This document shows, in pieces, positions 1 through 64,000 of a stretch of DNA of 64,000 bases. Source of the stretch: a bacterium (GTDB lineage Bacteria > Electryoneota > Electryoneia > Electryoneales > Electryoneaceae). A model generated the notes under the pieces. The model saw only the letters and a program-made list of their open reading frames with translations. It was not told where the DNA came from and did not search any database. Each line of letters starts with the position of its first letter. Position 1 is the stretch's first letter. The position numbers were made by a program, and so were the translations under genes. Location: positions 4,128,001 through 4,192,000 of the forward strand of contig OY769902.1 of NCBI GenBank assembly GCA_963669175.1. Direction: 5' to 3'.

Positions 1-777
1 TGCTTCCTGGTAGATATGAACGCCCAGGGGCTCGTGATCGGGAATAGAAATCCCGGTTCCCGGTACGACCGTGTTGGTGTCGGTATAAGCACAGATCAAA
101 TCCTGGTGACTGATCGCATTGGGATCGAAGAACCGGGCATAGTTGGCGTAAGGATTGGATTCTGCATCACCGGAGGCATCATAGATGGAACTGCGCGTTA
201 CCAGTGTATCCCAGGTTGTCGATGGAAACTCAATATATCCATTGGACACCTGGGCGTTGATAGCGCCACCGATGGTAATAACGCTGTCCGCCGACAGTCG
301 TGAGAAATCGTACCTTCTGTCAATCTTGTTTACATGCTCAAAAATCGGGCTGAATTTGATCCGATCAGTAGCCGATGAGGTAAACTCCCAACCGCCATCT
401 TCGTAATCGAACACACCGTCATAAATGGCTGTGCTGACATAGGCACGGTTATTTTTAACACCTCCCACCCATATCCCCGAGTATGAGAAGTGCTCAATCT
501 GTTCCTGCAACATGCTGCTCTTCAGGCGGTACCAGCAGGAAGGCTGATCCTCATTATTGTAGCCCTGCCCGAGAACACCAAAGTTGGTGATCGTCAGTCC
601 AATATCCCCGACATTGTGATAATGCCAGTAATCGTCGGACAACGTGTTTCGGGTCTGGTGATCACGTCCACCAGCCGCCCAAACGCTGGTAACCAGCAGA
701 CAAATAAGAAGTATACCGACAAACTTCACCCTTCCGGTGAGTCGCCGGTCATCCAATCTGTACATGGCTTTTTCCAT
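1..777 (-). CDS. Secreted FCB-type hypothetical protein, 3'-truncated by the window edge
   Basis: Not in the ORF track because it has no stop in the window. Manual translation gives MEKAMYRL..KFVGILLICLLVTSVWA (signal peptide), then HNVGDIGLTITNFGVLG...GIWVGG, and the frame stays open to base 1. Confidence 0.75.
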   Translation of the reverse strand, partial: MEKAMYRLDDRRLTGRVKFVGILLICLLVTSVWAAGGRDHQTRNTLSDDYWHYHNVGDIGLTITNFGVLGQGYNNEDQPSCWYRLKSSMLQEQIEHFSYSGIWVGGVKNNRAYVSTAIYDGVFDYEDGGWEFTSSATDRIKFSPIFEHVNKIDRRYDFSRLSADSVITIGGAINAQVSNGYIEFPSTTWDTLVTRSSIYDASGDAESNPYANYARFFDPNAISHQDLICAYTDTNTVVPGTGISIPDHEPLGVHIYQEA

Positions 778-1258
778 GAATTGAGCAATTCCTTGAGGTC
801 GCCTGTATCCACTTCTCGTACGGCTCGAACGGTGAATGTACAAAGACATACTCGTTTAAGCACCCCTCTCCTAACATTTTTTTCAACTCCTTATACATGG
901 TGATTACTACTTATTTTTGTTGTGATTACTACCTAAACCAATGAGAAGTAAGGTAGTATTCCAATTGTTAGCATTCTTTTAAGAAAATGCCAGCCTTCAA
1001 CTCTCGGAGCGTCAAAAAAATAAGAATACCCTCCACTTACAGGCAGGGGCGTCAATTTCTTATCGCAATGTTTGCACTGTGTTAAATATTAAGCTCTTGA
1101 GAGAACAGCCTGTTCAAGAAAGAAACTGCAACGAAACGCTGATGGGGCTTTGATGTATCTCCTATCTTCTTTACCTTTACGAGTTAACATGGAACCCTGA
1201 TTTACTGAAGATTGTGTAGACTCACAGCCGAGCCGGCCCAAAAACGAGAAGAAACATC

Positions 1259-2569
1259 ATGAGGCTTTCATCAAGTCGTGTATACTTCACCAAACTTCCT
1301 GTCTTCCTGCTATTGTCGCTGATAGCACTGGGATGCGGTGGTCCTGAACTTCCTACTTTTACGGTACAACGTGGATCCTTCACTGTCAGCATAACAGAAA
1401 CCGGTGAATTGGGTGCGACAAAATCTGTGAGTGTATCTGCTCCTCGCATTCGAACAAGGAGCCTCCAGATTGTGCAGCTTGCTGAAAAGGGATCACTTGT
1501 CGAGAAAGGCGATACTCTGATTGTATTTGATGGCACAGAAATGAGGAAAGCCATCGAAGAAGCCCAGAACAAGCTTGATATCGCCATTGCCAACCGTGAG
1601 AAAAGCCTGGCCTCCATGGCATCGAGCATGGCGGCGCTTGAAGCCTCGCTGAAAAGCGCCCAGGCAGGATACAAGCTTGCCGAACTGCAACTCAAACAGA
1701 TGCAGTTTGAGGCCGAAATAAAACGGCAGGAAGTTCAACTTCAATTGGAACAAGCCCAGATCAGCCTGAAACAGGCTGAGGAGAAGATTGAACAGCAGAA
1801 GAAGATTGATGAAGCGGATCGTCGCACCCTTGATTTGCAGGTGGAACAGGCGGAAGCGGATCTTGACCTGACTCGAAACGACTTGAAGAAGTTGACCGTC
1901 CTCGCCCCCCAACCCGGATTGGTCGTCTACAAAAAGATCTGGAAAGGTGGCGATTTTTCTGAGGTCCAGATAGGTGATGAACCCTGGCCGGGGCAAGCGC
2001 TTATTGAATTGCCTGACCTGAACAATATGCAGGCGAACAGCGCCGTAAGTGAAGTGGATGTTTCCCGGGTTAAAACCGGGCAAAGAGCCAGTATCGTACT
2101 GGATGCCTTCCCGGACCAATCCTTCGCAGGCGAAGTCACTGATGTTGCGACTCTGGCGCGATTGGATGAAAACGCTTCCGGTGAAGTGAAAGTCTTTGAC
2201 GTTGAAATCGCAGTTCTCGAAACTGATCCGATTTTAAAACCAGGCATGACAGTTTCTGTCACGATCATCGTAGACGAAGCTGATTCAGTCCTGTCCGTTC
2301 CACTTGACGCAGTATTTGTTGAAGATGGCGGTCAAGTTGTCTACAGAACGCGTGGCGGTGCGACGGAGATTGTTACCGGGCTGCGCAATGAAAACTTTGT
2401 CGTGGTCGAGGAAGGGTTGAAAGAACGCGATAAGGTCTACCTGGTTGATCCCAACAAACCATTTGACGCAGAATCCTATACCGGTTCAGGACAGCAGGAG
2501 ATGAAATCCGATAACGGACCGAGTACCACAACGAAGACGACAAGAACCGTAACCGTCATCGGCGGGTAA
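1259..2569 (+). CDS. Efflux periplasmic adaptor (MacA/HlyD-like membrane fusion protein), lipoprotein
   Basis: LALGC lipobox, lipoyl-like halves (EKGSLVEKGDTL; APQPGLV), long coiled-coil hairpin and LKPGMTV motif. Confidence 0.9.
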   Translation: MRLSSSRVYFTKLPVFLLLSLIALGCGGPELPTFTVQRGSFTVSITETGELGATKSVSVSAPRIRTRSLQIVQLAEKGSLVEKGDTLIVFDGTEMRKAIEEAQNKLDIAIANREKSLASMASSMAALEASLKSAQAGYKLAELQLKQMQFEAEIKRQEVQLQLEQAQISLKQAEEKIEQQKKIDEADRRTLDLQVEQAEADLDLTRNDLKKLTVLAPQPGLVVYKKIWKGGDFSEVQIGDEPWPGQALIELPDLNNMQANSAVSEVDVSRVKTGQRASIVLDAFPDQSFAGEVTDVATLARLDENASGEVKVFDVEIAVLETDPILKPGMTVSVTIIVDEADSVLSVPLDAVFVEDGGQVVYRTRGGATEIVTGLRNENFVVVEEGLKERDKVYLVDPNKPFDAESYTGSGQQEMKSDNGPSTTTKTTRTVTVIGG

Positions 2570-2631
2570 CTCACAGACGAGAATTCCGTTACAGGATTGG
2601 GTTATTTAACCGAAAGGGAACTTCCCGCTCC

Positions 2632-3861
2632 ATGACTATCCAGGAAAACGCACGAATCGGGTTGCAGGCACTCATGGCACAGAAAGTCCGTAGCTTTCTG
2701 ACCATGCTGGGGATCATTTTCGGAGTTGCGGCTGTTGTTGCGATGACATCCATCGGCGCAGGAGCACGTCAGGAATTGCTCGACGCCATTAAAGTGATGG
2801 GTGTAAACAACTTCATTGTACGTACTTCAGACTTGGATGGAGATGAATTAAACACTGCCATCGAACGCAATCCCAAGAAAATGAGTTTCGCCGATGTTGA
2901 GGCGCTTCGCACGATTGTAACTGAAGCACAGTTCATTGTCCCTGTCAGGGTGTATGAGAGTAAAACTCAGTTGCCTGCAGTTCAATCAGTCAATCTCGTT
3001 GGCACAACTCCTGAATACCAGAACCTGCAAGCGCTTACGCTGGTTGCCGGCAGGTTCCTGAAAGAGTCCGACATGACCAGCCGAGCTCCAGTGATTATTA
3101 TTTCGGAGAAGATGAAACGTGAGCTCTTCCCCCTGTCATCGGGACTGGGCGAGCAAGTCAAACTGCTGGACCAATGGTATACCATTGTTGGTGTCGTCCG
3201 CCCTCCTGTCAGCGGGAAGAGTATTCCCGGCATGGACATGCGTGATCTTCACGATGATATATACACTCCTATAAAAACGATGCAGGCGCGTGTCGCAGTG
3301 TCTCCGGAATCATCCCCTATCAGCGAGATCGTTATCCAGGCGCCGGACGAGAACCAGGTACGCATCACCGCTGCTGTTGTTTCTAGAGTGATAAAGCGAC
3401 GTCACCGTGATGCGAACGATTTCGAAGTCATTGTGCCGGTGGAATTGCTGAAACAGAGCCAGAAGACACAACGCATTTTCAACATTGTGATGGGAGCAAT
3501 CGCGTCCATTTCTCTGCTGGTCGGCGGCATCGGGATCATGAATATCATGCTCTCCAGTGTTCTCGAACGCACCCGTGAGATCGGGGTACGACGCGCCGTT
3601 GGCGCCACCCGAACCAATGTTGTCACGCAATTCCTGATTGAAGCGGTCATGCTGAGTGTGCTGGGTGGTTTTATCGGCATTGTCATCGGGGCTTTGATGG
3701 CGTGGCTGATCACCCTGTTCGCAGGTTGGACAACAGTACTGGGCATAAAAGCGGTAATTCTGGCTTTTGGCGTTTCTGCGGGAGTTGGCATCCTGTTCGG
3801 CTGGTGGCCAGCGAAAAAAGCCGCTGAAATGGATGTCATCAATGCGCTGCGATATGAGTAG
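2632..3861 (+). CDS. ABC transporter permease, MacB/FtsX family
   Basis: RSFLTMLGIIFGVAAVV and GGIGIMNIMLSSVLERTREIGVRRAVGA motifs, C-terminal ALRYE. Confidence 0.93.
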   Translation: MTIQENARIGLQALMAQKVRSFLTMLGIIFGVAAVVAMTSIGAGARQELLDAIKVMGVNNFIVRTSDLDGDELNTAIERNPKKMSFADVEALRTIVTEAQFIVPVRVYESKTQLPAVQSVNLVGTTPEYQNLQALTLVAGRFLKESDMTSRAPVIIISEKMKRELFPLSSGLGEQVKLLDQWYTIVGVVRPPVSGKSIPGMDMRDLHDDIYTPIKTMQARVAVSPESSPISEIVIQAPDENQVRITAAVVSRVIKRRHRDANDFEVIVPVELLKQSQKTQRIFNIVMGAIASISLLVGGIGIMNIMLSSVLERTREIGVRRAVGATRTNVVTQFLIEAVMLSVLGGFIGIVIGALMAWLITLFAGWTTVLGIKAVILAFGVSAGVGILFGWWPAKKAAEMDVINALRYE

Positions 3862-5419
3862 TAACTTGAACACACGAGCTACCATGTACAACTTTAAAAG
3901 ACATACAGCCGTATTTGTCCTGTTATTGCCGATACTGCTTGGTATGAGCAGCACGGGCATATCCCAGGGACAGGACACGCTGTTTATTGATCTGCGAATG
4001 GCGCTGGAACTTGCCTGGGAAGGCGCCCCGGATATGATATACAGTCAGCTCAACGACGAGTCTGCCCTGCTGAACATGAAGCTGGCCAAGGCCAATTATT
4101 ACTTCCCGCGGCTGGACATGAACCTTCAGACGCCTTCGCTGGAAGAAACCCAGACAGAAGCATCCGTCTATGATGCCACTGTGGGCGAGAATGTTTATAA
4201 ATGGTCCAGCACAAAATCACGCATGTGGTATGGTAACCTGGCGTTGTCACAACCTCTTCCGACTGGCGGTGACCTCAGCCTGGTGTCAACTTTTTATGAG
4301 AACTTCCGTAAAGACCAGTACGCAGATGATGAAACCCTTCGGAGCATGGCCTACAGGCTGGAGGTATCGCAGGATTTCCTGAACGGGAACCAGAGAAAAC
4401 GTGTCTACGACCGTGCCAAGCTCAGCTACGATCGAACCCGCTGGGGGTCCAGCCGTTCACGTCGCCAACTGGCCTACCAGATATTGCAGGCGTATTATTC
4501 TTTGCTGACCAGCCAGCGTTCACTCGAGATTTCCAGCGATGACCTGGAAGCCTCGAGTGAAATGGCGCAACTGGCAAGAAACAAGTATGAAGCCGGGCTG
4601 ATCCCTGAATCGGAAGCGCTGCAACTGGAAGTGGAAGTCCTTGAAAAAGAAGCCACTCTTGCTACAGAGGTCTCTACTCTGGCAACCAGCCTGGAAGCAT
4701 TCCGTATCACACTCGGGCTTGATCTGGACCGTCCTCTCAAGGTTATCGGCGCCCCCCAGTTCAATTCAATCTCAATTGACCTGGATAACTCTGTGGCGCT
4801 GGCGTTGGCAGAACGAGAGGATCTTCGTCAGCATGAGATCAATGTCGATCTGGCTGAATTTGATCTGAAAGACGCCAAACGTGACTATGGTCCCAGCGGC
4901 TCTATCAGCGCTTTTTACTACCTGGACAGACGTGAAGATCAGGAATGGAACGCCTTACTTAATACACCCCTGGGAGATTACCAGGTAAATCGAGGGGTTA
5001 CAGTAAGTTTTGCGGTTCCGATCTGGACTGCGGGCAGACGTAGCGCTGCCGTGCAAATGGCGAAAGTCGAATTGCGCCGAAGCCAGTTTGAAGAGGAAGA
5101 ATACAAACGCTCGATCATACTGGATGTCAGAAAATCCGTCCGTGAGATCGAAGAAGCCGAACGAAGGTATCAGACAAGCCTGCGCGCGCTGGAGCTGGCC
5201 GAGGTGTCCTATGGCCAGATGAAAGACCGGTTTGAGAACGGACAGGTGAGCGCCCGCGAATGGAGTGAATCCCAACTTGCCTTGAAACGTAGCAGAATCA
5301 ATGCTTTGAATGCTTTGATTGACCACTTGATGGCTGTTGCCGGGTTCCGTCTGGCGACCGGTCAGGATGTTGTTCCGTGGCAATCCGAAATGTCTGTTTC
5401 CCCACTTTCAGGGGATTGA
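3854..5419 (+). CDS. TolC-family outer membrane efflux protein
   Basis: Signal peptide and two OEP repeats (AYYSLL..; KYEAGLI; RFENGQVS). Start moved to the ATG overlapping the permease end; 3884 is an alternative. Confidence 0.88.
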   Translation: MSSNLNTRATMYNFKRHTAVFVLLLPILLGMSSTGISQGQDTLFIDLRMALELAWEGAPDMIYSQLNDESALLNMKLAKANYYFPRLDMNLQTPSLEETQTEASVYDATVGENVYKWSSTKSRMWYGNLALSQPLPTGGDLSLVSTFYENFRKDQYADDETLRSMAYRLEVSQDFLNGNQRKRVYDRAKLSYDRTRWGSSRSRRQLAYQILQAYYSLLTSQRSLEISSDDLEASSEMAQLARNKYEAGLIPESEALQLEVEVLEKEATLATEVSTLATSLEAFRITLGLDLDRPLKVIGAPQFNSISIDLDNSVALALAEREDLRQHEINVDLAEFDLKDAKRDYGPSGSISAFYYLDRREDQEWNALLNTPLGDYQVNRGVTVSFAVPIWTAGRRSAAVQMAKVELRRSQFEEEEYKRSIILDVRKSVREIEEAERRYQTSLRALELAEVSYGQMKDRFENGQVSAREWSESQLALKRSRINALNALIDHLMAVAGFRLATGQDVVPWQSEMSVSPLSGD

Positions 5420-5540
5420 TAACTGTTCTAAAAATATTATATTTACACAAGATACCTTTGTTCTTGATGGTTTCAATTAACCTGGCTACAATTCCTGTGT
5501 ACTTGCTAGAACTTCACACCGGGATACCCGGAGGTATTTC

Positions 5541-8500
5541 ATGTCGCAACGAAGTGCGTTAAAGAACGATTTAAGCAGGTATAAAAAGCTCGTAAAAAAA
5601 AATCCGCTGCTGTTTTCACGGGTTGCGGATATCGAGCTGAAGCTTGGACAGTACAAATCTGCTCGCAAACGCTTGGAAGATGGCCTGCGTTATCATCCCG
5701 ACCATTCGACGGGACGATTGCTGCTGGCCAAGGCGATGGAAAAAACCGGTTCACGTGAAGAGGCTATTGACGAACTGCGTACCCTGGTTAAACAGGAGCC
5801 AATGAATACCCGGGCAAGGCGTGAGTTTATCGCGGCCCTGACCGATTCCGGGCATACCGATGAATTACGACGCCAGATGTTCCAGCTTTACCAGATTGAT
5901 CCGGAAGACAAACAGAGTCGTAAAGGGCTTCGAACCCTGATCCTGGCAAAAGTCCGGGAAAAACACCCCAATATTCACGATTGGCCGGAAGAGTGGCTGC
6001 TTGCGGATTTTACCCGTGAAGGCGCGTTGGCCAAACGTGTAGCTCGTGACATGAACCTCGCAGAGGAACGCCCCTGCCCCCCGGACGATGTGGTTCCCGC
6101 GCTGGAAGACACCGATATCATCGATACCAAGGATGAATTGCGCAGACTGGGCGAACCGCTTGATCAACCATCTGTGGCAGCCCCGAAAAAACAACCTGAC
6201 ACTCCTGAAACTGCTGTTGAGGTCAGCCAGGAAGACCTCGATGAAACCATGCATGGCGAACTTAATACTCCAGAAGAATGGCAGCTCGATAAACAGGAAG
6301 CTACCGGTACGGTAACAACCGAACCGGTTGAAGAAATTGGTGACGAGGCGACGGAAGCAGATGAGGATGATTCCGCCCTTGCTGCATTGCAGGCGGATAT
6401 GGCGGCAATGCAGTTCGATCAGGAAAAACATGCTGCACCAACAGAAATGAAAGATGAAACACTAGTGGGAGATGAAGCTTCAACTGTTGCCACCTTTGAT
6501 GTGGAGCCGTTGCCGGATGACACCGAAGCGGAAGCGGGAATGATGGCTGAACCTGCGGATGAAACGGTTCTGGAAGCTGAAACAAGTGTTGATGAAGAAG
6601 TAACAACCATTGAAGAACCTGGCATTCCGACAGAAGAGGCTGACGACACATCGCTGGAAGATGAAGAAACGGATGAAACTGAAGACGAGGAACAAGAGGA
6701 AGAGGAAGAGGAAGAGGAAGAAGAGGAATATAACCCGGTCAAGGAAGCGCTAAGAGCTGCCGGACTTGAACCGAAAAATTATGTAGACGTTAAGAAGTTG
6801 CTTGCTTTGACTGAGCAGGAAGAACCGTCATTAATCCAGAAACCTTCCATAAAGAAGGCTGCCAAACGCCAGAAACCAGCCCCGACAGAAGAAAAACCGG
6901 TAGATGACGCTGAGGCCGCAACTGCCCCGGTTCAGTTGCCCGCAGATCAAGAGCAGAAATCGGCCGCAGAAGATAAAGCTGGCGATGAGTCAGGAAAAAC
7001 TGCACCGGCTGAAACGGATGCCGCAACGCAGCCGGAAGAACAGACACCTCAGGTAGAAATTGATGACCTGGACACCTCATTCTCGAAATCGGATATTGAC
7101 TCGATGTTTAAGGAAGCTGGCATTACAAGCAAAGAAGAACTTCAACAGATGCAAAAAGAAGAACACGAAGAATTGAAACAAGAGGATTCAAGCGAAACCA
7201 TCGAGCCGGGTGATATAGAAGAAGAGAAACCGGAAGAGCCTGCTCCTGCCGATGTCCCGGAAGCAACAGATACTGAATCCGCTGATTTCAACCAGGCGGA
7301 TCTGAATGCACTGTTTGATCAAAAACAGGATGATGAGGATAGCAGCTCCTTCAGCCAGGACGATATCAACGCGCTTCTGAAAGGTGGCGCATCGAAACCC
7401 GAACCCGCGCCCGAACCGGAAGAGGAACCCGCCCCATCCGCAGGCGGAGGATCGTTCAGCCAGGACGATATTGACGCACTCCTGAAAGGCGGCGCATCGA
7501 AACCCGAACCCGAGCCGGAACCTGAGCCCGAACCGGAAGAAGAACCTGAACCGTCAGCAGGTGGCGGCTCCTTCAGCCAGGATGATATCGACGCGCTTCT
7601 GAAAGGCGGCGCTTCCAAACCGGCCCCCGAACCCGAACCGGAAGAAGAACCTGAACCGTCAGCAGGTGGCGGCTCCTTCAGCCAGGACGATATTGACGCA
7701 CTCCTGAAAGGTGGCGCATCGAAACCCGCGCCCGAACCGGAAGAAGAACCAGAACCGTCAGCAGGTGGCGGCTCCTTCAGCCAGGATGATATCGACGCGC
7801 TTCTGAAAGGCGGCGCTTCCAAACCGGCCCCCGAACCCGAACCGGAAGAAGAACCAGAACCGTCAGCAGGTGGCGGCTCCTTCAGCCAGGATGATATCGA
7901 CGCGCTTCTGAAAGGCGGCGCATCGAAACCGGAACCCGAGCCAGAACCCGAGCCTGAACCGGAAGAGGAACCCGCCCCGTCAGCAGGTGGCGGTTCCTTC
8001 AGCCAGGACGATATCGACGCGCTTCTGAAAGGCGGCGCATCGAGACCGGAACCGGAGCCAGAACCTGAAGAGGAACCCGCCCCATCAACAGGTGGCGGTT
8101 CCTTCAGCCAGGATGATATTGATGCACTCCTGAAAGGTGGCGCATCGAAACCCGAACCCGAACCGGAAGAGGAACCCGCCCCATCCGCAGGCGGAGGATC
8201 GTTCAGCCAGGATGATATTGACGCACTCCTGAAAGGCGGCGCATCGAAACCGGAATCCGAGCCCGAACCGGAAGAGGAACCGGCCCCGTCAGGAGGTGGT
8301 GGTTCGTTCAGCCAGGATGATATTGACGCACTCCTGAAAGGTGGCGCATCGAAACCGGAACCCGAGCCCGAACCGGAAGAGGAACCGGCCCCATCCGCAG
8401 GCGGAGGATCGTTCAGCCAGGATGATATTGACGCACTCCTGAAAGGCGGCGCATCGAAGCCAGAGCCAGAAGAAAATGAAATGTCCCAAGCCGCTGCACG

Positions 8501-9593
8501 TACGCTTCAGGAATTGGACGCGAACGATGACTTTGATTTCGAAATCGGGTTCAGCCAGGATGACCTTGATGAATTGATTCAGGCCAAGAAAGAAATGGAT
8601 CGAAAGCCGGCAGCGCCTCCTTCACTTGGTCAGAAGGGGCCGCTAGGTCAGGATGACATCTCGGCCCTGTTTGCCAACCGAAGCCAGGTAAAAACTGAAG
8701 AGCCTCTGGCTGAACAGAAAGCAGAAAAACCTGTCGAAGATATCCCCGTTGAAGCAGTCGGTAACACAGGCAAGCCATTCAACCAGGACGATATTTCTGC
8801 ACTCTTCAGCCAGGTGAAGGAAAAAGGACAGGAAGCACACGAAGAGTTGGTGGAAGAATCGCTGGAAGACGAGCAACCGACTTCAGTTGCAGATATCATG
8901 AACGCCGCGCCGGATGAATCCCCAGTGGAAATGGCGGCCAGTGAGGCTGAAGCAATCGAAACTGAGACTGATAAAGTTGTACCAGTTGAAGAAGAAGAAG
9001 AAGTAGCAGCCGAAACGCCTGAAGCAGATGAAGCTCAGGAAATTGCAGCTTCGGAAGACATGCCTGTATCGCCATCAAAAACAACCCTGTTCAACCAGGA
9101 TGATATCAACTCCCTGCTTCGTGACATGGGCAGTATTCGTAGATCCGGTCCCAAACCGACTATTTCGCAAACCTTGTCCCAACCTCCCGCTGAACCGGAA
9201 ATACCGGAAGAAGCTGCGGAAGAAGTTGAATTGGCCGCAGAGCCGGTTATTGAGAAAGCTGCCGCCCAGAAAGATCCAGATGGCAGGTTTGACCTTGATC
9301 AATGGTTCCATTCCAAGCAGGATGATCAGGAAGCCGGCCCGACGCCCGAGAAGCCTTTGCCCAAACCGGCAAAGCCCCAGCCCCCTGTTGGGCAAGCGGG
9401 GACAAGCGCGCGCAAGGCCGTATTGCGTGGACCGGTCACAAAGACATTTGCGCGCCTGTTGTTGAAACAGGGCCACTCAGACCTTGCCTCTATCATTGCA
9501 CACCGGTTGTATTTGTTGAACCCGGAAGACCCGGAAGTGATTGATCTCCTGGCCGAGTCCATCTCCGGTATGGAAGAACCGGACGTCGAGTAG
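5541..9593 (+). CDS. Large acidic TPR protein with an array of SQDDIDALL motifs
   Basis: N-terminal TPRs, C-terminal TPR-like segment (VTKTFARLLLKQGH..LNPED), long acidic disordered middle; RBS GGAGG upstream. Confidence 0.85.
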   Translation: MSQRSALKNDLSRYKKLVKKNPLLFSRVADIELKLGQYKSARKRLEDGLRYHPDHSTGRLLLAKAMEKTGSREEAIDELRTLVKQEPMNTRARREFIAALTDSGHTDELRRQMFQLYQIDPEDKQSRKGLRTLILAKVREKHPNIHDWPEEWLLADFTREGALAKRVARDMNLAEERPCPPDDVVPALEDTDIIDTKDELRRLGEPLDQPSVAAPKKQPDTPETAVEVSQEDLDETMHGELNTPEEWQLDKQEATGTVTTEPVEEIGDEATEADEDDSALAALQADMAAMQFDQEKHAAPTEMKDETLVGDEASTVATFDVEPLPDDTEAEAGMMAEPADETVLEAETSVDEEVTTIEEPGIPTEEADDTSLEDEETDETEDEEQEEEEEEEEEEEYNPVKEALRAAGLEPKNYVDVKKLLALTEQEEPSLIQKPSIKKAAKRQKPAPTEEKPVDDAEAATAPVQLPADQEQKSAAEDKAGDESGKTAPAETDAATQPEEQTPQVEIDDLDTSFSKSDIDSMFKEAGITSKEELQQMQKEEHEELKQEDSSETIEPGDIEEEKPEEPAPADVPEATDTESADFNQADLNALFDQKQDDEDSSSFSQDDINALLKGGASKPEPAPEPEEEPAPSAGGGSFSQDDIDALLKGGASKPEPEPEPEPEPEEEPEPSAGGGSFSQDDIDALLKGGASKPAPEPEPEEEPEPSAGGGSFSQDDIDALLKGGASKPAPEPEEEPEPSAGGGSFSQDDIDALLKGGASKPAPEPEPEEEPEPSAGGGSFSQDDIDALLKGGASKPEPEPEPEPEPEEEPAPSAGGGSFSQDDIDALLKGGASRPEPEPEPEEEPAPSTGGGSFSQDDIDALLKGGASKPEPEPEEEPAPSAGGGSFSQDDIDALLKGGASKPESEPEPEEEPAPSGGGGSFSQDDIDALLKGGASKPEPEPEPEEEPAPSAGGGSFSQDDIDALLKGGASKPEPEENEMSQAAARTLQELDANDDFDFEIGFSQDDLDELIQAKKEMDRKPAAPPSLGQKGPLGQDDISALFANRSQVKTEEPLAEQKAEKPVEDIPVEAVGNTGKPFNQDDISALFSQVKEKGQEAHEELVEESLEDEQPTSVADIMNAAPDESPVEMAASEAEAIETETDKVVPVEEEEEVAAETPEADEAQEIAASEDMPVSPSKTTLFNQDDINSLLRDMGSIRRSGPKPTISQTLSQPPAEPEIPEEAAEEVELAAEPVIEKAAAQKDPDGRFDLDQWFHSKQDDQEAGPTPEKPLPKPAKPQPPVGQAGTSARKAVLRGPVTKTFARLLLKQGHSDLASIIAHRLYLLNPEDPEVIDLLAESISGMEEPDVE
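7345..8475 (+). repeat. 11 intragenic tandem repeats (~99-117 bp) encoding SFSQDDI(D/N)ALLKGGASKP(EP)nEEEP(A/E)PSAGGG
   Basis: Counted directly; units differ in the number of EP dipeptides and at synonymous positions. Confidence 0.95.
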
Positions 9594-9612
9594 AACGGGG
9601 AGAAATTCCGTT

Positions 9613-10218
9613 GTGAAGACACTTCCTGCGATTGGTCTGACAGGTAATATCGGATGTGGAAAATCAACCGTAGCTGCTGTCTGGCAGGAGCTGGGCGCAA
9701 CGATCATCGACGCTGACCAGGTTGGACGTGATGTTGTTGCTTTCGAGACTGAATACCTGGACTGGCTGAAAGATCGGTTTGGGACGAGTATATTCTCCGG
9801 TGACGCACTGAATCGTGCCGTACTGGGCCGAATTGTCTTTTCTGATAAGCAAGCGCGAGATGATATGAATCATCACATCTGGCCTTTTATCAGCCAACGC
9901 CTATCCGACGCTATAACATCAGCCCGATCCGGTGAACAAATTCCTGTAGTCGATGCTGCCTTGATTTTTGAATGGCAGGACGCATCGCGTTATGACGAAA
10001 TTGTCGTTGTAACTTGCGATGTTGATCAGGCCATTGCGCGTGCAGCCATACGAATGAATCTTACCGTCGATGAGATGCGGGACCGTTCCAGGAGCCAGAT
10101 TTCACAGGAGGAAAAAGCGGCTCGTGCGCACTACGTTTTGCAGAATACCGGAACGCTAAGAGAATTGAAAGAAAAAGCGGCACATTATTGGCATGATTGT
10201 GTCGCGCGTTTTTCTTGA
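9613..10218 (+). CDS. coaE: Dephospho-CoA kinase
   Basis: IGLTGNIGCGKST P-loop, IIDAD, LNRAVLGRIVF, VVDAALIFE; GTG start chosen. Confidence 0.93.
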   Translation: MKTLPAIGLTGNIGCGKSTVAAVWQELGATIIDADQVGRDVVAFETEYLDWLKDRFGTSIFSGDALNRAVLGRIVFSDKQARDDMNHHIWPFISQRLSDAITSARSGEQIPVVDAALIFEWQDASRYDEIVVVTCDVDQAIARAAIRMNLTVDEMRDRSRSQISQEEKAARAHYVLQNTGTLRELKEKAAHYWHDCVARFS

Positions 10219-10284
10219 GAAATTCTGACAAACCTGGTTTTGGTCTCTCAGGTTGCCATGCCAGGTTATTTGGAGGGGAAACAG

Positions 10285-11871
10285 GTGCGGGGTTTACAAC
10301 GTCTTGCAATTATCCTGATGCTATGTGCTGTATTTGTTTCAGTGCAGGCTCAGACCGACGGTGATCCTCAGGATCAACGGGAAGATGCTACCGCCCCACC
10401 GCCGCAAATTGCCGGGGAGCTGGAGCTGGAGAAGGCCCTGTCGGAGCGGCTTGAAGAGATGCTTCAGCCACTGGTCGGACCAACGGTGGTCATGGTGGAC
10501 ATCACCCTCGGTGAGGTGCCCGTTGAATTGCAGGGGTACATTTACAGCCAGTCTCGCAGTCTGCCGGGATTACCGGTTTCAGTGAGTGAAGATGTTCGCA
10601 GAATGCAGGAATCCGGCTGGTATTTCAGTGAGATATCCAAAACCATTATTCATGTATTTGTTTCGGGATCCATGTCGGAACGTGAGATTGAACGTATACA
10701 CGAACTGATCCCGATCTGGATTTCTATCAATTCCAGTCGCGGTGACCAGATTATTATTGAACGATCACCATTCATCAATCCCCCGTTGACCCTTATTCAG
10801 TATCTATACTCGAAGCGAGGGTTGTGGACCGCAATCCTTATCCTTGCAGGCCTGATTGTGCTTGCCGGAGTTGTCTACTCCGCGATTTCCAGGTTTTCGC
10901 GCTACCGTATGGTGGAATCACCTGTCGGCCATGAGCAGGAAGGCGGCGGCGCTAGCATGTCCACCACAGACCTCGCCAAATTGTTGGGAATGGCAATGGG
11001 CGGTGGCAGCGGTGCTGGTGGTGTTGGCGGAACCGCGCCCGGCGGTGGCGTTGGCGGCGGGTCCGGCGGCGTTGGCGGCGGCGGTATTGGCGGCGGCGCT
11101 GGCGGTGCTGGTGGCGTTGGCGGAGGCGCTGGTAGCGATGCTGCGATATTGAGTCTGCCTGATGGTGAGATTCCCATCCGAATTGTGCGCGACAAGGAAT
11201 CAGAGGGGAAAAACCGTGGTGTTCTGGCAAAAGTAGCCAACATGAACGCACTTAGCCTCCTCAAATTGATCGAAGGAGAGAGCCCTGACTTTGCAGCGCT
11301 GGCGTTAACCTCGGCCAAGCCTGACATTGCCGGTAAAATTATTGGTGAACTACCGGAACAACAGAGAAAAGAGATCCTGGCTTATTGGGATATCCTGGAG
11401 AAAAACGATGCGGACAAGATCAACCAGATGGTTGAGCGTATCCGCAAGAAGCATACAACAGTCAGCTCTGTAGCCATTTCTCTTGGCGATGGGACCGCGA
11501 AGCTTTCGAACATCATCAACGCTCTGCCTGATCGTGAAGCGCAGGAACTTTACGCCAGCCTGACCAATGCTGATCCCGCCCTGGCAAAGCGTGTGCGCAA
11601 GAGTGTATTCTTCCTCAGCGACTTGATGAACCTGGAAGAGGCCACACTGAAACGTGTTGTTCTGCGTCTCCCGAACCCGACGCTCGCAGCTCTGATATCT
11701 ACTGCTTCAGATGATGTAAAGAATGTCGTATTCGCTTGTCTGTCACGACGGGCGATCAACATGGTGTCTGAGGAAATGGCCATGCGTCGTTCCAAGTCAC
11801 GTGACCGCATAGCCGAAGCAAAACGCACCTTCCTGGATACGTTGCAGCAGGTGCAGGAAACCAGTTTGTGA
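10285..11871 (+). CDS. Putative FliF(ring domain)-FliG fusion rotor protein
   Basis: Signal peptide; FliF-like segments (LEEMLQPLVGP..VDI; INSSRGDQIIIERSPF); one TM helix; Gly-rich linker; FliG middle (ESPD for EHPQ) and C-terminal domain (DPALAKRVRKSVFFLSDL..LSRRAINMVSEEM). GTG start follows GGAGGGG. Confidence 0.78.
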   Translation: MRGLQRLAIILMLCAVFVSVQAQTDGDPQDQREDATAPPPQIAGELELEKALSERLEEMLQPLVGPTVVMVDITLGEVPVELQGYIYSQSRSLPGLPVSVSEDVRRMQESGWYFSEISKTIIHVFVSGSMSEREIERIHELIPIWISINSSRGDQIIIERSPFINPPLTLIQYLYSKRGLWTAILILAGLIVLAGVVYSAISRFSRYRMVESPVGHEQEGGGASMSTTDLAKLLGMAMGGGSGAGGVGGTAPGGGVGGGSGGVGGGGIGGGAGGAGGVGGGAGSDAAILSLPDGEIPIRIVRDKESEGKNRGVLAKVANMNALSLLKLIEGESPDFAALALTSAKPDIAGKIIGELPEQQRKEILAYWDILEKNDADKINQMVERIRKKHTTVSSVAISLGDGTAKLSNIINALPDREAQELYASLTNADPALAKRVRKSVFFLSDLMNLEEATLKRVVLRLPNPTLAALISTASDDVKNVVFACLSRRAINMVSEEMAMRRSKSRDRIAEAKRTFLDTLQQVQETSL

Positions 11872-11881
11872 GGAAACGAGC

Positions 11882-12637
11882 ATGAAGCTTACATCTTTGT
11901 TTGGTCTGCTCATGGGCCTCGGACTGGTATTCGTTGCAATCATTTCCCGTGGCAGTCTGCTGCAGTTTATCAGTATTGAGTCCATCTTTATTGTGCTGGG
12001 TGGCACTGTCGGCGCCACTCTGCTGTCCTTCAACCGGGATCAGCTTGAAATTGCAATCCGCGCAATTCGTGTCGTCTTCTTCGATACCACTCCCCCACCG
12101 GATAACCTGATCCCGATTATGGTGGACCTGGTAAAACAGGCGCGTGTGAATGGTGTTGGTTCATTGGAAGTTCCTGAAGGCGAGGGCGAACGAAATGAGT
12201 TCCTCCACAAAGCAGTGGACATGCTGATTGACGGTATTGAACCGAGTGTCGCCGCTCAGATTTTGCAGGGCGAATCGGACGCTATCGCATCACGCTATCG
12301 TATGAGCGAGCGACTGTTCACAGTCATGGGCACATATACCCCTCTGTTCGGATTGTTGGGCACAGTCATCGGTCTGATCATCATGCTTTCCAGCGTAAAT
12401 GATCCCATGGCTATCCCGGGCGCGATGGCGGTTGCCATGTTGACCACATTTTACGGCGTTCTGTTCAGCGCCATGATTTTCCGTCCCATGGCGACCAAGA
12501 TTCGCGCATGGAACTATGATGAAATCCAACTGCGTGACCTGATTATCGAAACCATGATGCACATTTCTGAAGGTGTCAACTCGCAGATTTCGCAGGAACG
12601 TCTGCAATCGCAGTACCGTACCCGGAGGCGTGGCTAA
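11882..12637 (+). CDS. motA: Stator A subunit (MotA/PomA/MotP family)
   Basis: SIFIVLGGT, ARxxGxxxLE, PLFGLLGTVIGLI and AMLTTFYG motifs. Confidence 0.92.
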   Translation: MKLTSLFGLLMGLGLVFVAIISRGSLLQFISIESIFIVLGGTVGATLLSFNRDQLEIAIRAIRVVFFDTTPPPDNLIPIMVDLVKQARVNGVGSLEVPEGEGERNEFLHKAVDMLIDGIEPSVAAQILQGESDAIASRYRMSERLFTVMGTYTPLFGLLGTVIGLIIMLSSVNDPMAIPGAMAVAMLTTFYGVLFSAMIFRPMATKIRAWNYDEIQLRDLIIETMMHISEGVNSQISQERLQSQYRTRRRG

Positions 12638-13338
12638 TGGCAGGCCCTCGTCGCTGGAATCCCAAGAGAAGACGGGTCATCGAACCGGAACATGAAGGTG
12701 AACCCTGGCTGACCACGTATGGCGACCTGATGACGTTGCTGCTGGTGTTCTTTGTCCTGTTCTACATCTTTTCCGTAACGGGGCAAATGCCTTTCCTGAA
12801 AGAAGCGTTTGAACGCTTCCAGATGAAATCGGAAGCGCCCGCCGCACTTGACGCACAGGAATTTGAACAGATCGAGGAAGCCGGTGGTGAAATCGTCATT
12901 TCAATCCCTTCCAACGTCCTGTTTGACCTGGGACAAGCTGATATCAAACGGGAAGCGATGTATGTTTTGCAGGATGCGGTAAAACAGATCAAAGATCATT
13001 TGATAGATGCGCCACATGCGCAGATACGTGTGGAAGGCTACACCGACAACCTGCCGATCCATAATTACCAGTTCCGTTCCAATTGGGAACTCTCGGCTGC
13101 TCGTGCTATTGCTGTGGTTAAATACCTGATTGAAATTGAAGGATTTAAGCCCGAGCGTTTGCAGGCTATGGGGTATGGTGAGTACAACCCTGTCGTTCCG
13201 AATGATACCGCGGAAAACCGTCAGAAGAACCGTCGTGTTGAAATCAAGATTGTCAAATCTCCCGTTGACCAGAGCTTTGACGAGCTTTCCACGGGCGCAC
13301 CTTCTGGATTCCCATCGCAACAGGCGAGGAACGAATGA
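12637..13338 (+). CDS. motB: Stator B subunit (MotB/PomB/MotS family)
   Basis: WLTTYGDLMTLLLVFFV transmembrane helix with the conserved Asp; OmpA-like domain (VEGYTDN, NWELSAARA, NRRVEI). Confidence 0.93.
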   Translation: MAGPRRWNPKRRRVIEPEHEGEPWLTTYGDLMTLLLVFFVLFYIFSVTGQMPFLKEAFERFQMKSEAPAALDAQEFEQIEEAGGEIVISIPSNVLFDLGQADIKREAMYVLQDAVKQIKDHLIDAPHAQIRVEGYTDNLPIHNYQFRSNWELSAARAIAVVKYLIEIEGFKPERLQAMGYGEYNPVVPNDTAENRQKNRRVEIKIVKSPVDQSFDELSTGAPSGFPSQQARNE

Positions 13339-16300
13339 AGCGGGTACGCTGGCATCTTTTCCTGTTGCTTTTTCTTCCGCTCTGCACGTTTGCTCAGAGC
13401 CGGATTGATCTCTCCCCCTGGCCGGGAAACATGGCCTGGTTTGGTGAAGGCACCCAGCGTGTCGGTGTCGCCATCGCCTCCGGTGATATGAATGGCGACG
13501 GTCTCTGGGATGTGGCCATTTCAGCGCCGGGCACAAGAAACAACTCCGGTGATGTATATGTATTCCTGGGCGATGGAGTCACGTTCGATTCAGTTCGTTT
13601 TGATAATCCCGCTGCAGAAGCCAACCTTGTCATAGAGGGTACTGCCGGGTTACAGATCGGTGTCAAGCTGGTGATGGGTGATCTGAACGGTGACGGACGT
13701 GACGATCTGGTCATCGGCGCGCCCCATGCCGACGACAGTCGCGGACGAGTCTGGGTTATCTTCGGCAGCGCATCTCCTTCCGGGACGGTTACTGAACCGG
13801 ATGTTGAAATCTTCGGCAGTGCGGACGGCGATCACTGTGGACGCGCCATTGGTATTACCAACATCGGTGACGATGCCTACAACGACATTGTCATCGGCTC
13901 CCCCAATGCAGACCCTCGCCAGCGAGACAGCGCGGGACGTGTTGATGTTATCGCCGGACGGGCTTCCTGGCCGGAAAACATATCCCTTTCTACACAGGCA
14001 TCGACTGTAACCGTATTTGGCGGCCAGACCGGTGAACAACTGGGTGAAGCCATCAGCGTCTGCCCCATTTTCCAGGGGACATTACTGGGCAACAACCTTA
14101 ACGGCGACGGGTATGGCGACCTGATTATCGGCGCTCCGGGACGAACCTACGCAGGGCGTACTGGCGCTGGCGCTGTCCATATTTTCGTCACCCCGGAAAG
14201 CCTGGCAGATACGGTAGACCTTACCACTGACAACGTCCCACTTCTGCAAGACTACCGTCAGCTCGGCGGCGCACAGACCCTGGATCTGACCGGCCGCGCT
14301 ATCGCTTCGTTTAACACAACGGGAATTCGTGGTGTCCTGATCGGCGCTCCGGCAGCGTTGCAGGACGGAGTGCGTGGCGGCGCTTTTTATTATATCACCT
14401 GGGATGAGATCAACACGGCCGCTCCTTGGGCAGATCTTCGGCAGGCAACCTACTTCCGGGTGAAATTTACCGGCGCGGCGGAGGATGATTCACTCGGCGC
14501 AGCGGTTGCAGGTATTGATGAGCTGATGATGGCGGCAGCGCCCGGGGCGAATTACCGGGCACGGGAAGAAGCCGGGCAGGTGGTTGCGATAACCGACAAC
14601 CCGATTCTGACAGGCATAATCCGTGTCGATACCCTTGACGCCAATGTCCGTCACTTTTTCGGTGCCGGTGCGGGCCATGACCTCGGTCGCTCACTGACCA
14701 TTGCTGATCTCGATGACGATGGCATCTTTGATCCCATCATGGGATCACACTCCCATACAGACTATGCCGGGGCTGTTCACGCCGTACGTGGCGGGCTGCC
14801 CTATTTCTTCAACATTTACCCGGCGCCGGGACAGGGAAATATTCCCAGCGAAGATACCCTGTCTTTCCGCATCAGTGATGATGAAACAGGAATTGCGACA
14901 GCCAGTTTTATCATGATCCTGGATGGCATCACGTACAACATTAACCATCCTGGTGTCAGCTACGAGATGAACGACGGGATCTATTCCTTTGAGCTGGTCC
15001 CGGAAGAACCCTTTGATATCAATGTTCCGATCAACGTGATCACCCATATCACAGACACACAGGGTAACCGTTCACCGCTCTGGTATTACCAGTTCATCAC
15101 CGGTCAGGATGTCACTGCGCCGTATCCCACTCAATTCTCCCCCGCACCGGGCGAAGTAAATGTCGCGACCACACGTGACATCGCCTTCAGTCTGCGTGAT
15201 GCCGGAGATGGTGTTGACAGCACGACAATCATGGTCGTGATTGATACGGATACGGTCCGCCAGGGCGATCCAGAGATGAGAATCAGCGGTTCCATTTCCA
15301 ATTACCGTGTCGTGATCAATCCCGAGTCTTCCTTGCCGCCAGACGCACAGATTGACGTACGAATTGAAGCGGCTGACCTTACGGAGCCATCCCCCAATTG
15401 GATGACACCGTACGATTATTTCTTCTTTACCTCACTAGATACAATTCCGCCGGAACTGGTTTTCATTTACCCGGAACCGGGCGTAACGATTGATGTCGGA
15501 ACCAAAATCAATTTCAGAATCATTGATACCGGATCAGGGGTAAATGCAGATTCTACCAAAATCCTTCGCACTCAGCAAAGTGGTGAAGAATACGGCGATC
15601 TGTTATTCGAAGCCATCTCACAGGGATACGCGTTCGTTCATAATCCTGAGAATAATCCCTATGATTCCGGGCTGTTGCAACTGACGGCACAATCACGTGA
15701 CCTGGCTGATGATCCCAATATCATGGAGGATTCAACCTGGTCCTATAATGTCATTGTGGATAACCGTGCGCCTGAACTGACTGAAGCGATACCGCACCCG
15801 GATAGTGTGGGATCAGCACGAAACACGCCGATTACCCTGACCATCATGGATAACGCGGCGGGGATCGACTCCACCACCTTGCAACTCGAAATTGATAATG
15901 TCTTTATCGCCCATCGCAATATCATCTGGGAACGCATCGAGCATCTTGGTTACCGGATTACCTACCAGCGTTCAGAAGGCATATACGGCGACAGTGTGAT
16001 CGTCCACCTGAACGTGTTTGACAAAACAATCCCGGACGGTATCGAACTGGATACCACATATATTTTCTATCCCGAGAACGATGATGAGCCGCCTTATTTC
16101 CTACTGGTTGATCCGCCGCAGGGATCGGAAGGTGTATCTGTGGAAGATTCCCTGATATGGGAAGCCGCGGACGACATGACCGGAATCGACCCATCCAGCG
16201 CCTACATCTCGATCAACAATGCGGACCATTCCGTACTGTTGCGATACAATACCCACCCTGTCACCCAGGGCGCACAATACAGGTTCGTCTATACTCCGCC

Positions 16301-18005
16301 GTTATCGCTGCCTTATGAGGATACGGTCAGTGTCCGCTTCGGCATCAGTGATAACGAGGAACCGTCCAATGACGCGATCCTCGTGTATGAGCTGTTTACC
16401 GAGCCGGATGAATACCCGCCCTACCTGACCAATTTGAGCCCGTATCCGGGACAGATCGGCGTATCTCGTGGCGCGGATATCGTGTTCCATGTTCTGGACG
16501 CCGGGGTTGGTGTGGCGCGTGATTCGCTGCATCTCGCCATTGATGGAATCGCCGTAGCCAATGAGAACATCTACTGGGAAGAGGTTGAACAGGGATATGC
16601 TTTCCGTTACAATCCGCCTGGTCTGTTCGGTCATACGGATACAGTGCATGTATCCGTGACCTGCTATGACCTGGCAACCTCACACAACCGTATGGATGAA
16701 TCTTACTGGTTTGTCACGCTCCGAGATGACCGTGAACCTCCCTACATGGAAGAGGAACAACCGGCTGATTCTTCCGGAGGTGTATCACCAGATATTATCC
16801 TCAGTTTCGACCTGAAGGATGACGGCGAAGGTGTCGATACCAGCTATACTACAATCCAGAACATGGACGATCCCCTCTGGATAGCGACACGTGAAGTAAC
16901 ACCTATCATCAACGGTTTCCACTATGTGCTGGCCCCGGCAACCGATTTCCTGTACAGCGATACGGTGACGATCGGCGTGAACGCTCGTGATCTTGCAGAA
17001 CCGGCGAATGTGACACCGAATCCGTTGACATTCTCTTTCTACACCCAGTTGGATGACGCTTCCCCCTTCTTTACCGAGCTGCAACCTGCGCCGGACTCTA
17101 GTATTACCTATAACCGTCCAGTCAGCTTTGAAGTTATCGATATGCTCGCCGGGGTTGACACATCCGATGTCCACATCTTCATTGATTCGGAAGAAATCAC
17201 GAATAACAGTGACGATTACGAAATCCTTATCGAGGAAACAGCCGACGGCTGGCGGTATACCTATACGCCGTACGATGGTTGGAATGTGAGCACAACCTAT
17301 TCTGTGACGCTTTCCGCTGCCGACTATTCCAATATTCGCAACGAGATCGATTCAACCTACCAGTTTGAGGTCATTCCTGACCTGGTCGCGCCGTATGTAA
17401 ATAGTTTTGCGATTGTCCGACTGGTTAACGATACTCTTGCTGTGGTTGACAGCACCAGCATCACCCTTGACGATTACCTCTATTTCGAAGTGCTGGATGA
17501 CGGCATCGGGGTAGATGCGAATTCGATCCGTCTCGAACTGGGCGGACGTAACGCCCCGGAACCAGTTCTTACCCAGGAGCTGGAAACCGGTTACTATCGT
17601 GTGTACCGATTGAGCGACTGGAATTCTGTCGGTCCACAGTACCTATTCCCCGGCCAGCAGGTGCAGGCATATATCAGCGCTCGCGACCTGTCGGTTCCGG
17701 AAAACACGCTGACTCGTGACAAGCATACGTTCTATATTCCACCTCCCGATGTGGAGCTGCTGGTCATTCCAACGACCATTACTCCGAACGGTGACGGTGT
17801 CTGGGATGAAGCGCTGATCTATCATAAGGGATCTTCATCGGCTTCCGTGGATTTCTTCGACATGCGCGGGCGTAAAGTTGCTACAGTCCAGGGCAACCCG
17901 GCAAGCTGGAACGGCAACGATGACAGCGGCGAACCCGTACCGGGTGGATTATACATCTTCCAGGTCAGCGGCGGTGGCCAGGGCACAATTGCGGTGGCAC
18001 GATGA
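13335..18005 (+). CDS. Large surface protein: FG-GAP beta-propeller, ~9 Ig-like repeats and gliding-motility-associated (T9SS type B) C-terminal domain
   Basis: Signal peptide; GDxNGDGxxDxxIGAP repeats; recurring DxxPP..PxPG..F.I.D..GVD units; C-terminal ITPNGDGVWD..FDMRGRKV..WNG..GLYIF. Confidence 0.85.
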   Translation: MKRVRWHLFLLLFLPLCTFAQSRIDLSPWPGNMAWFGEGTQRVGVAIASGDMNGDGLWDVAISAPGTRNNSGDVYVFLGDGVTFDSVRFDNPAAEANLVIEGTAGLQIGVKLVMGDLNGDGRDDLVIGAPHADDSRGRVWVIFGSASPSGTVTEPDVEIFGSADGDHCGRAIGITNIGDDAYNDIVIGSPNADPRQRDSAGRVDVIAGRASWPENISLSTQASTVTVFGGQTGEQLGEAISVCPIFQGTLLGNNLNGDGYGDLIIGAPGRTYAGRTGAGAVHIFVTPESLADTVDLTTDNVPLLQDYRQLGGAQTLDLTGRAIASFNTTGIRGVLIGAPAALQDGVRGGAFYYITWDEINTAAPWADLRQATYFRVKFTGAAEDDSLGAAVAGIDELMMAAAPGANYRAREEAGQVVAITDNPILTGIIRVDTLDANVRHFFGAGAGHDLGRSLTIADLDDDGIFDPIMGSHSHTDYAGAVHAVRGGLPYFFNIYPAPGQGNIPSEDTLSFRISDDETGIATASFIMILDGITYNINHPGVSYEMNDGIYSFELVPEEPFDINVPINVITHITDTQGNRSPLWYYQFITGQDVTAPYPTQFSPAPGEVNVATTRDIAFSLRDAGDGVDSTTIMVVIDTDTVRQGDPEMRISGSISNYRVVINPESSLPPDAQIDVRIEAADLTEPSPNWMTPYDYFFFTSLDTIPPELVFIYPEPGVTIDVGTKINFRIIDTGSGVNADSTKILRTQQSGEEYGDLLFEAISQGYAFVHNPENNPYDSGLLQLTAQSRDLADDPNIMEDSTWSYNVIVDNRAPELTEAIPHPDSVGSARNTPITLTIMDNAAGIDSTTLQLEIDNVFIAHRNIIWERIEHLGYRITYQRSEGIYGDSVIVHLNVFDKTIPDGIELDTTYIFYPENDDEPPYFLLVDPPQGSEGVSVEDSLIWEAADDMTGIDPSSAYISINNADHSVLLRYNTHPVTQGAQYRFVYTPPLSLPYEDTVSVRFGISDNEEPSNDAILVYELFTEPDEYPPYLTNLSPYPGQIGVSRGADIVFHVLDAGVGVARDSLHLAIDGIAVANENIYWEEVEQGYAFRYNPPGLFGHTDTVHVSVTCYDLATSHNRMDESYWFVTLRDDREPPYMEEEQPADSSGGVSPDIILSFDLKDDGEGVDTSYTTIQNMDDPLWIATREVTPIINGFHYVLAPATDFLYSDTVTIGVNARDLAEPANVTPNPLTFSFYTQLDDASPFFTELQPAPDSSITYNRPVSFEVIDMLAGVDTSDVHIFIDSEEITNNSDDYEILIEETADGWRYTYTPYDGWNVSTTYSVTLSAADYSNIRNEIDSTYQFEVIPDLVAPYVNSFAIVRLVNDTLAVVDSTSITLDDYLYFEVLDDGIGVDANSIRLELGGRNAPEPVLTQELETGYYRVYRLSDWNSVGPQYLFPGQQVQAYISARDLSVPENTLTRDKHTFYIPPPDVELLVIPTTITPNGDGVWDEALIYHKGSSSASVDFFDMRGRKVATVQGNPASWNGNDDSGEPVPGGLYIFQVSGGGQGTIAVAR

Positions 18006-19453
18006 GAAGGCGTGGATTATCAAGAGGCCTGCAAGTCCTGATCAGCGTTTCACTGCTGGTTCTGCTGTTCTCCGCCCTGCCGACTCATGCGGCGTTTGAA
18101 GTGCTTCCGGGTAAACGTGCAACCGCGCTAGGCGGCGCTGTAGTGGCATCCGGCGGCGATCCGATGGGCTTCTACATCAATCCAGCCTCGATTGCCTGGG
18201 GCACAGTCACCTCGGTTGAAACCTTCTACATGAAGCCATTCTGGGGACTCGACGGCGATGCGCTGTCACGTTCGGCGATAAGCGGTTACGGCAGCCTCGG
18301 CGACTGGGGCGCTATCGCGCTTGGTTATGACCAGTTCGGCAGCGATCTATATAGTGAAAACCGTACGCTGTTGAGCTATGCCCGTAAACTCACGATGTAC
18401 GAACGCATGTTCACCGTGGGCGTTTCGCTTGAATTCCTGGGCCGCAAATATGCCGAGACAGAATATACCGCCATCGACCCGCTGTTCATTGAATATGGCT
18501 ATTCCAAGCGTTCTGTAGGTATCGACATCGGCATGCAGATGCGCCTGACCTCACGTATGACTGCGGGGCTGGCAATCCGTCGTATCAACAAACCGAACCA
18601 GGCGCTGGAAGACGGTGTGGATGATCCGCTGCCCCGTGAAATCCAGGCGGGTGTATCCATGCGCTTCACCCGTTTCATGCTGTATACGGATATTGAGTAC
18701 CGCGACCGTTCGCTCAACGGTGCAGACGTTTCGCCTCGACTGGGCGTAGAATTTCCGCTGTTCAACAATGCGCTGCACTTGCGTGGCGGCGGCAACCGAG
18801 ACGAAGTTGCGCTTGGCTTCGGGCTGAATATCTGGAAACACGACAGCGAAAAGAGCTACATGAGCAGTGCGGATGAGTCCGGCGCTCGTGAACGCAGGCG
18901 CGATATCAAAAACGCCACTTTGCGTGTCGGGTATACGTTCCGCTTCCCTATCGGAGGTGTGAGCGGCACTATCGGCCACCATATGCTGGGTATCGATTTT
19001 TACTTCGAACGGAAGCGTACGGTAATGGAACGGGTGCGTCAACCGCGTCCGGTCCAGGTGCCCCAGATTATCGTGGAAACGGATACGGTGCTGGTCGAGA
19101 AACCGGTGCTGGTGCATGAATTCGTTGAAGACACCAGCAAGGTGGAACTGCTCGAGGCCCGGATCACCGACCTTGAATCACAGCTTTCCCAACTGGTAAA
19201 CATGAACACGGCCATCCGTGAAGTGGAAATCGCTCAACGCCTGTTCTTGCAGAAAAACTACCAGGAAGCCCTGAATGCCTGCGACCGTGCCACCCGCCTC
19301 GTCCCCACACTGGCCCTCGCCTGGGTACAGAAAGGCTCGATCTACTACGCTATGGGACGCTACGGCGATGCCCGGACCGCGTGGAACCGAAGCCTGCGCC
19401 TCGATCCGAAACGGGATGATGTGAGGCAGTATTTGAAGCAGTTGCCGGAGTAA
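18002..19453 (+). CDS. PorP/SprF- or PorV-like outer membrane beta-barrel with C-terminal coiled coil and TPR
   Basis: Signal peptide, GKRATALGGA..FYINPASI motif, amphipathic strands ending GHHMLGIDFYF, then TPR (AWVQKGSIYYAMGRYGDA..LDP). Confidence 0.75.
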   Translation: MRRRGLSRGLQVLISVSLLVLLFSALPTHAAFEVLPGKRATALGGAVVASGGDPMGFYINPASIAWGTVTSVETFYMKPFWGLDGDALSRSAISGYGSLGDWGAIALGYDQFGSDLYSENRTLLSYARKLTMYERMFTVGVSLEFLGRKYAETEYTAIDPLFIEYGYSKRSVGIDIGMQMRLTSRMTAGLAIRRINKPNQALEDGVDDPLPREIQAGVSMRFTRFMLYTDIEYRDRSLNGADVSPRLGVEFPLFNNALHLRGGGNRDEVALGFGLNIWKHDSEKSYMSSADESGARERRRDIKNATLRVGYTFRFPIGGVSGTIGHHMLGIDFYFERKRTVMERVRQPRPVQVPQIIVETDTVLVEKPVLVHEFVEDTSKVELLEARITDLESQLSQLVNMNTAIREVEIAQRLFLQKNYQEALNACDRATRLVPTLALAWVQKGSIYYAMGRYGDARTAWNRSLRLDPKRDDVRQYLKQLPE

Positions 19454-19545
19454 ACCCGAATATACTGTATATTAAAATTTCTTCCTCGATTATCCTTGCG
19501 ACAGTTTCCTATCGTATTTATCTTTAGTTAGAGGAGGGTGAATTC

Positions 19546-20256
19546 ATGTGTCCAGTAGTCCACAGAAACCTTGGGATGTATACTGTAAGCGAAATACAAC
19601 GGCTTACAGGAGTACATTATAATGCCCTATATTACTGGATTCGTGGATATACTCGTAATGATATTAAAGTCGCTCAACCAGTTATTTTGCCTCAATATGA
19701 TATCCTTGAAGATAAATATCTACTTGGATTTTACAACCTTATTGAAATTCGAATAGTCAAGAAATTGCGAGAATTGGGAGTATCGCTAGATGCGATAAGA
19801 ACAGCAAATAAAAAAGCACAAGATTATTTTAAAATTCCTCATCCTTTTGCAAGTGAGAAAATTAAGATTAAAACGGACATGAGATCAATTTTTGTTGATG
19901 CCGGAGAAGAAGAAGAAGATAACATTTTGCTAAATTTAGTTAGCGATGAATATAATATGGGAACAATAATTAAAACTTATCTACGCGACATTGATGTTAA
20001 TGCAGAGAAAATGGCAAGCAAATGGTGGCCTTTATCAAAAGAAAAGACAATTGTTTTAGACCCAAATTTCAATAATGGGAAACCAATAGTAGCTAAGCAT
20101 CTTGTTCCTACAGAGGTTCTTTACAATGTTTACCAAGCCGAGGGCGCTAATGAAGACGCAGCTGAATTTGTAGCTGATTTATATCGTGTATCGCTGAAAA
20201 ATATGCTACATACTATTGAATTTGAGGAATCTTTCACCAGGAGAAAGGCTTCGTGA
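19546..20256 (+). CDS. Putative antitoxin, HTH plus DUF433 (VapB45-like)
   Basis: GMYTVSEI HTH; FYNLIEIR..LRELGVSL..HPFA; IVLDPNFNNGKPIV DUF433 motif; RBS GAGGAGGG; AT-rich. Confidence 0.8.
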   Translation: MCPVVHRNLGMYTVSEIQRLTGVHYNALYYWIRGYTRNDIKVAQPVILPQYDILEDKYLLGFYNLIEIRIVKKLRELGVSLDAIRTANKKAQDYFKIPHPFASEKIKIKTDMRSIFVDAGEEEEDNILLNLVSDEYNMGTIIKTYLRDIDVNAEKMASKWWPLSKEKTIVLDPNFNNGKPIVAKHLVPTEVLYNVYQAEGANEDAAEFVADLYRVSLKNMLHTIEFEESFTRRKAS

Positions 20257-20678
20257 AAATATTTCTTGATAAACACATTCCTATATCCTATTGCGAGTGT
20301 ATTAAAAAGTCATTTCAAATGAAGGGGTATTTCGTTTATCATTATACGGAGATGTTTGTATCAAGCGAGCGTGATGATGATGATTGGCTGCTACATCTTT
20401 CGCAGGAAGGTGATTGGATTGCAATTACAGCCGATTTAAATATTTATCGGACACCTCATAGAAAGCGATACTGGAAAGAAGCAAATGTTCAGACTTTCTT
20501 TTTACCGAAGGGCTATACTGGTTTAGGATCGATGTTCATGCTTACTAATTTAATGTGTTGGATCAATAAAATTATCAAAATTGCTGAAAATAAAAATTCT
20601 GAGAGAGGCTACTACATAACGAAGCATGGCGTTTTTTACAATATTAATACTGTCACAAAACGGAATGCTCCCAGATAA
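20253..20678 (+). CDS. Putative PIN-like toxin (VapC45/PIN_10-like)
   Basis: MKIFLDKHI, DDDWL and ITAD motifs; GTGA overlap with the antitoxin. Confidence 0.75.
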   Translation: MKIFLDKHIPISYCECIKKSFQMKGYFVYHYTEMFVSSERDDDDWLLHLSQEGDWIAITADLNIYRTPHRKRYWKEANVQTFFLPKGYTGLGSMFMLTNLMCWINKIIKIAENKNSERGYYITKHGVFYNINTVTKRNAPR

Positions 20679-20745
20679 CTTTTACAATTTCCTCTCCTCT
20701 TTACCATCCAGTTTTTCGTCTTAATGCTTCTTACCTGAGGACTCC

Positions 20746-21255
20746 ATGGACACCCTGACCGCCATACATACACGCCGCAGCATTCGTTCGTTTACTGGGG
20801 AAATCGTCCCGGACGAAACGATGGAAATCCTGTTGGCTGCCGCGATGACCGCTCCTTCCGCCGGGAACGCGCAGCCGTGGGAATTTGTCGTGATACGCGA
20901 TACGGAAAAGCTGAAAGCAGTCGGTGAGTTTCATCATCATGCGAAATTCGCGTTGGCTGCCGGGCAGGCGGTGCTGGTGTGTGCGGACACGTCACGCGAG
21001 AAATATCCCGGACGGTGGATGCTGGACTGTTCCGCCGCGATTCAGAACCTTCTATTGGCAGCACGGACGAACGGTTTGGGCGCATGCTGGTGCGGATTGT
21101 ATCCCGTGGAAAGCCGGATGGAAGGTGCGCGTAAGCTGGTCGGCGCTCCCGATCACATCATGCCGGTCGCGATTGTTCCGGTTGGATTCACCGATAAGAA
21201 ACAGGAAGTGAAACAGCGCTTCAATCCTGCGTTCGTTCATCATGATAAGTGGTAG
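20746..21255 (+). CDS. Nitroreductase family protein
   Basis: RRSIRSF, APSAGNAQPWEF and IQNLLLAA..GLGACW motifs. Confidence 0.93.
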   Translation: MDTLTAIHTRRSIRSFTGEIVPDETMEILLAAAMTAPSAGNAQPWEFVVIRDTEKLKAVGEFHHHAKFALAAGQAVLVCADTSREKYPGRWMLDCSAAIQNLLLAARTNGLGACWCGLYPVESRMEGARKLVGAPDHIMPVAIVPVGFTDKKQEVKQRFNPAFVHHDKW

Positions 21256-21337
21256 CGTCTTTATTACACCCATAGGGCTAATTGCCCAATGACTTAGCCT
21301 GGTCGAGTAGCTAGGATTAAAACTGGGCATAACACGA

Positions 21338-21362
21338 GAATCCGGCCATTATAGCCGGATTC
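21338..21362. terminator. Hairpin between convergent genes
   Basis: GAATCCGGC-cattata-GCCGGATTC. Confidence 0.6.
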
Positions 21363-21394
21363 CCTTTATTCGAAAAACAGTCTTCTTTTCCAGT

Positions 21395-22546
21395 CTATTG
21401 CTTCGAAAGCTGATCTACCAGTTGCGGGATACGAGTTTCCGCATCCTGCATACTGCTTTTCGCCTCTTCCAAAAGCCGGGTAACTTCAGGAATCATGTAC
21501 GCATCACGTTTGATAAAGTGTACGCTGAGTTCCGCTTTCAAATCTTCAGCTTGCCCCTGCAACATGCGGGCAGAAGTTTCAGAGCGCAGCATCAACGACA
21601 TCAGCTCGCCACGGTCATTGAAATCCAGCTCGCCGCCGGTTTCCATCAAACGCAGCACTTCTTCGAGCACCTTTACAGCGCCCTGTACCACAGCCACATC
21701 AAGAAAGAACTGGTCATACTGTTCTTTGCCCGAGCGAGCGTAATAAATAGGTTCGCTGCCTATGATGGTAGTGGCGTCTGCGCTGCCCACCTTAATCGAA
21801 CCAATCTCAAGATAACGTGATTTCAGTTTCTTTTCCCTGACGCTCTTTCCTCCGCCACCACTCCCCTTCTTGCTATACCAGATGCTGGCCCCGGCAAGGC
21901 CATCAGGGTAGCCACAGTCGGTGAGGCAATAGGAAAGACCTGCGTTCAGGGCCATCCCGCTCCAGTTGAAATAATCATCACTGGACGTAGCATAACGATA
22001 ACTGGCATCAAACGTCATATTAAAACGCGAAGAAATAATGAACTGCACTTCAAGGGTCGGCAGAAAACCATAACCATTAGCGGTGCTGGAAGTGGTTACA
22101 GATACGCCGCTAGTGACCAATGTCGTTTCAACATTGTTCATGTACAGGTCAAGCCCGGTACCGGCATAAAACCTGAACATATCTGTCCTGTAAAAATTGT
22201 AAAGCAGTAATGATTCAACATTGTTTGCAGCCAGCTTTCTTTCTATTGAATTGTTACCCGTGAATTCGCCTTTATAGTCTACGGCAAGGCTACGGAAATA
22301 CAGCCCATAAATGAAATGATCTGAGAGGAAGAACCGAAGACCGCCGCCAAATGACATGCCCCCGTCCAGATCATCTATTGTCCACCCCATCGTTTTCTTG
22401 TGTTCAATATCATCTTTTATATCCGGAAAGGCATACGTATTGGTCCCTGCATGTGCATTCAGTTCTACGCGGATTCTTGCTTCACTCGAAGATGATAATC
22501 CAAGTAATACCATCACCAATAGTGCTACCACAGTCCTTTTCATCAT
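21395..22546 (-). CDS. Outer membrane beta-barrel protein with a C-terminal helical extension
   Basis: Signal peptide MMKRTVVALL..SEA, amphipathic beta strands ending ALNAGLSY, then a Gly/Lys linker and a helical domain. Confidence 0.65.
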   Translation of the reverse strand: MMKRTVVALLVMVLLGLSSSSEARIRVELNAHAGTNTYAFPDIKDDIEHKKTMGWTIDDLDGGMSFGGGLRFFLSDHFIYGLYFRSLAVDYKGEFTGNNSIERKLAANNVESLLLYNFYRTDMFRFYAGTGLDLYMNNVETTLVTSGVSVTTSSTANGYGFLPTLEVQFIISSRFNMTFDASYRYATSSDDYFNWSGMALNAGLSYCLTDCGYPDGLAGASIWYSKKGSGGGGKSVREKKLKSRYLEIGSIKVGSADATTIIGSEPIYYARSGKEQYDQFFLDVAVVQGAVKVLEEVLRLMETGGELDFNDRGELMSLMLRSETSARMLQGQAEDLKAELSVHFIKRDAYMIPEVTRLLEEAKSSMQDAETRIPQLVDQLSKQ

Positions 22547-22651
22547 CGCCCCAACTCCCCTTTTGGGTTTTTCCTGCAGGCGTGTACATTCCCTCCCCAA
22601 TCATCAATTACCCGTCGCTGTACACGATCCAGTAATGAATACGAAAAGTAC

Positions 22652-22686
22652 AAAAAAATGGGCTGTTCAACAGGTTGAACAGCCCA
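22652..22686 (-). terminator. Rho-independent terminator after nifJ
   Basis: TGGGCTGTTCAAC/GTTGAACAGCCCA stem followed by a U-tract on the minus strand. Confidence 0.8.
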
Positions 22687-22726
22687 AAGAATTGACAATA
22701 TGTGAGCCTTCCGCTCGAGGAGTCTT

Positions 22727-26302
<3,576 letters not shown>

Positions 26303-26647
26303 TTCTGTCTTTCTCCCGTATCGTTTCCGGGGCACGGCGGCCCCACTATTCGTGTCCGTACCGCTAGGACGCACCTCTCCTCTTGTGAAAGGAAACACAA
26401 TATCGCAAAGTTCAAGCCTAAGTTCAAGGAAGTATTATGTTAGGAGTGTATAATCTGTTAGAATAAATGTGGTTAGAACAGTAGGTTGGAGTGTTGCTAT
26501 CCTCCTCTCGAGGAGGGATTAGCCACCTCAAAACAAACCTGTGAAGTGAGACATCCAATTTATAGTGTTTTCCTGGATTTCGTTTATAACAGGATATGGC
26601 TTCATATAGGTGTTCTGATTCAGAAATCGTCCTTCAGATGGATCTCT

Positions 26648-26753
26648 TTATCCAACTCCTTCGGAGTAGAAAAAGGTTGGAATTCTTAACACGGACTGCC
26701 CACCAAACAGACAGCGCGTACCCTGGGCTCACTTATTGTACTCCTGCGAAGTA
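26648..26753. repeat. REP-like palindromic element, family A (degenerate copy)
   Basis: Shares CCAAACAGAC..CGTACCC..GGGCTCACTTAT and TCCAACTCCTTCGGAG with 50629-50694 and 54810-54900. Confidence 0.7.
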
Positions 26754-27075
26754 TTCAATGGATCAGTAAAACCGCGTTGTACCAAAAGGCTCAATAATCC
26801 TGTGGAGTACCCAATGGATCAGTGCAACCTGCGAAGTACACCAAACACCTGCGAAACACTTATAAGACAGATATTCAAGAACGATAAAGCGTAGGAAAAC
26901 TGGCACATATCTTGGGTACTTAAAACACCAGCGTCCCCATTGCGGGAACCTTTGAGACTTGATTTGCAATACACATCCTCTTTTCATCTACATTGGTCAT
27001 ATCGTTTGTCCTATTCTTCGCCTTACCTTATGCATCCATTCAATCTTCGGTTTCATCATGGTTCTGGGGGGATTC

Positions 27076-28563
27076 ATGCATCGTTGGGCTATTGGGTTTC
27101 TGCTGATCATAGGTATTTCCTGCTTTCTGGTCGGATGTAAGGATGAGGATGGCGGCTGTGTCTATCCAAACGAATCAGGGCCGGTAGACATCACCATCAT
27201 TTACACCACCGACGAACACGGTTGGATGGAACCAGCGGGCGACTATGCCGGTGCGGCGGGCATGATGGCGATGTGGGACCAGTCGATCACGAATCCGGCA
27301 CACACCCTGATCCTCAGCGGCGGAGACAACTGGACCGGCCCGGCGATATCGACATGGTTCAACGGACGCTCCATGATACAGGTCATGAACGCCATGAACT
27401 ATAATGCCACCACGTTCGGCAACCACGAGTTCGACTGCACTCCAGACACCATGATCGCACGTGTCCAGCAGGCCGATTTCACCTTCCTCGCGGCCAATCT
27501 GAAGAGCGTGACGACGGATACCATCCCCAGCTTCGCTCAAGCATACAAAATCTGGGATATCGAAGGTGTGAAGGTTGGGGTCATGGGGTTGGCCAATGCT
27601 GAGACGGCGTCCATGGAAAACGTCACCGAGTTCACCTTCGGACCCTATAACGAAGCCCTGAATACGTACACTCCCCTGATGATGGCGGAAGGCGTGGATA
27701 TTCCACTCTTGATCACACACGTCCCCTTCGAGGAGATTCAGGCCGATTCCGCGCTGATCAGTGAATTGGGCTATCACTTCGTCGGCTGCGGGCACAGCCA
27801 CGAACATCATGACGCCGTATTCGGCAACACCATTTACGCCCAACCACTGAAATTCATGGAAGAATACGCGGAAGTGTCCATCATTTGGGATATGGGCACA
27901 AGCGATGTGACTCTCAAGAATATAACCTTCTTCACCAACACTACTTCGGACAGTGATTCGACCATTTGTGCAATCGTGGACTACTGGCAGGCGCAGACTG
28001 ATTCAGCGCTTGGAAAGGAGATCGGCTACCTGCAGGACAGCTTATCCTGGAACAGTCCCGCCCTGGCGAATATGTTCTTTGATTCCTGGCTGATCGTGGA
28101 GGAAGATGCCGATATCGCGTTGAGTAATGTCGGCAGCATACGTACCGGGATAAATGCAGGCCCGATCACACTGGAAGAAATCGTAGCCATGGCGCCCTAT
28201 GACAACACCCTGACCATGCTGACTGTTACCGGCGATTCTTTGATCGCCTTTATCGAGCGTAATGACATGTACCTTGGCGGCATGAGCGCGGTGGGCGGCT
28301 ATCACCTGCTGAATGGGAACGCCATCGTGGACAGCCTCGAGTACAAGGTCGTCACCACCGACTACCTGTATACGTCCGATATGTCACAGATGGACCCGAA
28401 TGGTTACAACACAGGCATGGCATGGCGTGAACCGCTGATTTCCTGGATACAGTCCTTGAACACTACGGAGGATTCGCCCCTGGACCAGCATCTGGACTAT
28501 ACCGCGCGGACTGATACAACGTATCTGGTTCTGCCAAAACTGTTCGAGCATCATCAGCGTTGA
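27076..28563 (+). CDS. Bifunctional metallophosphatase / 5'-nucleotidase lipoprotein
   Basis: FLVGC lipobox; TTDEHG, GGD, GNHEFD and GHSH motifs; C-terminal NVGSIR and PYDN. Confidence 0.92.
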   Translation: MHRWAIGFLLIIGISCFLVGCKDEDGGCVYPNESGPVDITIIYTTDEHGWMEPAGDYAGAAGMMAMWDQSITNPAHTLILSGGDNWTGPAISTWFNGRSMIQVMNAMNYNATTFGNHEFDCTPDTMIARVQQADFTFLAANLKSVTTDTIPSFAQAYKIWDIEGVKVGVMGLANAETASMENVTEFTFGPYNEALNTYTPLMMAEGVDIPLLITHVPFEEIQADSALISELGYHFVGCGHSHEHHDAVFGNTIYAQPLKFMEEYAEVSIIWDMGTSDVTLKNITFFTNTTSDSDSTICAIVDYWQAQTDSALGKEIGYLQDSLSWNSPALANMFFDSWLIVEEDADIALSNVGSIRTGINAGPITLEEIVAMAPYDNTLTMLTVTGDSLIAFIERNDMYLGGMSAVGGYHLLNGNAIVDSLEYKVVTTDYLYTSDMSQMDPNGYNTGMAWREPLISWIQSLNTTEDSPLDQHLDYTARTDTTYLVLPKLFEHHQR

Positions 28564-28600
28564 AGGACAGACCAGGCGTTAAGATTGAGCGTGTTATCAG

Positions 28601-28640
28601 AAGCAGGGACAAGCCATTGCCGGTTTATTCCTGCTTTTTG
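28601..28640 (+). terminator. Probable terminator
   Basis: AAGCAGGGACAAGCC/GGTTTATTCCTGCTT imperfect stem followed by T-tract. Confidence 0.5.
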
Positions 28641-28666
28641 TTATAAAGGCAGAAATTGTGGCCGTG

Positions 28667-29146
28667 CTAGACTGTGTTGTTTTGTAACCATTTTGAGAAT
28701 TCTCTGGTACATTTTTCTGGATAGGCCTGGATCAGATCCGCTGCAAGGATATGGATATCGGTATGGGTGCGATAGATCTGCATAGCGCGCCCACGCTTGC
28801 CTCCGAAAGTCATAACCAGCATCATTTCCGAGCTATCTTTCCGTTCAGGCTGGACATCGATCTTTTCCAGATATTCCTCCTTGAAATCAGGATAGTCGAA
28901 GCGTCGCAATTTGAAGGACCAGGTGCCCTTGTGGTAGGTTACGGGAGCGGTGTTGATCACACTGAGCAGCACGAAGACAAACACGGCTATACTAGCATAC
29001 GCCAGGAAGTTGTCATCCTTGATCAGTCCCTGGTTGTCAATAAAGGCACGTTTACAGAGAATCGCGGACAGCAGCAAAGCCAGGACAACAAACACGTAGG
29101 CCAATACCTTACCAAAACCGACACTCTTGTATTTGGTATTTTCCAT
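28667..29146 (-). CDS. Hypothetical membrane protein (2 TM)
   Basis: Two hydrophobic helices; RBS GAGG upstream of the ATG. Confidence 0.65.
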   Translation of the reverse strand: MENTKYKSVGFGKVLAYVFVVLALLLSAILCKRAFIDNQGLIKDDNFLAYASIAVFVFVLLSVINTAPVTYHKGTWSFKLRRFDYPDFKEEYLEKIDVQPERKDSSEMMLVMTFGGKRGRAMQIYRTHTDIHILAADLIQAYPEKCTREFSKWLQNNTV

Positions 29147-29213
29147 CCTCGCCCCCGGTATGTTGTATGCTTCACGAAGTGATTGTCTGGTAATATGGGA
29201 TATAAAAATGGTT

Positions 29214-29318
29214 TGGCCCGACTGCTTGCTGTCGGGAATCAGGTCAGATCAGATTTATCATCAGCGAGCGTGTACTTGAGCAAAACATGTTACATCCCGA
29301 CAGCAAGCAATCGGGCCA
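29214..29318. repeat. 24-bp inverted repeat with ~57-bp spacer (REPIN/MITE-like)
   Basis: TGGCCCGACTGCTTGCTGTCGGGA ... TCCCGACAGCAAGCAATCGGGCCA, one mismatch. Confidence 0.8.
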
Positions 29319-29507
29319 CGCGCTTGTCGTAGAACAATACGTGATAATATTTGACGGAAAATCGGGACTGCTACACGTTTCTGCAAGAGCCATTGCCTGA
29401 ACACAAGGTTAATGATGGATTTACAGGCAAATATTGGTCTTCATAGCGTATTCAAAAAGCAGAAAAGGTAGCTATCCCAGGATTTTCGACTGATCTCGAG
29501 CAACAAG

Positions 29508-29602
29508 CTGGCGAAAAATCTGGTACAGTTACCTTTTCATCAACATTGCCATCCGTGTCCTGCATTAAGAAACCAGAAAAGGTAACAGTCCCGTTTTTCG
29601 CC
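29508..29602. repeat. REP-like element, family B
   Basis: GGCGAAAAATCTGGTACAGTTACCTTTTC ... GAAAAGGTAACAGTCCC; also at 44728-44820 and inverted at 36525-36620. Confidence 0.8.
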
Positions 29603-29614
29603 CGTCCCATGATA

Positions 29615-30769
29615 TCATTCCGCGATATGCTGCGGCACGATTATATCAAATCGTGTTCCCGAGTCCAGGGTTGAAGAAAATGAAATGGAACCGTGCAGGT
29701 ACTCTTCGGTGAGCAGTTTCATGCTGTAGGTGCCAAGGCCACGGTTGTCGCCCTTGGTTGAGAAGGAACGCTTGAACATCTCCGCTTGAAGTTCCTCGGG
29801 GATATAAGCATCGTTGACCACCCAGAATCGTGCGGACTCATCCTCACGGCACACCCCGATCCGAACCGCATCCCCTTCATAGCTGGCCTCAAGCGCGTTT
29901 TTCAGCATATTGCCAAGCACTCTGCCCAGTAGCACCGGGTCCGTATGCAGGGCAACATCTTCCGATTCAGAGACTACGGACAGGCTTTTACCCTTGGCAA
30001 CATTGTGTGTGATATAGGTGCCTACCAATCCGGAGATAACATCCAGCGCCTGCACAGTTTTCGGTTGGATCTCAAGATCACCACGTTCTGCTGCGACCAG
30101 ATCACGTTGCGCCTGAATCTCCTCCACTAGACGCTCGGATATTTGTAATAGCATCCTTGGACGGTGATCGTCTTCATCCGCACGGACTTCGATCACTTCC
30201 GCCATCCCCAGCACCGCACCCGCCAGGTTCAGAACATCATGGAAGAAAATCTTTTCCAGCACAGCACGCCGTTTCTGATCACTCACATCCATCAGGTAGA
30301 GAATGGTGAAGGTTTCGCCACCGTGGGTGAAGACAGTACTCCAGACCCGCAAATCCAGGGAACGCAGGTCAACTTCTTCTTTCGTAAGGATTCTACACTC
30401 ATGCACGGTGCTGAATCCTTCGAGCAAATCTCCCTTGGTACGTTCAATCGCATGCTTGATGCCGCATAGCGTACAGAGCTTGGACGAACCACATTCCAAA
30501 CCATCCCGGCCTGCATTAACACATTGCAGTACAGCGCCAATCTTCCGGCCGAAATGATCAGTTACCCCCAGTTGTTCGGTAAAATCCAGGAAAGCCATGT
30601 TGCTGAAGATGATGTCCCGATCAGCATTCAGGACTACCACGGAAATGGGTACGGCATTTAATAAAACTTCCAACATGGGGACTTCGTGCATCAGATTCTG
30701 TTGACGACGAAGTTCGCTCACAGGTGGAGGATAAGCTGCCGATTTTTTCTCAGGTTGCGTTTGTATCAT
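29615..30769 (-). CDS. PAS-domain sensor histidine kinase with Cys-rich motif (paralog 1)
   Basis: H-box FFHDVLN, N-box NMLKNALEA, FSTKG and GLGTY; motif CVNA..CGSSKLCTLC. Confidence 0.88.
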   Translation of the reverse strand: MIQTQPEKKSAAYPPPVSELRRQQNLMHEVPMLEVLLNAVPISVVVLNADRDIIFSNMAFLDFTEQLGVTDHFGRKIGAVLQCVNAGRDGLECGSSKLCTLCGIKHAIERTKGDLLEGFSTVHECRILTKEEVDLRSLDLRVWSTVFTHGGETFTILYLMDVSDQKRRAVLEKIFFHDVLNLAGAVLGMAEVIEVRADEDDHRPRMLLQISERLVEEIQAQRDLVAAERGDLEIQPKTVQALDVISGLVGTYITHNVAKGKSLSVVSESEDVALHTDPVLLGRVLGNMLKNALEASYEGDAVRIGVCREDESARFWVVNDAYIPEELQAEMFKRSFSTKGDNRGLGTYSMKLLTEEYLHGSISFSSTLDSGTRFDIIVPQHIAE

Positions 30770-30897
30770 ATCTCCATTCCCCAGAACATGGTAGCCATTA
30801 AAAATAATTGTGGATGTATTAAGGAACAAACCATGATTATTATGAATTCTGTCTCCCGGGATATATTCATGTCCCAATAACACTCATTTCTATTGAT

Positions 30898-32046
30898 CTA
30901 TCGTGGATAATAAGGCAATCGAACCTCAAACCGTGTGCCTTCTTTTTCAGAAGAAGAAAAGCTGGTCTGGCCGGCGAGGTATTGCTCAGCAATCAACTTC
31001 ATGCTGTAGGTTCCCAGCCCACGGTTGATCCCCTTGGTTGAGAAGGAACGTTTAAAAATCTCATGATGATAACGGCTGGGAATGTGCGCTTCATTATGCA
31101 CCCAGAACAGAATCCGGTCATTTTCCTGGGATGAACCGATTGTAACTGTTTCCTCTTTCTTACTGGCTTCCAGGGCATTTTTCAGCATATTTCCCAGTAC
31201 TCGTCCTAAAAGAACCGGGTCTGTTCTGAAGGTGATATTGTCCGTTCCCGCGGCAACATTAATTTTTTTGCCGCGTGCGCTGCCATGGGTAAGGTAAAAT
31301 CCAACCAGGCTGGAAATGATGGAAAGGGTATTGGTGTCCTTCATTTCGGGTTGCAGATGCCCACGTTCCGCGGCCAACAAGTCACGTTGCGCTTTGATCT
31401 CCTCGACCACCCGTTCGTTGATCTCGAGAAGCAGCTTTGGTTTGTTATCCTGACTGCCCCTGCTTTCCAGCGCAAGTACTTCCGCCAATCCCAGCGCCGC
31501 GCCTGACAAATTTAAAATATCATGGAAGAAGATCTGTTCCAGTGCGCCAAGCCGTTTTTCACCGCTGATATCCATGACGGTCAGGATCGTGAAACCCTGT
31601 CCATGATGGTGAAACGGTGTAGTCCAGATACGGAGGTCCAGTTGATTGATGTCCGCATCTACAGAGGTCATGATGCGGCACTCTTCCATATGGCTGAATT
31701 TTTCATCCGTCCTGGGTTTAAAAAGGCTGGTCATGGCTCCACAAGTCCAGCAGAATTCAGAAGTTCCGCAACCACCCGGACCTTCAGAAGCGTTTATGCA
31801 ATGAAACACTTCGCCGAACTTCTTCCCCAAAGCATCTTGTGAGCCGATACGTTCCAGCATTTCCAGAAAGGCGACATTTCCGAAAATGATCTGACGGTTT
31901 CCATTCAGCACAAGGACAGCAACCGGGATAGCATTCAGCAGGATTTCCAGCATGGGCACATCATGGAGAATGTGCTGTTGCTCTTTAATCTGGTCATCGT
32001 TTGAACGATTTTTACCGGAAAACACCGGATCAGGAGTTGAAACCAT
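30898..32046 (-). CDS. PAS-domain sensor histidine kinase with Cys-rich motif (paralog 2)
   Basis: FFHDILN, NMLKNALEA, GLGTY; motif CINA..CGTSEFCWTC. Confidence 0.88.
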   Translation of the reverse strand: MVSTPDPVFSGKNRSNDDQIKEQQHILHDVPMLEILLNAIPVAVLVLNGNRQIIFGNVAFLEMLERIGSQDALGKKFGEVFHCINASEGPGGCGTSEFCWTCGAMTSLFKPRTDEKFSHMEECRIMTSVDADINQLDLRIWTTPFHHHGQGFTILTVMDISGEKRLGALEQIFFHDILNLSGAALGLAEVLALESRGSQDNKPKLLLEINERVVEEIKAQRDLLAAERGHLQPEMKDTNTLSIISSLVGFYLTHGSARGKKINVAAGTDNITFRTDPVLLGRVLGNMLKNALEASKKEETVTIGSSQENDRILFWVHNEAHIPSRYHHEIFKRSFSTKGINRGLGTYSMKLIAEQYLAGQTSFSSSEKEGTRFEVRLPYYPR

Positions 32047-32478
32047 GGTTCCTTTGCCTTGGCAACGTGAAAAGACTGCGACCATAATGCTTGGACGGAA
32101 ATAATGTAGTTCATTATCCAGTATGGAATAAACATCATTTCACTAAAATTACATAAAGGATTGCTGAAGTTAAGCCTCTCCTAACCTCAGACTAAGAGCT
32201 GTTAGACCGGGAATTCACATGAAGAAAGCAGAAACAGAACCTGCATTTGTTTGGCTCGCTTATTTTTTTGTCATGGAGAACCCACTTTGTTATATTCTTC
32301 ACTTGAGATTCCCTAACCGGTCGGTCGCCGATTCTGGTATTCGGGGGGGCGGGCCGCCGGAATGGTGGATACCAAGGCGCAGCCGGCCCGGACCGCATCT
32401 TCGGACAGACTCACACTCGCCGTGCTGCTTTCCTTTGTTCTTCCTGTCAGTTGCCGCTATACCAACGAGGACCAGAGC

Positions 32479-32886
32479 ATGCCTTACACCCTTTCTGATC
32501 GCACCATCGACATGGATTTTATTGAGAAGGTCGAGTTTATCAGCGGCCAACCGCTCAAAAAATGCATGCAGTGCGGCACCTGTGCCGCAGTATGTCCCAT
32601 GAATGAAACTACTCAGCTCACCCCCCGTCATGTGATTCATTTCACGCAGCTTGGACAGAAAGACGTTGTGCTGGCTAGTAACACTCACTGGGTTTGTGCT
32701 TCCTGTCATACGTGCGAAGTTCGCTGCCCACGTGGGCTGGACATCCCCAAAATCATGGAAGCGCTCCGCCAGATTGTACTGCGGAGTAACAAGAACTTCG
32801 TAGAACCAAACAAGATGACCAAGGAGCAGCTTGCGGAAGCTCCCCAGCTTGCCATGGTAAGCTCATTCCGGAAACATACGGCCTAA
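32479..32886 (+). CDS. hdrC: Heterodisulfide reductase subunit C-like 2x[4Fe-4S] protein
   Basis: CMQCGTCAAVCP and WVCASCHTCEVRCPRG..IMEALR motifs; start after GAGGA. Confidence 0.85.
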   Translation: MPYTLSDRTIDMDFIEKVEFISGQPLKKCMQCGTCAAVCPMNETTQLTPRHVIHFTQLGQKDVVLASNTHWVCASCHTCEVRCPRGLDIPKIMEALRQIVLRSNKNFVEPNKMTKEQLAEAPQLAMVSSFRKHTA

Positions 32887-32905
32887 CAGACATACAGGGA
32901 TCATC

Positions 32906-33784
32906 ATGCAAATCGGCTACTACCCCGGTTGTACGCTGAAATCGAAGGCAAAAAACCTTGAAATCGCCGCCATTAAAGCGATGGAAACCCTTGGCGTTGA
33001 ACTTGTGGAACTGGATCGCTGGAACTGCTGCGGTGCGGTGTATTCCCTGGCCGATGACGACCTGGTACACCTGCTCGCTCCGGTACGCGATCTGATCCGC
33101 GCTCGTGACCAGGGCCATACCAAGGTGCTTGCCCTCTGTTCCATGTGTTACAACACGTTGGCAAGAGCGAACCAGGTAATGCGTGACGATGAGGAAAAGC
33201 GTGACGCACTCAACCGGTTCATGGAAGAGGAAAGCGACTATGCCGGTGAAGTGGAAGTTGTGCACATGCTCAATTTCCTTCGTGACGAAATCGGCTGGGA
33301 TAAGGTCAAAGAAGCGGTCAAGAAACCGCTGAATATGAAAGTGGCCCCGTATTACGGCTGCACCTTGACACGTCCGAAAAGTGTCAGCATCGATCCGGCG
33401 ATTGATCCGCCCGTGTTCAAGGATCTGATCACAGCGCTTGGCGGCGAGGTGGTGGAATACGGCGACAGCGAAGTCTGCTGCGGTTCCTACCAGATTATCG
33501 CCGACGCCCAGTCTGCCGGAAAAACGACGGCTGTCATCCTGAATTCGGCTGAGAAGAAAGGCGCGGAAGCGTTGGCCCTGAGCTGCCCGCTGTGCGAGTA
33601 CAATCTCGGACGCAAGCAGAATTTGGCAATTGAAGCCAATCCGGCCCTGAAACCACTTCCGACCTATTATTTCACCCAGCTCATGGCGGTTGCTTTTGGT
33701 CTGCCGGATGATATCAACCATTTCGAGCTGAACATGCCCGGCACCGTCGAGCTATTGAAAGAGAAGGGCTTGCTGGCATCCTGA
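32906..33784 (+). CDS. hdrB: Heterodisulfide reductase subunit B-like CCG-domain protein
   Basis: YYPGC, WNCCG, CSMC, YYGC, CCG, CPLC and YFTQL motifs. Confidence 0.9.
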   Translation: MQIGYYPGCTLKSKAKNLEIAAIKAMETLGVELVELDRWNCCGAVYSLADDDLVHLLAPVRDLIRARDQGHTKVLALCSMCYNTLARANQVMRDDEEKRDALNRFMEEESDYAGEVEVVHMLNFLRDEIGWDKVKEAVKKPLNMKVAPYYGCTLTRPKSVSIDPAIDPPVFKDLITALGGEVVEYGDSEVCCGSYQIIADAQSAGKTTAVILNSAEKKGAEALALSCPLCEYNLGRKQNLAIEANPALKPLPTYYFTQLMAVAFGLPDDINHFELNMPGTVELLKEKGLLAS

Positions 33785-33840
33785 ATCGCCGGCGCTTTGA
33801 ACGACAACAACAATCTTCAGCATAACGGACGAGGTTCTCG

Positions 33841-34650
33841 ATGAGCGAAACCGCAGTCGTGGAAGAAAAAGAGGTAAAGGTAGAATCGAACCTGATCCCC
33901 ATCTTCATCATGGGGAAAAAGTACATGGTCCCGGACAGCCTGACCATCATGAAGGCTATGGAATACGCCGGGTACAAGTTTATCCGTGGCGCCGGTTGCC
34001 GTGGCGGCATCTGTGGCGCCTGCGCAACCGTGTACCGTAAACCGGGTGACTACCATATCCGTGTCGGCCTGGCCTGCCAGACCGTCGTTGAACCGGACAT
34101 GTACCTGACCCAGCTCCCCTTCTACCCCGCCAACCGTGCGACCTACGATTGGAATGAACTCAAGGGTGAAGCGGAAGAAGTGTACCAGGCCTATCCTGAA
34201 TTGTTCCGCTGCCTGGCTTGCAACGCCTGCACCAAGGTCTGCCCGATGGACGTCCCGGTAATGGACTACATCGCAGCCGTAAAACGTGGTGACCTGGAAA
34301 AAGCGGCCGAATTGTCATTCGACTGCATCCAGTGTGGTCTGTGCGCCACCCGTTGCATGGGTGAAATGGCCCAGTACCATATCGCCCAGATGGTCCGCCG
34401 TATCCGTGGGAAGTTCCTTACCCCGCACACGGACCACATCGGCAAGCAGGTGGACGCTATTGCGGATGGTTTCTATGAGAAGTTCATGGATGAAGTGAAA
34501 GCCCTGGGCACACTTGATCCATTCGACCAAAGCAATGTTTCCGAGGGTGTGGCGAAGCTGAAAGAGCTGTACAAGGCTCGTGAAGGCGAACCGCATACAA
34601 CCGATGAAACCTGGCGTCCCCAGAGCGATTACGCACTGTTGGGCGAGTAA
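33841..34650 (+). CDS. Fumarate reductase/succinate dehydrogenase-like iron-sulfur subunit
   Basis: [2Fe-2S] motif GCRGGICGAC..LAC plus CLACNACTKVCP and CIQCGLCATRC. Confidence 0.85.
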   Translation: MSETAVVEEKEVKVESNLIPIFIMGKKYMVPDSLTIMKAMEYAGYKFIRGAGCRGGICGACATVYRKPGDYHIRVGLACQTVVEPDMYLTQLPFYPANRATYDWNELKGEAEEVYQAYPELFRCLACNACTKVCPMDVPVMDYIAAVKRGDLEKAAELSFDCIQCGLCATRCMGEMAQYHIAQMVRRIRGKFLTPHTDHIGKQVDAIADGFYEKFMDEVKALGTLDPFDQSNVSEGVAKLKELYKAREGEPHTTDETWRPQSDYALLGE

Positions 34651-34691
34651 TTGGCCGGACAAACGCACGACACAACAGACAGGGGGCAAAC

Positions 34692-36365
34692 GTGGGTTAC
34701 CCTGAAGGTCTAAAAGAATTGATGAAGAAGGTCGAAGCAACTCGGCCTGAGCGTGTAGAACAGAAGAAAACCGGGTATGAATTCCCGGCCCTGAGCCTCG
34801 AAGACCGTTCAAAGGTTCTCCATACATACCATCCGGACGTAAAAGAAGAAGGCCGCCGCGAAATCCAGATCGGCCCGAACAAGGGCTACCGGATCTGCCA
34901 TGAGATGGTGGATCTGCTGGAAGCGAAAAGCCGTGTCGAACCGGATAAGGTCGACCTGGGCAAAGCGGATTACGAGACGGACGTGCTCGTGATCGGTGGT
35001 GGCGGTGCAGGAACTGCCGCAGCTCTGATGGCGCAGGAACAGGGCGCCAAGGTCATCATCGCTACCAAGCTGCGTCACGGTGACGCCAACACCATGATGG
35101 CGGAAGGTGGCATCCAGGCCGCGACCAAGGGCTACAAAGACTCGCCCTACTACCATTATCTCGACATTATTGGCGGCGGTCACTTCACCAACAAGCCGGA
35201 ACTGGTGGCCACCCTGGCCAACGAAGCGCCGGGCGTGATCAACTGGCTGCTGGGCCTGGGCTGTAACTTCTCCAAGTGGGAAGATGGCACCTTGAAGACC
35301 ATGCATGGCGGCGGCACCTGCCGTAAACGCATGCACTTCGCCGCAGACATCACCGGCGCCGAAATGATGCGTACCGTGCGTGATGAAGCCCGTAACCGCG
35401 CCAATGACATCACCGTCATCGAGTTCTCCCCCGCCGTTGAGCTGTTGCTGAACGACAAGGGCCAGTGCGCCGGTGCAGTCCTGTACAACATGGAAACCGC
35501 TGAATACATCATCGTGAAGGCCAAATCGGTTGTCATGGCAACTGGTGGCAGCGGACGTTTGCATGTGCAGAACTTCATGACCACGAACCACTACGGCGCA
35601 ACCGGTGACGGTATCGTCATGGGCTACCGTGCCGGTGTCCCGGTCTGCTTCCTGCACACGATCCAATACCATCCGACCGGCGTGATCTTCCCGGAACAGG
35701 CGGAAGGTATCCTGATCACGGAGAAATTCCGTGGCGCAGGCGCCAACCTGGTCAATGTTGACGGTAACCAGTTCGTGTTCGAACGTGAACCGCGCGATAT
35801 CGAAGCCTCCTGCATCATCCGTGAATGCACGGATCGTGGCATGGGCGTCCCCACCCCGACCGGCAAGTTCGGGATCTGGCTGGACAGCCCGATGCTGGAT
35901 GTGATGTACGGCGAAGGTTACGTCAAGAAGGAATTCCCGGGCAAACACATCCTGTTCAGCCGTTTCGGTATCGATATCGGCAAAGAACCGATGCTGATCT
36001 ACCCGACGCTGCACTACCAGAATGGCGGCCTGGAATTCACCAGCGATGGCGCGACCCCGTTGAAGGGCCTGTACCTGGGCGGCGAAGTTGGTGGCGGCAC
36101 CCACGGCGAAAACCGCTTGATGGGCAACAGCCTGCTGGATATCATGGTGTACGGCCGTATCGCCGGAACCAACGCCGCGAAGTTCGCGCTGAACGATTCA
36201 CAGGATGGCGAGCTTACACTGGATCACGTCCGCAAGTACCACAAGGAACTCGAGGACGCCGGGATCGAAGACGCACGGATCGCCCCGATGCTGCTGCCGG
36301 ACTATACCGATGAACAGGTCAAGTCCAAGCAGCTCACTGCCAAGTATGAAGGCACCATGCGGTAA
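34692..36365 (+). CDS. Fumarate reductase/succinate dehydrogenase-family flavoprotein subunit
   Basis: DVLVIGGGGAG, ATGG, QYHPTG, EPRD, TLHYQNGG and HGENRLMGNSL motifs. Confidence 0.9.
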   Translation: MGYPEGLKELMKKVEATRPERVEQKKTGYEFPALSLEDRSKVLHTYHPDVKEEGRREIQIGPNKGYRICHEMVDLLEAKSRVEPDKVDLGKADYETDVLVIGGGGAGTAAALMAQEQGAKVIIATKLRHGDANTMMAEGGIQAATKGYKDSPYYHYLDIIGGGHFTNKPELVATLANEAPGVINWLLGLGCNFSKWEDGTLKTMHGGGTCRKRMHFAADITGAEMMRTVRDEARNRANDITVIEFSPAVELLLNDKGQCAGAVLYNMETAEYIIVKAKSVVMATGGSGRLHVQNFMTTNHYGATGDGIVMGYRAGVPVCFLHTIQYHPTGVIFPEQAEGILITEKFRGAGANLVNVDGNQFVFEREPRDIEASCIIRECTDRGMGVPTPTGKFGIWLDSPMLDVMYGEGYVKKEFPGKHILFSRFGIDIGKEPMLIYPTLHYQNGGLEFTSDGATPLKGLYLGGEVGGGTHGENRLMGNSLLDIMVYGRIAGTNAAKFALNDSQDGELTLDHVRKYHKELEDAGIEDARIAPMLLPDYTDEQVKSKQLTAKYEGTMR

Positions 36366-36404
36366 AGATTGATTCATGTGGGTCATTCCACAATTGCATT
36401 TCCC

Positions 36405-36436
36405 AACGGGATGGAGTTTTCCATCCCGTTTTTTTG
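36405..36436 (+). terminator. Rho-independent terminator of the hdrCB-frd operon
   Basis: AACGGGATGGA-gttt-TCCATCCCGTT followed by T-tract. Confidence 0.85.
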
Positions 36437-36524
36437 CATAGCACAATAATGTGACTTGAAACAATATCGAAGAAGTGATTACCTGTGAAGCACAGAGATT
36501 CGCTTCGTAGAATGGATAAGCGGG

Positions 36525-36775
36525 CGTAAAATAGGACTGTTACCTTTTTACGCTTTCGAATGCAGGACAGCTAAAGAAGTATTGATGAAAAGGTAACTGT
36601 ACCAAATTTTTCGCCTGCTCTGTAAGACAGTTTCGGTAGGGAAAATGCAGGGACAGCCACCATTTCGCACTATGTTATCCCACTAATCAATGATCTTAAG
36701 CAGAAATCACACATAATTAACAAGACTTGGCATATTCGCCAGCGAAAAGCGTGGCAGTCCCCATTTTCCATCACG
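36525..36775. repeat. Cluster of REP-like family B and related motifs
   Basis: GGACTGTTACCTTTT..GAAAAGGTAACTGTACCAAATTTTTCGCCTGC; GGGACAGCCACCATTTCGCA; GGCAGTCCCCATTTTCC. Confidence 0.65.
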
Positions 36776-36789
36776 ATGTACCGATTTCT

Positions 36790-38196
36790 TTAAAACCTGA
36801 TCCCCGCTCGAACAATCGGTAGTTGCGCACGTACGTCCGGCGAGAGGTCCGGCGATGAACTCAGCATATAATTCTCCGGGGAGATGGAAAACTCAATATC
36901 CGGCAGGCCATCATCGGAAGCCAGGTCATCCTCATAGGCGTCATTTTTCAGGGTGGCGTAGGTAATCCCCAGCCCAATAACAGCTCCAGCGCTCATCAGC
37001 ATTGTCCCTTCCCTGTCACCAAACGCGCTGACAGCGCCACCCAGCAGCGCACCGGCCCCAGTCCCGAGATCCATCATCAGGTTCTGTTTTTCGGTAAAAT
37101 CATACCCGCGTACCATCAGATCACCGATGAAGATACCCGCGCCCATCCCGATCATGGCGGCGGCCACCACTGGTTTCCCTTCGTCAACATCATTCTCCAG
37201 CATAGCCGCGACAGGGATGACGCCGCCAAGGAATCTCGTCGTCCTCATCACGCCCACATCACCAATCGAATACGAATCCCTGTATTTCATATGATGGCCC
37301 AGGTAAAAGCCCCCGATCGCCCCTCCCAGCCCGGCAATGGCGCCAACCCTGACGGCCTCATCATTCTCCACATCGTCGAACAGACCCATCGTGTAGGCCA
37401 ATCCAACGCCATACATGAGCCCGGTATCACTCATCATACCTGAAACTTCCGCTTCCCCGATGGAGATCCGCCTATTCTTTGCATAATGGTATAGCACAAC
37501 GGTTTCGATAATACTGGTTACTGTAGCTACAGAGAAATGGAACCGCATATCGTGATCATCACCCTCCCCGGCTGCCAGCAGGCCCAGGCCGAAACCGTGC
37601 GCCAACCCCGATTTCGCACCGAAACAACTCAACGCCGCCTCTGCCTCGGTGAATTCAATGTTCCTGGTCAGGAAAAGAGGCAGAAAGAAGGACGTACTGC
37701 TGGTTAACAACGACATCCCGGCAAACTGACCAGCATCCTCGATGCCAAGCATGAGAGGTACTGTCCAGCTATACACGCCGAGGGAAACGTACAGGCTGTT
37801 CCGCAGGAAACGTGCGCGTCCCTCCTGATCCAAACCGGCATTCGCCCCTCGCAAAGCAACACTGGTCTGCAGGACAGTCTCCACCTGCCCGCGTAACTCC
37901 TCCACTGCTTCCATGCTCAACGGCAGGTTCTTCCGCAGCAGGTCTGTTTCCGGCTTGAACATGATCTCAAGGAAATACCCGGAATCCTCAGAATGGTACA
38001 ACATGGCCTTCTGAAAACCGGGATAGTCGTCGAACAGGGCAATCCGCTTGGCGATGGCGGGGGTCAGAACAGTTGTATTTCCGGATTTATCCAGGGGGAC
38101 CAGGGTTTCCTGGGCCAGCACAGTGGAAGGCGCTAAGACTTGCGTACCGAGAAGCAGAATTAAAGCAAGGAGTAACGTAATTCGGATCACGGTCAC
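36790..38196 (-). CDS. Hypothetical Gly/Ala-rich membrane protein with signal peptide
   Basis: 468-aa ORF with signal peptide, glycine-zipper-like helices and C-terminal RAGIRF. Confidence 0.75.
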   Translation of the reverse strand: MTVIRITLLLALILLLGTQVLAPSTVLAQETLVPLDKSGNTTVLTPAIAKRIALFDDYPGFQKAMLYHSEDSGYFLEIMFKPETDLLRKNLPLSMEAVEELRGQVETVLQTSVALRGANAGLDQEGRARFLRNSLYVSLGVYSWTVPLMLGIEDAGQFAGMSLLTSSTSFFLPLFLTRNIEFTEAEAALSCFGAKSGLAHGFGLGLLAAGEGDDHDMRFHFSVATVTSIIETVVLYHYAKNRRISIGEAEVSGMMSDTGLMYGVGLAYTMGLFDDVENDEAVRVGAIAGLGGAIGGFYLGHHMKYRDSYSIGDVGVMRTTRFLGGVIPVAAMLENDVDEGKPVVAAAMIGMGAGIFIGDLMVRGYDFTEKQNLMMDLGTGAGALLGGAVSAFGDREGTMLMSAGAVIGLGITYATLKNDAYEDDLASDDGLPDIEFSISPENYMLSSSPDLSPDVRAQLPIVRAGIRF

Positions 38197-38302
38197 CTCT
38201 GGCAGTGAAAGGTGTCAAGGAATAACCGGAAGCTTTCTTCCCATTAAACTAGCCAGAATTGTTAGCGGTTCCAAGGGATGGGGGAAGTTGGTGGTATACC
38301 TC

Positions 38303-39472
38303 TTATCGTTGTCAGACTGTCCATTTTTGCGTTAAAAGATAATCGCAGAAAATCGTAAATAATAGACCGCGCAGTAGAATTTGACATTCAATTCCTTCGG
38401 CTATTATTTTATTTTAGCAGGCTTTAGCCTGCTCTTCTTAGCACCCGGCTTTAGCCGGGGTGTCAAGGATAAAAAGAGAAATAATGAGCGCCCTTCAGGG
38501 TGCTTTCCAGCGAAAAGCTTGCTCACCTGAAAGCACGCTAAAGCGCGCTCCAACTTGTCTGGCATCCACTCCACCCCGGCTAAAGCCGGGTGCTAAAAAG
38601 AGCCTGCTGAAGAAGGCTGAATTTGGGCGAAAGTTTCTATGCAAACGTGATACAGCTTCCACGCTCGTTGATTTTTGATACTTTCACTGAATTGCAAATT
38701 CAATCCAGTACTCAAGTGAGCATCGGGATACTGTTGCTTACTTGTACATAGTTACTGAGCTTTATCACAATCCAGACTCACTCATAGTTTCAACATGGAC
38801 CATACCTGCACCATTGTATCCCTGCAACATCAACATTGGCAGATTCATCACGTGTGAGTCGGGCCACCCGGCCCTTTATCGTTGTCAGACTGTCCATTTT
38901 TGCGTTAAAAGATAATCGCAGAAAATCGTAAATAATAGACCGCGCAGTAGAATTTGACATTCAATTCCTTCGGCTATTGTTTTATTTTAGCAGGCTTTAG
39001 CCTGCTCTTCTTAGCACCCGGCTTCAGCCGGGGTGTCAAGGATTAAAGAGAAATAATGAGCGCCCTTCAGGGTGCTTTCCAGCGAAAAGCTTGCTCACCT
39101 GAAAGCACGCTAAAGCGCGCTCCAACTTGTCTGGCATCCACTCCACCCCGGCTAAAGCCGGGTGCTAAAAAGAGCCTGCTGAAGCAGGCTGAATTTGGAA
39201 AAAATCACATCAACAACAGTCGGGTGGCTCGATGCGCACGTGATATAGCTTCCACTCTCGTAGAGTCTTAATACTTTCCCTGAATTGCAAATTCAATCCA
39301 GTACTCAAGAGAGCATCGGGATACTGTTGCCTACTTGTACATAGTTACTGAGCTTCATCACAATCCCGACTCACTTATAGTTTCAACATGAACCATACCT
39401 GAACCATAGTATCCATGCAACATCAATATTGGCAGATTCATCACGTGTGAGTCGGGCCACCCGGCCCTTTAT
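38303..39472. repeat. Tandem duplication (~573-bp offset), each copy holding a REP-like inverted pair
   Basis: TTATCGTTGTCAGACTGTCC starts at 38303 and 38876; both copies end CACGTGTGAGTCGGGCCACCCGGCCCTTT; internal CACCCGGCTTTAGCCGGGG / CCCCGGCTAAAGCCGGGTG. Confidence 0.92.
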
Positions 39473-39719
39473 TAAGTATGATAAACCAAATTGGAATGTG
39501 TGTGTCTCGCAAGGAATTGTACGACTTATCCAAGGTCGACTATGAGGAGTCAACCTTCCTCACGGCGCTTACGCACCGCGCTAGACACATTCCGCCCCGC
39601 TGGGGCAGCTTTCTATTTAGCCAAAATAGATATGAGATTAGTAATACTAGTGGTCTAGTGGTGAAATCTAAAAAATTAATGGCTGCTCACAAGAATCTGT
39701 GCATATTATCGACGAGCAC

Positions 39720-39975
39720 GTTTCGTCAGGTCTTGACGTGATGCCTTGTTCTTCTCCGCAATTTCAGACACCTGTCCAACTTCACAGCTGCCATTTCGCA
39801 TGATAGATCGTCATCAGGCATCACATTGTGACCTGACGACAGCGAGAGTGCTGATACCGGTGGCAGGTCACAACGCGACTATAACAGGACGAGAGGTGGT
39901 TTCAGTATCATGTGCATTCAGAAATACATTGCGAAAGCCGAAAACGAAATGTCGCGTCAAGACCTGCCACAACTT
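39720..39975. repeat. Nested inverted repeats (REP-like)
   Basis: CAGGTCTTGACG ... CGTCAAGACCTG flanking TGTGACCTG ... CAGGTCACA. Confidence 0.55.
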
Positions 39976-40032
39976 TGCCCGGATGCACAAATTCTTGTGA
40001 GGAACCAAATTAATAGTGACAAAAACTGATAC

Positions 40033-40566
40033 TTAATCTTCTAAAAACAAAGTGTCTTCAATGAATCTTTTGATTTCCTCCTCGGATTTATCTCCATATA
40101 TATACTTGTTACCAGCTATTTTCTTCATTTTTTTATTTAAGTATTCAAAATACTCATATAAAGTTTCATCGCCATCCCTCATTCTACTATCGTTAATTTT
40201 ATCTTTGAATAATAACCAAAAATATTCTATATAATAACCAAATTCATGATAAACATAATTTTTATCAACAACTTGATATTTTAATGACAAACCTAATGAT
40301 TCATAGAAATTCATTATTCTTGCTTCGTTCTTTGTCGTTGTTGTTGAATTAAATAGTTCTGAACTCTTACAACATTCTATTCTACTTTTTTCCATGGAAG
40401 AAGAATCCCATTCATTTCTATAATCTCTGATTGCATTTACTGTATTTGCTAATTTAGAAATCCATGTTTGTCTAATTATATAGATTAATGAGCCAATTAT
40501 CGCCAATGTCTGGAGTATTATCCAAAAATCGGCACTTTCTTTAAAAAGGTATATATTTGTTTCCAT
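40033..40566 (-). CDS. Small AT-rich protein, DUF4760-like
   Basis: N-terminal TM helix, IMNFYESLG..VVD and YEYFEYL pattern; RBS GGAGG; very AT-rich. Confidence 0.65.
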   Translation of the reverse strand: METNIYLFKESADFWIILQTLAIIGSLIYIIRQTWISKLANTVNAIRDYRNEWDSSSMEKSRIECCKSSELFNSTTTTKNEARIMNFYESLGLSLKYQVVDKNYVYHEFGYYIEYFWLLFKDKINDSRMRDGDETLYEYFEYLNKKMKKIAGNKYIYGDKSEEEIKRFIEDTLFLED

Positions 40567-40634
40567 GATTCACCTCCCATAACAATTTCTCCAAAATACA
40601 CTTGATTCTATCCTTGACAATTAGTAGTAACCTA

Positions 40635-41180
40635 TCACTCCACCTCAAACAGCACATGATTTTTTTCCACCGCGTCCCCTGCGGCGACATGGATCGCGGT
40701 GATGGTGCCGGTGATGGGCGATTTGATCTCGTTCTCCATTTTCATGGCTTCCATGATCATCACCCCATCGTCCTTCTCCACGGCATCCCCGACATTCAGG
40801 TTCGCCTGCACGATCAGGCCGGGCATGGGCGCTTTCACCTTGCCGACCTTTTTGCCACCGTCCGCGCCCTGGATGAACTTGCGCATGAAGGCCTCGCGTG
40901 CGGTCTGGACTTCCAGGTCGAAATCGTAGCCACCGGCATGGGCACGGTAGGTGCCGGGCTCATCGCTCTCCTCGGCCATCAGCGTGACCGATTTCCCGTC
41001 CAGCAGCACCGAGTAACGGTCGGGCTTGGCGCCGGGACGGATATCCACATGATGCTCCACCCCGTCGATCATCACGGTGCAACAATCCTGCTGGAACGCG
41101 ATGACGTAGGTCTTACCGTTGACTTCCACATGGTACGCGTCATCCTGTGGCTGTGTGGGGGTATCGTTTTTCGTGGTCAT
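40635..41180 (-). CDS. Biotin carboxyl carrier protein (acyl-CoA carboxylase)
   Basis: KAPMPG and EAMKMENEI biotinylation motif. Confidence 0.92.
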   Translation of the reverse strand: MTTKNDTPTQPQDDAYHVEVNGKTYVIAFQQDCCTVMIDGVEHHVDIRPGAKPDRYSVLLDGKSVTLMAEESDEPGTYRAHAGGYDFDLEVQTAREAFMRKFIQGADGGKKVGKVKAPMPGLIVQANLNVGDAVEKDDGVMIMEAMKMENEIKSPITGTITAIHVAAGDAVEKNHVLFEVE

Positions 41181-42715
41181 CGCAGGGCGCTCCTCCGTCC
41201 GGCCTGTTTCCAGCCGCTACTTGTTTCGGTCCAACCGTTGGTCGATGGTTTGTGTCCGTTGCCGCTCGGGGTGCTCGCCAGGGTTACCCCTTGCAGCTTC
41301 ATCTCGTGACGTTTCCAGGCAACCGCCAGCGCGGCAACCTTCTCCCACCTGGCTTCCTTTTCACGCAATTCCGCGACATCCAGCTCTTTCTCCACAAACG
41401 AGGTATCGAATTCTCCGCGCTGGAATGCTTCATTCTCCATGACATAAATGCCGAACGGGATCGTGGTACGGACGCCCGTAATGTGGTACTCCATCAACGC
41501 GCGTTTCATGCGTTTGATAGCGGACGGCCTGTCGTTATCCCATGCGATCAATTTGCTGATCATGGGATCATAATGGATGGAAATCGATTCCGCTTCACGG
41601 ATGCCGCTATCCTCACGCAGGCCGAAACCATCCGGCGGGTGCAGGTACTGGATTTTGCCCGTGGTAGGCAGGAAATTGTTCAGGCTATCCTCGGAATAGA
41701 TACGGACCTCGATAGCATGTCCGTTCTGAACAATGTCTTCCTGTTTGTAGGGCAGCGCTTCCCCGGACGCGACCCGCATCTGCAACCTGCACAGGTCCAC
41801 CCCGGTAACCATTTCCGTGATCGGGTGTTCCACCTGCAAACGTGTGTTCATTTCAAGGAAATAGTAGTTCAGATCCTTATCGACGAGGAACTCAACCGTC
41901 CCGGCGTTCTGATACCCGCAGGCCCGCGCTGCTTCGACAGCAGAGGCGCCCATACGTTCACGCAATTCCGGGTTCATCACCGGGCTGGGCGATTCCTCGA
42001 TCACCTTCTGGTGACGGCGCTGGATGGAACATTCACGTTCGCCGAGATGAATCACATTGCCATGATGATCGGCAAACACCTGGAATTCGATATGACGCGG
42101 TTTTTCCACATATTTTTCGATGAACACGATAGGACTGGAAAAGGCAGACATGGACTCTCGTCGTGCCGCTTCCAGCGATTTGGCCAGATCTTTTTCCTCG
42201 TGGACAACCCTCATACCCTTGCCGCCACCGCCCATCGCCGCCTTGATCAGCACCGGGTAACCGATTTCACGAGCGTAGCGCTTGGCGATCTCCGGATTCT
42301 CGACACCGTCCGGAGTGCCCGGCACCACAGGAACACCGGCCTTCATCATGATCGAGCGAGCTTCCGTTTTACTGCCCATGGAGCGTATCGCGGCTGGAGG
42401 CGGCCCGATCCAGGTCATCCCGGCATCCATCACAGCCTGGGCGAATTCCGCGTTTTCGGACAGGAAACCATACCCGGGGTGTATCGCATCCGCTCCGCAT
42501 TGTTCCGCCACAGCGATAATCTTATCACCACGCAAATAGCTGTCTTTAGCCGGAGCCGGTCCTACCGGGTAGGCTTCATCAGCCAAGAGCACATGAGAAG
42601 CCAGACGGTCCGCATCAGAAAAGATGGCTACGGACTGGATATCCATTTCACGGCAGGCTCGGATAACTCGTACTGCGATTTCACCACGGTTGGCAACGAG
42701 GACTTTCTTGATCAA
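41177..42715 (-). CDS. accC: Biotin carboxylase subunit (acetyl/propionyl-CoA carboxylase)
   Basis: KVLVANRGEIA, HPGYGFLSEN, GGGGKGMR, ERECSIQRRHQK and EMNTRLQVEH; TTG start after GGAGG. Confidence 0.9.
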   Translation of the reverse strand: MIKKVLVANRGEIAVRVIRACREMDIQSVAIFSDADRLASHVLLADEAYPVGPAPAKDSYLRGDKIIAVAEQCGADAIHPGYGFLSENAEFAQAVMDAGMTWIGPPPAAIRSMGSKTEARSIMMKAGVPVVPGTPDGVENPEIAKRYAREIGYPVLIKAAMGGGGKGMRVVHEEKDLAKSLEAARRESMSAFSSPIVFIEKYVEKPRHIEFQVFADHHGNVIHLGERECSIQRRHQKVIEESPSPVMNPELRERMGASAVEAARACGYQNAGTVEFLVDKDLNYYFLEMNTRLQVEHPITEMVTGVDLCRLQMRVASGEALPYKQEDIVQNGHAIEVRIYSEDSLNNFLPTTGKIQYLHPPDGFGLREDSGIREAESISIHYDPMISKLIAWDNDRPSAIKRMKRALMEYHITGVRTTIPFGIYVMENEAFQRGEFDTSFVEKELDVAELREKEARWEKVAALAVAWKRHEMKLQGVTLASTPSGNGHKPSTNGWTETSSGWKQAGRRSALR

Positions 42716-43085
42716 GAGGGCCTCCATCAGGAATTGGCTGGTCACCCGGAAACGATTGTTGGTATCCCTGGCGTGAAAGCTCCATCAAAGAGCTGTTATC
42801 ACCCGCTAACGCAAAAAGAGAACTTGCGGGTACTCTCAGGGCCGGGTTGTACAGATACCGTGGCAAAATAGAACCGGAGAAGGAACGAGTCAATGTGAGA
42901 AGGTCGTGAAATGCATGAACATTAACGGGAAGAGCGATTTGGAGACGATGGGCTACCACGATCAACTTGGCTGTAAGTCGAGGTGTGTTGCAGGATTTGG
43001 CGCAATTAACTTACCTTTATTGTCCAATCATGTCAGTTGGAATATTCGGTTGTTACGTTGAGGTGAGCAAGCAAAGGACTGTTTC

Positions 43086-44213
43086 ATGGCTACACATTTC
43101 GCCCCGGAAAATATGGCTTCGTTTGACGAATTGCGTCGCCAGCAGGATATCATGCATGATGTGCCGATGCTGGAGATCCTGTTAAACGCGGTTCCCATTT
43201 CCATACTGGTGTTGAACTCGAACCGCCAGATCATTTACGGGAACCTGCCATTCCTCCAGTTTATCGAAACGCTGGGCTCCAGTGATCCATTGGGACGACG
43301 TCCCGGCGATGTGCTGCGCTGTGTGAACGCTCAAGCTCCGGACGCTTGCGGGACAACAGAATTCTGCCTGGCCTGCGGTGCAGTGCGCGCCATCATGAAA
43401 GCCCAGGAAGGCATCAATTCTGTTGAGGAATGCCGTATTCAGGTCATGGAGGAGCTGGAAATAGACGCGCTGGATTTGCGTGTCTGGGCAACCCCCTTTG
43501 CGCAACACGGTGAGACCTTTACCATCTTCGCGGTGGTGGATATCAGCGATGAGAAACGGCGTGGGGTGCTGGAGAAGATATTCTTTCATGATGTGATGAA
43601 CCAGGCCGGCGCGGTTTTGGGATTCGCGGACTTGCTGGCCCTGGATGAGAAGCATAAGAATGATGAACGCACTGAACTGATGTTGCAGGCTGCGGAACGT
43701 CTGGTCGCAGAGATCCAGGCCCAACGTGACCTGACCTCGGCAGAACGTGGCGAGTTGACCGTGGCGAAGGCTGTGGTCAGCACCATCAATGTGATCGCGG
43801 ATATTGCGGGAACCTACGCTACGATACCGGAAGCCAAAGGACGGATTCTCCGTGTCGATCCCAAAACAGCCGACACACAAGTATTTACGGATGCAACCAT
43901 TCTCGCGCGTGTGCTGGGGAATATGGTGAAGAATGCCCTGGAAGCGACGCGAGTGGACGAAACCGTAACCATTGGCGTAAACCAGGAAGAAAACGCCCTT
44001 TGTTTCTGGGTGCATAATCCCGGTTTTATTCCACGGAAATACCAACTCGAACTGTTCAAACGGTCGTTCTCAACCAAGGGCAAAAATCGCGGCCTCGGTA
44101 CGTACAGCATCAAACTCCTGACAGAGAAATACCTGGGGGGTAAAGTCAGTTATTCATCTGTTATGGAAGAAGGGACCCGGTTTGAGGTGAGGATTCCGGT
44201 TACGTCGGAATGA
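43086..44213 (+). CDS. PAS-domain sensor histidine kinase with Cys-rich motif (paralog 3)
   Basis: FFHDVMN, NMVKNALEA, GLGTY; motif CVNA..CGTTEFCLAC. Confidence 0.88.
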   Translation: MATHFAPENMASFDELRRQQDIMHDVPMLEILLNAVPISILVLNSNRQIIYGNLPFLQFIETLGSSDPLGRRPGDVLRCVNAQAPDACGTTEFCLACGAVRAIMKAQEGINSVEECRIQVMEELEIDALDLRVWATPFAQHGETFTIFAVVDISDEKRRGVLEKIFFHDVMNQAGAVLGFADLLALDEKHKNDERTELMLQAAERLVAEIQAQRDLTSAERGELTVAKAVVSTINVIADIAGTYATIPEAKGRILRVDPKTADTQVFTDATILARVLGNMVKNALEATRVDETVTIGVNQEENALCFWVHNPGFIPRKYQLELFKRSFSTKGKNRGLGTYSIKLLTEKYLGGKVSYSSVMEEGTRFEVRIPVTSE

Positions 44214-44249
44214 TGGCGGCGCAGTCCAGTAAGTAGAAACCAGGGATAG

Positions 44250-44435
44250 AAGGAAAATGGGGACTGCTACTCTATTTCGCCTGCTGAAATGCTGATGCCT
44301 GTTGATAGACTTCGATAAACATCCATGATGCTTAATTGCCGGGAAAACGTGTTGCGAAACAGGTAGCTTTCCCGACATTTTCCTGCCAAGAGTCGCCACG
44401 TGGCAGGAGGCGAAAAACTACCGTATGTCCCAAGT
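44250..44435. repeat. REP-like repeats, partly duplicated at 44660-44820
   Basis: ATTGCCGG(G)AAAACGTGTTGCGAAA..TCCCGACATTTTCC..AGAGTCGCCACGT..AGGCGAAAAA occurs twice. Confidence 0.75.
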
Positions 44436-44436
44436 T

Positions 44437-44570
44437 CTACTTGTGAACATCCAGACCAATGTAGTATACTGCATGCATGCCAACCTCCTCGTGTAAGTAC
44501 TACGGGTAACGTCGTGTTACTCCTTTAACACAAGTTAGCCCGACAATGTGCTGCGTCGAGGTTGGCATCT
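44437..44570 (-). mobile_element. IS110-family relic: structured non-coding end plus first 13 codons of the transposase
   Basis: Minus strand reads GAGGAGG, then MHAVYYIGLDVHK* (44478-44437), matching the IS110 N-terminal GLDVHK motif; preceded by a ~90-nt nested hairpin. Confidence 0.6.
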
Positions 44571-44659
44571 TCTATTTATGCATTATCACAGCTTCTCGAT
44601 TTCGCCTTCTTAAATGTTGATGTCTGTTGATAGTGTTCCATAATCATACGTGATTCTTC

Positions 44660-44820
44660 ATTGCCGGAAAACGTGTTGCGAAATTGGTGGCTGTCCCGAC
44701 ATTTTCCGGCCAGAGTCGCCACGTTTCAGCAGGCGAAAAATCTGGTACAGTTACCTTTTCCTTAACCCTGATCATACTATCATGCCTCCGCAACTGCGAA
44801 AAGGTAACAGTCCCATTTAG
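44660..44820. repeat. REP-like repeat plus family B element
   Basis: Matches 44335-44420 and 29508-29602. Confidence 0.75.
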
Positions 44821-44839
44821 CCAGAGACCAGTTACCATA

Positions 44840-46096
44840 CTACTCCCACACTCCTGCAATCGGTGTCTTGCAATAGCTGCATTTACCATGATCCAGGTGC
44901 ATTTCGCTGACGAAGAATCCCTGCCGTTGGATCACAATCTCCCCGCAACCTGGGCAGTAGGTATGATTCCCCGGATGGCCCGGCACATTCCCGACAAACG
45001 GGTAGTGCATCCCTTCCTTCAGTGCGATATCACGTGCTCGTTCCAACGTGGCAATGGGTGTCGGCGGCAGATTCAGCAACTTGTAATCCGGGTGGAAACG
45101 TGTATAGTGAACCGGCACATCCGGCCCCAGCTCCCCCACCACCCATTTAGCCAGCTCGGTCAATAGCTCCTCGGAATCATTCAGCGTTGGCACGACGAGA
45201 TTGACAATTTCCAGATGTGTCCCACTGTCGTGAACCTGTTTAATACTACGGAGCACCGGTTTCAATTCAGCGTCACAAACATTTCGGTAAAACTCTTCGG
45301 AATAGCCTTTCAGGTCAATCTTGATCGCGTCCAGCCCTGCACATAACTCAGCGAGCGGCTCTTCGGTCATGAAGCCGCAACTGATGAGGACATTTCGCAA
45401 TTCTCGATTCCGTCCTTCACGCGCGATGTCAAGCATATATTCGGTAAATACAGTCGGCTCGTTGTAAGTGAATGCTATGACCGGCGCTTCACGTTGTTGG
45501 GCTGCCTGTGCAATCACATCCGGACCGTAGAACTGATCGGCGTAATCTTCCGGGCTGGCCTGCGAAATGGTCCAGTTCTGGCAGAAACGGCAATGCAACG
45601 GGCAACCGGACGTCGCCAGGGAAAAGGCTGTGCTTCCAGGCAGGAAATGATAGAACGGTTTCTTTTCGATCGGGTCAACATGGGTGGAAATCGGGTGCCC
45701 GTATACCAGGCTACGCAGTTCACCGTCCACGTTCATCCTGGCACGGCATCGCCCTCGTTTCCCTTCCCCGATGATACAACCATGCGCGCATAAGGTACAG
45801 CGGACATAGCGTTCGTCATGCACATGGTTCTGCGAAGGTTCAACCTCGCCCTTATCATGACACTCAAAGCAGGAAGCTGAACTCCCGTTGGCCGGCAGCC
45901 AGAATCGTGCTCGTGGCGATGCTGACGCCAGTTCCTTCAGACGATCACCGGCATACGCAGCGTGTTTATTCTCCTGATCGAGTAAATCCAGCCAGAACGG
46001 ACTGCTCAGAGCGATTCCCGTTCCCCCGGCTACGGTTCCATATCGCAGCAGGGATTGCAGGAAATAGCGACGGTTGCTGTCTGGCGTTCTGGCCAT
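44840..46096 (-). CDS. amrS: AmmeMemoRadiSam system radical SAM enzyme with Tat-like signal
   Basis: DPIEKKPFYHFLPG, GCPLHCRFCQNW, FTYNEP, IDLKG and YCPGCG motifs; N-terminal NRRYFL. Confidence 0.9.
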   Translation of the reverse strand: MARTPDSNRRYFLQSLLRYGTVAGGTGIALSSPFWLDLLDQENKHAAYAGDRLKELASASPRARFWLPANGSSASCFECHDKGEVEPSQNHVHDERYVRCTLCAHGCIIGEGKRGRCRARMNVDGELRSLVYGHPISTHVDPIEKKPFYHFLPGSTAFSLATSGCPLHCRFCQNWTISQASPEDYADQFYGPDVIAQAAQQREAPVIAFTYNEPTVFTEYMLDIAREGRNRELRNVLISCGFMTEEPLAELCAGLDAIKIDLKGYSEEFYRNVCDAELKPVLRSIKQVHDSGTHLEIVNLVVPTLNDSEELLTELAKWVVGELGPDVPVHYTRFHPDYKLLNLPPTPIATLERARDIALKEGMHYPFVGNVPGHPGNHTYCPGCGEIVIQRQGFFVSEMHLDHGKCSYCKTPIAGVWE

Positions 46097-46164
46097 TGTA
46101 CCTCACTGTTTCCCTCAAGATACTAGCCTGAATCCGTGACTTCAAACCTGGAGCCAGCCATATG

Positions 46165-46197
46165 AAAAAACCCCCAATCCAATGGATAGGGGGTTGA
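46165..46197 (-). terminator. Probable terminator
   Basis: AACCCCC..TCCA/TGGA..GGGGGTT stem with U-tract on the minus strand. Confidence 0.6.
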
Positions 46198-46216
46198 ACT
46201 GGCTTTTCGAGTAGTA

Positions 46217-47104
46217 TTATTGCTTCAGGGCGTTGATGACAGTTTCGAGACGTCCCTTCGGCTTCAGCGAGCTTGCCGGGCATGTGCCGGCGCCTTCCAG
46301 TCCGCCACCATCGTTCTCTTCCATCAATTTGCCGATGTTGATGGTACAAGTCTTGTTGAACGGGCTCTTGCTTGCGCTGATGAGAAGCTTCATCGGGTCA
46401 CGATGCTTGTCGATACGCACCCAGACGTTGCCTTCCGGGAACTTCAGGAATGGCAGGAAACGATTGCCGCGCGGCGGATCATCATATTCACGGAAGTCTG
46501 TGAGGATCACATTACCTTCCATGGTGGTATGTGCGGTCAATTCCTGCTTGAAGCGTTCCAGATCCTGGAAGTAACGGTCCACACGACTCTTCACATGTTC
46601 ACTCTGCAGGATTTCTTCCGGCTTTTTGCCAAGACGCATGCCCTGGAGAACCTCAACACCCGTGTCATGTGCCTGTGGGAAACGCGGATCCAGAACATAA
46701 TTAACCAGCATCCAGCCCTTGGGGCTGATAACATCTTCTTCGGCCAGTTTCACAGCGCCAATATTATTGGCAATCTCGACCAAAGGTTTAAACGCATCGA
46801 GGTCTGATGAAGCATAGAAATCGTAAACAAGCTGTGCAGTGCTAGGCGCAGGCCCCCATTTTCCACGAACATTCTCCAATTGCTGGGCAGGAATGTTCTC
46901 GAAATCATGATGATGGAACCAGAGACGGGTGAAGGGATGGAAAGGAAGATGCACAATGGCATCACCCAGCCCCGGGTCCAGATCAATTCGACCTTCTTCA
47001 ATGTCCTTCGGATTGGCAAACTGCAACTCTTCGATACGCTCCATTTTGTAAATCATGGCAGCGCAAACCAACCCATCAAAATCCAGCCTGGTAATCAACC
47101 GCAT
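46217..47104 (-). CDS. DHH-superfamily exopolyphosphatase/nanoRNase-like protein
   Basis: RLITRLDFDGLVCA, PKD, NRF and IGKLM..GGG..AGTC; the DHH motif is altered (WFHHH). Confidence 0.75.
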   Translation of the reverse strand: MRLITRLDFDGLVCAAMIYKMERIEELQFANPKDIEEGRIDLDPGLGDAIVHLPFHPFTRLWFHHHDFENIPAQQLENVRGKWGPAPSTAQLVYDFYASSDLDAFKPLVEIANNIGAVKLAEEDVISPKGWMLVNYVLDPRFPQAHDTGVEVLQGMRLGKKPEEILQSEHVKSRVDRYFQDLERFKQELTAHTTMEGNVILTDFREYDDPPRGNRFLPFLKFPEGNVWVRIDKHRDPMKLLISASKSPFNKTCTINIGKLMEENDGGGLEGAGTCPASSLKPKGRLETVINALKQ

Positions 47105-47354
47105 GGCGTGTCTCCTGAAAATATCGTACGGACTAACTTGTTGAATCCCGAGTTCGCAGAGTCAATTGTAACTCTGTATCCCCGACAATGCAAGTTGCAG
47201 TGACATTTTGACTGAACTCCCTGGTGCCCCATTTATCAGAGAAATCTCTTTCCCAACACTATCCCTTTTCATATCTATTCATTATATTTGCATCTGATAC
47301 AATACTGCTGACTAAGATATGTTGTTATAAGATATATTGTATTCGGAGTATACA

Positions 47355-48176
47355 ATGGTTGTAATTGATGATGAGTTCGTTCAGAAAATTGAACGAGTTA
47401 CAGGAACAATTATCGAGCGAATTGTTTCCTACCAAAGCAGACGCTTCTCTCGTCAGGATAATCCCCTTACGACATTTAATGGCGCTACGTGTCTGATCCG
47501 TCCGGCAGCGGCAGGTGTGAGCCGTATTCACGGGCTTGGCATTATGGAGCCGTGGGAAGATGGCATGTTGTATTCTCTGGAGGAGATACTTCGTGCTTCC
47601 GGGGCTTTATGTGAAGTCGCAATGAATCCCTATGCATCAACATCTCTCTCCCACGATCTGCTCACCAATCATTGGACGCTTGCCTACTGGATACAGGTGC
47701 TGGCAATAGATCTCGAAAACCGCCCGGTTGGTCCAGAATATCCCTCTTCGGCAACCATTCATGAAGTGGCAGGAAAAGAGGTGGCCCCCTGGTCAATCAT
47801 TCTGGCCCGGGGATTTGAAGACCACCCGATAAAAGCTCAAGCAGATCCTGCTACTCATCGCCGCGCGGCAAAGATGGTAGGCATGCATTGTTACCTGGCA
47901 AAACAGGGCGATACGCTTGTTGGAGCAGCCTCACTGAACATGGCAGACGATTTCGGGGTCATGTATGCTGGATCAACTCTCATCCCGCACAGACGAAAAG
48001 GTATCCATACGGCATTACTGGAACACAGGATACGGTATGCTGCCAAACTGGGCGCAAGATATGCCGTATTGATGACATTTCCCGGAAGCGGTTCTGAAAG
48101 GAATGCAAAACGATTGGGCTTTGAATCTGTCTACGTCCAACCTATCTATACAAAATCCTTTGCGGAACAGAACTGA
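47355..48176 (+). CDS. GNAT family N-acetyltransferase
   Basis: GSTLIPHRRKGIHTALL and SERNAKRLGF acetyl-CoA motifs. Confidence 0.85.
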   Translation: MVVIDDEFVQKIERVTGTIIERIVSYQSRRFSRQDNPLTTFNGATCLIRPAAAGVSRIHGLGIMEPWEDGMLYSLEEILRASGALCEVAMNPYASTSLSHDLLTNHWTLAYWIQVLAIDLENRPVGPEYPSSATIHEVAGKEVAPWSIILARGFEDHPIKAQADPATHRRAAKMVGMHCYLAKQGDTLVGAASLNMADDFGVMYAGSTLIPHRRKGIHTALLEHRIRYAAKLGARYAVLMTFPGSGSERNAKRLGFESVYVQPIYTKSFAEQN

Positions 48177-48187
48177 GTTTATTGGGA

Positions 48188-48877
48188 CTATGTCCTGATT
48201 TTCGACAGTTTCATAAAGAAAATCAGCAAACTTGCATACCCTGACAGGCTGATAAAAGGAACAATGATACGCATCGCTCCAACAAAGCCCGTGGTAGCCC
48301 CCATCATAAAATGCCTGACAAGAACTCCCGACAGCAGCGCAATGAACAGCAAGATCGTTCCGGCAATTGCCCAAACAGATCCCGTTGCCCTGTCTACACC
48401 AGCCTGATCCTTAACTTTTGCCGGAAACAGAATAAACACAACCGTCTGGGCAATTGCGGAAAGCATGATAAACAGCATAAAGCCAGATCTGACTTCTGTC
48501 AAATGATGCAGGATGGTCATTGAAGGCACAACCATCAGTTCATTCAACAGGATCGCAATAATTCCCAGGATGAAAACGACCCAAGGCAGCGCCTTCCACC
48601 TTGCCCAGAATGAGTAATATCCAAGATTCAGAAAGAACAGATAGAACAGCAGGAAACTTACCGATCCCAACTGTACCATCACCATCTTTCCCGGAAACAG
48701 GCCGAGTACATGCGCCTTGCCCAACGGCCCCAGAGTCAGCGTAACTATAGACAGGAGTGCATGATACCCAACGCCGATTATTGCCAGCGTTGTTGCCTGC
48801 CGAAGTGACATGAACGGGAGCTTTGTGCCTGCATTCAAGCCATCAGATTCTACCGATTCCATTATCTCTTTACTCAT
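48188..48877 (-). CDS. Hypothetical integral membrane protein
   Basis: About 6 hydrophobic helices; overlaps the upstream gene by 4 nt. Confidence 0.7.
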   Translation of the reverse strand: MSKEIMESVESDGLNAGTKLPFMSLRQATTLAIIGVGYHALLSIVTLTLGPLGKAHVLGLFPGKMVMVQLGSVSFLLFYLFFLNLGYYSFWARWKALPWVVFILGIIAILLNELMVVPSMTILHHLTEVRSGFMLFIMLSAIAQTVVFILFPAKVKDQAGVDRATGSVWAIAGTILLFIALLSGVLVRHFMMGATTGFVGAMRIIVPFISLSGYASLLIFFMKLSKIRT

Positions 48878-49380
48878 ACCGCCTCCGCCGATTCCACTCT
48901 TTCCGGTGGCGCCGGTGTTTCACGCCAAGCCAGGATAGCGCCCGGTAGAATATGTGCGACGTACAACAGCTCGAATGCAAGCAACTTGTCTGTTATGCGT
49001 ACAAAACTCATATGTGGTCCGAGCAAATCGGTTCGCGCAGCGATGAACACATACAACATGATCAAACACATTATGGCATAGATTCCGTACGCCTGCCCGG
49101 TAGCACGATGTGTTATTTGCAGCTCCCGCTCATCAAGAGTGTCTGTCCTGGCATGAGTCAGTTTCCAATGCCCGGAAAGACCGAATGCTACGATATGCGA
49201 ATAGACAAGCAGCGCCATAACGGCAAGTATCCCGGCCAGCCAGCCATAAGGGAATGATTCACGTGGTAACGAATCATTCGCACGTTCTGCGAAAAAGATC
49301 ACCGTGGGCAGTAACACACATCCCAGGAATGCACCAACAACACCAAGTCGTTGTCGCATGAGTTGTTTACTTCGATCCAT
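48874..49380 (-). CDS. Membrane protein with LDERE motif (DUF2178-like)
   Basis: TM helices flanking LDERE..RA..AY; in an operon with the XRE regulator. Confidence 0.7.
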   Translation of the reverse strand: MDRSKQLMRQRLGVVGAFLGCVLLPTVIFFAERANDSLPRESFPYGWLAGILAVMALLVYSHIVAFGLSGHWKLTHARTDTLDERELQITHRATGQAYGIYAIMCLIMLYVFIAARTDLLGPHMSFVRITDKLLAFELLYVAHILPGAILAWRETPAPPERVESAEAV

Positions 49381-49642
49381 AACCGGATCCTCCCTGCGCT
49401 TGCCGTTCCATGAGCACCTGGCTCAACGGCTTCATCGGCTCTGTGGAAAAAATGAAATCGACGGGCAATTCAAAAAACTCGCTGATCTTAAAGGCAAGAT
49501 CCAGGCTGGGATTGTATTCCCCTCTTTCCAGGTAACCAACCGTCTGGTAGTTTACCCCGATCACCTTGGCAAGCTCTTTCCGTGACACCCCTCGCTCTTC
49601 ACGTAGTACCGCAATGCGGTTGTACAGTTTTCTCGCTTTCAT
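49367..49642 (-). CDS. XRE-family HTH transcriptional regulator
   Basis: NRIAVLR..SRKELA..GVNYQTVGYLERGEYNPSLDLAFKI. Confidence 0.93.
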   Translation of the reverse strand: MKARKLYNRIAVLREERGVSRKELAKVIGVNYQTVGYLERGEYNPSLDLAFKISEFFELPVDFIFSTEPMKPLSQVLMERQAQGGSGYGSK

Positions 49643-50023
49643 GGTGTAATTATACGCATTTTGTTGTATATTTACAACAGTTCTAATAATATTTCATACT
49701 ATTTGTCTCATAGAGCCAATACGTTTTTGGCGCCTCGCTGTTTCGTACAGGTAAAGAGGTTCACATCATGATGCGACACGACAATCGAATATCGAGTCGT
49801 TTCATTGGAATCAGTCAATGAGGTCTGGTTCCCTTGTTTGTCCACCGAAGGTGGACCACTTGAATAGCGAGGCGCCATTTTTAAGCGAACAACACTCATC
49901 ACTGGAGGAATATTTCGGTTGTGATCTGTGTGGTTGACAGCGTGAACATGACCCTGTAACTTGCTTTCACCTTTATCTGTAACGAGTTACAGGAACGAGA
50001 CCATTTCAGCCTGGGGGGCTGCC

Positions 50024-50569
50024 ATGTCGATGCTGTTAAGCTTTGCGCCGTGGATTGTGTTCTGGATTCTGGTGAGTAATAACTCTTTTGTCGAATCGGC
50101 CTGGATCGGCTTCGGGATTGCGTTTGTTCTGAACATTCGCAGTATTCTGAAGGGTACAGTCAAAGTATTGAACCTGGGCTCTACGATTTATTTCTTTCTC
50201 CTCGCCCTTGTTGCAATCTTCGTTCATGAGGGTTTTCTGGAAACGTATGGGTATATGACGGGTAACCTCGCTCTCACCCTTATTGTGCTGATATCCATCC
50301 TGATCAAGAAACCCTTCACCCTGCAATACGCGAAGGAACGTGTCCCGGAAGAATTGTGGGACAAACCCGGTTTTTACCATACCAACCTGATGATATCCTG
50401 GGTATGGTTTGCGGCGTTTGTATGCATGACCATCTCTTCCGCCCTGTTGGGAATTTTTGAGGAAAAAGAAACCCTCCTGAACTGGATTATTCCCAACATC
50501 TTCATGGTTTCCGCAATCAAGTTTACCGACTGGTACCCCAAGCATTTACAGAAGAAGACGGTAGCATAG
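50024..50569 (+). CDS. Hypothetical membrane protein
   Basis: SFAPWI..KPFTLQYAKE..N..ISWVW pattern, about 6 TM helices. Confidence 0.78.
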   Translation: MSMLLSFAPWIVFWILVSNNSFVESAWIGFGIAFVLNIRSILKGTVKVLNLGSTIYFFLLALVAIFVHEGFLETYGYMTGNLALTLIVLISILIKKPFTLQYAKERVPEELWDKPGFYHTNLMISWVWFAAFVCMTISSALLGIFEEKETLLNWIIPNIFMVSAIKFTDWYPKHLQKKTVA

Positions 50570-50628
50570 CTGGACATGGTTGAACACTATCCAACCCCTC
50601 CAGGGTTGATATAATAGCTATTCTGATA

Positions 50629-50694
50629 CCCCGGGTGCGTGCCAAACAGACGGCACGTACCCGGGGCTCACTTATCCAACTCCTGCGGAGTTGC
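50629..50694. repeat. REP-like palindrome, family A
   Basis: CCCCGGGTGCGTGCC-aaacagac-GGCACGTACCCGGGG..CAACTCCTGCGGAGTTG. Confidence 0.8.
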
Positions 50695-50728
50695 ACCATG
50701 TCAAATCATTCCAGATAGTAAGCACGTA

Positions 50729-50846
50729 CCTTCTTTCCCTTCTTTCCCTTCTATACCTTCTATACCTTCTTTACTTTCTTTACCTTCTTTACCTTCTTTA
50801 CTTTCTTTACCTTTTTCACTTTTTTCACTGTCAACTTTTTTCACTT
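50729..50846 (+). repeat. 9-bp pyrimidine-rich tandem repeat (CCTTCTTTA-like)
   Basis: Directly visible run; similar tracts at 56270-56315 and, inverted, at 62720-62785. Confidence 0.8.
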
Positions 50847-50849
50847 AAC

Positions 50850-53297
50850 TTAGAACTCAAACCGCACTCCCCCGACAAAGAACAGGCTGAACTGATACGA
50901 GGTATTGATTTCGCCATCATCGGCATACGAATACATCGCCACATTTTTCTGGTCAAGCACATTTTGAACTTCCAGGTAGAAGATCAGCGATGTGCTTTTG
51001 AAATAATGCTTGTTGTCCACACGCACATCCCAGCGCGAATAGCGGGGATAATGTTCGTTGTTATGCCCCACGCTTTCCCAGTGCCCCTCGTAATAGGGTT
51101 CAGGTGAATCCATACCTTCCCCATACCAGACTTTACGGGTGTAGGGACGACCGGAGATGTAACGGTAGCGTGTTGAGAAAGTCAGCTCATCACCATTGAT
51201 AGGCAGGACCGTCAACCATTTCAGGTAAACCTTGTCCAGTAGGCTCCTGTACCAGTGTTGTTTGATCAGGCTGGTTTTATACCCGAGTACTACAGTCGCC
51301 ACATGCCGGAAATCATACTCGGCGGGATAATCTCCGTAAGCTGGCGAGGTCTCTTCGCTCTTACCGAAGGAATAGCTCAGGGTGCCGTACCAGTTCCGTT
51401 CCAACTTCTGGTGTGCGAAGAATTCAAAGCCCCACGCGGACTTCTCTTTTACCGGGAGCAGTATCTCGCTCCTGTAGGTCTGATCACCAGTCTGATGCCG
51501 AACGATGCGCCCCTTCGTTTCCAGTAGATCCTGGTATTCCTTGTAATACCCCTCAAGACTCAACATGGTGGAAGGACGTGGGACAAACTTCAGCCCGGCG
51601 ATGTATTGATCCGCACGTGAGTATGGCAGGTTGGCATTGGCCGGATCAGCATCATAAACATACCCGTAATTATATGAGAAAAACGGATGCGCCTGGTAAT
51701 AGGCGCCATAGGCAAGGCTGAACTGCCAGGCAGGGAGGAAATCATAACGGAAGGACAGACGTGGACCAACAGCATGTTGCTCCGCATATTTGAATCCATC
51801 ATAACGTAATCCTGCGATAATAGATACCGGGTTAAACGGACGCCATGTGTACTGAAGAAATGCGGATGTTTTTACGGTTGAAAACGACTTCTTGATATCC
51901 TGGTTGGCGAAGAGTGTATCATCGGGTTCACCATCCGGTGGGCCAAAGGTGCCATCATTGTACACAACCGTATCCGGTGCGATCCAGATGTATTCCTTTA
52001 CGTTTAAAGGCTTCAGGCCAAAACCGACTGACCATTCATCCTGTCCACGTGCACGTCCGTTCCAGCTAAGCGATATCTGGTAGTTGATCTCATCATGTGT
52101 GTTCTGGACATAGGGAGTTTCGATGTTATGACCAAGTGAATCTTCGTCAATCTCTTTGACATCGACTGTATAGAACGCGCTGGTCCTCGCCAGGATCAGC
52201 TCTGTATACCCCACTCCCCACAGGCTGCGAAGACGAAGACCACTGACAAACTTTCGATTCTTATTTTCAACGACTTCTGCACCACGACTGTAACTATCGT
52301 CATTATCATCGGATTCAATATCGATCCAGTCATCCGCGTACAGGGCATTCATGGTCAACTTGTGACGATCCGACAGATCATAGACAACTTTGCCCTGTGT
52401 GCTCCAGTATTGCGGAATGGATTCCAAACCGACTGCATCATGCATCAGGTCCAGGTAACTCCGATGTCCGGTAACAAGAAAACTGCCTTTCCCCTTGTGT
52501 ATAGGTCCCTCAATGTTGCCGCCCGATCCGGACATGTTCAGATCAAGACAACCTGCGTACTGTTGACGGCTGCCTTCACGCAATTCCAGGTCCAGGACAC
52601 TGGAAAGCTTGTCACCATAGCGTGCTGAGAAACCGCCGGAAGCAAAGGTGACCTCATTCAGAAATTCAGCGTTGATCGCATTGATCGGTCCACCACTGGC
52701 GCCAGGATAGCCGAAGTGATTGATATTTTCAACCTCGATTCCGTCCATGACGATCAGGTTTTCGTTAGGACTGCCGCCGCGTACCACGATCTCATTGTTC
52801 TGATCAGACTCGCCGGCCACCCCCGGCAAAGCCTGTATCATGCGCTGTACATCCTCAACAGCGCCCGGCGCTCGGCGGACTTCCTCATAACGTAAGGAAC
52901 GGGCAGACGTTGGCATGTCCACAGATGGTTGCTGGAAATACCCTGCGGTGAAAACGACTTCTTCGGATTGAATCGCCGTTGGTTGGAGTGTGAAATTGAC
53001 TTCGGCAGAACGATTGGGACGAACAACAATCTCCGCAATTGTCTTCGTTTCATACCCCAAAGCCGACGCCGTTACATGATACGTGCCCGGTTCAAGGGCG
53101 CTGATCTTATAATTACCATCCAGATCTGCCGCAGCCCCACGATTACTGCCGGATATCATTACATTCGCTGCCGGTATCGGTTCCATTGTGACTGCATTTA
53201 CAACCTCACCACGAATTGAACCATTCCCTGCAGCATAGGCTACCATGCTGAGTAAACAGCATGTGATCACCATTGTCAGCATCAATAACGCGCGCAT
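50850..53297 (-). CDS. TonB-dependent receptor
   Basis: Signal peptide, carboxypeptidase-like N-domain, plug (ALPGV..VRGG..ENL..DG), SARYG and terminal GVRFEF. Confidence 0.92.
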   Translation of the reverse strand: MRALLMLTMVITCCLLSMVAYAAGNGSIRGEVVNAVTMEPIPAANVMISGSNRGAAADLDGNYKISALEPGTYHVTASALGYETKTIAEIVVRPNRSAEVNFTLQPTAIQSEEVVFTAGYFQQPSVDMPTSARSLRYEEVRRAPGAVEDVQRMIQALPGVAGESDQNNEIVVRGGSPNENLIVMDGIEVENINHFGYPGASGGPINAINAEFLNEVTFASGGFSARYGDKLSSVLDLELREGSRQQYAGCLDLNMSGSGGNIEGPIHKGKGSFLVTGHRSYLDLMHDAVGLESIPQYWSTQGKVVYDLSDRHKLTMNALYADDWIDIESDDNDDSYSRGAEVVENKNRKFVSGLRLRSLWGVGYTELILARTSAFYTVDVKEIDEDSLGHNIETPYVQNTHDEINYQISLSWNGRARGQDEWSVGFGLKPLNVKEYIWIAPDTVVYNDGTFGPPDGEPDDTLFANQDIKKSFSTVKTSAFLQYTWRPFNPVSIIAGLRYDGFKYAEQHAVGPRLSFRYDFLPAWQFSLAYGAYYQAHPFFSYNYGYVYDADPANANLPYSRADQYIAGLKFVPRPSTMLSLEGYYKEYQDLLETKGRIVRHQTGDQTYRSEILLPVKEKSAWGFEFFAHQKLERNWYGTLSYSFGKSEETSPAYGDYPAEYDFRHVATVVLGYKTSLIKQHWYRSLLDKVYLKWLTVLPINGDELTFSTRYRYISGRPYTRKVWYGEGMDSPEPYYEGHWESVGHNNEHYPRYSRWDVRVDNKHYFKSTSLIFYLEVQNVLDQKNVAMYSYADDGEINTSYQFSLFFVGGVRFEF

Positions 53298-53381
53298 GTG
53301 CCTCCCCTTTCATGCGCCCACATATAAAATGGACGCTCGACTCCCGTTCAAGCGCCCACACTATAAATGTAGTATGTTTGG

Positions 53382-53840
53382 TCAATCTTCGTCAGGCTCT
53401 CCGAGTTCAACTCGTTCCCCATTCAAATCATAGAAATAGTGGAATTTCACCACGCCTTTCATGATGGCGGATACACCGCAATAACGTGTGCGGCTGAGAT
53501 TGATTGCCCGGGCCAGTTTCTTGGGATCGACATCACCAGTCACGTGAAACACCACATTGATCTCTTTCCAGTACTTCGGATATTCTTCGGTACGGTCCAC
53601 ACCTTCCACTTCTACTTCGTAGCTCTGGACATCCTGTTTCATCTTGCGCAGGATACTGATTGCGTCCATTCCGGTGCATCCGGCCAGTCCGACAAATGGC
53701 AGTTCGGCGGGACGTGCCGCGCTGTCATCTCCGCCCACATTCGGCATGCTGTCCATATAGACGGTATGCCCGCTTCCGGTGGTTGCGGCAAAGCGCATTT
53801 TACTGACGTCTTCCAGTTTTACTTTGGTTATGCTCTTCAT
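53382..53840 (-). CDS. OsmC/YhfA family protein
   Basis: RPAEL..GLAGCTGMD..IL.KM and YCGVS (two-Cys) motifs. Confidence 0.9.
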   Translation of the reverse strand: MKSITKVKLEDVSKMRFAATTGSGHTVYMDSMPNVGGDDSAARPAELPFVGLAGCTGMDAISILRKMKQDVQSYEVEVEGVDRTEEYPKYWKEINVVFHVTGDVDPKKLARAINLSRTRYCGVSAIMKGVVKFHYFYDLNGERVELGEPDED

Positions 53841-53981
53841 GGCATCTCCGGTTTCGTTGTTCGCTGTCGCTAAAATAGTCACGTTCACTATTGGATGCAC
53901 TTGTCACGTCCATGATCCATGCTATAAAAAAGCGGGACCGCCCCATTGCGAGCCAGTCCCGGATTTCGAACAAAACAGGTA

Positions 53982-54578
53982 TTACTTGGCAGCGTCAAAC
54001 CGTGCAGCCACATCATCCCAGTTGACCAGGTGATCCATGAAGGTCGCGGTCCAGTTCGGACGTACGTTCTGGTACTTCAGATAGTAGGCATGTTCCCAGA
54101 CATCGCATACCAGGATCGGAATGATTCCCTGTACGGTCAGGTTCTGGTGAATTTCCGCCTCAAGCACCAGCAGCTTGCCCAGATCCTTGTGCCAGCCGAG
54201 GATACCCCAACCGCTGCCTTCGACGGCGTTCGTCGCGGCCAGGAACTGCTTCTTGAAAGCATCGAAACTCCCGAAAGACGCTACGATCTCATCCATCAAC
54301 GCGCCCGTCGGCTCACCGCCACCGTTCGGCTTCATGTTGGTCCAGAAGATGGTATGCAGCATGTGGCCGCTGCCATGAAACGCCACTTCCTTGCTCAACG
54401 CCTTGGCCGCGGCAAAATCGCCCGCTTCACGCGCCTTCTCCAGCTTCTCCAGCGCGGCGTTCAATCCTGCCACGTACCCGGCATGATGCTTGTCGTGATG
54501 CAGGGTGACCGTTTCCTTGTCGTAATGCGGTTCCAACGCATCGTATGCGTAGGGCAGTTCCGGTAATGTGTAAGGCAT
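53982..54578 (-). CDS. Fe/Mn superoxide dismutase
   Basis: LPELPYAYDALEP, HHDKHH, HTIFW, GSGWG and DVWEHAYY motifs. Confidence 0.96.
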   Translation of the reverse strand: MPYTLPELPYAYDALEPHYDKETVTLHHDKHHAGYVAGLNAALEKLEKAREAGDFAAAKALSKEVAFHGSGHMLHTIFWTNMKPNGGGEPTGALMDEIVASFGSFDAFKKQFLAATNAVEGSGWGILGWHKDLGKLLVLEAEIHQNLTVQGIIPILVCDVWEHAYYLKYQNVRPNWTATFMDHLVNWDDVAARFDAAK

Positions 54579-54809
54579 GATCTTCTCCCGTTGTTTAGTG
54601 AATGTCGTCACTGGCTAAATATGCTTCACAAATATTGCGAAACAACAGCGATTCTGAAACGGAATTCCCTTCGAGAGACGGTGGGAGAATGAAATCCTTT
54701 CTAGTTGGCCCCGCCGGCTTGAAGCACGACGAAGCGAAGCGTAGAAGGCTGCCCGGCGGTGGTTTATACTAATTCAGAGAATCAAGTCCTTCGGTTTTCA
54801 ATACCGAGG

Positions 54810-54900
54810 CAACTCCGAAGGAGTTGGATAGGTGAGCCCTGGGCACGTGCCGTCTGTTTGGCACGTACCCAGGGCTCACCTATCTAATCCCTGCGGGATA
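54810..54900. repeat. REP-like palindrome, family A
   Basis: GATAGGTGAGCCCTGGG..GTGCC / GGCAC..CCCAGGGCTCACCTATC long inverted repeat. Confidence 0.85.
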
Positions 54901-54971
54901 CCTCCCTGCTTCCAACATCAGGCTTTCCGGATTTCGGGATACCTCCCTACTTCCGACATCAGGCTTTCCGG
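54894..54971 (+). repeat. Two 41-bp-period direct repeats
   Basis: CGGGATACCTCCCT(G/A)CTTCC(A/G)ACATCAGGCTTTCCGG occurs twice. Confidence 0.8.
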
Positions 54972-55091
54972 CCTTATGGGAAGCTAAAAGATTATGCAAT
55001 CAATCGGACGATTCTTTCGGGATAGCTTGGAAGGAAAAGTCTATTTATATAAACAGCACGCATACCTTGTTCCTATTGAAATATGACCTGA

Positions 55092-55123
55092 AAAAACCGG
55101 ACTGACAATCATCAGTCCGGTTA
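55092..55123 (-). terminator. Probable terminator downstream of the second SOD
   Basis: AACCGGACTGA/TCAGTCCGGTT stem with U-tract on the minus strand. Confidence 0.6.
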
Positions 55124-55238
55124 AATAATCGCGGGGTGCAATGCCCGCCGGCACTCGTGGGGGGCGTTACGAAATGCCAGAGGCATACGAACCCCGCTTT
55201 CTGAAATCTCCTATATAAACTCAAAAAATCAAGACAAA

Positions 55239-55431
55239 TCTCATCCCAGCGAAGGCTGGGATCCAGGCAAATATCGACAAAATAACAACTTGGACACTTG
55301 AACGGCTCTCAATGTACCGCGTATCTTGACAACACTTAACCTCTTGTAATATCGCAACCTGACTGGATCCCAGCCTTCGCTGGAATGAGAGCATCAGTGA
55401 TTCTGAGACACCTTGCTTCGCTGGAATGAGA
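55239..55431. repeat. REP-like inverted pair (TCATCCCAGCGAAGGCTGGGATCCAG type)
   Basis: TCTCATCCCAGCGAAGGCTGGGATCCAG ... CTGGATCCCAGCCTTCGCTGGAATGAGA, plus a partial third copy. Confidence 0.8.
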
Positions 55432-55444
55432 ACTTCTCTCGTTT

Positions 55445-56053
55445 TTAAGCCGGATTCGCCTTCAAATACAGCTCGTTGATCTTTTCCCAGTTCAGGTTCT
55501 CGAGGAACGCGTCAACATACTTCCCGCGATCGGGCCCGTTGTCGTAGTAGTACGCATGCTCGAACACGTCGACCGGAACCAGTGGGGACGCGCCCCACAC
55601 GGCACCGTTGTTGTGCATGTCCACGAGGAAATTGTGCAACGCGCCATCGGTCGGATCAAAGCTCAGGATCGCCCAGCCCAGGCTGGCCATAGCCGTGGCC
55701 TTGAAGTCTGCCTTCCACGCATTAAAACTGCCGAAATCAGCTTCGATCTTCTTGATCACCGCAAGATCATTGCTGTAGCTGCCGTCACTACCCATGACAT
55801 CGTAGTAGATCTCATGCAGGATCTGGCCGGACGCGTTAAATGTCTCACGACGCTTCAACTCGCCAAACTCGCTGAAGTTAGCATTGGCGCCACTCTTGTC
55901 ACCAAACTCCTCCAACTTCTTCTCGATCTCGTTACGCTTTGCCACATACCCGGCATAATGCTTGTCATGATGCCACGTGTTGACCTGCTCGGAAATGCCA
56001 TTGAGTTTATCGTAAGCGTACGGTAACGGTTTTACCTGATGGTTGCCCTTCAT
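55445..56053 (-). CDS. Fe/Mn superoxide dismutase (second, divergent subfamily)
   Basis: KPLPY, HHDKHY, ILHEIYY and DVFEHAYY motifs; RBS GGAGGAG. Confidence 0.93.
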   Translation of the reverse strand: MKGNHQVKPLPYAYDKLNGISEQVNTWHHDKHYAGYVAKRNEIEKKLEEFGDKSGANANFSEFGELKRRETFNASGQILHEIYYDVMGSDGSYSNDLAVIKKIEADFGSFNAWKADFKATAMASLGWAILSFDPTDGALHNFLVDMHNNGAVWGASPLVPVDVFEHAYYYDNGPDRGKYVDAFLENLNWEKINELYLKANPA

Positions 56054-56196
56054 CTTCTCCTCCAGTGCTATGGTATGGTAGTTTGCTTCTCCTAACACTT
56101 GTTAGGTTAGCTAAACTTTCAGCGGAAAGCAAGCGGGGAAAAGAGGTCGGGGGGACTTGGAGAGCAGGGGTGGTTCACGGTGTCCCGCTATGAGCG

Positions 56197-56230
56197 AAAA
56201 AACCCGGCTGCTAACCAGCCGGGCAAAAAA
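56197..56230. terminator. Terminator-like hairpin
   Basis: AAAAAA-CCCGGCTG-ctaac-CAGCCGGG; U-tract on the minus strand. Confidence 0.65.
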
Positions 56231-56315
56231 TCAGAAACAGGAAACGCCCTATTCCTGGCATCATCCTTTTCAACTTTCTTAACCTTCTTTACTTCTTTAC
56301 CTTCTTCACCTTTTT

Positions 56316-59300
56316 TTACTTGACCAGCACCATCCGCTTCATATCGGTGAATGCTCCCGCCTCGATGCGGTAGAAATACATCCCGCTGGCAAGTTGGCTG
56401 GCATCGAAGGTCACGCTATGCGTACCCGCCTGCATTGGACGGTCCACCAACTTCGCCACTTCCTGCCCCATGATGTTGTACACCGACAGCTTGACCGTTT
56501 CAGGACGCACCAGGTCAAAGCTCAACGTGGTGGTCGGGTTGAATGGATTCGGAAAATTCTGGTGCAAGGAAAATTCTGTTGGGAGAGTTGTACCGTCAAG
56601 CTTACTGGTATGGTTCATCGATTCATGTAACGCAGCCCATTTCTGCTCAAAATCAGCCTCGTTTAGAGGAATGATTTCTTCGTTTACACCTAACTTCGGC
56701 AGGCCAAAAGCGGCGTATTCTTGGCTACCTGCCGAATTAGTTCCATATCCACCACCGCCACTGCTCAATGCCATCTGGTAATATGTGGTGAGTTGTCCGA
56801 TAAGACCACGTAGCGAATCCAACTCCGTTTCTGCATCTTCAATCATATCGTCAAACTGCTCAATGGAGCTTTCATAATCCGCTATCTGGTTTTGTAATAC
56901 AATCCTGGCCCAGAAAGCCGCACTTCCCAAATCAATATCGTCCAGATAATCCTCGAGATCCACGATCAGATCGCTTTCATCAGTGTCCAGATAAGACTCA
57001 CAACGAATCCAGCCACGAAGTGCTGCGGGATGCGGATTATCTGCAAGAGATGCAAGGTACAGCTCGGATGCGCTTGCATAATTTCCAGCATACTCTGCCT
57101 GACTGGCCAGTTGAAAGTATTCCGTTGTATATGCGGTTCTATTAGCGCTGGCATCTGCATCTGTAAGGTCTACACAATCTGCTGGATAAAACCAATCCGG
57201 TGAATTTGGGGAATAACCGATCCAGTAATTTCCTTTTCCATTATATGATGGTATAGTCCCATTATCATACAACAGATAAGGACGATCAGCGTAGGCAGAA
57301 CATACGAAATCGTTATGGCAATTCTTGAAATATGGCGTACTCGCATCAATCCGAATCTCGGCACGCTCTTTCTGATTATCAGCATCTTCACCATTCTCCT
57401 GGAAACGCGTCCCAAGATACGATCCCTCAACCCCCAACGTGACATCACTGCCACTGCCGCAGTAAATGCCGTTTTTGCCATTCTCAGCGACAGTATTTTC
57501 GCGAAAAGATGGCGTACTGTTATAAAGATAAATACCAATCCCACCATTTTCCGCAATAGTCGAACCTTTGACTTGCCCATCGCTGGTATTCAAATACCGG
57601 ATTCCACCTGTATTGTTATAGCGGATGGTACAATTCGCCATATCGAGTGAACCACCGCTATTATCGACTGCATATCCATCACAGTGCTCAATCGTGACAC
57701 AGTCCAGGGAAAGATCAACCCCTGAATAAAGCACAATGCCATCATCATCTGAGTAATAAATTTTCGCAGCTACAAAGTCGCCAGATGGGAGGAAATCGAA
57801 GAGATAAGGTGTGAATACGATACCATCCCACTTCTGCGCCTGGATGTAGGGTTTGAATTCGATCCACGAATTAGAATTCGCTGATCCGCCATCCACTTCC
57901 AGATCGCCTATAACATTGAGCTCGGTTCCAGGCATAAACTCAAGAACGATACTTGAAGTTCGGTCAAGTGCATTGGTAATTGCGAAATCATAACCATTGG
58001 GAACTGTCAGATCTGACACAACCCGGTATGGAGAATCATCAATAACATGTATAGAGCCACCATCGGGCAGTGTGCCACCTACAGCGACATAGTAATCGCC
58101 AGTTGCGCAATCACCACCACCGAAGGCTCCCATATCTGTAGTGGTACCGTTGAGGTTGTTGCCAACATCGTTATTGTTTCCTTCATGGAGGCAGACGGAG
58201 TTCCAGAGGAGGTGATAGTTGTAAGAATCTGTAGGATCGTTCACGCTACTGTTATCAATAGCAAATCCCGGATCACTGTTGTTTTGTATCCCGTTACCGT
58301 TGAATGTAACATTGCTGCCTTCCCTTGTCCCTCCGCGACCATAAACATAGTTGTAGTCTACAGTGATTGCAGCATCGGAGTAGATTCCATATTCATCCCC
58401 ACCTGAAGCATCATCATCGTAATCATAAATAATGTTGTTCTCAACGGTTGGATCATTACCGGCATTAGTGAGAAGATAGAAGCCTGCTTTTCTGACATGA
58501 GCTACAGTGTTGTTTACCAAATAGTCAAAATGTGTGGAATAGATACCGTGACCATCGCAGTTAATTATCGTATTGTTAGTTACCGCAAAGTCAGTGACAT
58601 CAACACCAAAATCGATGTAAATTCCATTCCCATCATTGCCATTATCAGCTCTGCTGACCATGCCGATAATCGTATTATTCGCGATAGTCTGCTGGATTGT
58701 AACTCCATGATCGCTGATCAGGATACCATTTTGACAATTATAGATCAGGTTTCCGATGGCATCAAGAGTATTAAAACCTGCTATAGTACTGTAATCAACG
58801 CCTATTCCTGATCCGTAGGAATCGCCAATCTCACAATCTGTCACAGTCACATCAGCATATTCGTACAATACAATCGGACCGGATATGTTTGTACTCTGAG
58901 ATTCCTCAATATCCCCACCGTACTGGATGATGCAGTTGTCAAACGTGCCAGTTGCCCTGTTTCCAGCGCCAGCAGCCCCCATGAACTTGATTGATCCCCA
59001 ATCATCGGCACCTGTTCCAGTACTACTGGTGAAAGTGATCGGGCTATTCGAAGTACCTGCAGCCGTTAGAGTTGCGCCGCCGTTGATGATAAGCGAGAAG
59101 TCGCCGTAGTTGTCGTTGAATTTTACTACGACACCGGGCTCGATGGTTAAAGTTCCAGACAAGAGAGTAATTGCACCAGGATTTGATATATTGCCATTTG
59201 GGTTCAGAATATATGGATTCCCACCAGTTGTCCAAGTTACCGAACCTGGAAGATCATCGTTTATATCTGTTGCACAAGCAACAGTGGCATACATCAATAT

Positions 59301-59345
59301 CTCAACTGTGACAAATACTAAGAGAATTGCGCTTTGCTTACTCAT
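56316..59345 (-). CDS. Secreted right-handed beta-helix protein with T9SS type A sorting domain
   Basis: Signal peptide, LTIEPGVVVKF, Asn-rich beta-helix repeats, C-terminal QNFPNPFNPTT..YNIMGQEV..LASGMYFY..KRMVLVK. Confidence 0.87.
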   Translation of the reverse strand: MSKQSAILLVFVTVEILMYATVACATDINDDLPGSVTWTTGGNPYILNPNGNISNPGAITLLSGTLTIEPGVVVKFNDNYGDFSLIINGGATLTAAGTSNSPITFTSSTGTGADDWGSIKFMGAAGAGNRATGTFDNCIIQYGGDIEESQSTNISGPIVLYEYADVTVTDCEIGDSYGSGIGVDYSTIAGFNTLDAIGNLIYNCQNGILISDHGVTIQQTIANNTIIGMVSRADNGNDGNGIYIDFGVDVTDFAVTNNTIINCDGHGIYSTHFDYLVNNTVAHVRKAGFYLLTNAGNDPTVENNIIYDYDDDASGGDEYGIYSDAAITVDYNYVYGRGGTREGSNVTFNGNGIQNNSDPGFAIDNSSVNDPTDSYNYHLLWNSVCLHEGNNNDVGNNLNGTTTDMGAFGGGDCATGDYYVAVGGTLPDGGSIHVIDDSPYRVVSDLTVPNGYDFAITNALDRTSSIVLEFMPGTELNVIGDLEVDGGSANSNSWIEFKPYIQAQKWDGIVFTPYLFDFLPSGDFVAAKIYYSDDDGIVLYSGVDLSLDCVTIEHCDGYAVDNSGGSLDMANCTIRYNNTGGIRYLNTSDGQVKGSTIAENGGIGIYLYNSTPSFRENTVAENGKNGIYCGSGSDVTLGVEGSYLGTRFQENGEDADNQKERAEIRIDASTPYFKNCHNDFVCSAYADRPYLLYDNGTIPSYNGKGNYWIGYSPNSPDWFYPADCVDLTDADASANRTAYTTEYFQLASQAEYAGNYASASELYLASLADNPHPAALRGWIRCESYLDTDESDLIVDLEDYLDDIDLGSAAFWARIVLQNQIADYESSIEQFDDMIEDAETELDSLRGLIGQLTTYYQMALSSGGGGYGTNSAGSQEYAAFGLPKLGVNEEIIPLNEADFEQKWAALHESMNHTSKLDGTTLPTEFSLHQNFPNPFNPTTTLSFDLVRPETVKLSVYNIMGQEVAKLVDRPMQAGTHSVTFDASQLASGMYFYRIEAGAFTDMKRMVLVK

Positions 59346-59400
59346 CGTAAACTCCTATATTACAAATGGACACAGTACTCCTGAAGTACTGTTTTTCTGC

Positions 59401-59446
59401 GCTGGACGGGTTCGTGGGCAAACGAGTCCCCGTCCAGCTTTTTTTT
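59401..59446. terminator. Hairpin between the two T9SS-A genes (T-tract on the plus strand)
   Basis: GCTGGACGGG ... CCCGTCCAGC followed by TTTTTTTT. Confidence 0.55.
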
Positions 59447-62400
59447 CTACTTTAACAGAATGGCTTTTTGTCTTTCCACCTCCTTTCCAGCCTTGATTTC
59501 GATGATATACATACCGGAAGCAAGTGAAGCTGCCTCAAAGGTAATGCTATGTTTTCCAGCCAATTGCCTACTAGAAGGTAGAGCAAGAACTGTTTGGCCG
59601 ACTAGATTATAAATCCGTATGTCAACATCTATAACGCTTGGAATAGCGTAGGAGACAGTCACAAAAGAATTGAAAGGATTGGGATATGGAGAGAATACCT
59701 GAAACTCGGTAGGTAAATCCGATTTTGCTTCTTTTATCCAATCAGGGTATTCGTAAAGTTCTCCATAGGGACCTCCCCAACGACCGATATCGTTTCGGGT
59801 TCCGTCAAGATCAAAGAAACTGGAATCTGGATGACCAGCATCTATCAAGGGAGAATCCTCGTAAAGGTGACAAAGACTGTCTGCAAATCCCGGATTTACA
59901 AACAGGTTCGTCGAGTCCAATGGACAGCTAACCGCAAGGGTATCGTTACTCCAAAAACAGTTGTATTGAACCAGAAAATTGCGATTCAAATCCTCATTAT
60001 TTTGTATGCCAATAGAACAATCTTGGAATATATTGTTCATGATGACAGGAAAAAAAGAACCACCGGAATTATCAAAAAACCTTACAGCCCTATCATGCTC
60101 AATAAACACGTTATTGCGCGCGATATCCGTAGGAGAACTGAAAACAAGTGCGTTTTCAATAATACGTTCAGCCGCATAAAAAATATTATTTTCTATTGTT
60201 AATGAAGAATTATTTGATTCTGAAACACCAACACCATAAAAATAATTATTTCGAATATGGCCAACACTTTCATAGTTTAATGATATTCCCTTAGCTCTAT
60301 AAAAATGCGAATTACTAATATATAATTCTGAATATTCTACAGTTATTCCAGATGATCCAAATGTTTCCATCTCTACATCAATAAATATACAACTATCTAT
60401 CGATATAAAACTATTTCTCCCATAAATAAATCTGAATGGCCTATCTACGTCGGTGAAAAATCTACACTGTATGATTGATATGGTTGAATTTGAATTTATA
60501 TCTAATGTATAAAGCTCGCACTGTATAAAGCATGAATTAGCGATATTTATAATAGCCAATGAATCGGTAATTATGCAGCTTTGTCCGTAAGCAAACACCG
60601 TATACATAACACGACTTGTATCGCCATTTCCAACAACCTTAATACCTGCCCATCCACCAATAACAGCTTCTTCATTGTCCATAGTGAAACGAATGGAATC
60701 ACCTACCATACCTTCTGCGATAAGGGTACCATAACAATCTATTCCTATTTGCTGTTCTTCATCCTCCACATACCTGAACTGCAATTCACACCCCGGTTCG
60801 ATGACCAGGCTATCACCTTCGGGGACGACAATATCTTCCACCACGTAGAACGGGCTATCCTCCACACATAGCGTACCGCTGATTTCGCCACTTAGTAGAG
60901 TGCGCTGGTCCACATCCACCGTGACAATCGACGAATCGGTCTGTCCTTCGCCATCCTCCACGATCACCGTGAAACTGAAATCTTCCGCATCTTCTGGGAC
61001 GATTCCCGATACAGCAGTTGTATCGCCCACCCAGTCCAGCTCATCCTCCTCACTTAACCATTCCGGCAAGTCCGGGAAAGTGAAGCTGAAGGGGCCGTTG
61101 TCGTCGGTGGCAGTAATTTGAATGCGAAGCGGTAGGCCTGTTTGCGCAAAGACTTCTTCGGGGATGGTCTGGACCGGCGGGTTGTCGATGGATTGATCGT
61201 AGTAGAAACATCCGATATCAGCACGGGTGCCGTCCGGATCATCATCGCTGTCCGGATCACCGGCGTCAATACAGGGACTGTTAGCTTGTAAGGTGTAATC
61301 GAACGGATCACCGCCCGCCAGGAAAGGATTCTCAAAAAGGTTACCCTCGTCCAGCTCCACATCGCCCGTGATTTCTTCAAACTCATAGAAACTGTTGTAA
61401 CTGATACTGGCTGGCTGAAGTCCATTCACTGATCGTTCAATCGCTGTACAAGATCCCCCATCTCCAAGAAAGATATTGTTCTCGATGGTGGTTTCTACAT
61501 CCGTTCGAAGCCAGATACCTCGGTCCCCATTCACTTTAATTGTGTTGTTGCTGACAGTAATATTCCCACCCAGATCAAGACGAAAGTTATCTGCATAAGC
61601 ATCACCAGAAATCACATTGCGGTGTACCGTTCCGGTGCATGTATTCAATACAATCGTTGCGTGATGGGGAGTTCGGTCTGAAATGATGATGTTATCAAAG
61701 ATATTAACAGAAGAATCGTGAGCAAGCAGGTTTGGAAATGTATTGTTATGTACCATTGCTTCGGATTCTCTAAATGTAACACAACGTGCAATGTTGACTG
61801 AATCCTCAAGCCGCACCTGGTTATTATAGAAGTCAACATGACTGGTCTGAGCCAGGGGAGGAATCGTGCTGCAATTATAGAATTGATTATCATGAATGAT
61901 TGTTGTATCTGACCGAACGCTTAGCTGGCCTAAAAAATTGTGATGAACTGGATTGGAGTTCCCGTTCAATGCAACATTTCCCAATGGCGCAGTGTTATTG
62001 ATGAACGTGTAATCCTCGCCATAAAGGAGGGAAATGTTCATGAGAGGAAAACCGCTGTCCGGAAGGATTGAATTGAAATAACAATATTCGATGCTATCCG
62101 TATTAAACTCGCTCTTGAAAAAGCGATAAGAAGCAACTACTCGACTATGCTGCAGATGTGTGGAACCATAATAGAGGTCAAACCCCCACTGTACGGAATC
62201 TACCACACAATAGGACATCTCGATACGTGAGTCTTCTGAGTCCATGGGAGCCCTGAACCCACCGAAAGCGAAGTCCTCTGATACAAACAGAATCGAATCA
62301 CCAAGCGCACCATTCGCCAACAACGCTCCAAGGACAATGACGGGATACTTGAGCGAATCGGTCTGATCCTGAAATTCGACTATCACTCCCGGCTCAATCA

Positions 62401-62647
62401 GGAGCGTGTCGCCTCCGGGGACGATCAGGGTGTCGGTAACGAGATAGGGAGAGCCGTCCGTGTCCCACACGCCGGATACTTCACCTGAGACGAACGTCTC
62501 CGCGAGCAGGGTACTGACTGACAACACGAGGGTGAACATCAGACAGAGAAGGCGGGGAAAGCAGCTCCATCTGATCTCTTGTAGGCCGTTCCTAAGCACG
62601 TGAGCTGTATAACGCTTTCGTGCATACGTGTGACTCATTACAAACAT
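59447..62647 (-). CDS. Secreted tandem beta-helix protein with T9SS type A sorting domain
   Basis: Two SGE(V/I)SG..SP(Y/F)..L.IEPG modules, two SP.IDAG.P..D.DG.R.DIG motifs, C-terminal PYPNPFN..LASGMYI..KAILLK; exact start uncertain. Confidence 0.87.
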   Translation of the reverse strand: MFVMSHTYARKRYTAHVLRNGLQEIRWSCFPRLLCLMFTLVLSVSTLLAETFVSGEVSGVWDTDGSPYLVTDTLIVPGGDTLLIEPGVIVEFQDQTDSLKYPVIVLGALLANGALGDSILFVSEDFAFGGFRAPMDSEDSRIEMSYCVVDSVQWGFDLYYGSTHLQHSRVVASYRFFKSEFNTDSIEYCYFNSILPDSGFPLMNISLLYGEDYTFINNTAPLGNVALNGNSNPVHHNFLGQLSVRSDTTIIHDNQFYNCSTIPPLAQTSHVDFYNNQVRLEDSVNIARCVTFRESEAMVHNNTFPNLLAHDSSVNIFDNIIISDRTPHHATIVLNTCTGTVHRNVISGDAYADNFRLDLGGNITVSNNTIKVNGDRGIWLRTDVETTIENNIFLGDGGSCTAIERSVNGLQPASISYNSFYEFEEITGDVELDEGNLFENPFLAGGDPFDYTLQANSPCIDAGDPDSDDDPDGTRADIGCFYYDQSIDNPPVQTIPEEVFAQTGLPLRIQITATDDNGPFSFTFPDLPEWLSEEDELDWVGDTTAVSGIVPEDAEDFSFTVIVEDGEGQTDSSIVTVDVDQRTLLSGEISGTLCVEDSPFYVVEDIVVPEGDSLVIEPGCELQFRYVEDEEQQIGIDCYGTLIAEGMVGDSIRFTMDNEEAVIGGWAGIKVVGNGDTSRVMYTVFAYGQSCIITDSLAIINIANSCFIQCELYTLDINSNSTISIIQCRFFTDVDRPFRFIYGRNSFISIDSCIFIDVEMETFGSSGITVEYSELYISNSHFYRAKGISLNYESVGHIRNNYFYGVGVSESNNSSLTIENNIFYAAERIIENALVFSSPTDIARNNVFIEHDRAVRFFDNSGGSFFPVIMNNIFQDCSIGIQNNEDLNRNFLVQYNCFWSNDTLAVSCPLDSTNLFVNPGFADSLCHLYEDSPLIDAGHPDSSFFDLDGTRNDIGRWGGPYGELYEYPDWIKEAKSDLPTEFQVFSPYPNPFNSFVTVSYAIPSVIDVDIRIYNLVGQTVLALPSSRQLAGKHSITFEAASLASGMYIIEIKAGKEVERQKAILLK

Positions 62648-63208
62648 GTCTCCTCCATAGGATGAGGATTATTAACTTAGTGATAGAGTCTGTGAAACGC
62701 AATCCCATGCTATGTATCGAAAAAAAAAAGATTTAGAAGTATAGATGTAAAGAAAGTAAAAAAACGAAAAAAAGGTAAAGAAGGAAACAGGACGCTGAAA
62801 AAATACAACCTTATATCATTCAATTATTTCCCTATCCTGATCATCGTTCACAATTCTGCACATCCTGTGAATCATTCAGAAGTTGTAAAGTTGTTGTTCG
62901 TTGTGTTTTGGCTATTCACGAGCACTGCGAGATCCCCGTCCCCGACTACACCATTCGGGGACAGACTCTGCGCTGGGGATGACATATGGAAGTGAAAAAT
63001 TGAAAAAGGAACAGCATCTCGCATGGCCCGATTTGCAGGGTGTGCTGGTGGACATGATCACAATGACAACAACACTCGCTACTCTTGCCCTCATGATCCT
63101 GCAATGAGCAAGTCGGGAATGGGAAATTGCTGGCGAGGATAGAGATCGGAGAAACGTTGCGAACAGGGTTGTTAGCAGCACTACAAACTGCAAAGCAAAG
63201 CTCGGATG

Positions 63209-64000
63209 CTAAGGGATTTGCTGCGCGGTCGTGTCTGTAGGTTCCAGCACCAGTTCAAGAATGCGTCGACTGTTAAAGGAACCGATGTGGGCGGCATCGT
63301 GGAAATCTTCGTTACGGCCTCCGAACTTCTCCGGGACTGAGAAATCGTAGAACCAGTACCCCTTTGCCTGGATATGCGACATTCGTTCGATCAGCGAAGT
63401 CTGCAGGCTGTCGAACTGTGTCCCCTCTGCCAGGAAAGCCTGCAATTCAGGATGAAGCGGGGTGATGAAGACACTGAGCCTGATGTTGTTGGCTGCGCAG
63501 AGATCGATCAGACGGTCCAGGTAGGAAAGGCGTGTTGAATCAAGTGCGGTAAAAGGCGCCAACATGGGCATATATTCCTTTTTAACACTCTCGATAAGAT
63601 TCTGGGTAATGGTACAGGCCGGCAAGGGTGTTGTCACCAGGTTGCCGTTTTCCACCACCATCTGCGAGTTTTTCCCTTTATTGATCCCCTTCAGGGAATA
63701 AACAAGCGAGCGTAATCCCATCCGGCAGTAAACCTGGACAATTCTCGCTGTCTGATCCTTTATCCCCGCACGATCTTTTTCATCCAGGTAACGGTTCAGA
63801 TTTGGCGTCGCCAATAGACGCCAATCCATATCACGTGTATTGTGCAGCATATCCGGATCAAGACCGAGTATTACGTGCTTGATAGGGATATTGTTGTGAT
63901 CCAGCAAAAAACGCATAATGCAGTATTCATCTTCCATGCGGCTGTTGAAGATGAAGAAATTGTAGCATGAATAGCCCAGGGAATCAGCGACTTTGGCATC
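63209..64000 (-). CDS. SGNH-like / DUF1574-like hypothetical protein, 5'-truncated
   Basis: The frame stays open to the window end (DAKVADSLGYSCYNF..); VILGLD, VFITPLHP and FHDAAH (DxxH) motifs. Confidence 0.6.
   Translation of the reverse strand, partial: DAKVADSLGYSCYNFFIFNSRMEDEYCIMRFLLDHNNIPIKHVILGLDPDMLHNTRDMDWRLLATPNLNRYLDEKDRAGIKDQTARIVQVYCRMGLRSLVYSLKGINKGKNSQMVVENGNLVTTPLPACTITQNLIESVKKEYMPMLAPFTALDSTRLSYLDRLIDLCAANNIRLSVFITPLHPELQAFLAEGTQFDSLQTSLIERMSHIQAKGYWFYDFSVPEKFGGRNEDFHDAAHIGSFNSRRILELVLEPTDTTAQQIP

Follow-up and report, generated by a model that had tools for sequence, protein, structure and literature searches.

The Motif Gene and Its Neighbours

The window, that is, the whole 64-kb stretch of DNA analysed here, carries a long open reading frame whose product combines TPR-type folds with many copies of a short acidic motif. 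Genes for rotor-like, stator-like and outer-membrane proteins follow on the same strand. The features of the locus are these:

5416..5492, + strand: two sigma-70-like promoter candidates close before the ORF, as matches to the consensus alone (10/12 and 9/12); the FCB-group promoter type may differ
5541..9593, + strand: whole motif ORF, 1350 aa, soluble, net charge −223
5541..6110, + strand: N-terminal folded head, aa 1–190, eight TPR-type helices plus a conserved extension
6111..7079, + strand: acidic low-complexity linker, aa 191–513, with a poly-Glu run at 6681–6728
7080..7316, + strand: dispersed motifs 1 and 2 (motif scan)
7345..8465, + strand: tandem array, 11 units of 33–39 aa (motif scan and Tandem Repeats Finder)
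8550..9119, + strand: dispersed motifs 14–17, at aa 1004, 1035, 1080 and 1184
9426..9554, + strand: C-terminal TPR-like hairpin, LRGPVTKTFARLLLKQG...NPEDPEVIDLL (5-orthologue alignment)
9541..10218, + strand: coaE, dephospho-CoA kinase (Pfam CoaE, E = 1.2e-45)
10240..11871, + strand: FliF(RBM3)-FliG fusion (Pfam FliG_C 73.6 bits, FliG_M 28.8 bits)
11882–12637, + strand: motA (MotA/PomA-like), equivalents of E. coli MotA R90 and E98 kept
12637–13338, + strand: motB, plug plus OmpA-like domain (Pfam and NCBIfam scans)
13335..19453, + strand: giant FG-GAP/Big_5 protein with a T9SS type-B (CHU_C) sorting domain, then a PorP/SprF-like protein

The cluster genes lie close together, the + strand between them shows no terminator-like site as far as 19453, and the TPR-protein gene seems to open a conserved operon. 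As the original prediction had it, this gene lies two genes upstream of the motor: coaE (9541–10218) comes first, followed by the FliG-containing gene (10240–11871).

The N-terminal part of the fusion protein is a periplasmic α-β-β-α-β domain of the ring-building type, interrupted by an insert of 36 aa. A single membrane helix and a Gly-rich linker connect it to FliG's middle and C-terminal domains. BLASTP matches the fusion to E. coli FliG and, weakly, to both halves of the FliF RBM3. Its structural model, of moderate confidence overall (mean pLDDT 59.9), shows the α-β-β-α-β fold at aa 58–176, and fold searches return FliG (E down to 3e-9) and FliF RBM3/S-ring chains (probability 0.9–1.0, E = 0.016–0.1). 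Pfam, BLASTP and fold matches support a FliF-FliG fusion, with MotAB, in the neighbourhood of the TPR gene, as had been predicted. Residues R504, E511 and E512 of the fusion are invariant and align with R281, D288 and D289 of E. coli FliG; the rotor and the stator of the cluster both retain their torque residues. The FliM-binding EHPQ of FliG reads AKPD in the fusion, and A359 and P361 do not vary among six sequences. At the distal end of the cluster, the PorP/SprF-like outer-membrane protein is fused to TPRs.

Architecture of the TPR Protein

The product of ORF 5541..9593 runs from a folded TPR head through about 1100 acidic, disordered residues to a C-terminal TPR-like hairpin. It contains 16% Glu, 10% Pro and 9% Asp, and neither a signal peptide nor a membrane segment is visible in the translation. 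Tandem helix-turn-helix repeats are present, so that the carrier is a TPR protein, as first read from the sequence. In the head, Pfam TPR_19 matches aa 33–93 (E = 3.1e-11) and TPR_14 also matches; an AlphaFold model of aa 1–200 has a pLDDT of 92.5, and the structures closest to it in fold are consensus TPRs, the TPR domain of OGT, MamA and RPAP3. The head is kept across six orthologues, and its extension has conserved residues W148, W152, D156 and G161. The linker at aa 191–513 allows no alignment between orthologues. The C-terminal hairpin block recurs in orthologues P0049 and P0056, and TPR_19/TPR_14 match it in P0018 and P0049. No Pfam match to PF02154, PF04509 or PF01052 (FliM middle/CheC-like and SPOA) was found in the protein.

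The Motif Array

A scan of the 1350 residues finds 17 motif sites, 11 in tandem and 6 dispersed, spanning nucleotides 7080 to 9119. These figures bear out the 17 or so motifs, with 11 tandem units, first noted at 7070–9125, and all six variant motifs quoted at that time are present in the ORF. The tandem motifs start at aa 604, 639, 678, 713, 746, 781, 820, 855, 888, 923 and 958; ten read SFSQDDIDALL and one SFSQDDINALL. N-terminal to the array lie FSKSDIDSMF (aa 514–523) and FNQADLNALF (aa 583–592), and after it come FSQDDLDELI (1004), LGQDDISALF (1035), FNQDDISALF (1080) and FNQDDINSLL (1184).

Each array unit consists of SFSQDDI(D/N)ALLKGGAS(K/R)P, a Pro/Glu spacer and SAGGG. Tandem Repeats Finder reports 10.5 copies of period 105 at 7345–8458, with 82% matches, and a super-period of 426 nt (2.6 copies). 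The unit lengths, in residues, are 35, 39, 35, 33; then 35, 39, 35, 33 again; then 35, 35. This recurrence shows that the array grew by duplication of a four-unit block.

Chance does not produce such a series. In 5000 shuffles of the protein, the mean number of motif matches was 0.03 and the maximum 2, against the 17 observed; for the six sites outside the array, the mean was 0.026 and no shuffle of the 5000 reached six. A single match turned up in the window's other 152 six-frame segments, which total 35,069 residues. Synonymous variation affects 9 of the 16 core codons across the 11 tandem units, against a single amino-acid change. Each motif copy is under purifying selection.

Relation to Known CheY-Docking Peptides

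The N-terminal EIDAL peptide of FliM and FliY is the docking site for CheY-P on the flagellar switch. In the E. coli K-12 record, FliM starts with MGDSILSQAEIDALLNG, and CheZ ends with ASQDQVDDLLDSLGF. All 17 sites of the TPR protein fit the EIDAL pattern L-S-Q-x-E-I-D-A-L-L. A motif profile built solely from 15 units of the TPR-protein family gives residues 4–27 of E. coli FliM 21.4 bits, more than the 6–18 bits given to the units of P0049 and P0056, orthologues on which it was not trained. In a search of 177,635 PDB sequences, two FliM N-termini are among the profile's best single-stretch matches: leaving out five designer-repeat artefacts and a myosin light chain, the next are residues 4–25 of FliM 8umd_C (E = 0.12) and 4iga_B, a FliM peptide (E = 0.17); with E above 0.1, these matches are not significant alone. 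Taken together, the comparisons support assignment of the motif to the FliM/FliY EIDAL type of CheY-docking peptide. The motifs had been called FliM/CheZ-like: the FliM half of that description held, and the E. coli CheZ peptide itself (ASQDQVDDLL) scores below 5 bits. PMC6946799 gives CheY-P as the common ligand of the FliM, FliY and CheZ peptides.

The likeness to the FliM/FliY peptide extends to the shared pattern [LF]-S-Q-x-[DE]-I-D-A-L-L, to an often basic or polar residue plus Gly that comes next, and to location in a flexible, disordered segment. The differences are that FliM and FliY have one terminal copy whereas the TPR protein has 17 internal ones, and that the TPR scaffold lacks a FliM middle domain, CheC domain or SPOA domain, so that it cannot be a structural part of a C-ring in the known way. 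With the CheZ C-terminal tether it shares a short acidic amphipathic helix with a hydrophobic end, but not the CheZ phosphatase domain. Though its motif segment is flexible, the protein is thus not a switch or phosphatase carrier of the FliM, FliY/FliN or CheZ kind; TPR domains are all it has.

The motifs might instead be generic amphipathic helices in a HubP/FimV-like acidic hub or spacer, a disordered bristle that organizes a cell region or condensate by many weak contacts and has no specific receiver partner. In the cytoplasmic part of HubP/FimV, acidic repeats lead up to a TPR-like hairpin at the end, and the TPR protein likewise has a very acidic repeat region ending in such a hairpin. 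The composition and net charge given above fit this reading, and a whole-protein search matched a FimV-named protein, P0004, through its acidic repeats. However, the motif of the TPR protein is far more sharply defined: a precise 10-residue pattern is held under purifying selection, beyond mere composition, and it is closer to the FliM peptide than to divergent members of its own family. The expected hub parts are absent as well. Pfam finds no LysM domain in the TPR protein, nor in any of 149 scanned top matches at E ≤ 1e-4 (E ≤ 0.01 for four of them). The NCBIfam library, to which we take the FimV C-terminal model to belong, gave only weak generic TPR matches with the whole protein (E ≤ 0.01) and with three C-terminal pieces (E ≤ 10). 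Lacking LysM, membrane segment and FimV C-terminal match, the protein offers no evidence for the polar hub that had been suggested, and we consider a generic hub improbable relative to a specific docking array.

Orthologues and Conserved Gene Order

The motif is kept in six of seven orthologues, in 17, 7, 3, at least 1 (partial sequence), 10 and 7 copies. The orthologue at locus L003 shows none in its readable parts, about 34 residues being masked, which suggests that the family can exist without the motif. The repeat units differ between lineages, indicating separate expansions. The range of 1–17 copies fits the earlier idea that repeat number tunes avidity.

In the window, the order is TPR protein, coaE, FliF(RBM3)-FliG fusion, MotA, MotB, giant T9SS adhesin and PorP/SprF. 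The gene order, with coaE in between, recurs in all four loci that have enough upstream sequence (L002, L003, L004 and L005), where the FliG-like proteins are 36–39% identical. The giant adhesin and the PorP/SprF-like gene are kept downstream of motB in L001, L002, L004 and L005. Because coaE separates the scaffold gene from the motor genes in each locus with sequence there, its presence, first taken as a sign that the linkage might be incidental, is part of the conserved order, and the scaffold–motor link is not incidental. Within a single phylum, common descent, and not function, may nevertheless account for part of this conservation.

No CheY, receiver, che, CheA, CheW or FliM/FliN gene was found among the 49 ORFs scanned in the 64-kb window. 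The array had been imagined as a stand-in for a missing FliM. The MAG that holds L002, one of the relatives with this cluster, however has the usual flagellar genes on other contigs, among them those for a canonical FliM, for a FliG and for two MotA. The cluster is therefore a second motor in a flagellated lineage, and FliM and FliN are missing from the operon only.

Motif Arrays on Other Proteins

Searched against 1.84 billion representatives, the family profile recovers 482 clusters with motif arrays at E ≤ 1e-3. A Pfam scan covered 149 of the best 150 of these. Among the 149, seven have FliM, FliMN_C or CheC domains. One of these seven, P0104, is a FliM with five N-terminal motif copies, and another, P0099, with five copies, scores 451.6 bits on the NCBIfam FliY model. 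Four of the 149 (P0054, P0085, P0112 and P0154) have a CheZ domain and 4–7 C-terminal copies. A Pfam FliL domain is found in four of the 149, and a FliL-seeded HMM matches 41 of the 150 best clusters. FliN and zinc-ribbon proteins are also among the carriers in the best 150 of the 482. In P0023 and P0026, units of the motif match the CheY-binding tail of the Pfam CheZ profile (positions 182–202), and those of P0003 and P0023 match N-terminal positions 4–40 of the NCBIfam FliY model. Small stand-alone array proteins, such as P0078 and P0100, have 94–137 residues, 3–4 motifs and no other domain.

Like the TPR protein, these multi-EIDAL proteins (FliL fusions and multi-copy FliM, FliY, FliN and CheZ) carry arrays, of 3–21 copies, with low-complexity spacers. 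They differ in the anchor, which is a membrane helix plus FliL domain (41 of 150) or a switch or phosphatase domain, as against the soluble TPR head and hairpin. They and the TPR protein are probably the same functional module. We found no paper on such EIDAL arrays, the FliL-fusion types or this operon.

The carriers bear on two other partners for the motif. In the first case, the array would dock an ATPase of the FlhG/MinD type and so control the site and number of motors. FlhG also binds the EIDAL peptide of FliM/FliY, so an array could recruit such an ATPase; the contact of FlhG with FliM/FliN through the FliM N-terminus is described in a review (PMC12826062). The first search recovered P0004, FimV-named in one source, with acidic repeats of the DDIEALL type. 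HubP/FimV hubs recruit FlhG. Yet the same arrays end the CheZ-like phosphatases P0054, P0085, P0112 and P0154, where CheY-P is the known partner, and we know of no FlhG role for the CheZ C-terminal peptide. Moreover, no MinD/ParA-type gene was seen among the 49 ORFs scanned in the window. We judge an FlhG array quite improbable.

In the second case, the TPR head would bind the protein's own acidic motifs, and molecules with one head and 17 ligands would form a network. The fold matches of the head do include peptide-binding TPRs, such as RPAP3 with an acidic Hsp90 tail peptide. Most array proteins (the FliL, FliM, FliY, CheZ and zinc-ribbon forms), however, have no cytoplasmic TPR domain, and the partner of the motif must therefore be one common to all carriers. 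Such self-association seems very improbable.

Proposed Function

We propose, giving it about an even chance, that the TPR protein is a scaffold with many docking sites for a phosphorylated CheY-like receiver and serves a second, FliM-less motor. The place of a gene for 17 docking-type motifs at the head of a conserved, stripped-down motor operon suggests an undescribed wiring from chemical sensing to a machine. Each EIDAL helix would dock one phosphorylated receiver on its α4-β5-α5 face, as FliM's single copy does. Stiff Pro/Glu linkers space the tandem motifs within the acidic disorder, and a four-repeat TPR head and the C-terminal hairpin flank the roughly 1100 motif-bearing residues. With receivers docked in this way, the scaffold would capture their signal at high local density. 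The operon encodes a minimal rotor, the FliF(RBM3)-FliG fusion, with MotAB as stator, and a giant adhesin exported by the T9SS together with its PorP/SprF partner. Since it supplies no FliM/FliN, the scaffold probably gives the receiver-docking function to this second motor. Weighing against the proposal are the absence of receiver genes among the scanned ORFs of the window, the L003 orthologue in whose readable parts no motif was seen, the low score of the E. coli CheZ peptide and the E values above 0.1 of the FliM matches in the PDB. In FliM itself, the peptide merely tethers CheY, and switching needs the FliM middle domain plus FliN; the TPR protein has neither the FliM middle domain nor a FliN domain. 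From these parts we infer that the array binds CheY-P, that the TPR ends anchor the protein to the motor and that rotation may be affected.

The same motif evidence would serve a free CheY-P sponge, whose 17 sites buffer or localize CheY-P and tune canonical flagella elsewhere, outside the neighbouring motor. In its favour, the relative noted above has canonical flagellar genes, FliM included, on other contigs, and the stand-alone P0078 and P0100 show that an array need not be incorporated in a motor component to act. A sponge leaves unexplained why the gene heads the FliF-FliG/MotAB/adhesin cluster in each locus with enough upstream sequence, and why the TPR head and C-terminal hairpin, which are anchor-like modules, are conserved. 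We judge the sponge unlikely.

Beyond the docking scaffold lies a bolder and rather doubtful proposal. The whole operon might be a flagellum-derived, non-flagellar rotary machine in which an RBM3-FliG ring, turned by MotAB, is coupled to the giant adhesin, with the TPR/EIDAL array replacing FliM/FliN as the chemosensory CheY-P tether. If so, Electryoneota-like FCB bacteria would have a chemotaxis-steered motor for surface motility or surface remodelling, and EIDAL arrays would be a general, unrecognized means to concentrate CheY-P at motors, as in the FliL fusions.

Two other acidic proteins invite comparison. P0004 and similar proteins carry acidic D-D-I-E-A-L-L repeats, for which we know of no CheY link, and this counts against the docking scaffold. 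ChePep of Helicobacter, an accessory protein of chemotaxis, is very acidic and for the most part disordered; it is not known for EIDAL repeats. Acidic disorder is what it shares with the TPR protein, whereas ChePep carries a receiver domain itself.

A motif array in a TPR protein

The motif scan found exactly 17 sites in one ORF, 5541–9593 (+), which encodes a TPR protein of 1350 aa, here called the scaffold. The six dispersed variants quoted in the original prediction all match sites in this ORF. The sites are arranged as follows.

aa 604–958, + strand: eleven tandem motifs, SFSQDDINALL once and SFSQDDIDALL ten times
aa 514, 583, 1004, 1035, 1080 and 1184, + strand: six dispersed motifs

After each tandem motif come KGGAS(K/R)P, a Pro/Glu spacer, and SAGGG. 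Tandem Repeats Finder locates the array at 7345–8458, repeating every 105 nt and with a super-period of 426 nt. The unit lengths are 35, 39, 35, 33 / 35, 39, 35, 33 / 35, 35 aa; the recurrence of the series 35, 39, 35, 33 indicates that a four-unit block was duplicated. Antisense ORFs over the repeats (e.g., 7319–7822, minus strand) were taken as repeat by-products.

Chance does not account for the motifs. In 5000 shuffles of the scaffold protein, the mean was 0.03 matches versus the 17 observed, and the six sites outside the tandem array are more than were seen in any shuffle. The remainder of the window, read in six frames, yields one match. Nor are the tandem copies an assembly echo: their 69-nt cores have diverged, to a mean identity of 87%, and synonymous variants occur at 9 of the 16 core codons (SFSQDDIDALLKGGAS). 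The sole amino acid change among the cores is D to N, in copy 1. Synonymous variation with a single amino acid change indicates that each copy is under purifying selection as protein.

Likeness of the motif to the FliM peptide

Textbooks present the peptide that docks CheY as a tether, in one copy, on FliM, FliY, or CheZ. The ‘EIDAL’ peptide has been described as the CheY binding site on FliM, with full or degenerate copies in FliN and FliY (PMC6946799). A profile of the array motif (A2) was built from 15 units, all from the scaffold family. Searched against every PDB chain sequence, A2 ranked five designer repeat proteins first, matched in flank columns only, and then a myosin light chain. 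Next came residues 4–25 of Salmonella FliM (E = 0.12), then a FliM peptide chain of 20 residues (E = 0.17), neither significant alone; both matches coincide exactly with the CheY-docking peptide. In a local search with A2, E. coli FliM residues 4–27 scored 21.4 bits, as compared with 6–18 bits for the units of two orthologues kept out of the training set, P0049 and P0056. The C-terminal peptide of E. coli CheZ scored below 5 bits in a local search with A2, and the motif thus resembles the FliM/FliY form. Raw repeat units searched against PDB sequences matched only through Pro/Glu low complexity.

Anatomy of the scaffold

Residues 1–190 form a folded TPR head (Pfam TPR_19, E = 3.1e-11). The AlphaFold model of the head, from six orthologues, has a mean pLDDT of 92.5 and consists of eight TPR-type helices plus an ordered extension; among solved structures, the nearest folds are those of consensus TPRs, the OGT TPR domain, MamA, and RPAP3. 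Self-association, in which TPRs would hold the motifs, is a reading that such a head brings to mind, and we regard it as highly improbable. The final ~45 residues are a conserved TPR-like hairpin, GPxTKTFAxLxLxQG...NPDDxE. All that lies between head and hairpin is acidic low complexity, with a net charge of −223, 16% Glu, and 10% Pro. Translation, Pfam, and NCBIfam revealed no signal peptide, membrane segment, LysM, FliM, CheC, or SPOA domain in the scaffold protein. A soluble TPR-anchored protein presents 17 selected FliM-type peptides along an acidic, disordered chain that has Pro/Glu spacers.

The acidity of this chain raises the alternative of a generic acidic hub. A whole-protein search found a FimV-named protein with similar acidic repeats, which counts against the CheY-docking reading. 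The scaffold is not a member of the HubP/FimV group, as it has no LysM, no membrane anchor, and no match to the FimV C-terminal model; we consider a generic hub distinctly unlikely. Nor is the scaffold a member of the FliM, FliY, or CheZ families, since it has no switch or phosphatase domain.

The scaffold C-terminus (9570–9590) reads MEEPDVE and so recalls the MEEVD tails that are gripped by peptide-binding TPR domains. The orthologues do not share this tail, so the likeness is probably chance.

The neighbouring rotor–stator genes

Two features downstream of the scaffold gene are as follows.

10240–11871: FliF-FliG fusion, 543 aa, with an N-terminal hydrophobic helix, a periplasmic α-β-β-α-β domain (aa 58–176), one membrane helix, a Gly-rich linker, and FliG middle and C-terminal domains
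10240–19453: conserved operon of the minimal FliF(RBM3)-FliG fusion, MotA, MotB, an FG-GAP/Big_5 protein of 1556 aa that bears a T9SS type-B sorting domain, and a PorP/SprF-like protein with fused TPRs

BLASTP aligns the fusion protein weakly, and co-linearly, with each half of E. coli FliF RBM3. In fold comparison, its model matches FliG (E as low as 3e-9), followed by numerous FliF RBM3/S-ring chains. Residues R504, E511, and E512 of the fusion show no variation and correspond in the alignment to E. coli FliG R281, D288, and D289, and the residues aligned with MotA R90 and E98 are retained in the operon’s MotA. On these matches and retained residues, ‘FliF-FliG fusion’ is a fair name and a working rotor–stator pair is plausible. 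The operon looks like a flagellar-type rotor–stator pair tied to type IX secretion cargo. In the literature covered, the only FliF-FliG fusions were engineered ones.

The fusion departs from the flagellar proteins at two sites. The EHPQ of FliG, the FliM contact, is AKPD in the fusion (aa 359–361), with A359 and P361 invariant in six sequences. Within the RBM domain lies an insert of 36 aa (aa 92–127; YSQSRSLPGLPVSVSE), which is conserved and occupies the site of the β-collar in FliF RBM3.

FliM and FliN are absent from the cluster. The idea that FliM is missing holds only for the operon, as judged from a relative: the MAG containing locus L002 has canonical FliM, FliG, and two MotA on other contigs, and its authors report a complete flagellar gene set (PMC9324843). 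The cluster is a second motor, rather than a flagellum from which FliM has been lost.

Conservation of gene order

The window’s FliG-like protein has few relatives. A genome scan with an alignment of these relatives found five loci, L001–L005, of which L002 is Candidatus Electryonea clarkiae, of the FCB group. Scaffold orthologues were obtained from the gene neighbourhoods and from an A2 profile search (P0049, P0056). In L002, L003, L004, and L005, the gene order is that of the window: HlyD, MacB, and TolC-like (where upstream sequence exists), TPR-acidic protein, coaE, FliG-like, motA, motB, the giant FG-GAP/T9SS type-B protein, and PorP/SprF-TPR. The sequence of L001 breaks off just upstream. 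Identity of the FliG-like proteins to the window’s is 36–39%, save for that of L001 (66%). It follows that the gene order has been held over substantial divergence.

The original prediction cautioned that coaE lies in between and that the linkage may be incidental. This concern falls away, as coaE belongs to the kept gene order of L002–L005 and has the same placement in every locus with sequence there.

Position of coaE (dephospho-CoA kinase) between the scaffold and FliF-FliG genes
Window: 9541–10218
L002: 9126–9734
L003: 9166–9792
L004: 9207–9833
L005: 1813–2442

Promoter-like sites lie at 5416–5492, and no terminator-like site was seen between the operon genes; the scaffold gene appears, from these weak signals, to be the first of the conserved operon. 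One alternative is that the scaffold is a free CheY-P sponge for a canonical flagellum, such as that reported for the MAG of L002. Set beside the kept neighbourhood of scaffold and rotor–stator genes, this strikes us as unlikely.

A HlyD-like, MacB/FtsX-like, and TolC-like trio lies directly upstream of the scaffold gene (window 1259–5419; L002 942–5368; L004 195–4369). No ATPase gene adjoining the trio was seen in the window.

Repeat counts were compared across the relatives with one profile, as had been proposed at the outset, and they range from 0 to 17: window 17, P0049 10, L004 7, P0056 7, L002 3, L005 at least 1 (partial), and L003 0 (readable parts). The L003 orthologue is broken at ~7300–7530 by masked sequence (N in the DNA, X once translated) and a shift of frame; its readable parts are those without a motif, which counts against the CheY-docking reading. 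Repeat units are near-identical within a genome and differ among genomes (35-aa, 43-aa, and 33–35-aa units). The arrays were thus expanded or homogenised separately in each lineage.

As the sole query of a word-based homologue search, the TPR head returned only two generic TPR proteins and zero orthologues, ESM Atlas matches to the head were generic TPR clusters, and the whole-protein search returned motif-sharing proteins, not orthologues.

Arrays on other proteins

Against 1.84 billion representative proteins, A2 matched 482 clusters at the E ≤ 1e-3 cutoff, of which 134 also passed E ≤ 1e-10, with several matched stretches each. Pfam was run on 149 of the best 150 of the 482 clusters; the remaining one, P0058, is the L002 orthologue and was scanned as a locus translation. 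Switch domains (Pfam, NCBIfam) occur in 7 of the best 150 clusters and CheZ-like proteins in 4.

Array clusters with switch or CheZ-like domains among the best 150
P0104: FliM (PF02154, 109 bits), five N-terminal copies
P0099: FliY (NCBIfam, 451.6 bits), five copies
P0139: N-terminal half of FliY
P0062, P0124, P0144, P0151: FliN-type, several motif copies each
P0054, P0085, P0112, P0154: CheZ-like, with the catalytic D...Q segment and 4–7 copies at the C-terminus

Matches also came from single units: those of P0023 and P0026 match the CheY-binding tail of the Pfam CheZ model, and those of P0003 and P0023 match N-terminal positions of the NCBIfam FliY model. A look-up of ten array proteins found one in a named cluster (P0104, FliM/FliN family).

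FliL is a stator-associated protein. Its Pfam domain was found beyond the membrane helix in 4 of the best 150 array clusters, and an HMM seeded on these FliL-positive proteins recovered 41 of the 150. Among the array proteins (P0020–P0165), the commonest carrier in the best 150 combines an array on the cytoplasmic side with one membrane helix and a FliL-like domain (41/150). A second frequent class has a conserved unnamed ~210-aa domain after the helix (e.g., P0035, P0038). Further carriers are membrane proteins whose TPR, Big_9, or ankyrin domains lie past the helix, MJ0042-type zinc-ribbon proteins, and small stand-alone arrays. In hundreds of clusters, the same peptide has multiplied to form arrays of as many as ~20 copies, on FliM, FliY, FliN, CheZ, and most of all FliL.

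To our knowledge, CheY-P is the only ligand common to the FliM, FliY, and CheZ peptides. We know of no FlhG role for the CheZ peptide, which speaks against taking the array as a docking site for FlhG/MinD. In favour of that reading, FlhG also binds the FliM N-terminus (PMC12826062). On balance, we hold an FlhG/MinD array to be quite improbable.

A model for the scaffold

In the model we propose, every motif copy would be a docking site for one phosphorylated CheY-like receiver. The TPR head, together with the hairpin, would hold the scaffold at or near the FliF-FliG/MotAB machine, where the array would raise the local receiver concentration, the tethering job of the FliM N-terminus in the C-ring. 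By analogy, the scaffold would work like a 17-fold multiple of that tether. No receiver or che gene was found within the 64-kb window (49 ORFs), which speaks against the model. A complex prediction run without controls, of the TPR head (aa 1–190, alignment A4) with the cytoplasmic part of the FliG-like protein (aa 320–543, alignment A3), scored 0.00 against a mark of 0.32 and weighs neither way.

In the literature covered, largely outside the subscription journals, neither EIDAL arrays with many copies nor a natural RBM3-FliG/MotAB/T9SS-adhesin operon was found described. Should the arrays prove to bind CheY-P, multivalent concentration of a ligand in one place would be a widespread, unnoticed principle in the design of chemotactic signalling. 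Should the scaffold act on the motor next to it, CheY input would for the first time be seen at a flagellar-type rotor without a switch complex, and the scaffold would offer a handle on the role of a stand-alone rotor–stator pair in a T9SS context.

Other features of the window

Neither Rfam nor a tRNA scan gave a hit in the window. Just after the operon, at 19546–20675, a small HTH protein gene and, after it, a PIN_10-domain protein gene overlap by 4 nt and look like a toxin–antitoxin pair; a pair of similar appearance follows the operon in L001 (10755–11863). Three paralogues of ~375–420 aa, at 29615–32085 and 43086–44213, match HATPase_c/GHKL only, at the C-terminus, with no HisKA or receiver domain recognised. 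Two large β-helix proteins at 56316–62647 (minus strand) carry Por_Secre_tail (T9SS type-A) sorting domains, which confirms the use of type IX secretion by this organism.

Follow-up and report, generated by a model that had tools for sequence, protein, structure and literature searches.

A FliF-FliG fusion encoded beside its own stator, a giant surface protein and an outer-membrane barrel: a candidate envelope machine in Electryoneota

To our knowledge, no role for FliF and FliG is known outside the flagellum, and the non-flagellar relatives of MotAB that we know of (ExbBD, TolQR, AglRQS, GldLM and ZorAB) do not use FliG. What, then, might a FliF-FliG-like rotor protein be doing in a gene cassette that also encodes a stator, a giant surface protein and an outer-membrane barrel? 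The question is raised by a stretch of 64,000 nucleotides from an Electryoneota genome (hereafter the window), where five co-oriented genes at 10285-19453 overlap or nearly abut, all on the + strand (Table 1). Their junctions, read directly, are TGA-10 nt-ATG, TAATG, ATGA and ATGA. This confirms the gene set and tight coupling described in an earlier note on this DNA, with ORFs and junctions exactly as claimed there; its interpretation, a flagellum-derived motor repurposed to act on a surface adhesin, is partly supported. The comparison with Bacteroidota by which that note was framed proved wrong for this host, which belongs to the same family as a MAG titled Ca. Electryonea clarkiae. GC content across the cassette (0.50-0.53) fits the range of the window, leaving a recent foreign insertion unsupported, and a scan for promoter-like sites (17 vs 11.1 expected) and terminator-like sites (12 vs 10.9 expected) was uninformative. 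On balance, we consider it somewhat probable that these genes together specify a single self-contained envelope machine, distinct from the flagellum, in which an ion-driven rotor-stator is coupled to a surface adhesin module.

Table 1. Coordinates of the cassette genes and of their predicted domains in the window
Feature	Position	Strand	Content or basis
Gene 1 ORF, rotor	10240/10285..11871	+	FliF(RBM3/collar)-TM-FliG(middle+C) fusion
RBM3/collar-like periplasmic domain, residues 40-175	10402..10809	+	hhalign, Foldseek, pLDDT 76-95
Transmembrane helix, residues ~180-201	10822..10887	+	Positive residues next, cytoplasmic side; aligned to FliF TM2
Disordered Gly-rich linker, residues 209-310	10909..11214	+	pLDDT <50, sequence
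FliG middle + C-terminal domains, residues 313-527	11221..11865	+	Pfam, Foldseek 1lkv, alignments
Gene 2, MotA/PomA-type stator A subunit, 251 aa	11882..12637	+	Pfam, PDB, NCBIfam
Gene 3, MotB-type stator B subunit, 233 aa	12637..13338	+	TM helix with Asp30, OmpA-like peptidoglycan-binding domain
Gene 4, secreted surface protein, 1556 aa	13335..18005	+	Signal peptide, FG-GAP repeats, Big_5/Ig-like repeats, C-terminal sorting domain
C-terminal domain of gene 4 protein, residues 1478-1556	17766..18002	+	T9SS type-B-like; pattern TPNGDG...W.G.D..G..VPGGLYI
Gene 5, outer-membrane barrel + TPR tail	18002..19453	+	PorP_SprF + TPR (Pfam), fold

The rotor protein measures 528 aa when read from GTG 10285, with GGAGGGG ahead of it, and 537 aa from ATG 10258, the start in the database model; translation may begin at the latter codon instead. 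A signal peptide/N-terminal transmembrane (TM) segment is followed by an RBM3/collar-like periplasmic domain, a TM helix, a Gly-rich linker, and the FliG middle and C-terminal domains. The FliG part is recognized by Pfam (FliG_C 73.8 bits, FliG_M 28.8 bits). The FliF half is invisible to it, with no match to PF01514 (YscJ_FliF, RBM1-RBM2) at E 0.01 or better, and a whole-genome YscJ_FliF search returned the flagellar FliF as its sole match. Profile-profile comparison by hhalign of 31 fusions with 11 FliF of the phylum gave a probability of 97% (E 8.9e-11) over a span confined to positions 48-216 of the fusion and 240-450 of FliF. Foldseek matched the rotor to FliF RBM3/collar S-rings (8z5v, 6sd3 and 7cg7; E ~1e-5 over 141-160 columns) and its FliG part to the FliG middle/C structure 1lkv (E 3.2e-9) and to 1qc7 (rmsd 1.3 A). 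Both approaches agree with the FliF-FliG fusion named in the earlier note, and gene 1 is, by profile and fold, a fusion of FliF RBM3/collar and TM2 with the middle and C-terminal domains of FliG.

The Gly-rich linker stands where the C-terminal peptide of FliF and FliG_N would be. The sole FliG_N match in the fusion scores 19.1 bits (cut-off 25) and lies at residues 468-525, and the match to TIGR00207 begins at model position 112. The EHPQ(R) motif of FliG_M binds FliM; in a 14-row alignment, EHPQT is found in 4/4 canonical FliG rows and other residues in 10/10 fusion rows, the window's own fusion reading GESPDF at this position. Lacking both FliG_N and EHPQ, the fusion should be incapable of canonical docking on FliF or FliM. 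The torque helix is retained: R489 and E496/E497 fall at the R...EE positions of canonical FliG in the alignment, and we take them to be counterparts of the torque-helix residues of E. coli. On the periplasmic side, across close and distant fusions, S92, L93, P94, L96 and P97 of the loop S92-LPGLPV-S99 are invariant and G95 is found in at least 90% of rows; D154 of an RGD motif is also invariant in both groups. Two FliG trees, of 137 and 47 rows, disagree on a single origin of close and distant fusions.

Gene 2 matches Pfam MotA_ExbB (77 bits), aligns over its full length with flagellar MotA/PomA in the PDB (E ~4e-38), and has R88 and E96 in its loop; it scores 182 bits against NCBIfam PomA (cut-off 341), and no NCBIfam equivalog cut-off is reached. 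By sequence, the cassette MotA belongs with the flagellar PomA/MotP proteins. Gene 3 matches MotB_plug (51.2 bits) and OmpA (75.7 bits) in Pfam, and its Asp30 aligns with the channel Asp in a comparison in which the OmpA domain scores 101 bits. Unlike flagellar stators, the cassette MotB has a very short linker, and its plug segment appears truncated: the MotB_plug match ends at profile position 45 of 58, the spacing from TM helix to OmpA domain is 21 residues vs 67 in C. sporogenes MotB, and 8/8 cassette MotBs lack a 25-residue segment that the flagellar MotB of this genome has after its TM helix.

In gene 4, Pfam finds FG-GAP (90.5 bits), Big_5 (49.6 bits) and CHU_C (32.3 bits), the last exceeding its cut-off of 27 in the window protein and in 3/3 orthologues scanned; no CHU_C match is found in the surface protein of the distant metagenome loci described below. 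The same C-terminal domain scores 22.7 bits against NCBIfam TIGR04131, below the cut-off of 35, and is best described as T9SS type-B-like. Gene 5 has a barrel of 14 strands (residues ~40-346) followed by a long helix and TPR at residues 378-479. The PorP/SprF likeness reported for it earlier stands insofar as Pfam PorP_SprF (30.6 bits, cut-off 22.3) and TPR are both matched, and falls short of assigning it to PorP over PorV/PorQ: neither NCBIfam model reaches its threshold (PorP, 40.5 bits against 90.55; PorV/PorQ, 42.3 bits against 90), and the fold matches OmpG, PorV (8gl6_F, 6h3i_F) and FadL about equally. We therefore describe it as a predicted barrel of the PorP/PorV/PorQ-FadL kind. Its TPR tail would lie in the periplasm, given the usual topology of even-stranded barrels. 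A complex prediction that paired rotor residues 40-178 with the barrel tail (372-483) scored 0.26 vs a mark of 0.32 and counts neither way.

The synteny proposed in the earlier note is conserved. The five-gene order is found at 5/5 related genome loci, where homology was verified with Pfam at 3 loci and by alignment at every one; neighbors in all five are non-flagellar, and those downstream vary by locus (C25 peptidase, transposase, HTH+PIN). Among 79 genomes of the phylum, the full-length rotor is found in 9, and these same 9 are the ones that have the full-length barrel-TPR. The carriers are relatives within one family, however, and this complete co-occurrence stands for few independent events. 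The barrel lies 7.6-8.1 kb downstream of the rotor on the same strand in 8/9 carriers. These counts leave out a genome search with PorP_SprF, which missed the window's own copy. Linkage persists, with permuted order, in low-GC metagenome loci that encode a big Ig/cadherin protein, barrel-TPR, fusion, MotA and MotB, and relatives of these contigs are labelled Cloacimonadota or KSB1 by their sources. There the fusions are ~20% identical to that of the window, and the barrel is homologous to the window's end to end (25% over 481 aa, E 6e-35). This distribution shows that the cassette parts, as traced through their sequences, have been inherited, lost and rearranged together. An upstream 1350-aa TPR protein and coaE were considered as sixth and seventh parts and rejected: the N-domain of the TPR protein is found in 15/16 family genomes, among them all 7 that lack the cassette, and the protein is missing upstream of the cassette in locus L011 and in the distant loci.

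Could these simply be displaced flagellar genes? The genome was searched for flagellar genes, as the earlier note had advised, and the set is complete: a full cluster at C1:2.784-2.822 Mb, 1.34 Mb from the cassette at C1:4.138 Mb, encodes FlgC, FliE/F/G/H/I/J/K, FlgD/E, MotA/B, FliL/M/N(Y)/O/P/R, FlhB/A/F/G, FliA and FlgG, and the genome has 8 flagellin loci. Rod, hook and FliM/N genes were seen in that cluster only (C1:2.78-2.82 Mb); whole-genome searches for FliG_C, FliF, MotA_ExbB and flagellin gave no further match inside the window for any of these four. Since the cluster has its own fliF, fliG, motA and motB, the refuting condition set in the earlier note (a full flagellar system lacking any other fliG/motAB) does not hold, displacement is rejected, and the cassette genes are additional paralogues rather than remnants. 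Of the family's 16 genomes, 7 have FliF and no cassette. Independence from the flagellum is another matter. FliF is encoded in 16/16 genomes of the family, cassette carriers among them, so the independence in the label "flagellum-independent," which we infer, is not demonstrable here. All 9 carriers in the phylum are flagellated, and some cross-talk with the flagellum is possible as a consequence.

Universal flagellation of the carriers would also suit a reading in which the FliG-like protein and extra MotAB serve the ordinary motor as an alternative stator, brake or assembly factor, with adhesin and barrel as mere neighbors. Second stator sets and FliG paralogues occur in flagellated bacteria, and the cassette MotA is of flagellar type. 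We nevertheless regard such an accessory role as very unlikely: the fusion has a membrane anchor and a ring domain of its own and lacks the docking elements, rotor and barrel-TPR co-occur in the same genomes, their linkage survives permutation in distant lineages, and the cassette lies far from the flagellar cluster.

The T9SS-type features of the cargo and barrel raise the question of export. SprA, also sought on the advice of the earlier note, is present (SprA_N 149 bits in a 2272-aa frame). GldK, GldL, GldM and GldN were not detected genome-wide with Bacteroidota-derived models, in searches that had no T9SS-positive control genome: PF12081 and TIGR03517 gave no match, and the best E for TIGR03513 was 0.02. 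A crude look for a gldKLMN-like operon beside FGE-sulfatase genes saw none. The stator of the cassette belongs to the MotA_ExbB/MotB family and not to GldLM. With SprA in 75/79 genomes of the phylum vs the cassette in 9/79, the cassette cannot be the general T9SS motor, and that candidate was rejected. A narrower proposal is that the rotor-stator acts as a cargo-specific energiser which, like PorLM/GldLM, powers export, translocon release or barrel loading of the giant protein rather than its later movement. In known T9SS, a 5:2 motor drives a periplasmic ring, and this precedent, the T9SS-type C-terminal domain of the cargo, the PorV/PorP-like barrel, and the presence of SprA where GldKLMN went undetected are all consistent with it. 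We hold it to be unlikely, however, given the same disparity between SprA and cassette, the lack of any link found between the two, and the fact that the GldKLMN searches matched in no genome and had no positive control, so that the absence of these proteins is apparent rather than established.

In the envelope machine that we favor, the fusion would assemble into a ring, like FliF RBM3, and ion flow through peptidoglycan-anchored MotA5B2 would push the retained FliG_C torque-helix charges, turning or dragging that ring. Having no FliM/FliN, the machine would have no switch. The periplasmic collar, with its SLPGLPVS loop, could hand this movement on to the barrel's TPR arm, by direct contact or via the periplasmic domain of the stator. 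The adhesin, presumably exported by the T9SS translocon SprA encoded elsewhere, would be held at the cell surface by the barrel, and could thereby be rotated, displaced or tensioned. We infer both the rotation and the physical coupling of rotor, stator, barrel and adhesin. It is possible, if doubtful, that the cassette represents a widespread rotary organelle, a "flagellum without an axle," in which a MotAB-spun FliF(RBM3)-FliG ring spins or drags a barrel carrying a giant adhesin; in Electryoneota, our searches place the cassette in the window and its family, and an extension to Cloacimonadota and KSB1 depends on the names that the sources give to relatives. A ring that dragged tethers through peptidoglycan would face a mechanical difficulty, avoided only by an axial link.

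Another reading is that the same parts sense attachment instead of driving movement. Flagellar stators are load sensors, and a chain of adhesin, barrel and TPR might load the stator or rotor so that ion flow or ring state is read as a signal. The TPR tail could contact the periplasmic domain of MotB, much as the TPR protein MotX is described as doing in Vibrio (PMC13277936). Sensing of surface or load seems quite improbable here, however, since Pfam and NCBIfam find no signaling output domain in any of the five proteins and no regulator is conserved beside the cassette, whose downstream neighbors differ between loci.

If the envelope machine is real, it would be a new class of ion-driven device, a minimal FliF-FliG rotor with its own stator joined to a T9SS-type barrel and adhesin, and may offer a new way of moving over surfaces or of adhering actively; structural biology would gain a naturally occurring minimal rotor. 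It would also bear on the transmission of torque or force to outer-membrane adhesins and on which flagellar motor parts work without the export apparatus. Because the proposed organelle needs the rotor-stator core only, it may show what that core can do apart from type III export, with a bearing on the origin of the flagellar motor. The window is a clean case in this respect, the host having a complete separate flagellum to which the cassette genes are paralogous additions. A literature search for a described system of this composition, or for non-flagellar use of FliF or FliG, found none.

Several known systems share parts of the design. SpoIIIAG and SctJ/PrgK rings have an RBM-type fold like that of the cassette periplasmic domain (Foldseek: 5wc3, E 1.2e-2; 2y9j, E 6.6e-3), but FliF RBM3 is matched far more strongly, and neither ring is associated with FliG or a stator. 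Engineered FliF-FliG fusions of Salmonella and Vibrio are reported to show that covalent fusion is compatible with membrane ring formation (PMC10941966); those are full-length laboratory constructs within a flagellum, whereas the cassette fusion occurs in nature, has lost part of each partner, and has its gene apart from the flagellar cluster. The gliding/T9SS machinery of Bacteroidota (PMC8986121, PMC9143113) has a GldLM (PorLM) 5:2 motor, a GldKN ring, SprB with SprF, and type-B CTD proteins with PorP-like anchors, and its logic is shared: an ion-driven inner-membrane motor, a periplasmic ring, a PorP/PorV-type barrel, and a giant adhesin gene beside the barrel gene. The cassette differs in that its motor is MotAB rather than GldLM, its ring part is FliF/FliG-derived rather than GldKN, its barrel has its own TPR tail, and its host phylum is not Bacteroidota. 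Finally, the flagellar torque unit (FliF MS-ring, FliG ring and MotA5B2/PomA5B2) shares with the cassette the RBM3/collar and TM2, the FliG middle/C domains with torque charges, a flagellar-type MotA, and a MotB with channel Asp and OmpA-like domain. There, the rotor consists of two polypeptides, while the cassette rotor is one and lacks RBM1/RBM2, FliG_N and EHPQ; no FliM/N, export gate, rod, hook or filament genes are attached to the cassette, and its partners are instead an outer-membrane barrel-TPR protein and a giant adhesin.

The cassette consists of five co-oriented, tightly coupled genes, and both the ORF list and a direct reading of the junctions match the earlier note's description of them. 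From gene 1 to gene 5 the junctions read TGA, 10 nt and ATG; TAATG; ATGA; and ATGA. The first gene may start at ATG 10258, as in a 537-aa database model, or at GTG 10285, which is preceded by GGAGGGG. The overlapping gene pair directly downstream of the cassette resembles a toxin-antitoxin pair; other loci do not keep it beside the cassette and carry a C25 peptidase or a Tn5-type transposase there instead.

Features of the cassette, its neighbors and the host's flagellar cluster (window coordinates, except for the flagellar cluster, given in genome coordinates)
Feature	Position	Strand	Basis or content
Upstream TPR protein	5541-9593	+	1350 aa, cytoplasmic; N-terminal TPR domain and long acidic repeat region
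Gene 1, rotor fusion	10240/10285-11871	+	ORF list; 528 aa from GTG 10285
Gene 2, MotA	11882-12637	+	251 aa; Pfam MotA_ExbB
Gene 3, MotB	12637-13338	+	233 aa; Pfam MotB_plug and OmpA
Gene 4, surface protein	13335-18005	+	1556 aa; Pfam FG-GAP, Big_5, CHU_C
Gene 5, barrel	18002-19453	+	483 aa; Pfam PorP_SprF and TPR repeats
3' neighbor pair	19546-20678	+	HTH-like protein (weak MerR_1/HTH_66 matches) and PIN_10 protein
Canonical flagellar cluster	2.784-2.822 Mb		FlgC, FliE, FliF, FliG, FliH/I/J/K, FlgD/E, MotA, MotB, FliL/M/N(Y)/O/P/R, FlhB/A/F/G, FliA, FlgG

Gene 1 is a true FliF-FliG fusion, as the earlier note had proposed, on the evidence of profile-profile alignment to FliF and of structural matches to both parents. 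Its product runs from a signal-like N-terminus through a periplasmic domain of ~135 aa, a TM helix (180-201) and a disordered Gly-rich linker (209-310) to FliG_MC, with the Pfam FliG_M and FliG_C matches falling within the C-terminal 200 residues. When 31 fusion proteins were compared with 11 FliF proteins from the same phylum, fusion residues 48-216 aligned to FliF 240-450, the region comprising RBM3/YscJ_FliF_C and the second TM helix (97% probability, E 8.9e-11). The AlphaFold model (mean pLDDT 75; 76-95 in the periplasmic blocks) matched the FliG MC structure 1lkv (E 3.2e-9) and the FliF RBM3/collar S-rings 8z5v, 6sd3 and 7cg7 (E about 1e-5 over 141-160 columns) in Foldseek, with SpoIIIAG a weaker match than FliF RBM3/collar. 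RBM1/2 is absent (zero PF01514 matches in Pfam), as is FliG_N by Pfam and NCBIfam, and the EHPQ motif occurs in 4/4 canonical FliG rows of the alignment versus 0/10 fusion rows; the FliF-, FliM- and export-gate-binding parts are lost. Torque-helix residues R489 and E496/E497 are retained in the alignments, the tip loop of the long hairpin, S92-LPGLPV-S99, is largely invariant across close and distant fusions, and D154 of an RGD motif does not vary between the close family and the distant one.

Judging from its sequence, the stator encoded by the cassette is of the flagellar type. MotA aligned end to end with solved flagellar MotA/PomA chains (E about 4e-38), and its best NCBIfam scores were to the PomA and MotP models, with every equivalog cut-off missed. 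MotB retains the channel Asp (D30) and the OmpA-like domain, which lies 21 residues from the TM helix versus 67 in C. sporogenes MotB. About 25 residues following the TM helix (the plug/linker region), present in the genome's flagellar MotB, are missing from all eight cassette MotBs aligned: the window's, those of four relatives (L010-L013) and those of three distant metagenome loci (L042, L049, L055). This deletion suggests that the stator is gated or positioned differently.

The surface protein carries a signal peptide, FG-GAP repeats and Ig-like repeats, and its C-terminal domain, which bears the pattern TPNGDG...W.G.D..G..VPGGLYI, scored 32.3 bits with Pfam CHU_C (cut-off 27) and 22.7 bits with the NCBIfam type-B model, below its cut-off of 35. 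The PorP/SprF-like barrel of the earlier note is upheld in part: gene 5 scored 30.6 bits with Pfam PorP_SprF (cut-off 22.3), but the NCBIfam scores for PorV/PorQ (42 bits) and PorP (40.5 bits) are similar and both below cut-off, and Foldseek ranked OmpG, PorV of the T9SS translocon (8gl6_F, 6h3i_F) and FadL about equal. We therefore assign it to the PorP/PorV superfamily and not to PorP specifically. In the predicted structure of the barrel protein (mean pLDDT 74), 14 long strands are succeeded by a long helix (378-416) and then by four TPR-like helices. Even-stranded barrels in their usual topology have the tail in the periplasm, and by this analogy the TPR tail is predicted to be periplasmic.

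From 1.84 billion representatives, the rotor query retrieved 6066 proteins (E 0.001 or better), of which only nine, the window's own among them, were full-length matches of at least 454 bits. Synteny, on which the earlier note had made its reading depend, is conserved: the identical five-gene order recurs in 5/5 related loci among the genome contigs (36-64% identity), and the genes recur in permuted order in distant loci. Gene content was confirmed by Pfam in three of the related loci and by alignment in all five, with identities of 55-87% for MotA, 43-71% for the adhesin, 46-75% for the barrel and 54-56% for MotB (four loci, the MotB of L009 falling outside the alignment). Of the phylum's 79 species genomes, nine encode the full-length fusion, all of them within the window's family (9/16) and one being the Ca. 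Electryonea clarkiae MAG of that GTDB family; two further matches are ordinary FliG. A full-length barrel-TPR protein (548 bits or more) is found in exactly those nine genomes, the other 50 genomes with a barrel match reaching at most 67 bits. The barrel gene lies 7.6-8.1 kb downstream of the fusion on the same strand in 8/9 carriers, while in G031 the two are on separate small contigs. Because the carriers are relatives, this co-occurrence amounts to few independent events. FliF is present in 66/79 phylum genomes (16/16 of the family) and SprA in 75/79, versus 9/79 for the cassette, which is therefore unnecessary for flagella and for T9SS generally.

The host genome (5.45 Mb, single contig), of which the window covers C1:4128001-4192000, is not that of a Bacteroidota member. 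Its flagellar cluster includes a FliG with all three domains, and there are eight flagellin loci. The possibility raised by the earlier note, that these are displaced genes of a flagellar system without any other fliG/motAB, therefore fails, since the cluster has its own FliF, FliG, MotA and MotB. The main text of the paper naming Ca. Electryonea clarkiae reports complete flagellar gene sets and does not contain the terms T9SS, type IX, gliding or MotA (PMC9324843). SprA is encoded in the host genome. GldK, GldL, GldM and GldN were undetected there with TIGRFAM/Pfam models built on Bacteroidota, which is not proof of absence because the control set contained no T9SS-positive genome; this leaves very divergent homologues or a different power source for the T9SS of this phylum.

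Upstream of the cassette, the 1350-aa protein carries 15 copies of an FSQDDIDALL-like motif and, from the role of such motifs, could be a multivalent binder of CheY-P or FlhG. A six-frame search across the entire genome finds the pattern at one other place only, the N-terminus of flagellar FliM (MNRILSQDEIDALL). Orthologues at the related loci L012, L010 and L013 have 7, 1 and 1 motifs by a looser pattern. We rejected this protein as a cassette part because its N-domain occurs in 15/16 family genomes, with or without the cassette.

The representative search also yielded proteins of ~425-700 aa with the same topology as the fusion, among them members labelled by their sources as Cloacimonadota and candidate division KSB1. 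In the ESM Atlas, clusters combining YscJ_FliF_C, FliG_M and FliG_C (scores 0.79-0.92; leads only) come most often from Elusimicrobiota, Cloacimonadota and Bdellovibrionota. Scanning metagenomes with six of the distant fusions gave 14 loci, of which the six with enough flank were examined, the remaining eight being 2.3-6.8 kb. In 6/6, a 452-504-aa ORF precedes the fusion, and ORFs of 245 aa and then 208-219 aa follow it; in the 4/4 with upstream room, the first gene encodes 956 to >2784 aa. Pfam resolved the order in two loci as Ig/cadherin-repeat protein, barrel with TPR, fusion, MotA and MotB. Over 481 residues the L042 barrel is homologous to that of the window (25% identity, E 6e-35), and the big proteins resemble the window's in their Ig-like repeats and in the pattern at the extreme C-terminus. 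The case for functional coupling rests most strongly on the same five parts being linked despite rearrangement and ~20% rotor identity. Following MotB in L042 (12740-13645) and L045 is a 301-aa ORF, missing from L049, L054 and L055; the L042 copy, the one scanned, has an MscS-type mechanosensitive-channel domain. In a third fusion group (P0015 and P0016; 701 and 667 aa), a FliG_C-like segment is duplicated and the linker is longer, containing repeated helical segments.

The close family forms a long-branch clade apart from the Cloacimonadota-type clade in a FliG_MC tree of 137 rows, from which proteins <300 aa or >600 aa and P0002-P0005 were left out; in a 47-row tree both fusion groups fall together on one side of a branch with support 98.6. 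The common SLPGLPV loop, MotB deletion and homologous barrel favor, without proving, a single origin of the close and distant fusions.

The interpretation in the earlier note, a flagellum-derived motor acting on a surface adhesin, is partly supported: it holds for the fusion, for the conserved synteny and for the genes not being displaced flagellar ones, whereas the function of the cassette, movement of the adhesin included, we infer from anatomy and co-inheritance only. The fusion protein would assemble into a ring, to be turned or dragged by MotAB with no switch involved; contact of the barrel's TPR tail with the periplasmic collar or with the stator would then let the bound adhesin be moved, tensioned or loaded. 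Weak points of this mechanism are the mechanical problem of an off-axis tether through peptidoglycan and the short MotB linker, which counts against it. Literature searches, supplements excluded, found no published account of such a system. In the consulted portion of a paper on MotAB evolution, FliG figures only as the flagellar rotor partner (PMC12505986). As far as these searches show, a system of the cassette's kind has not been described before.
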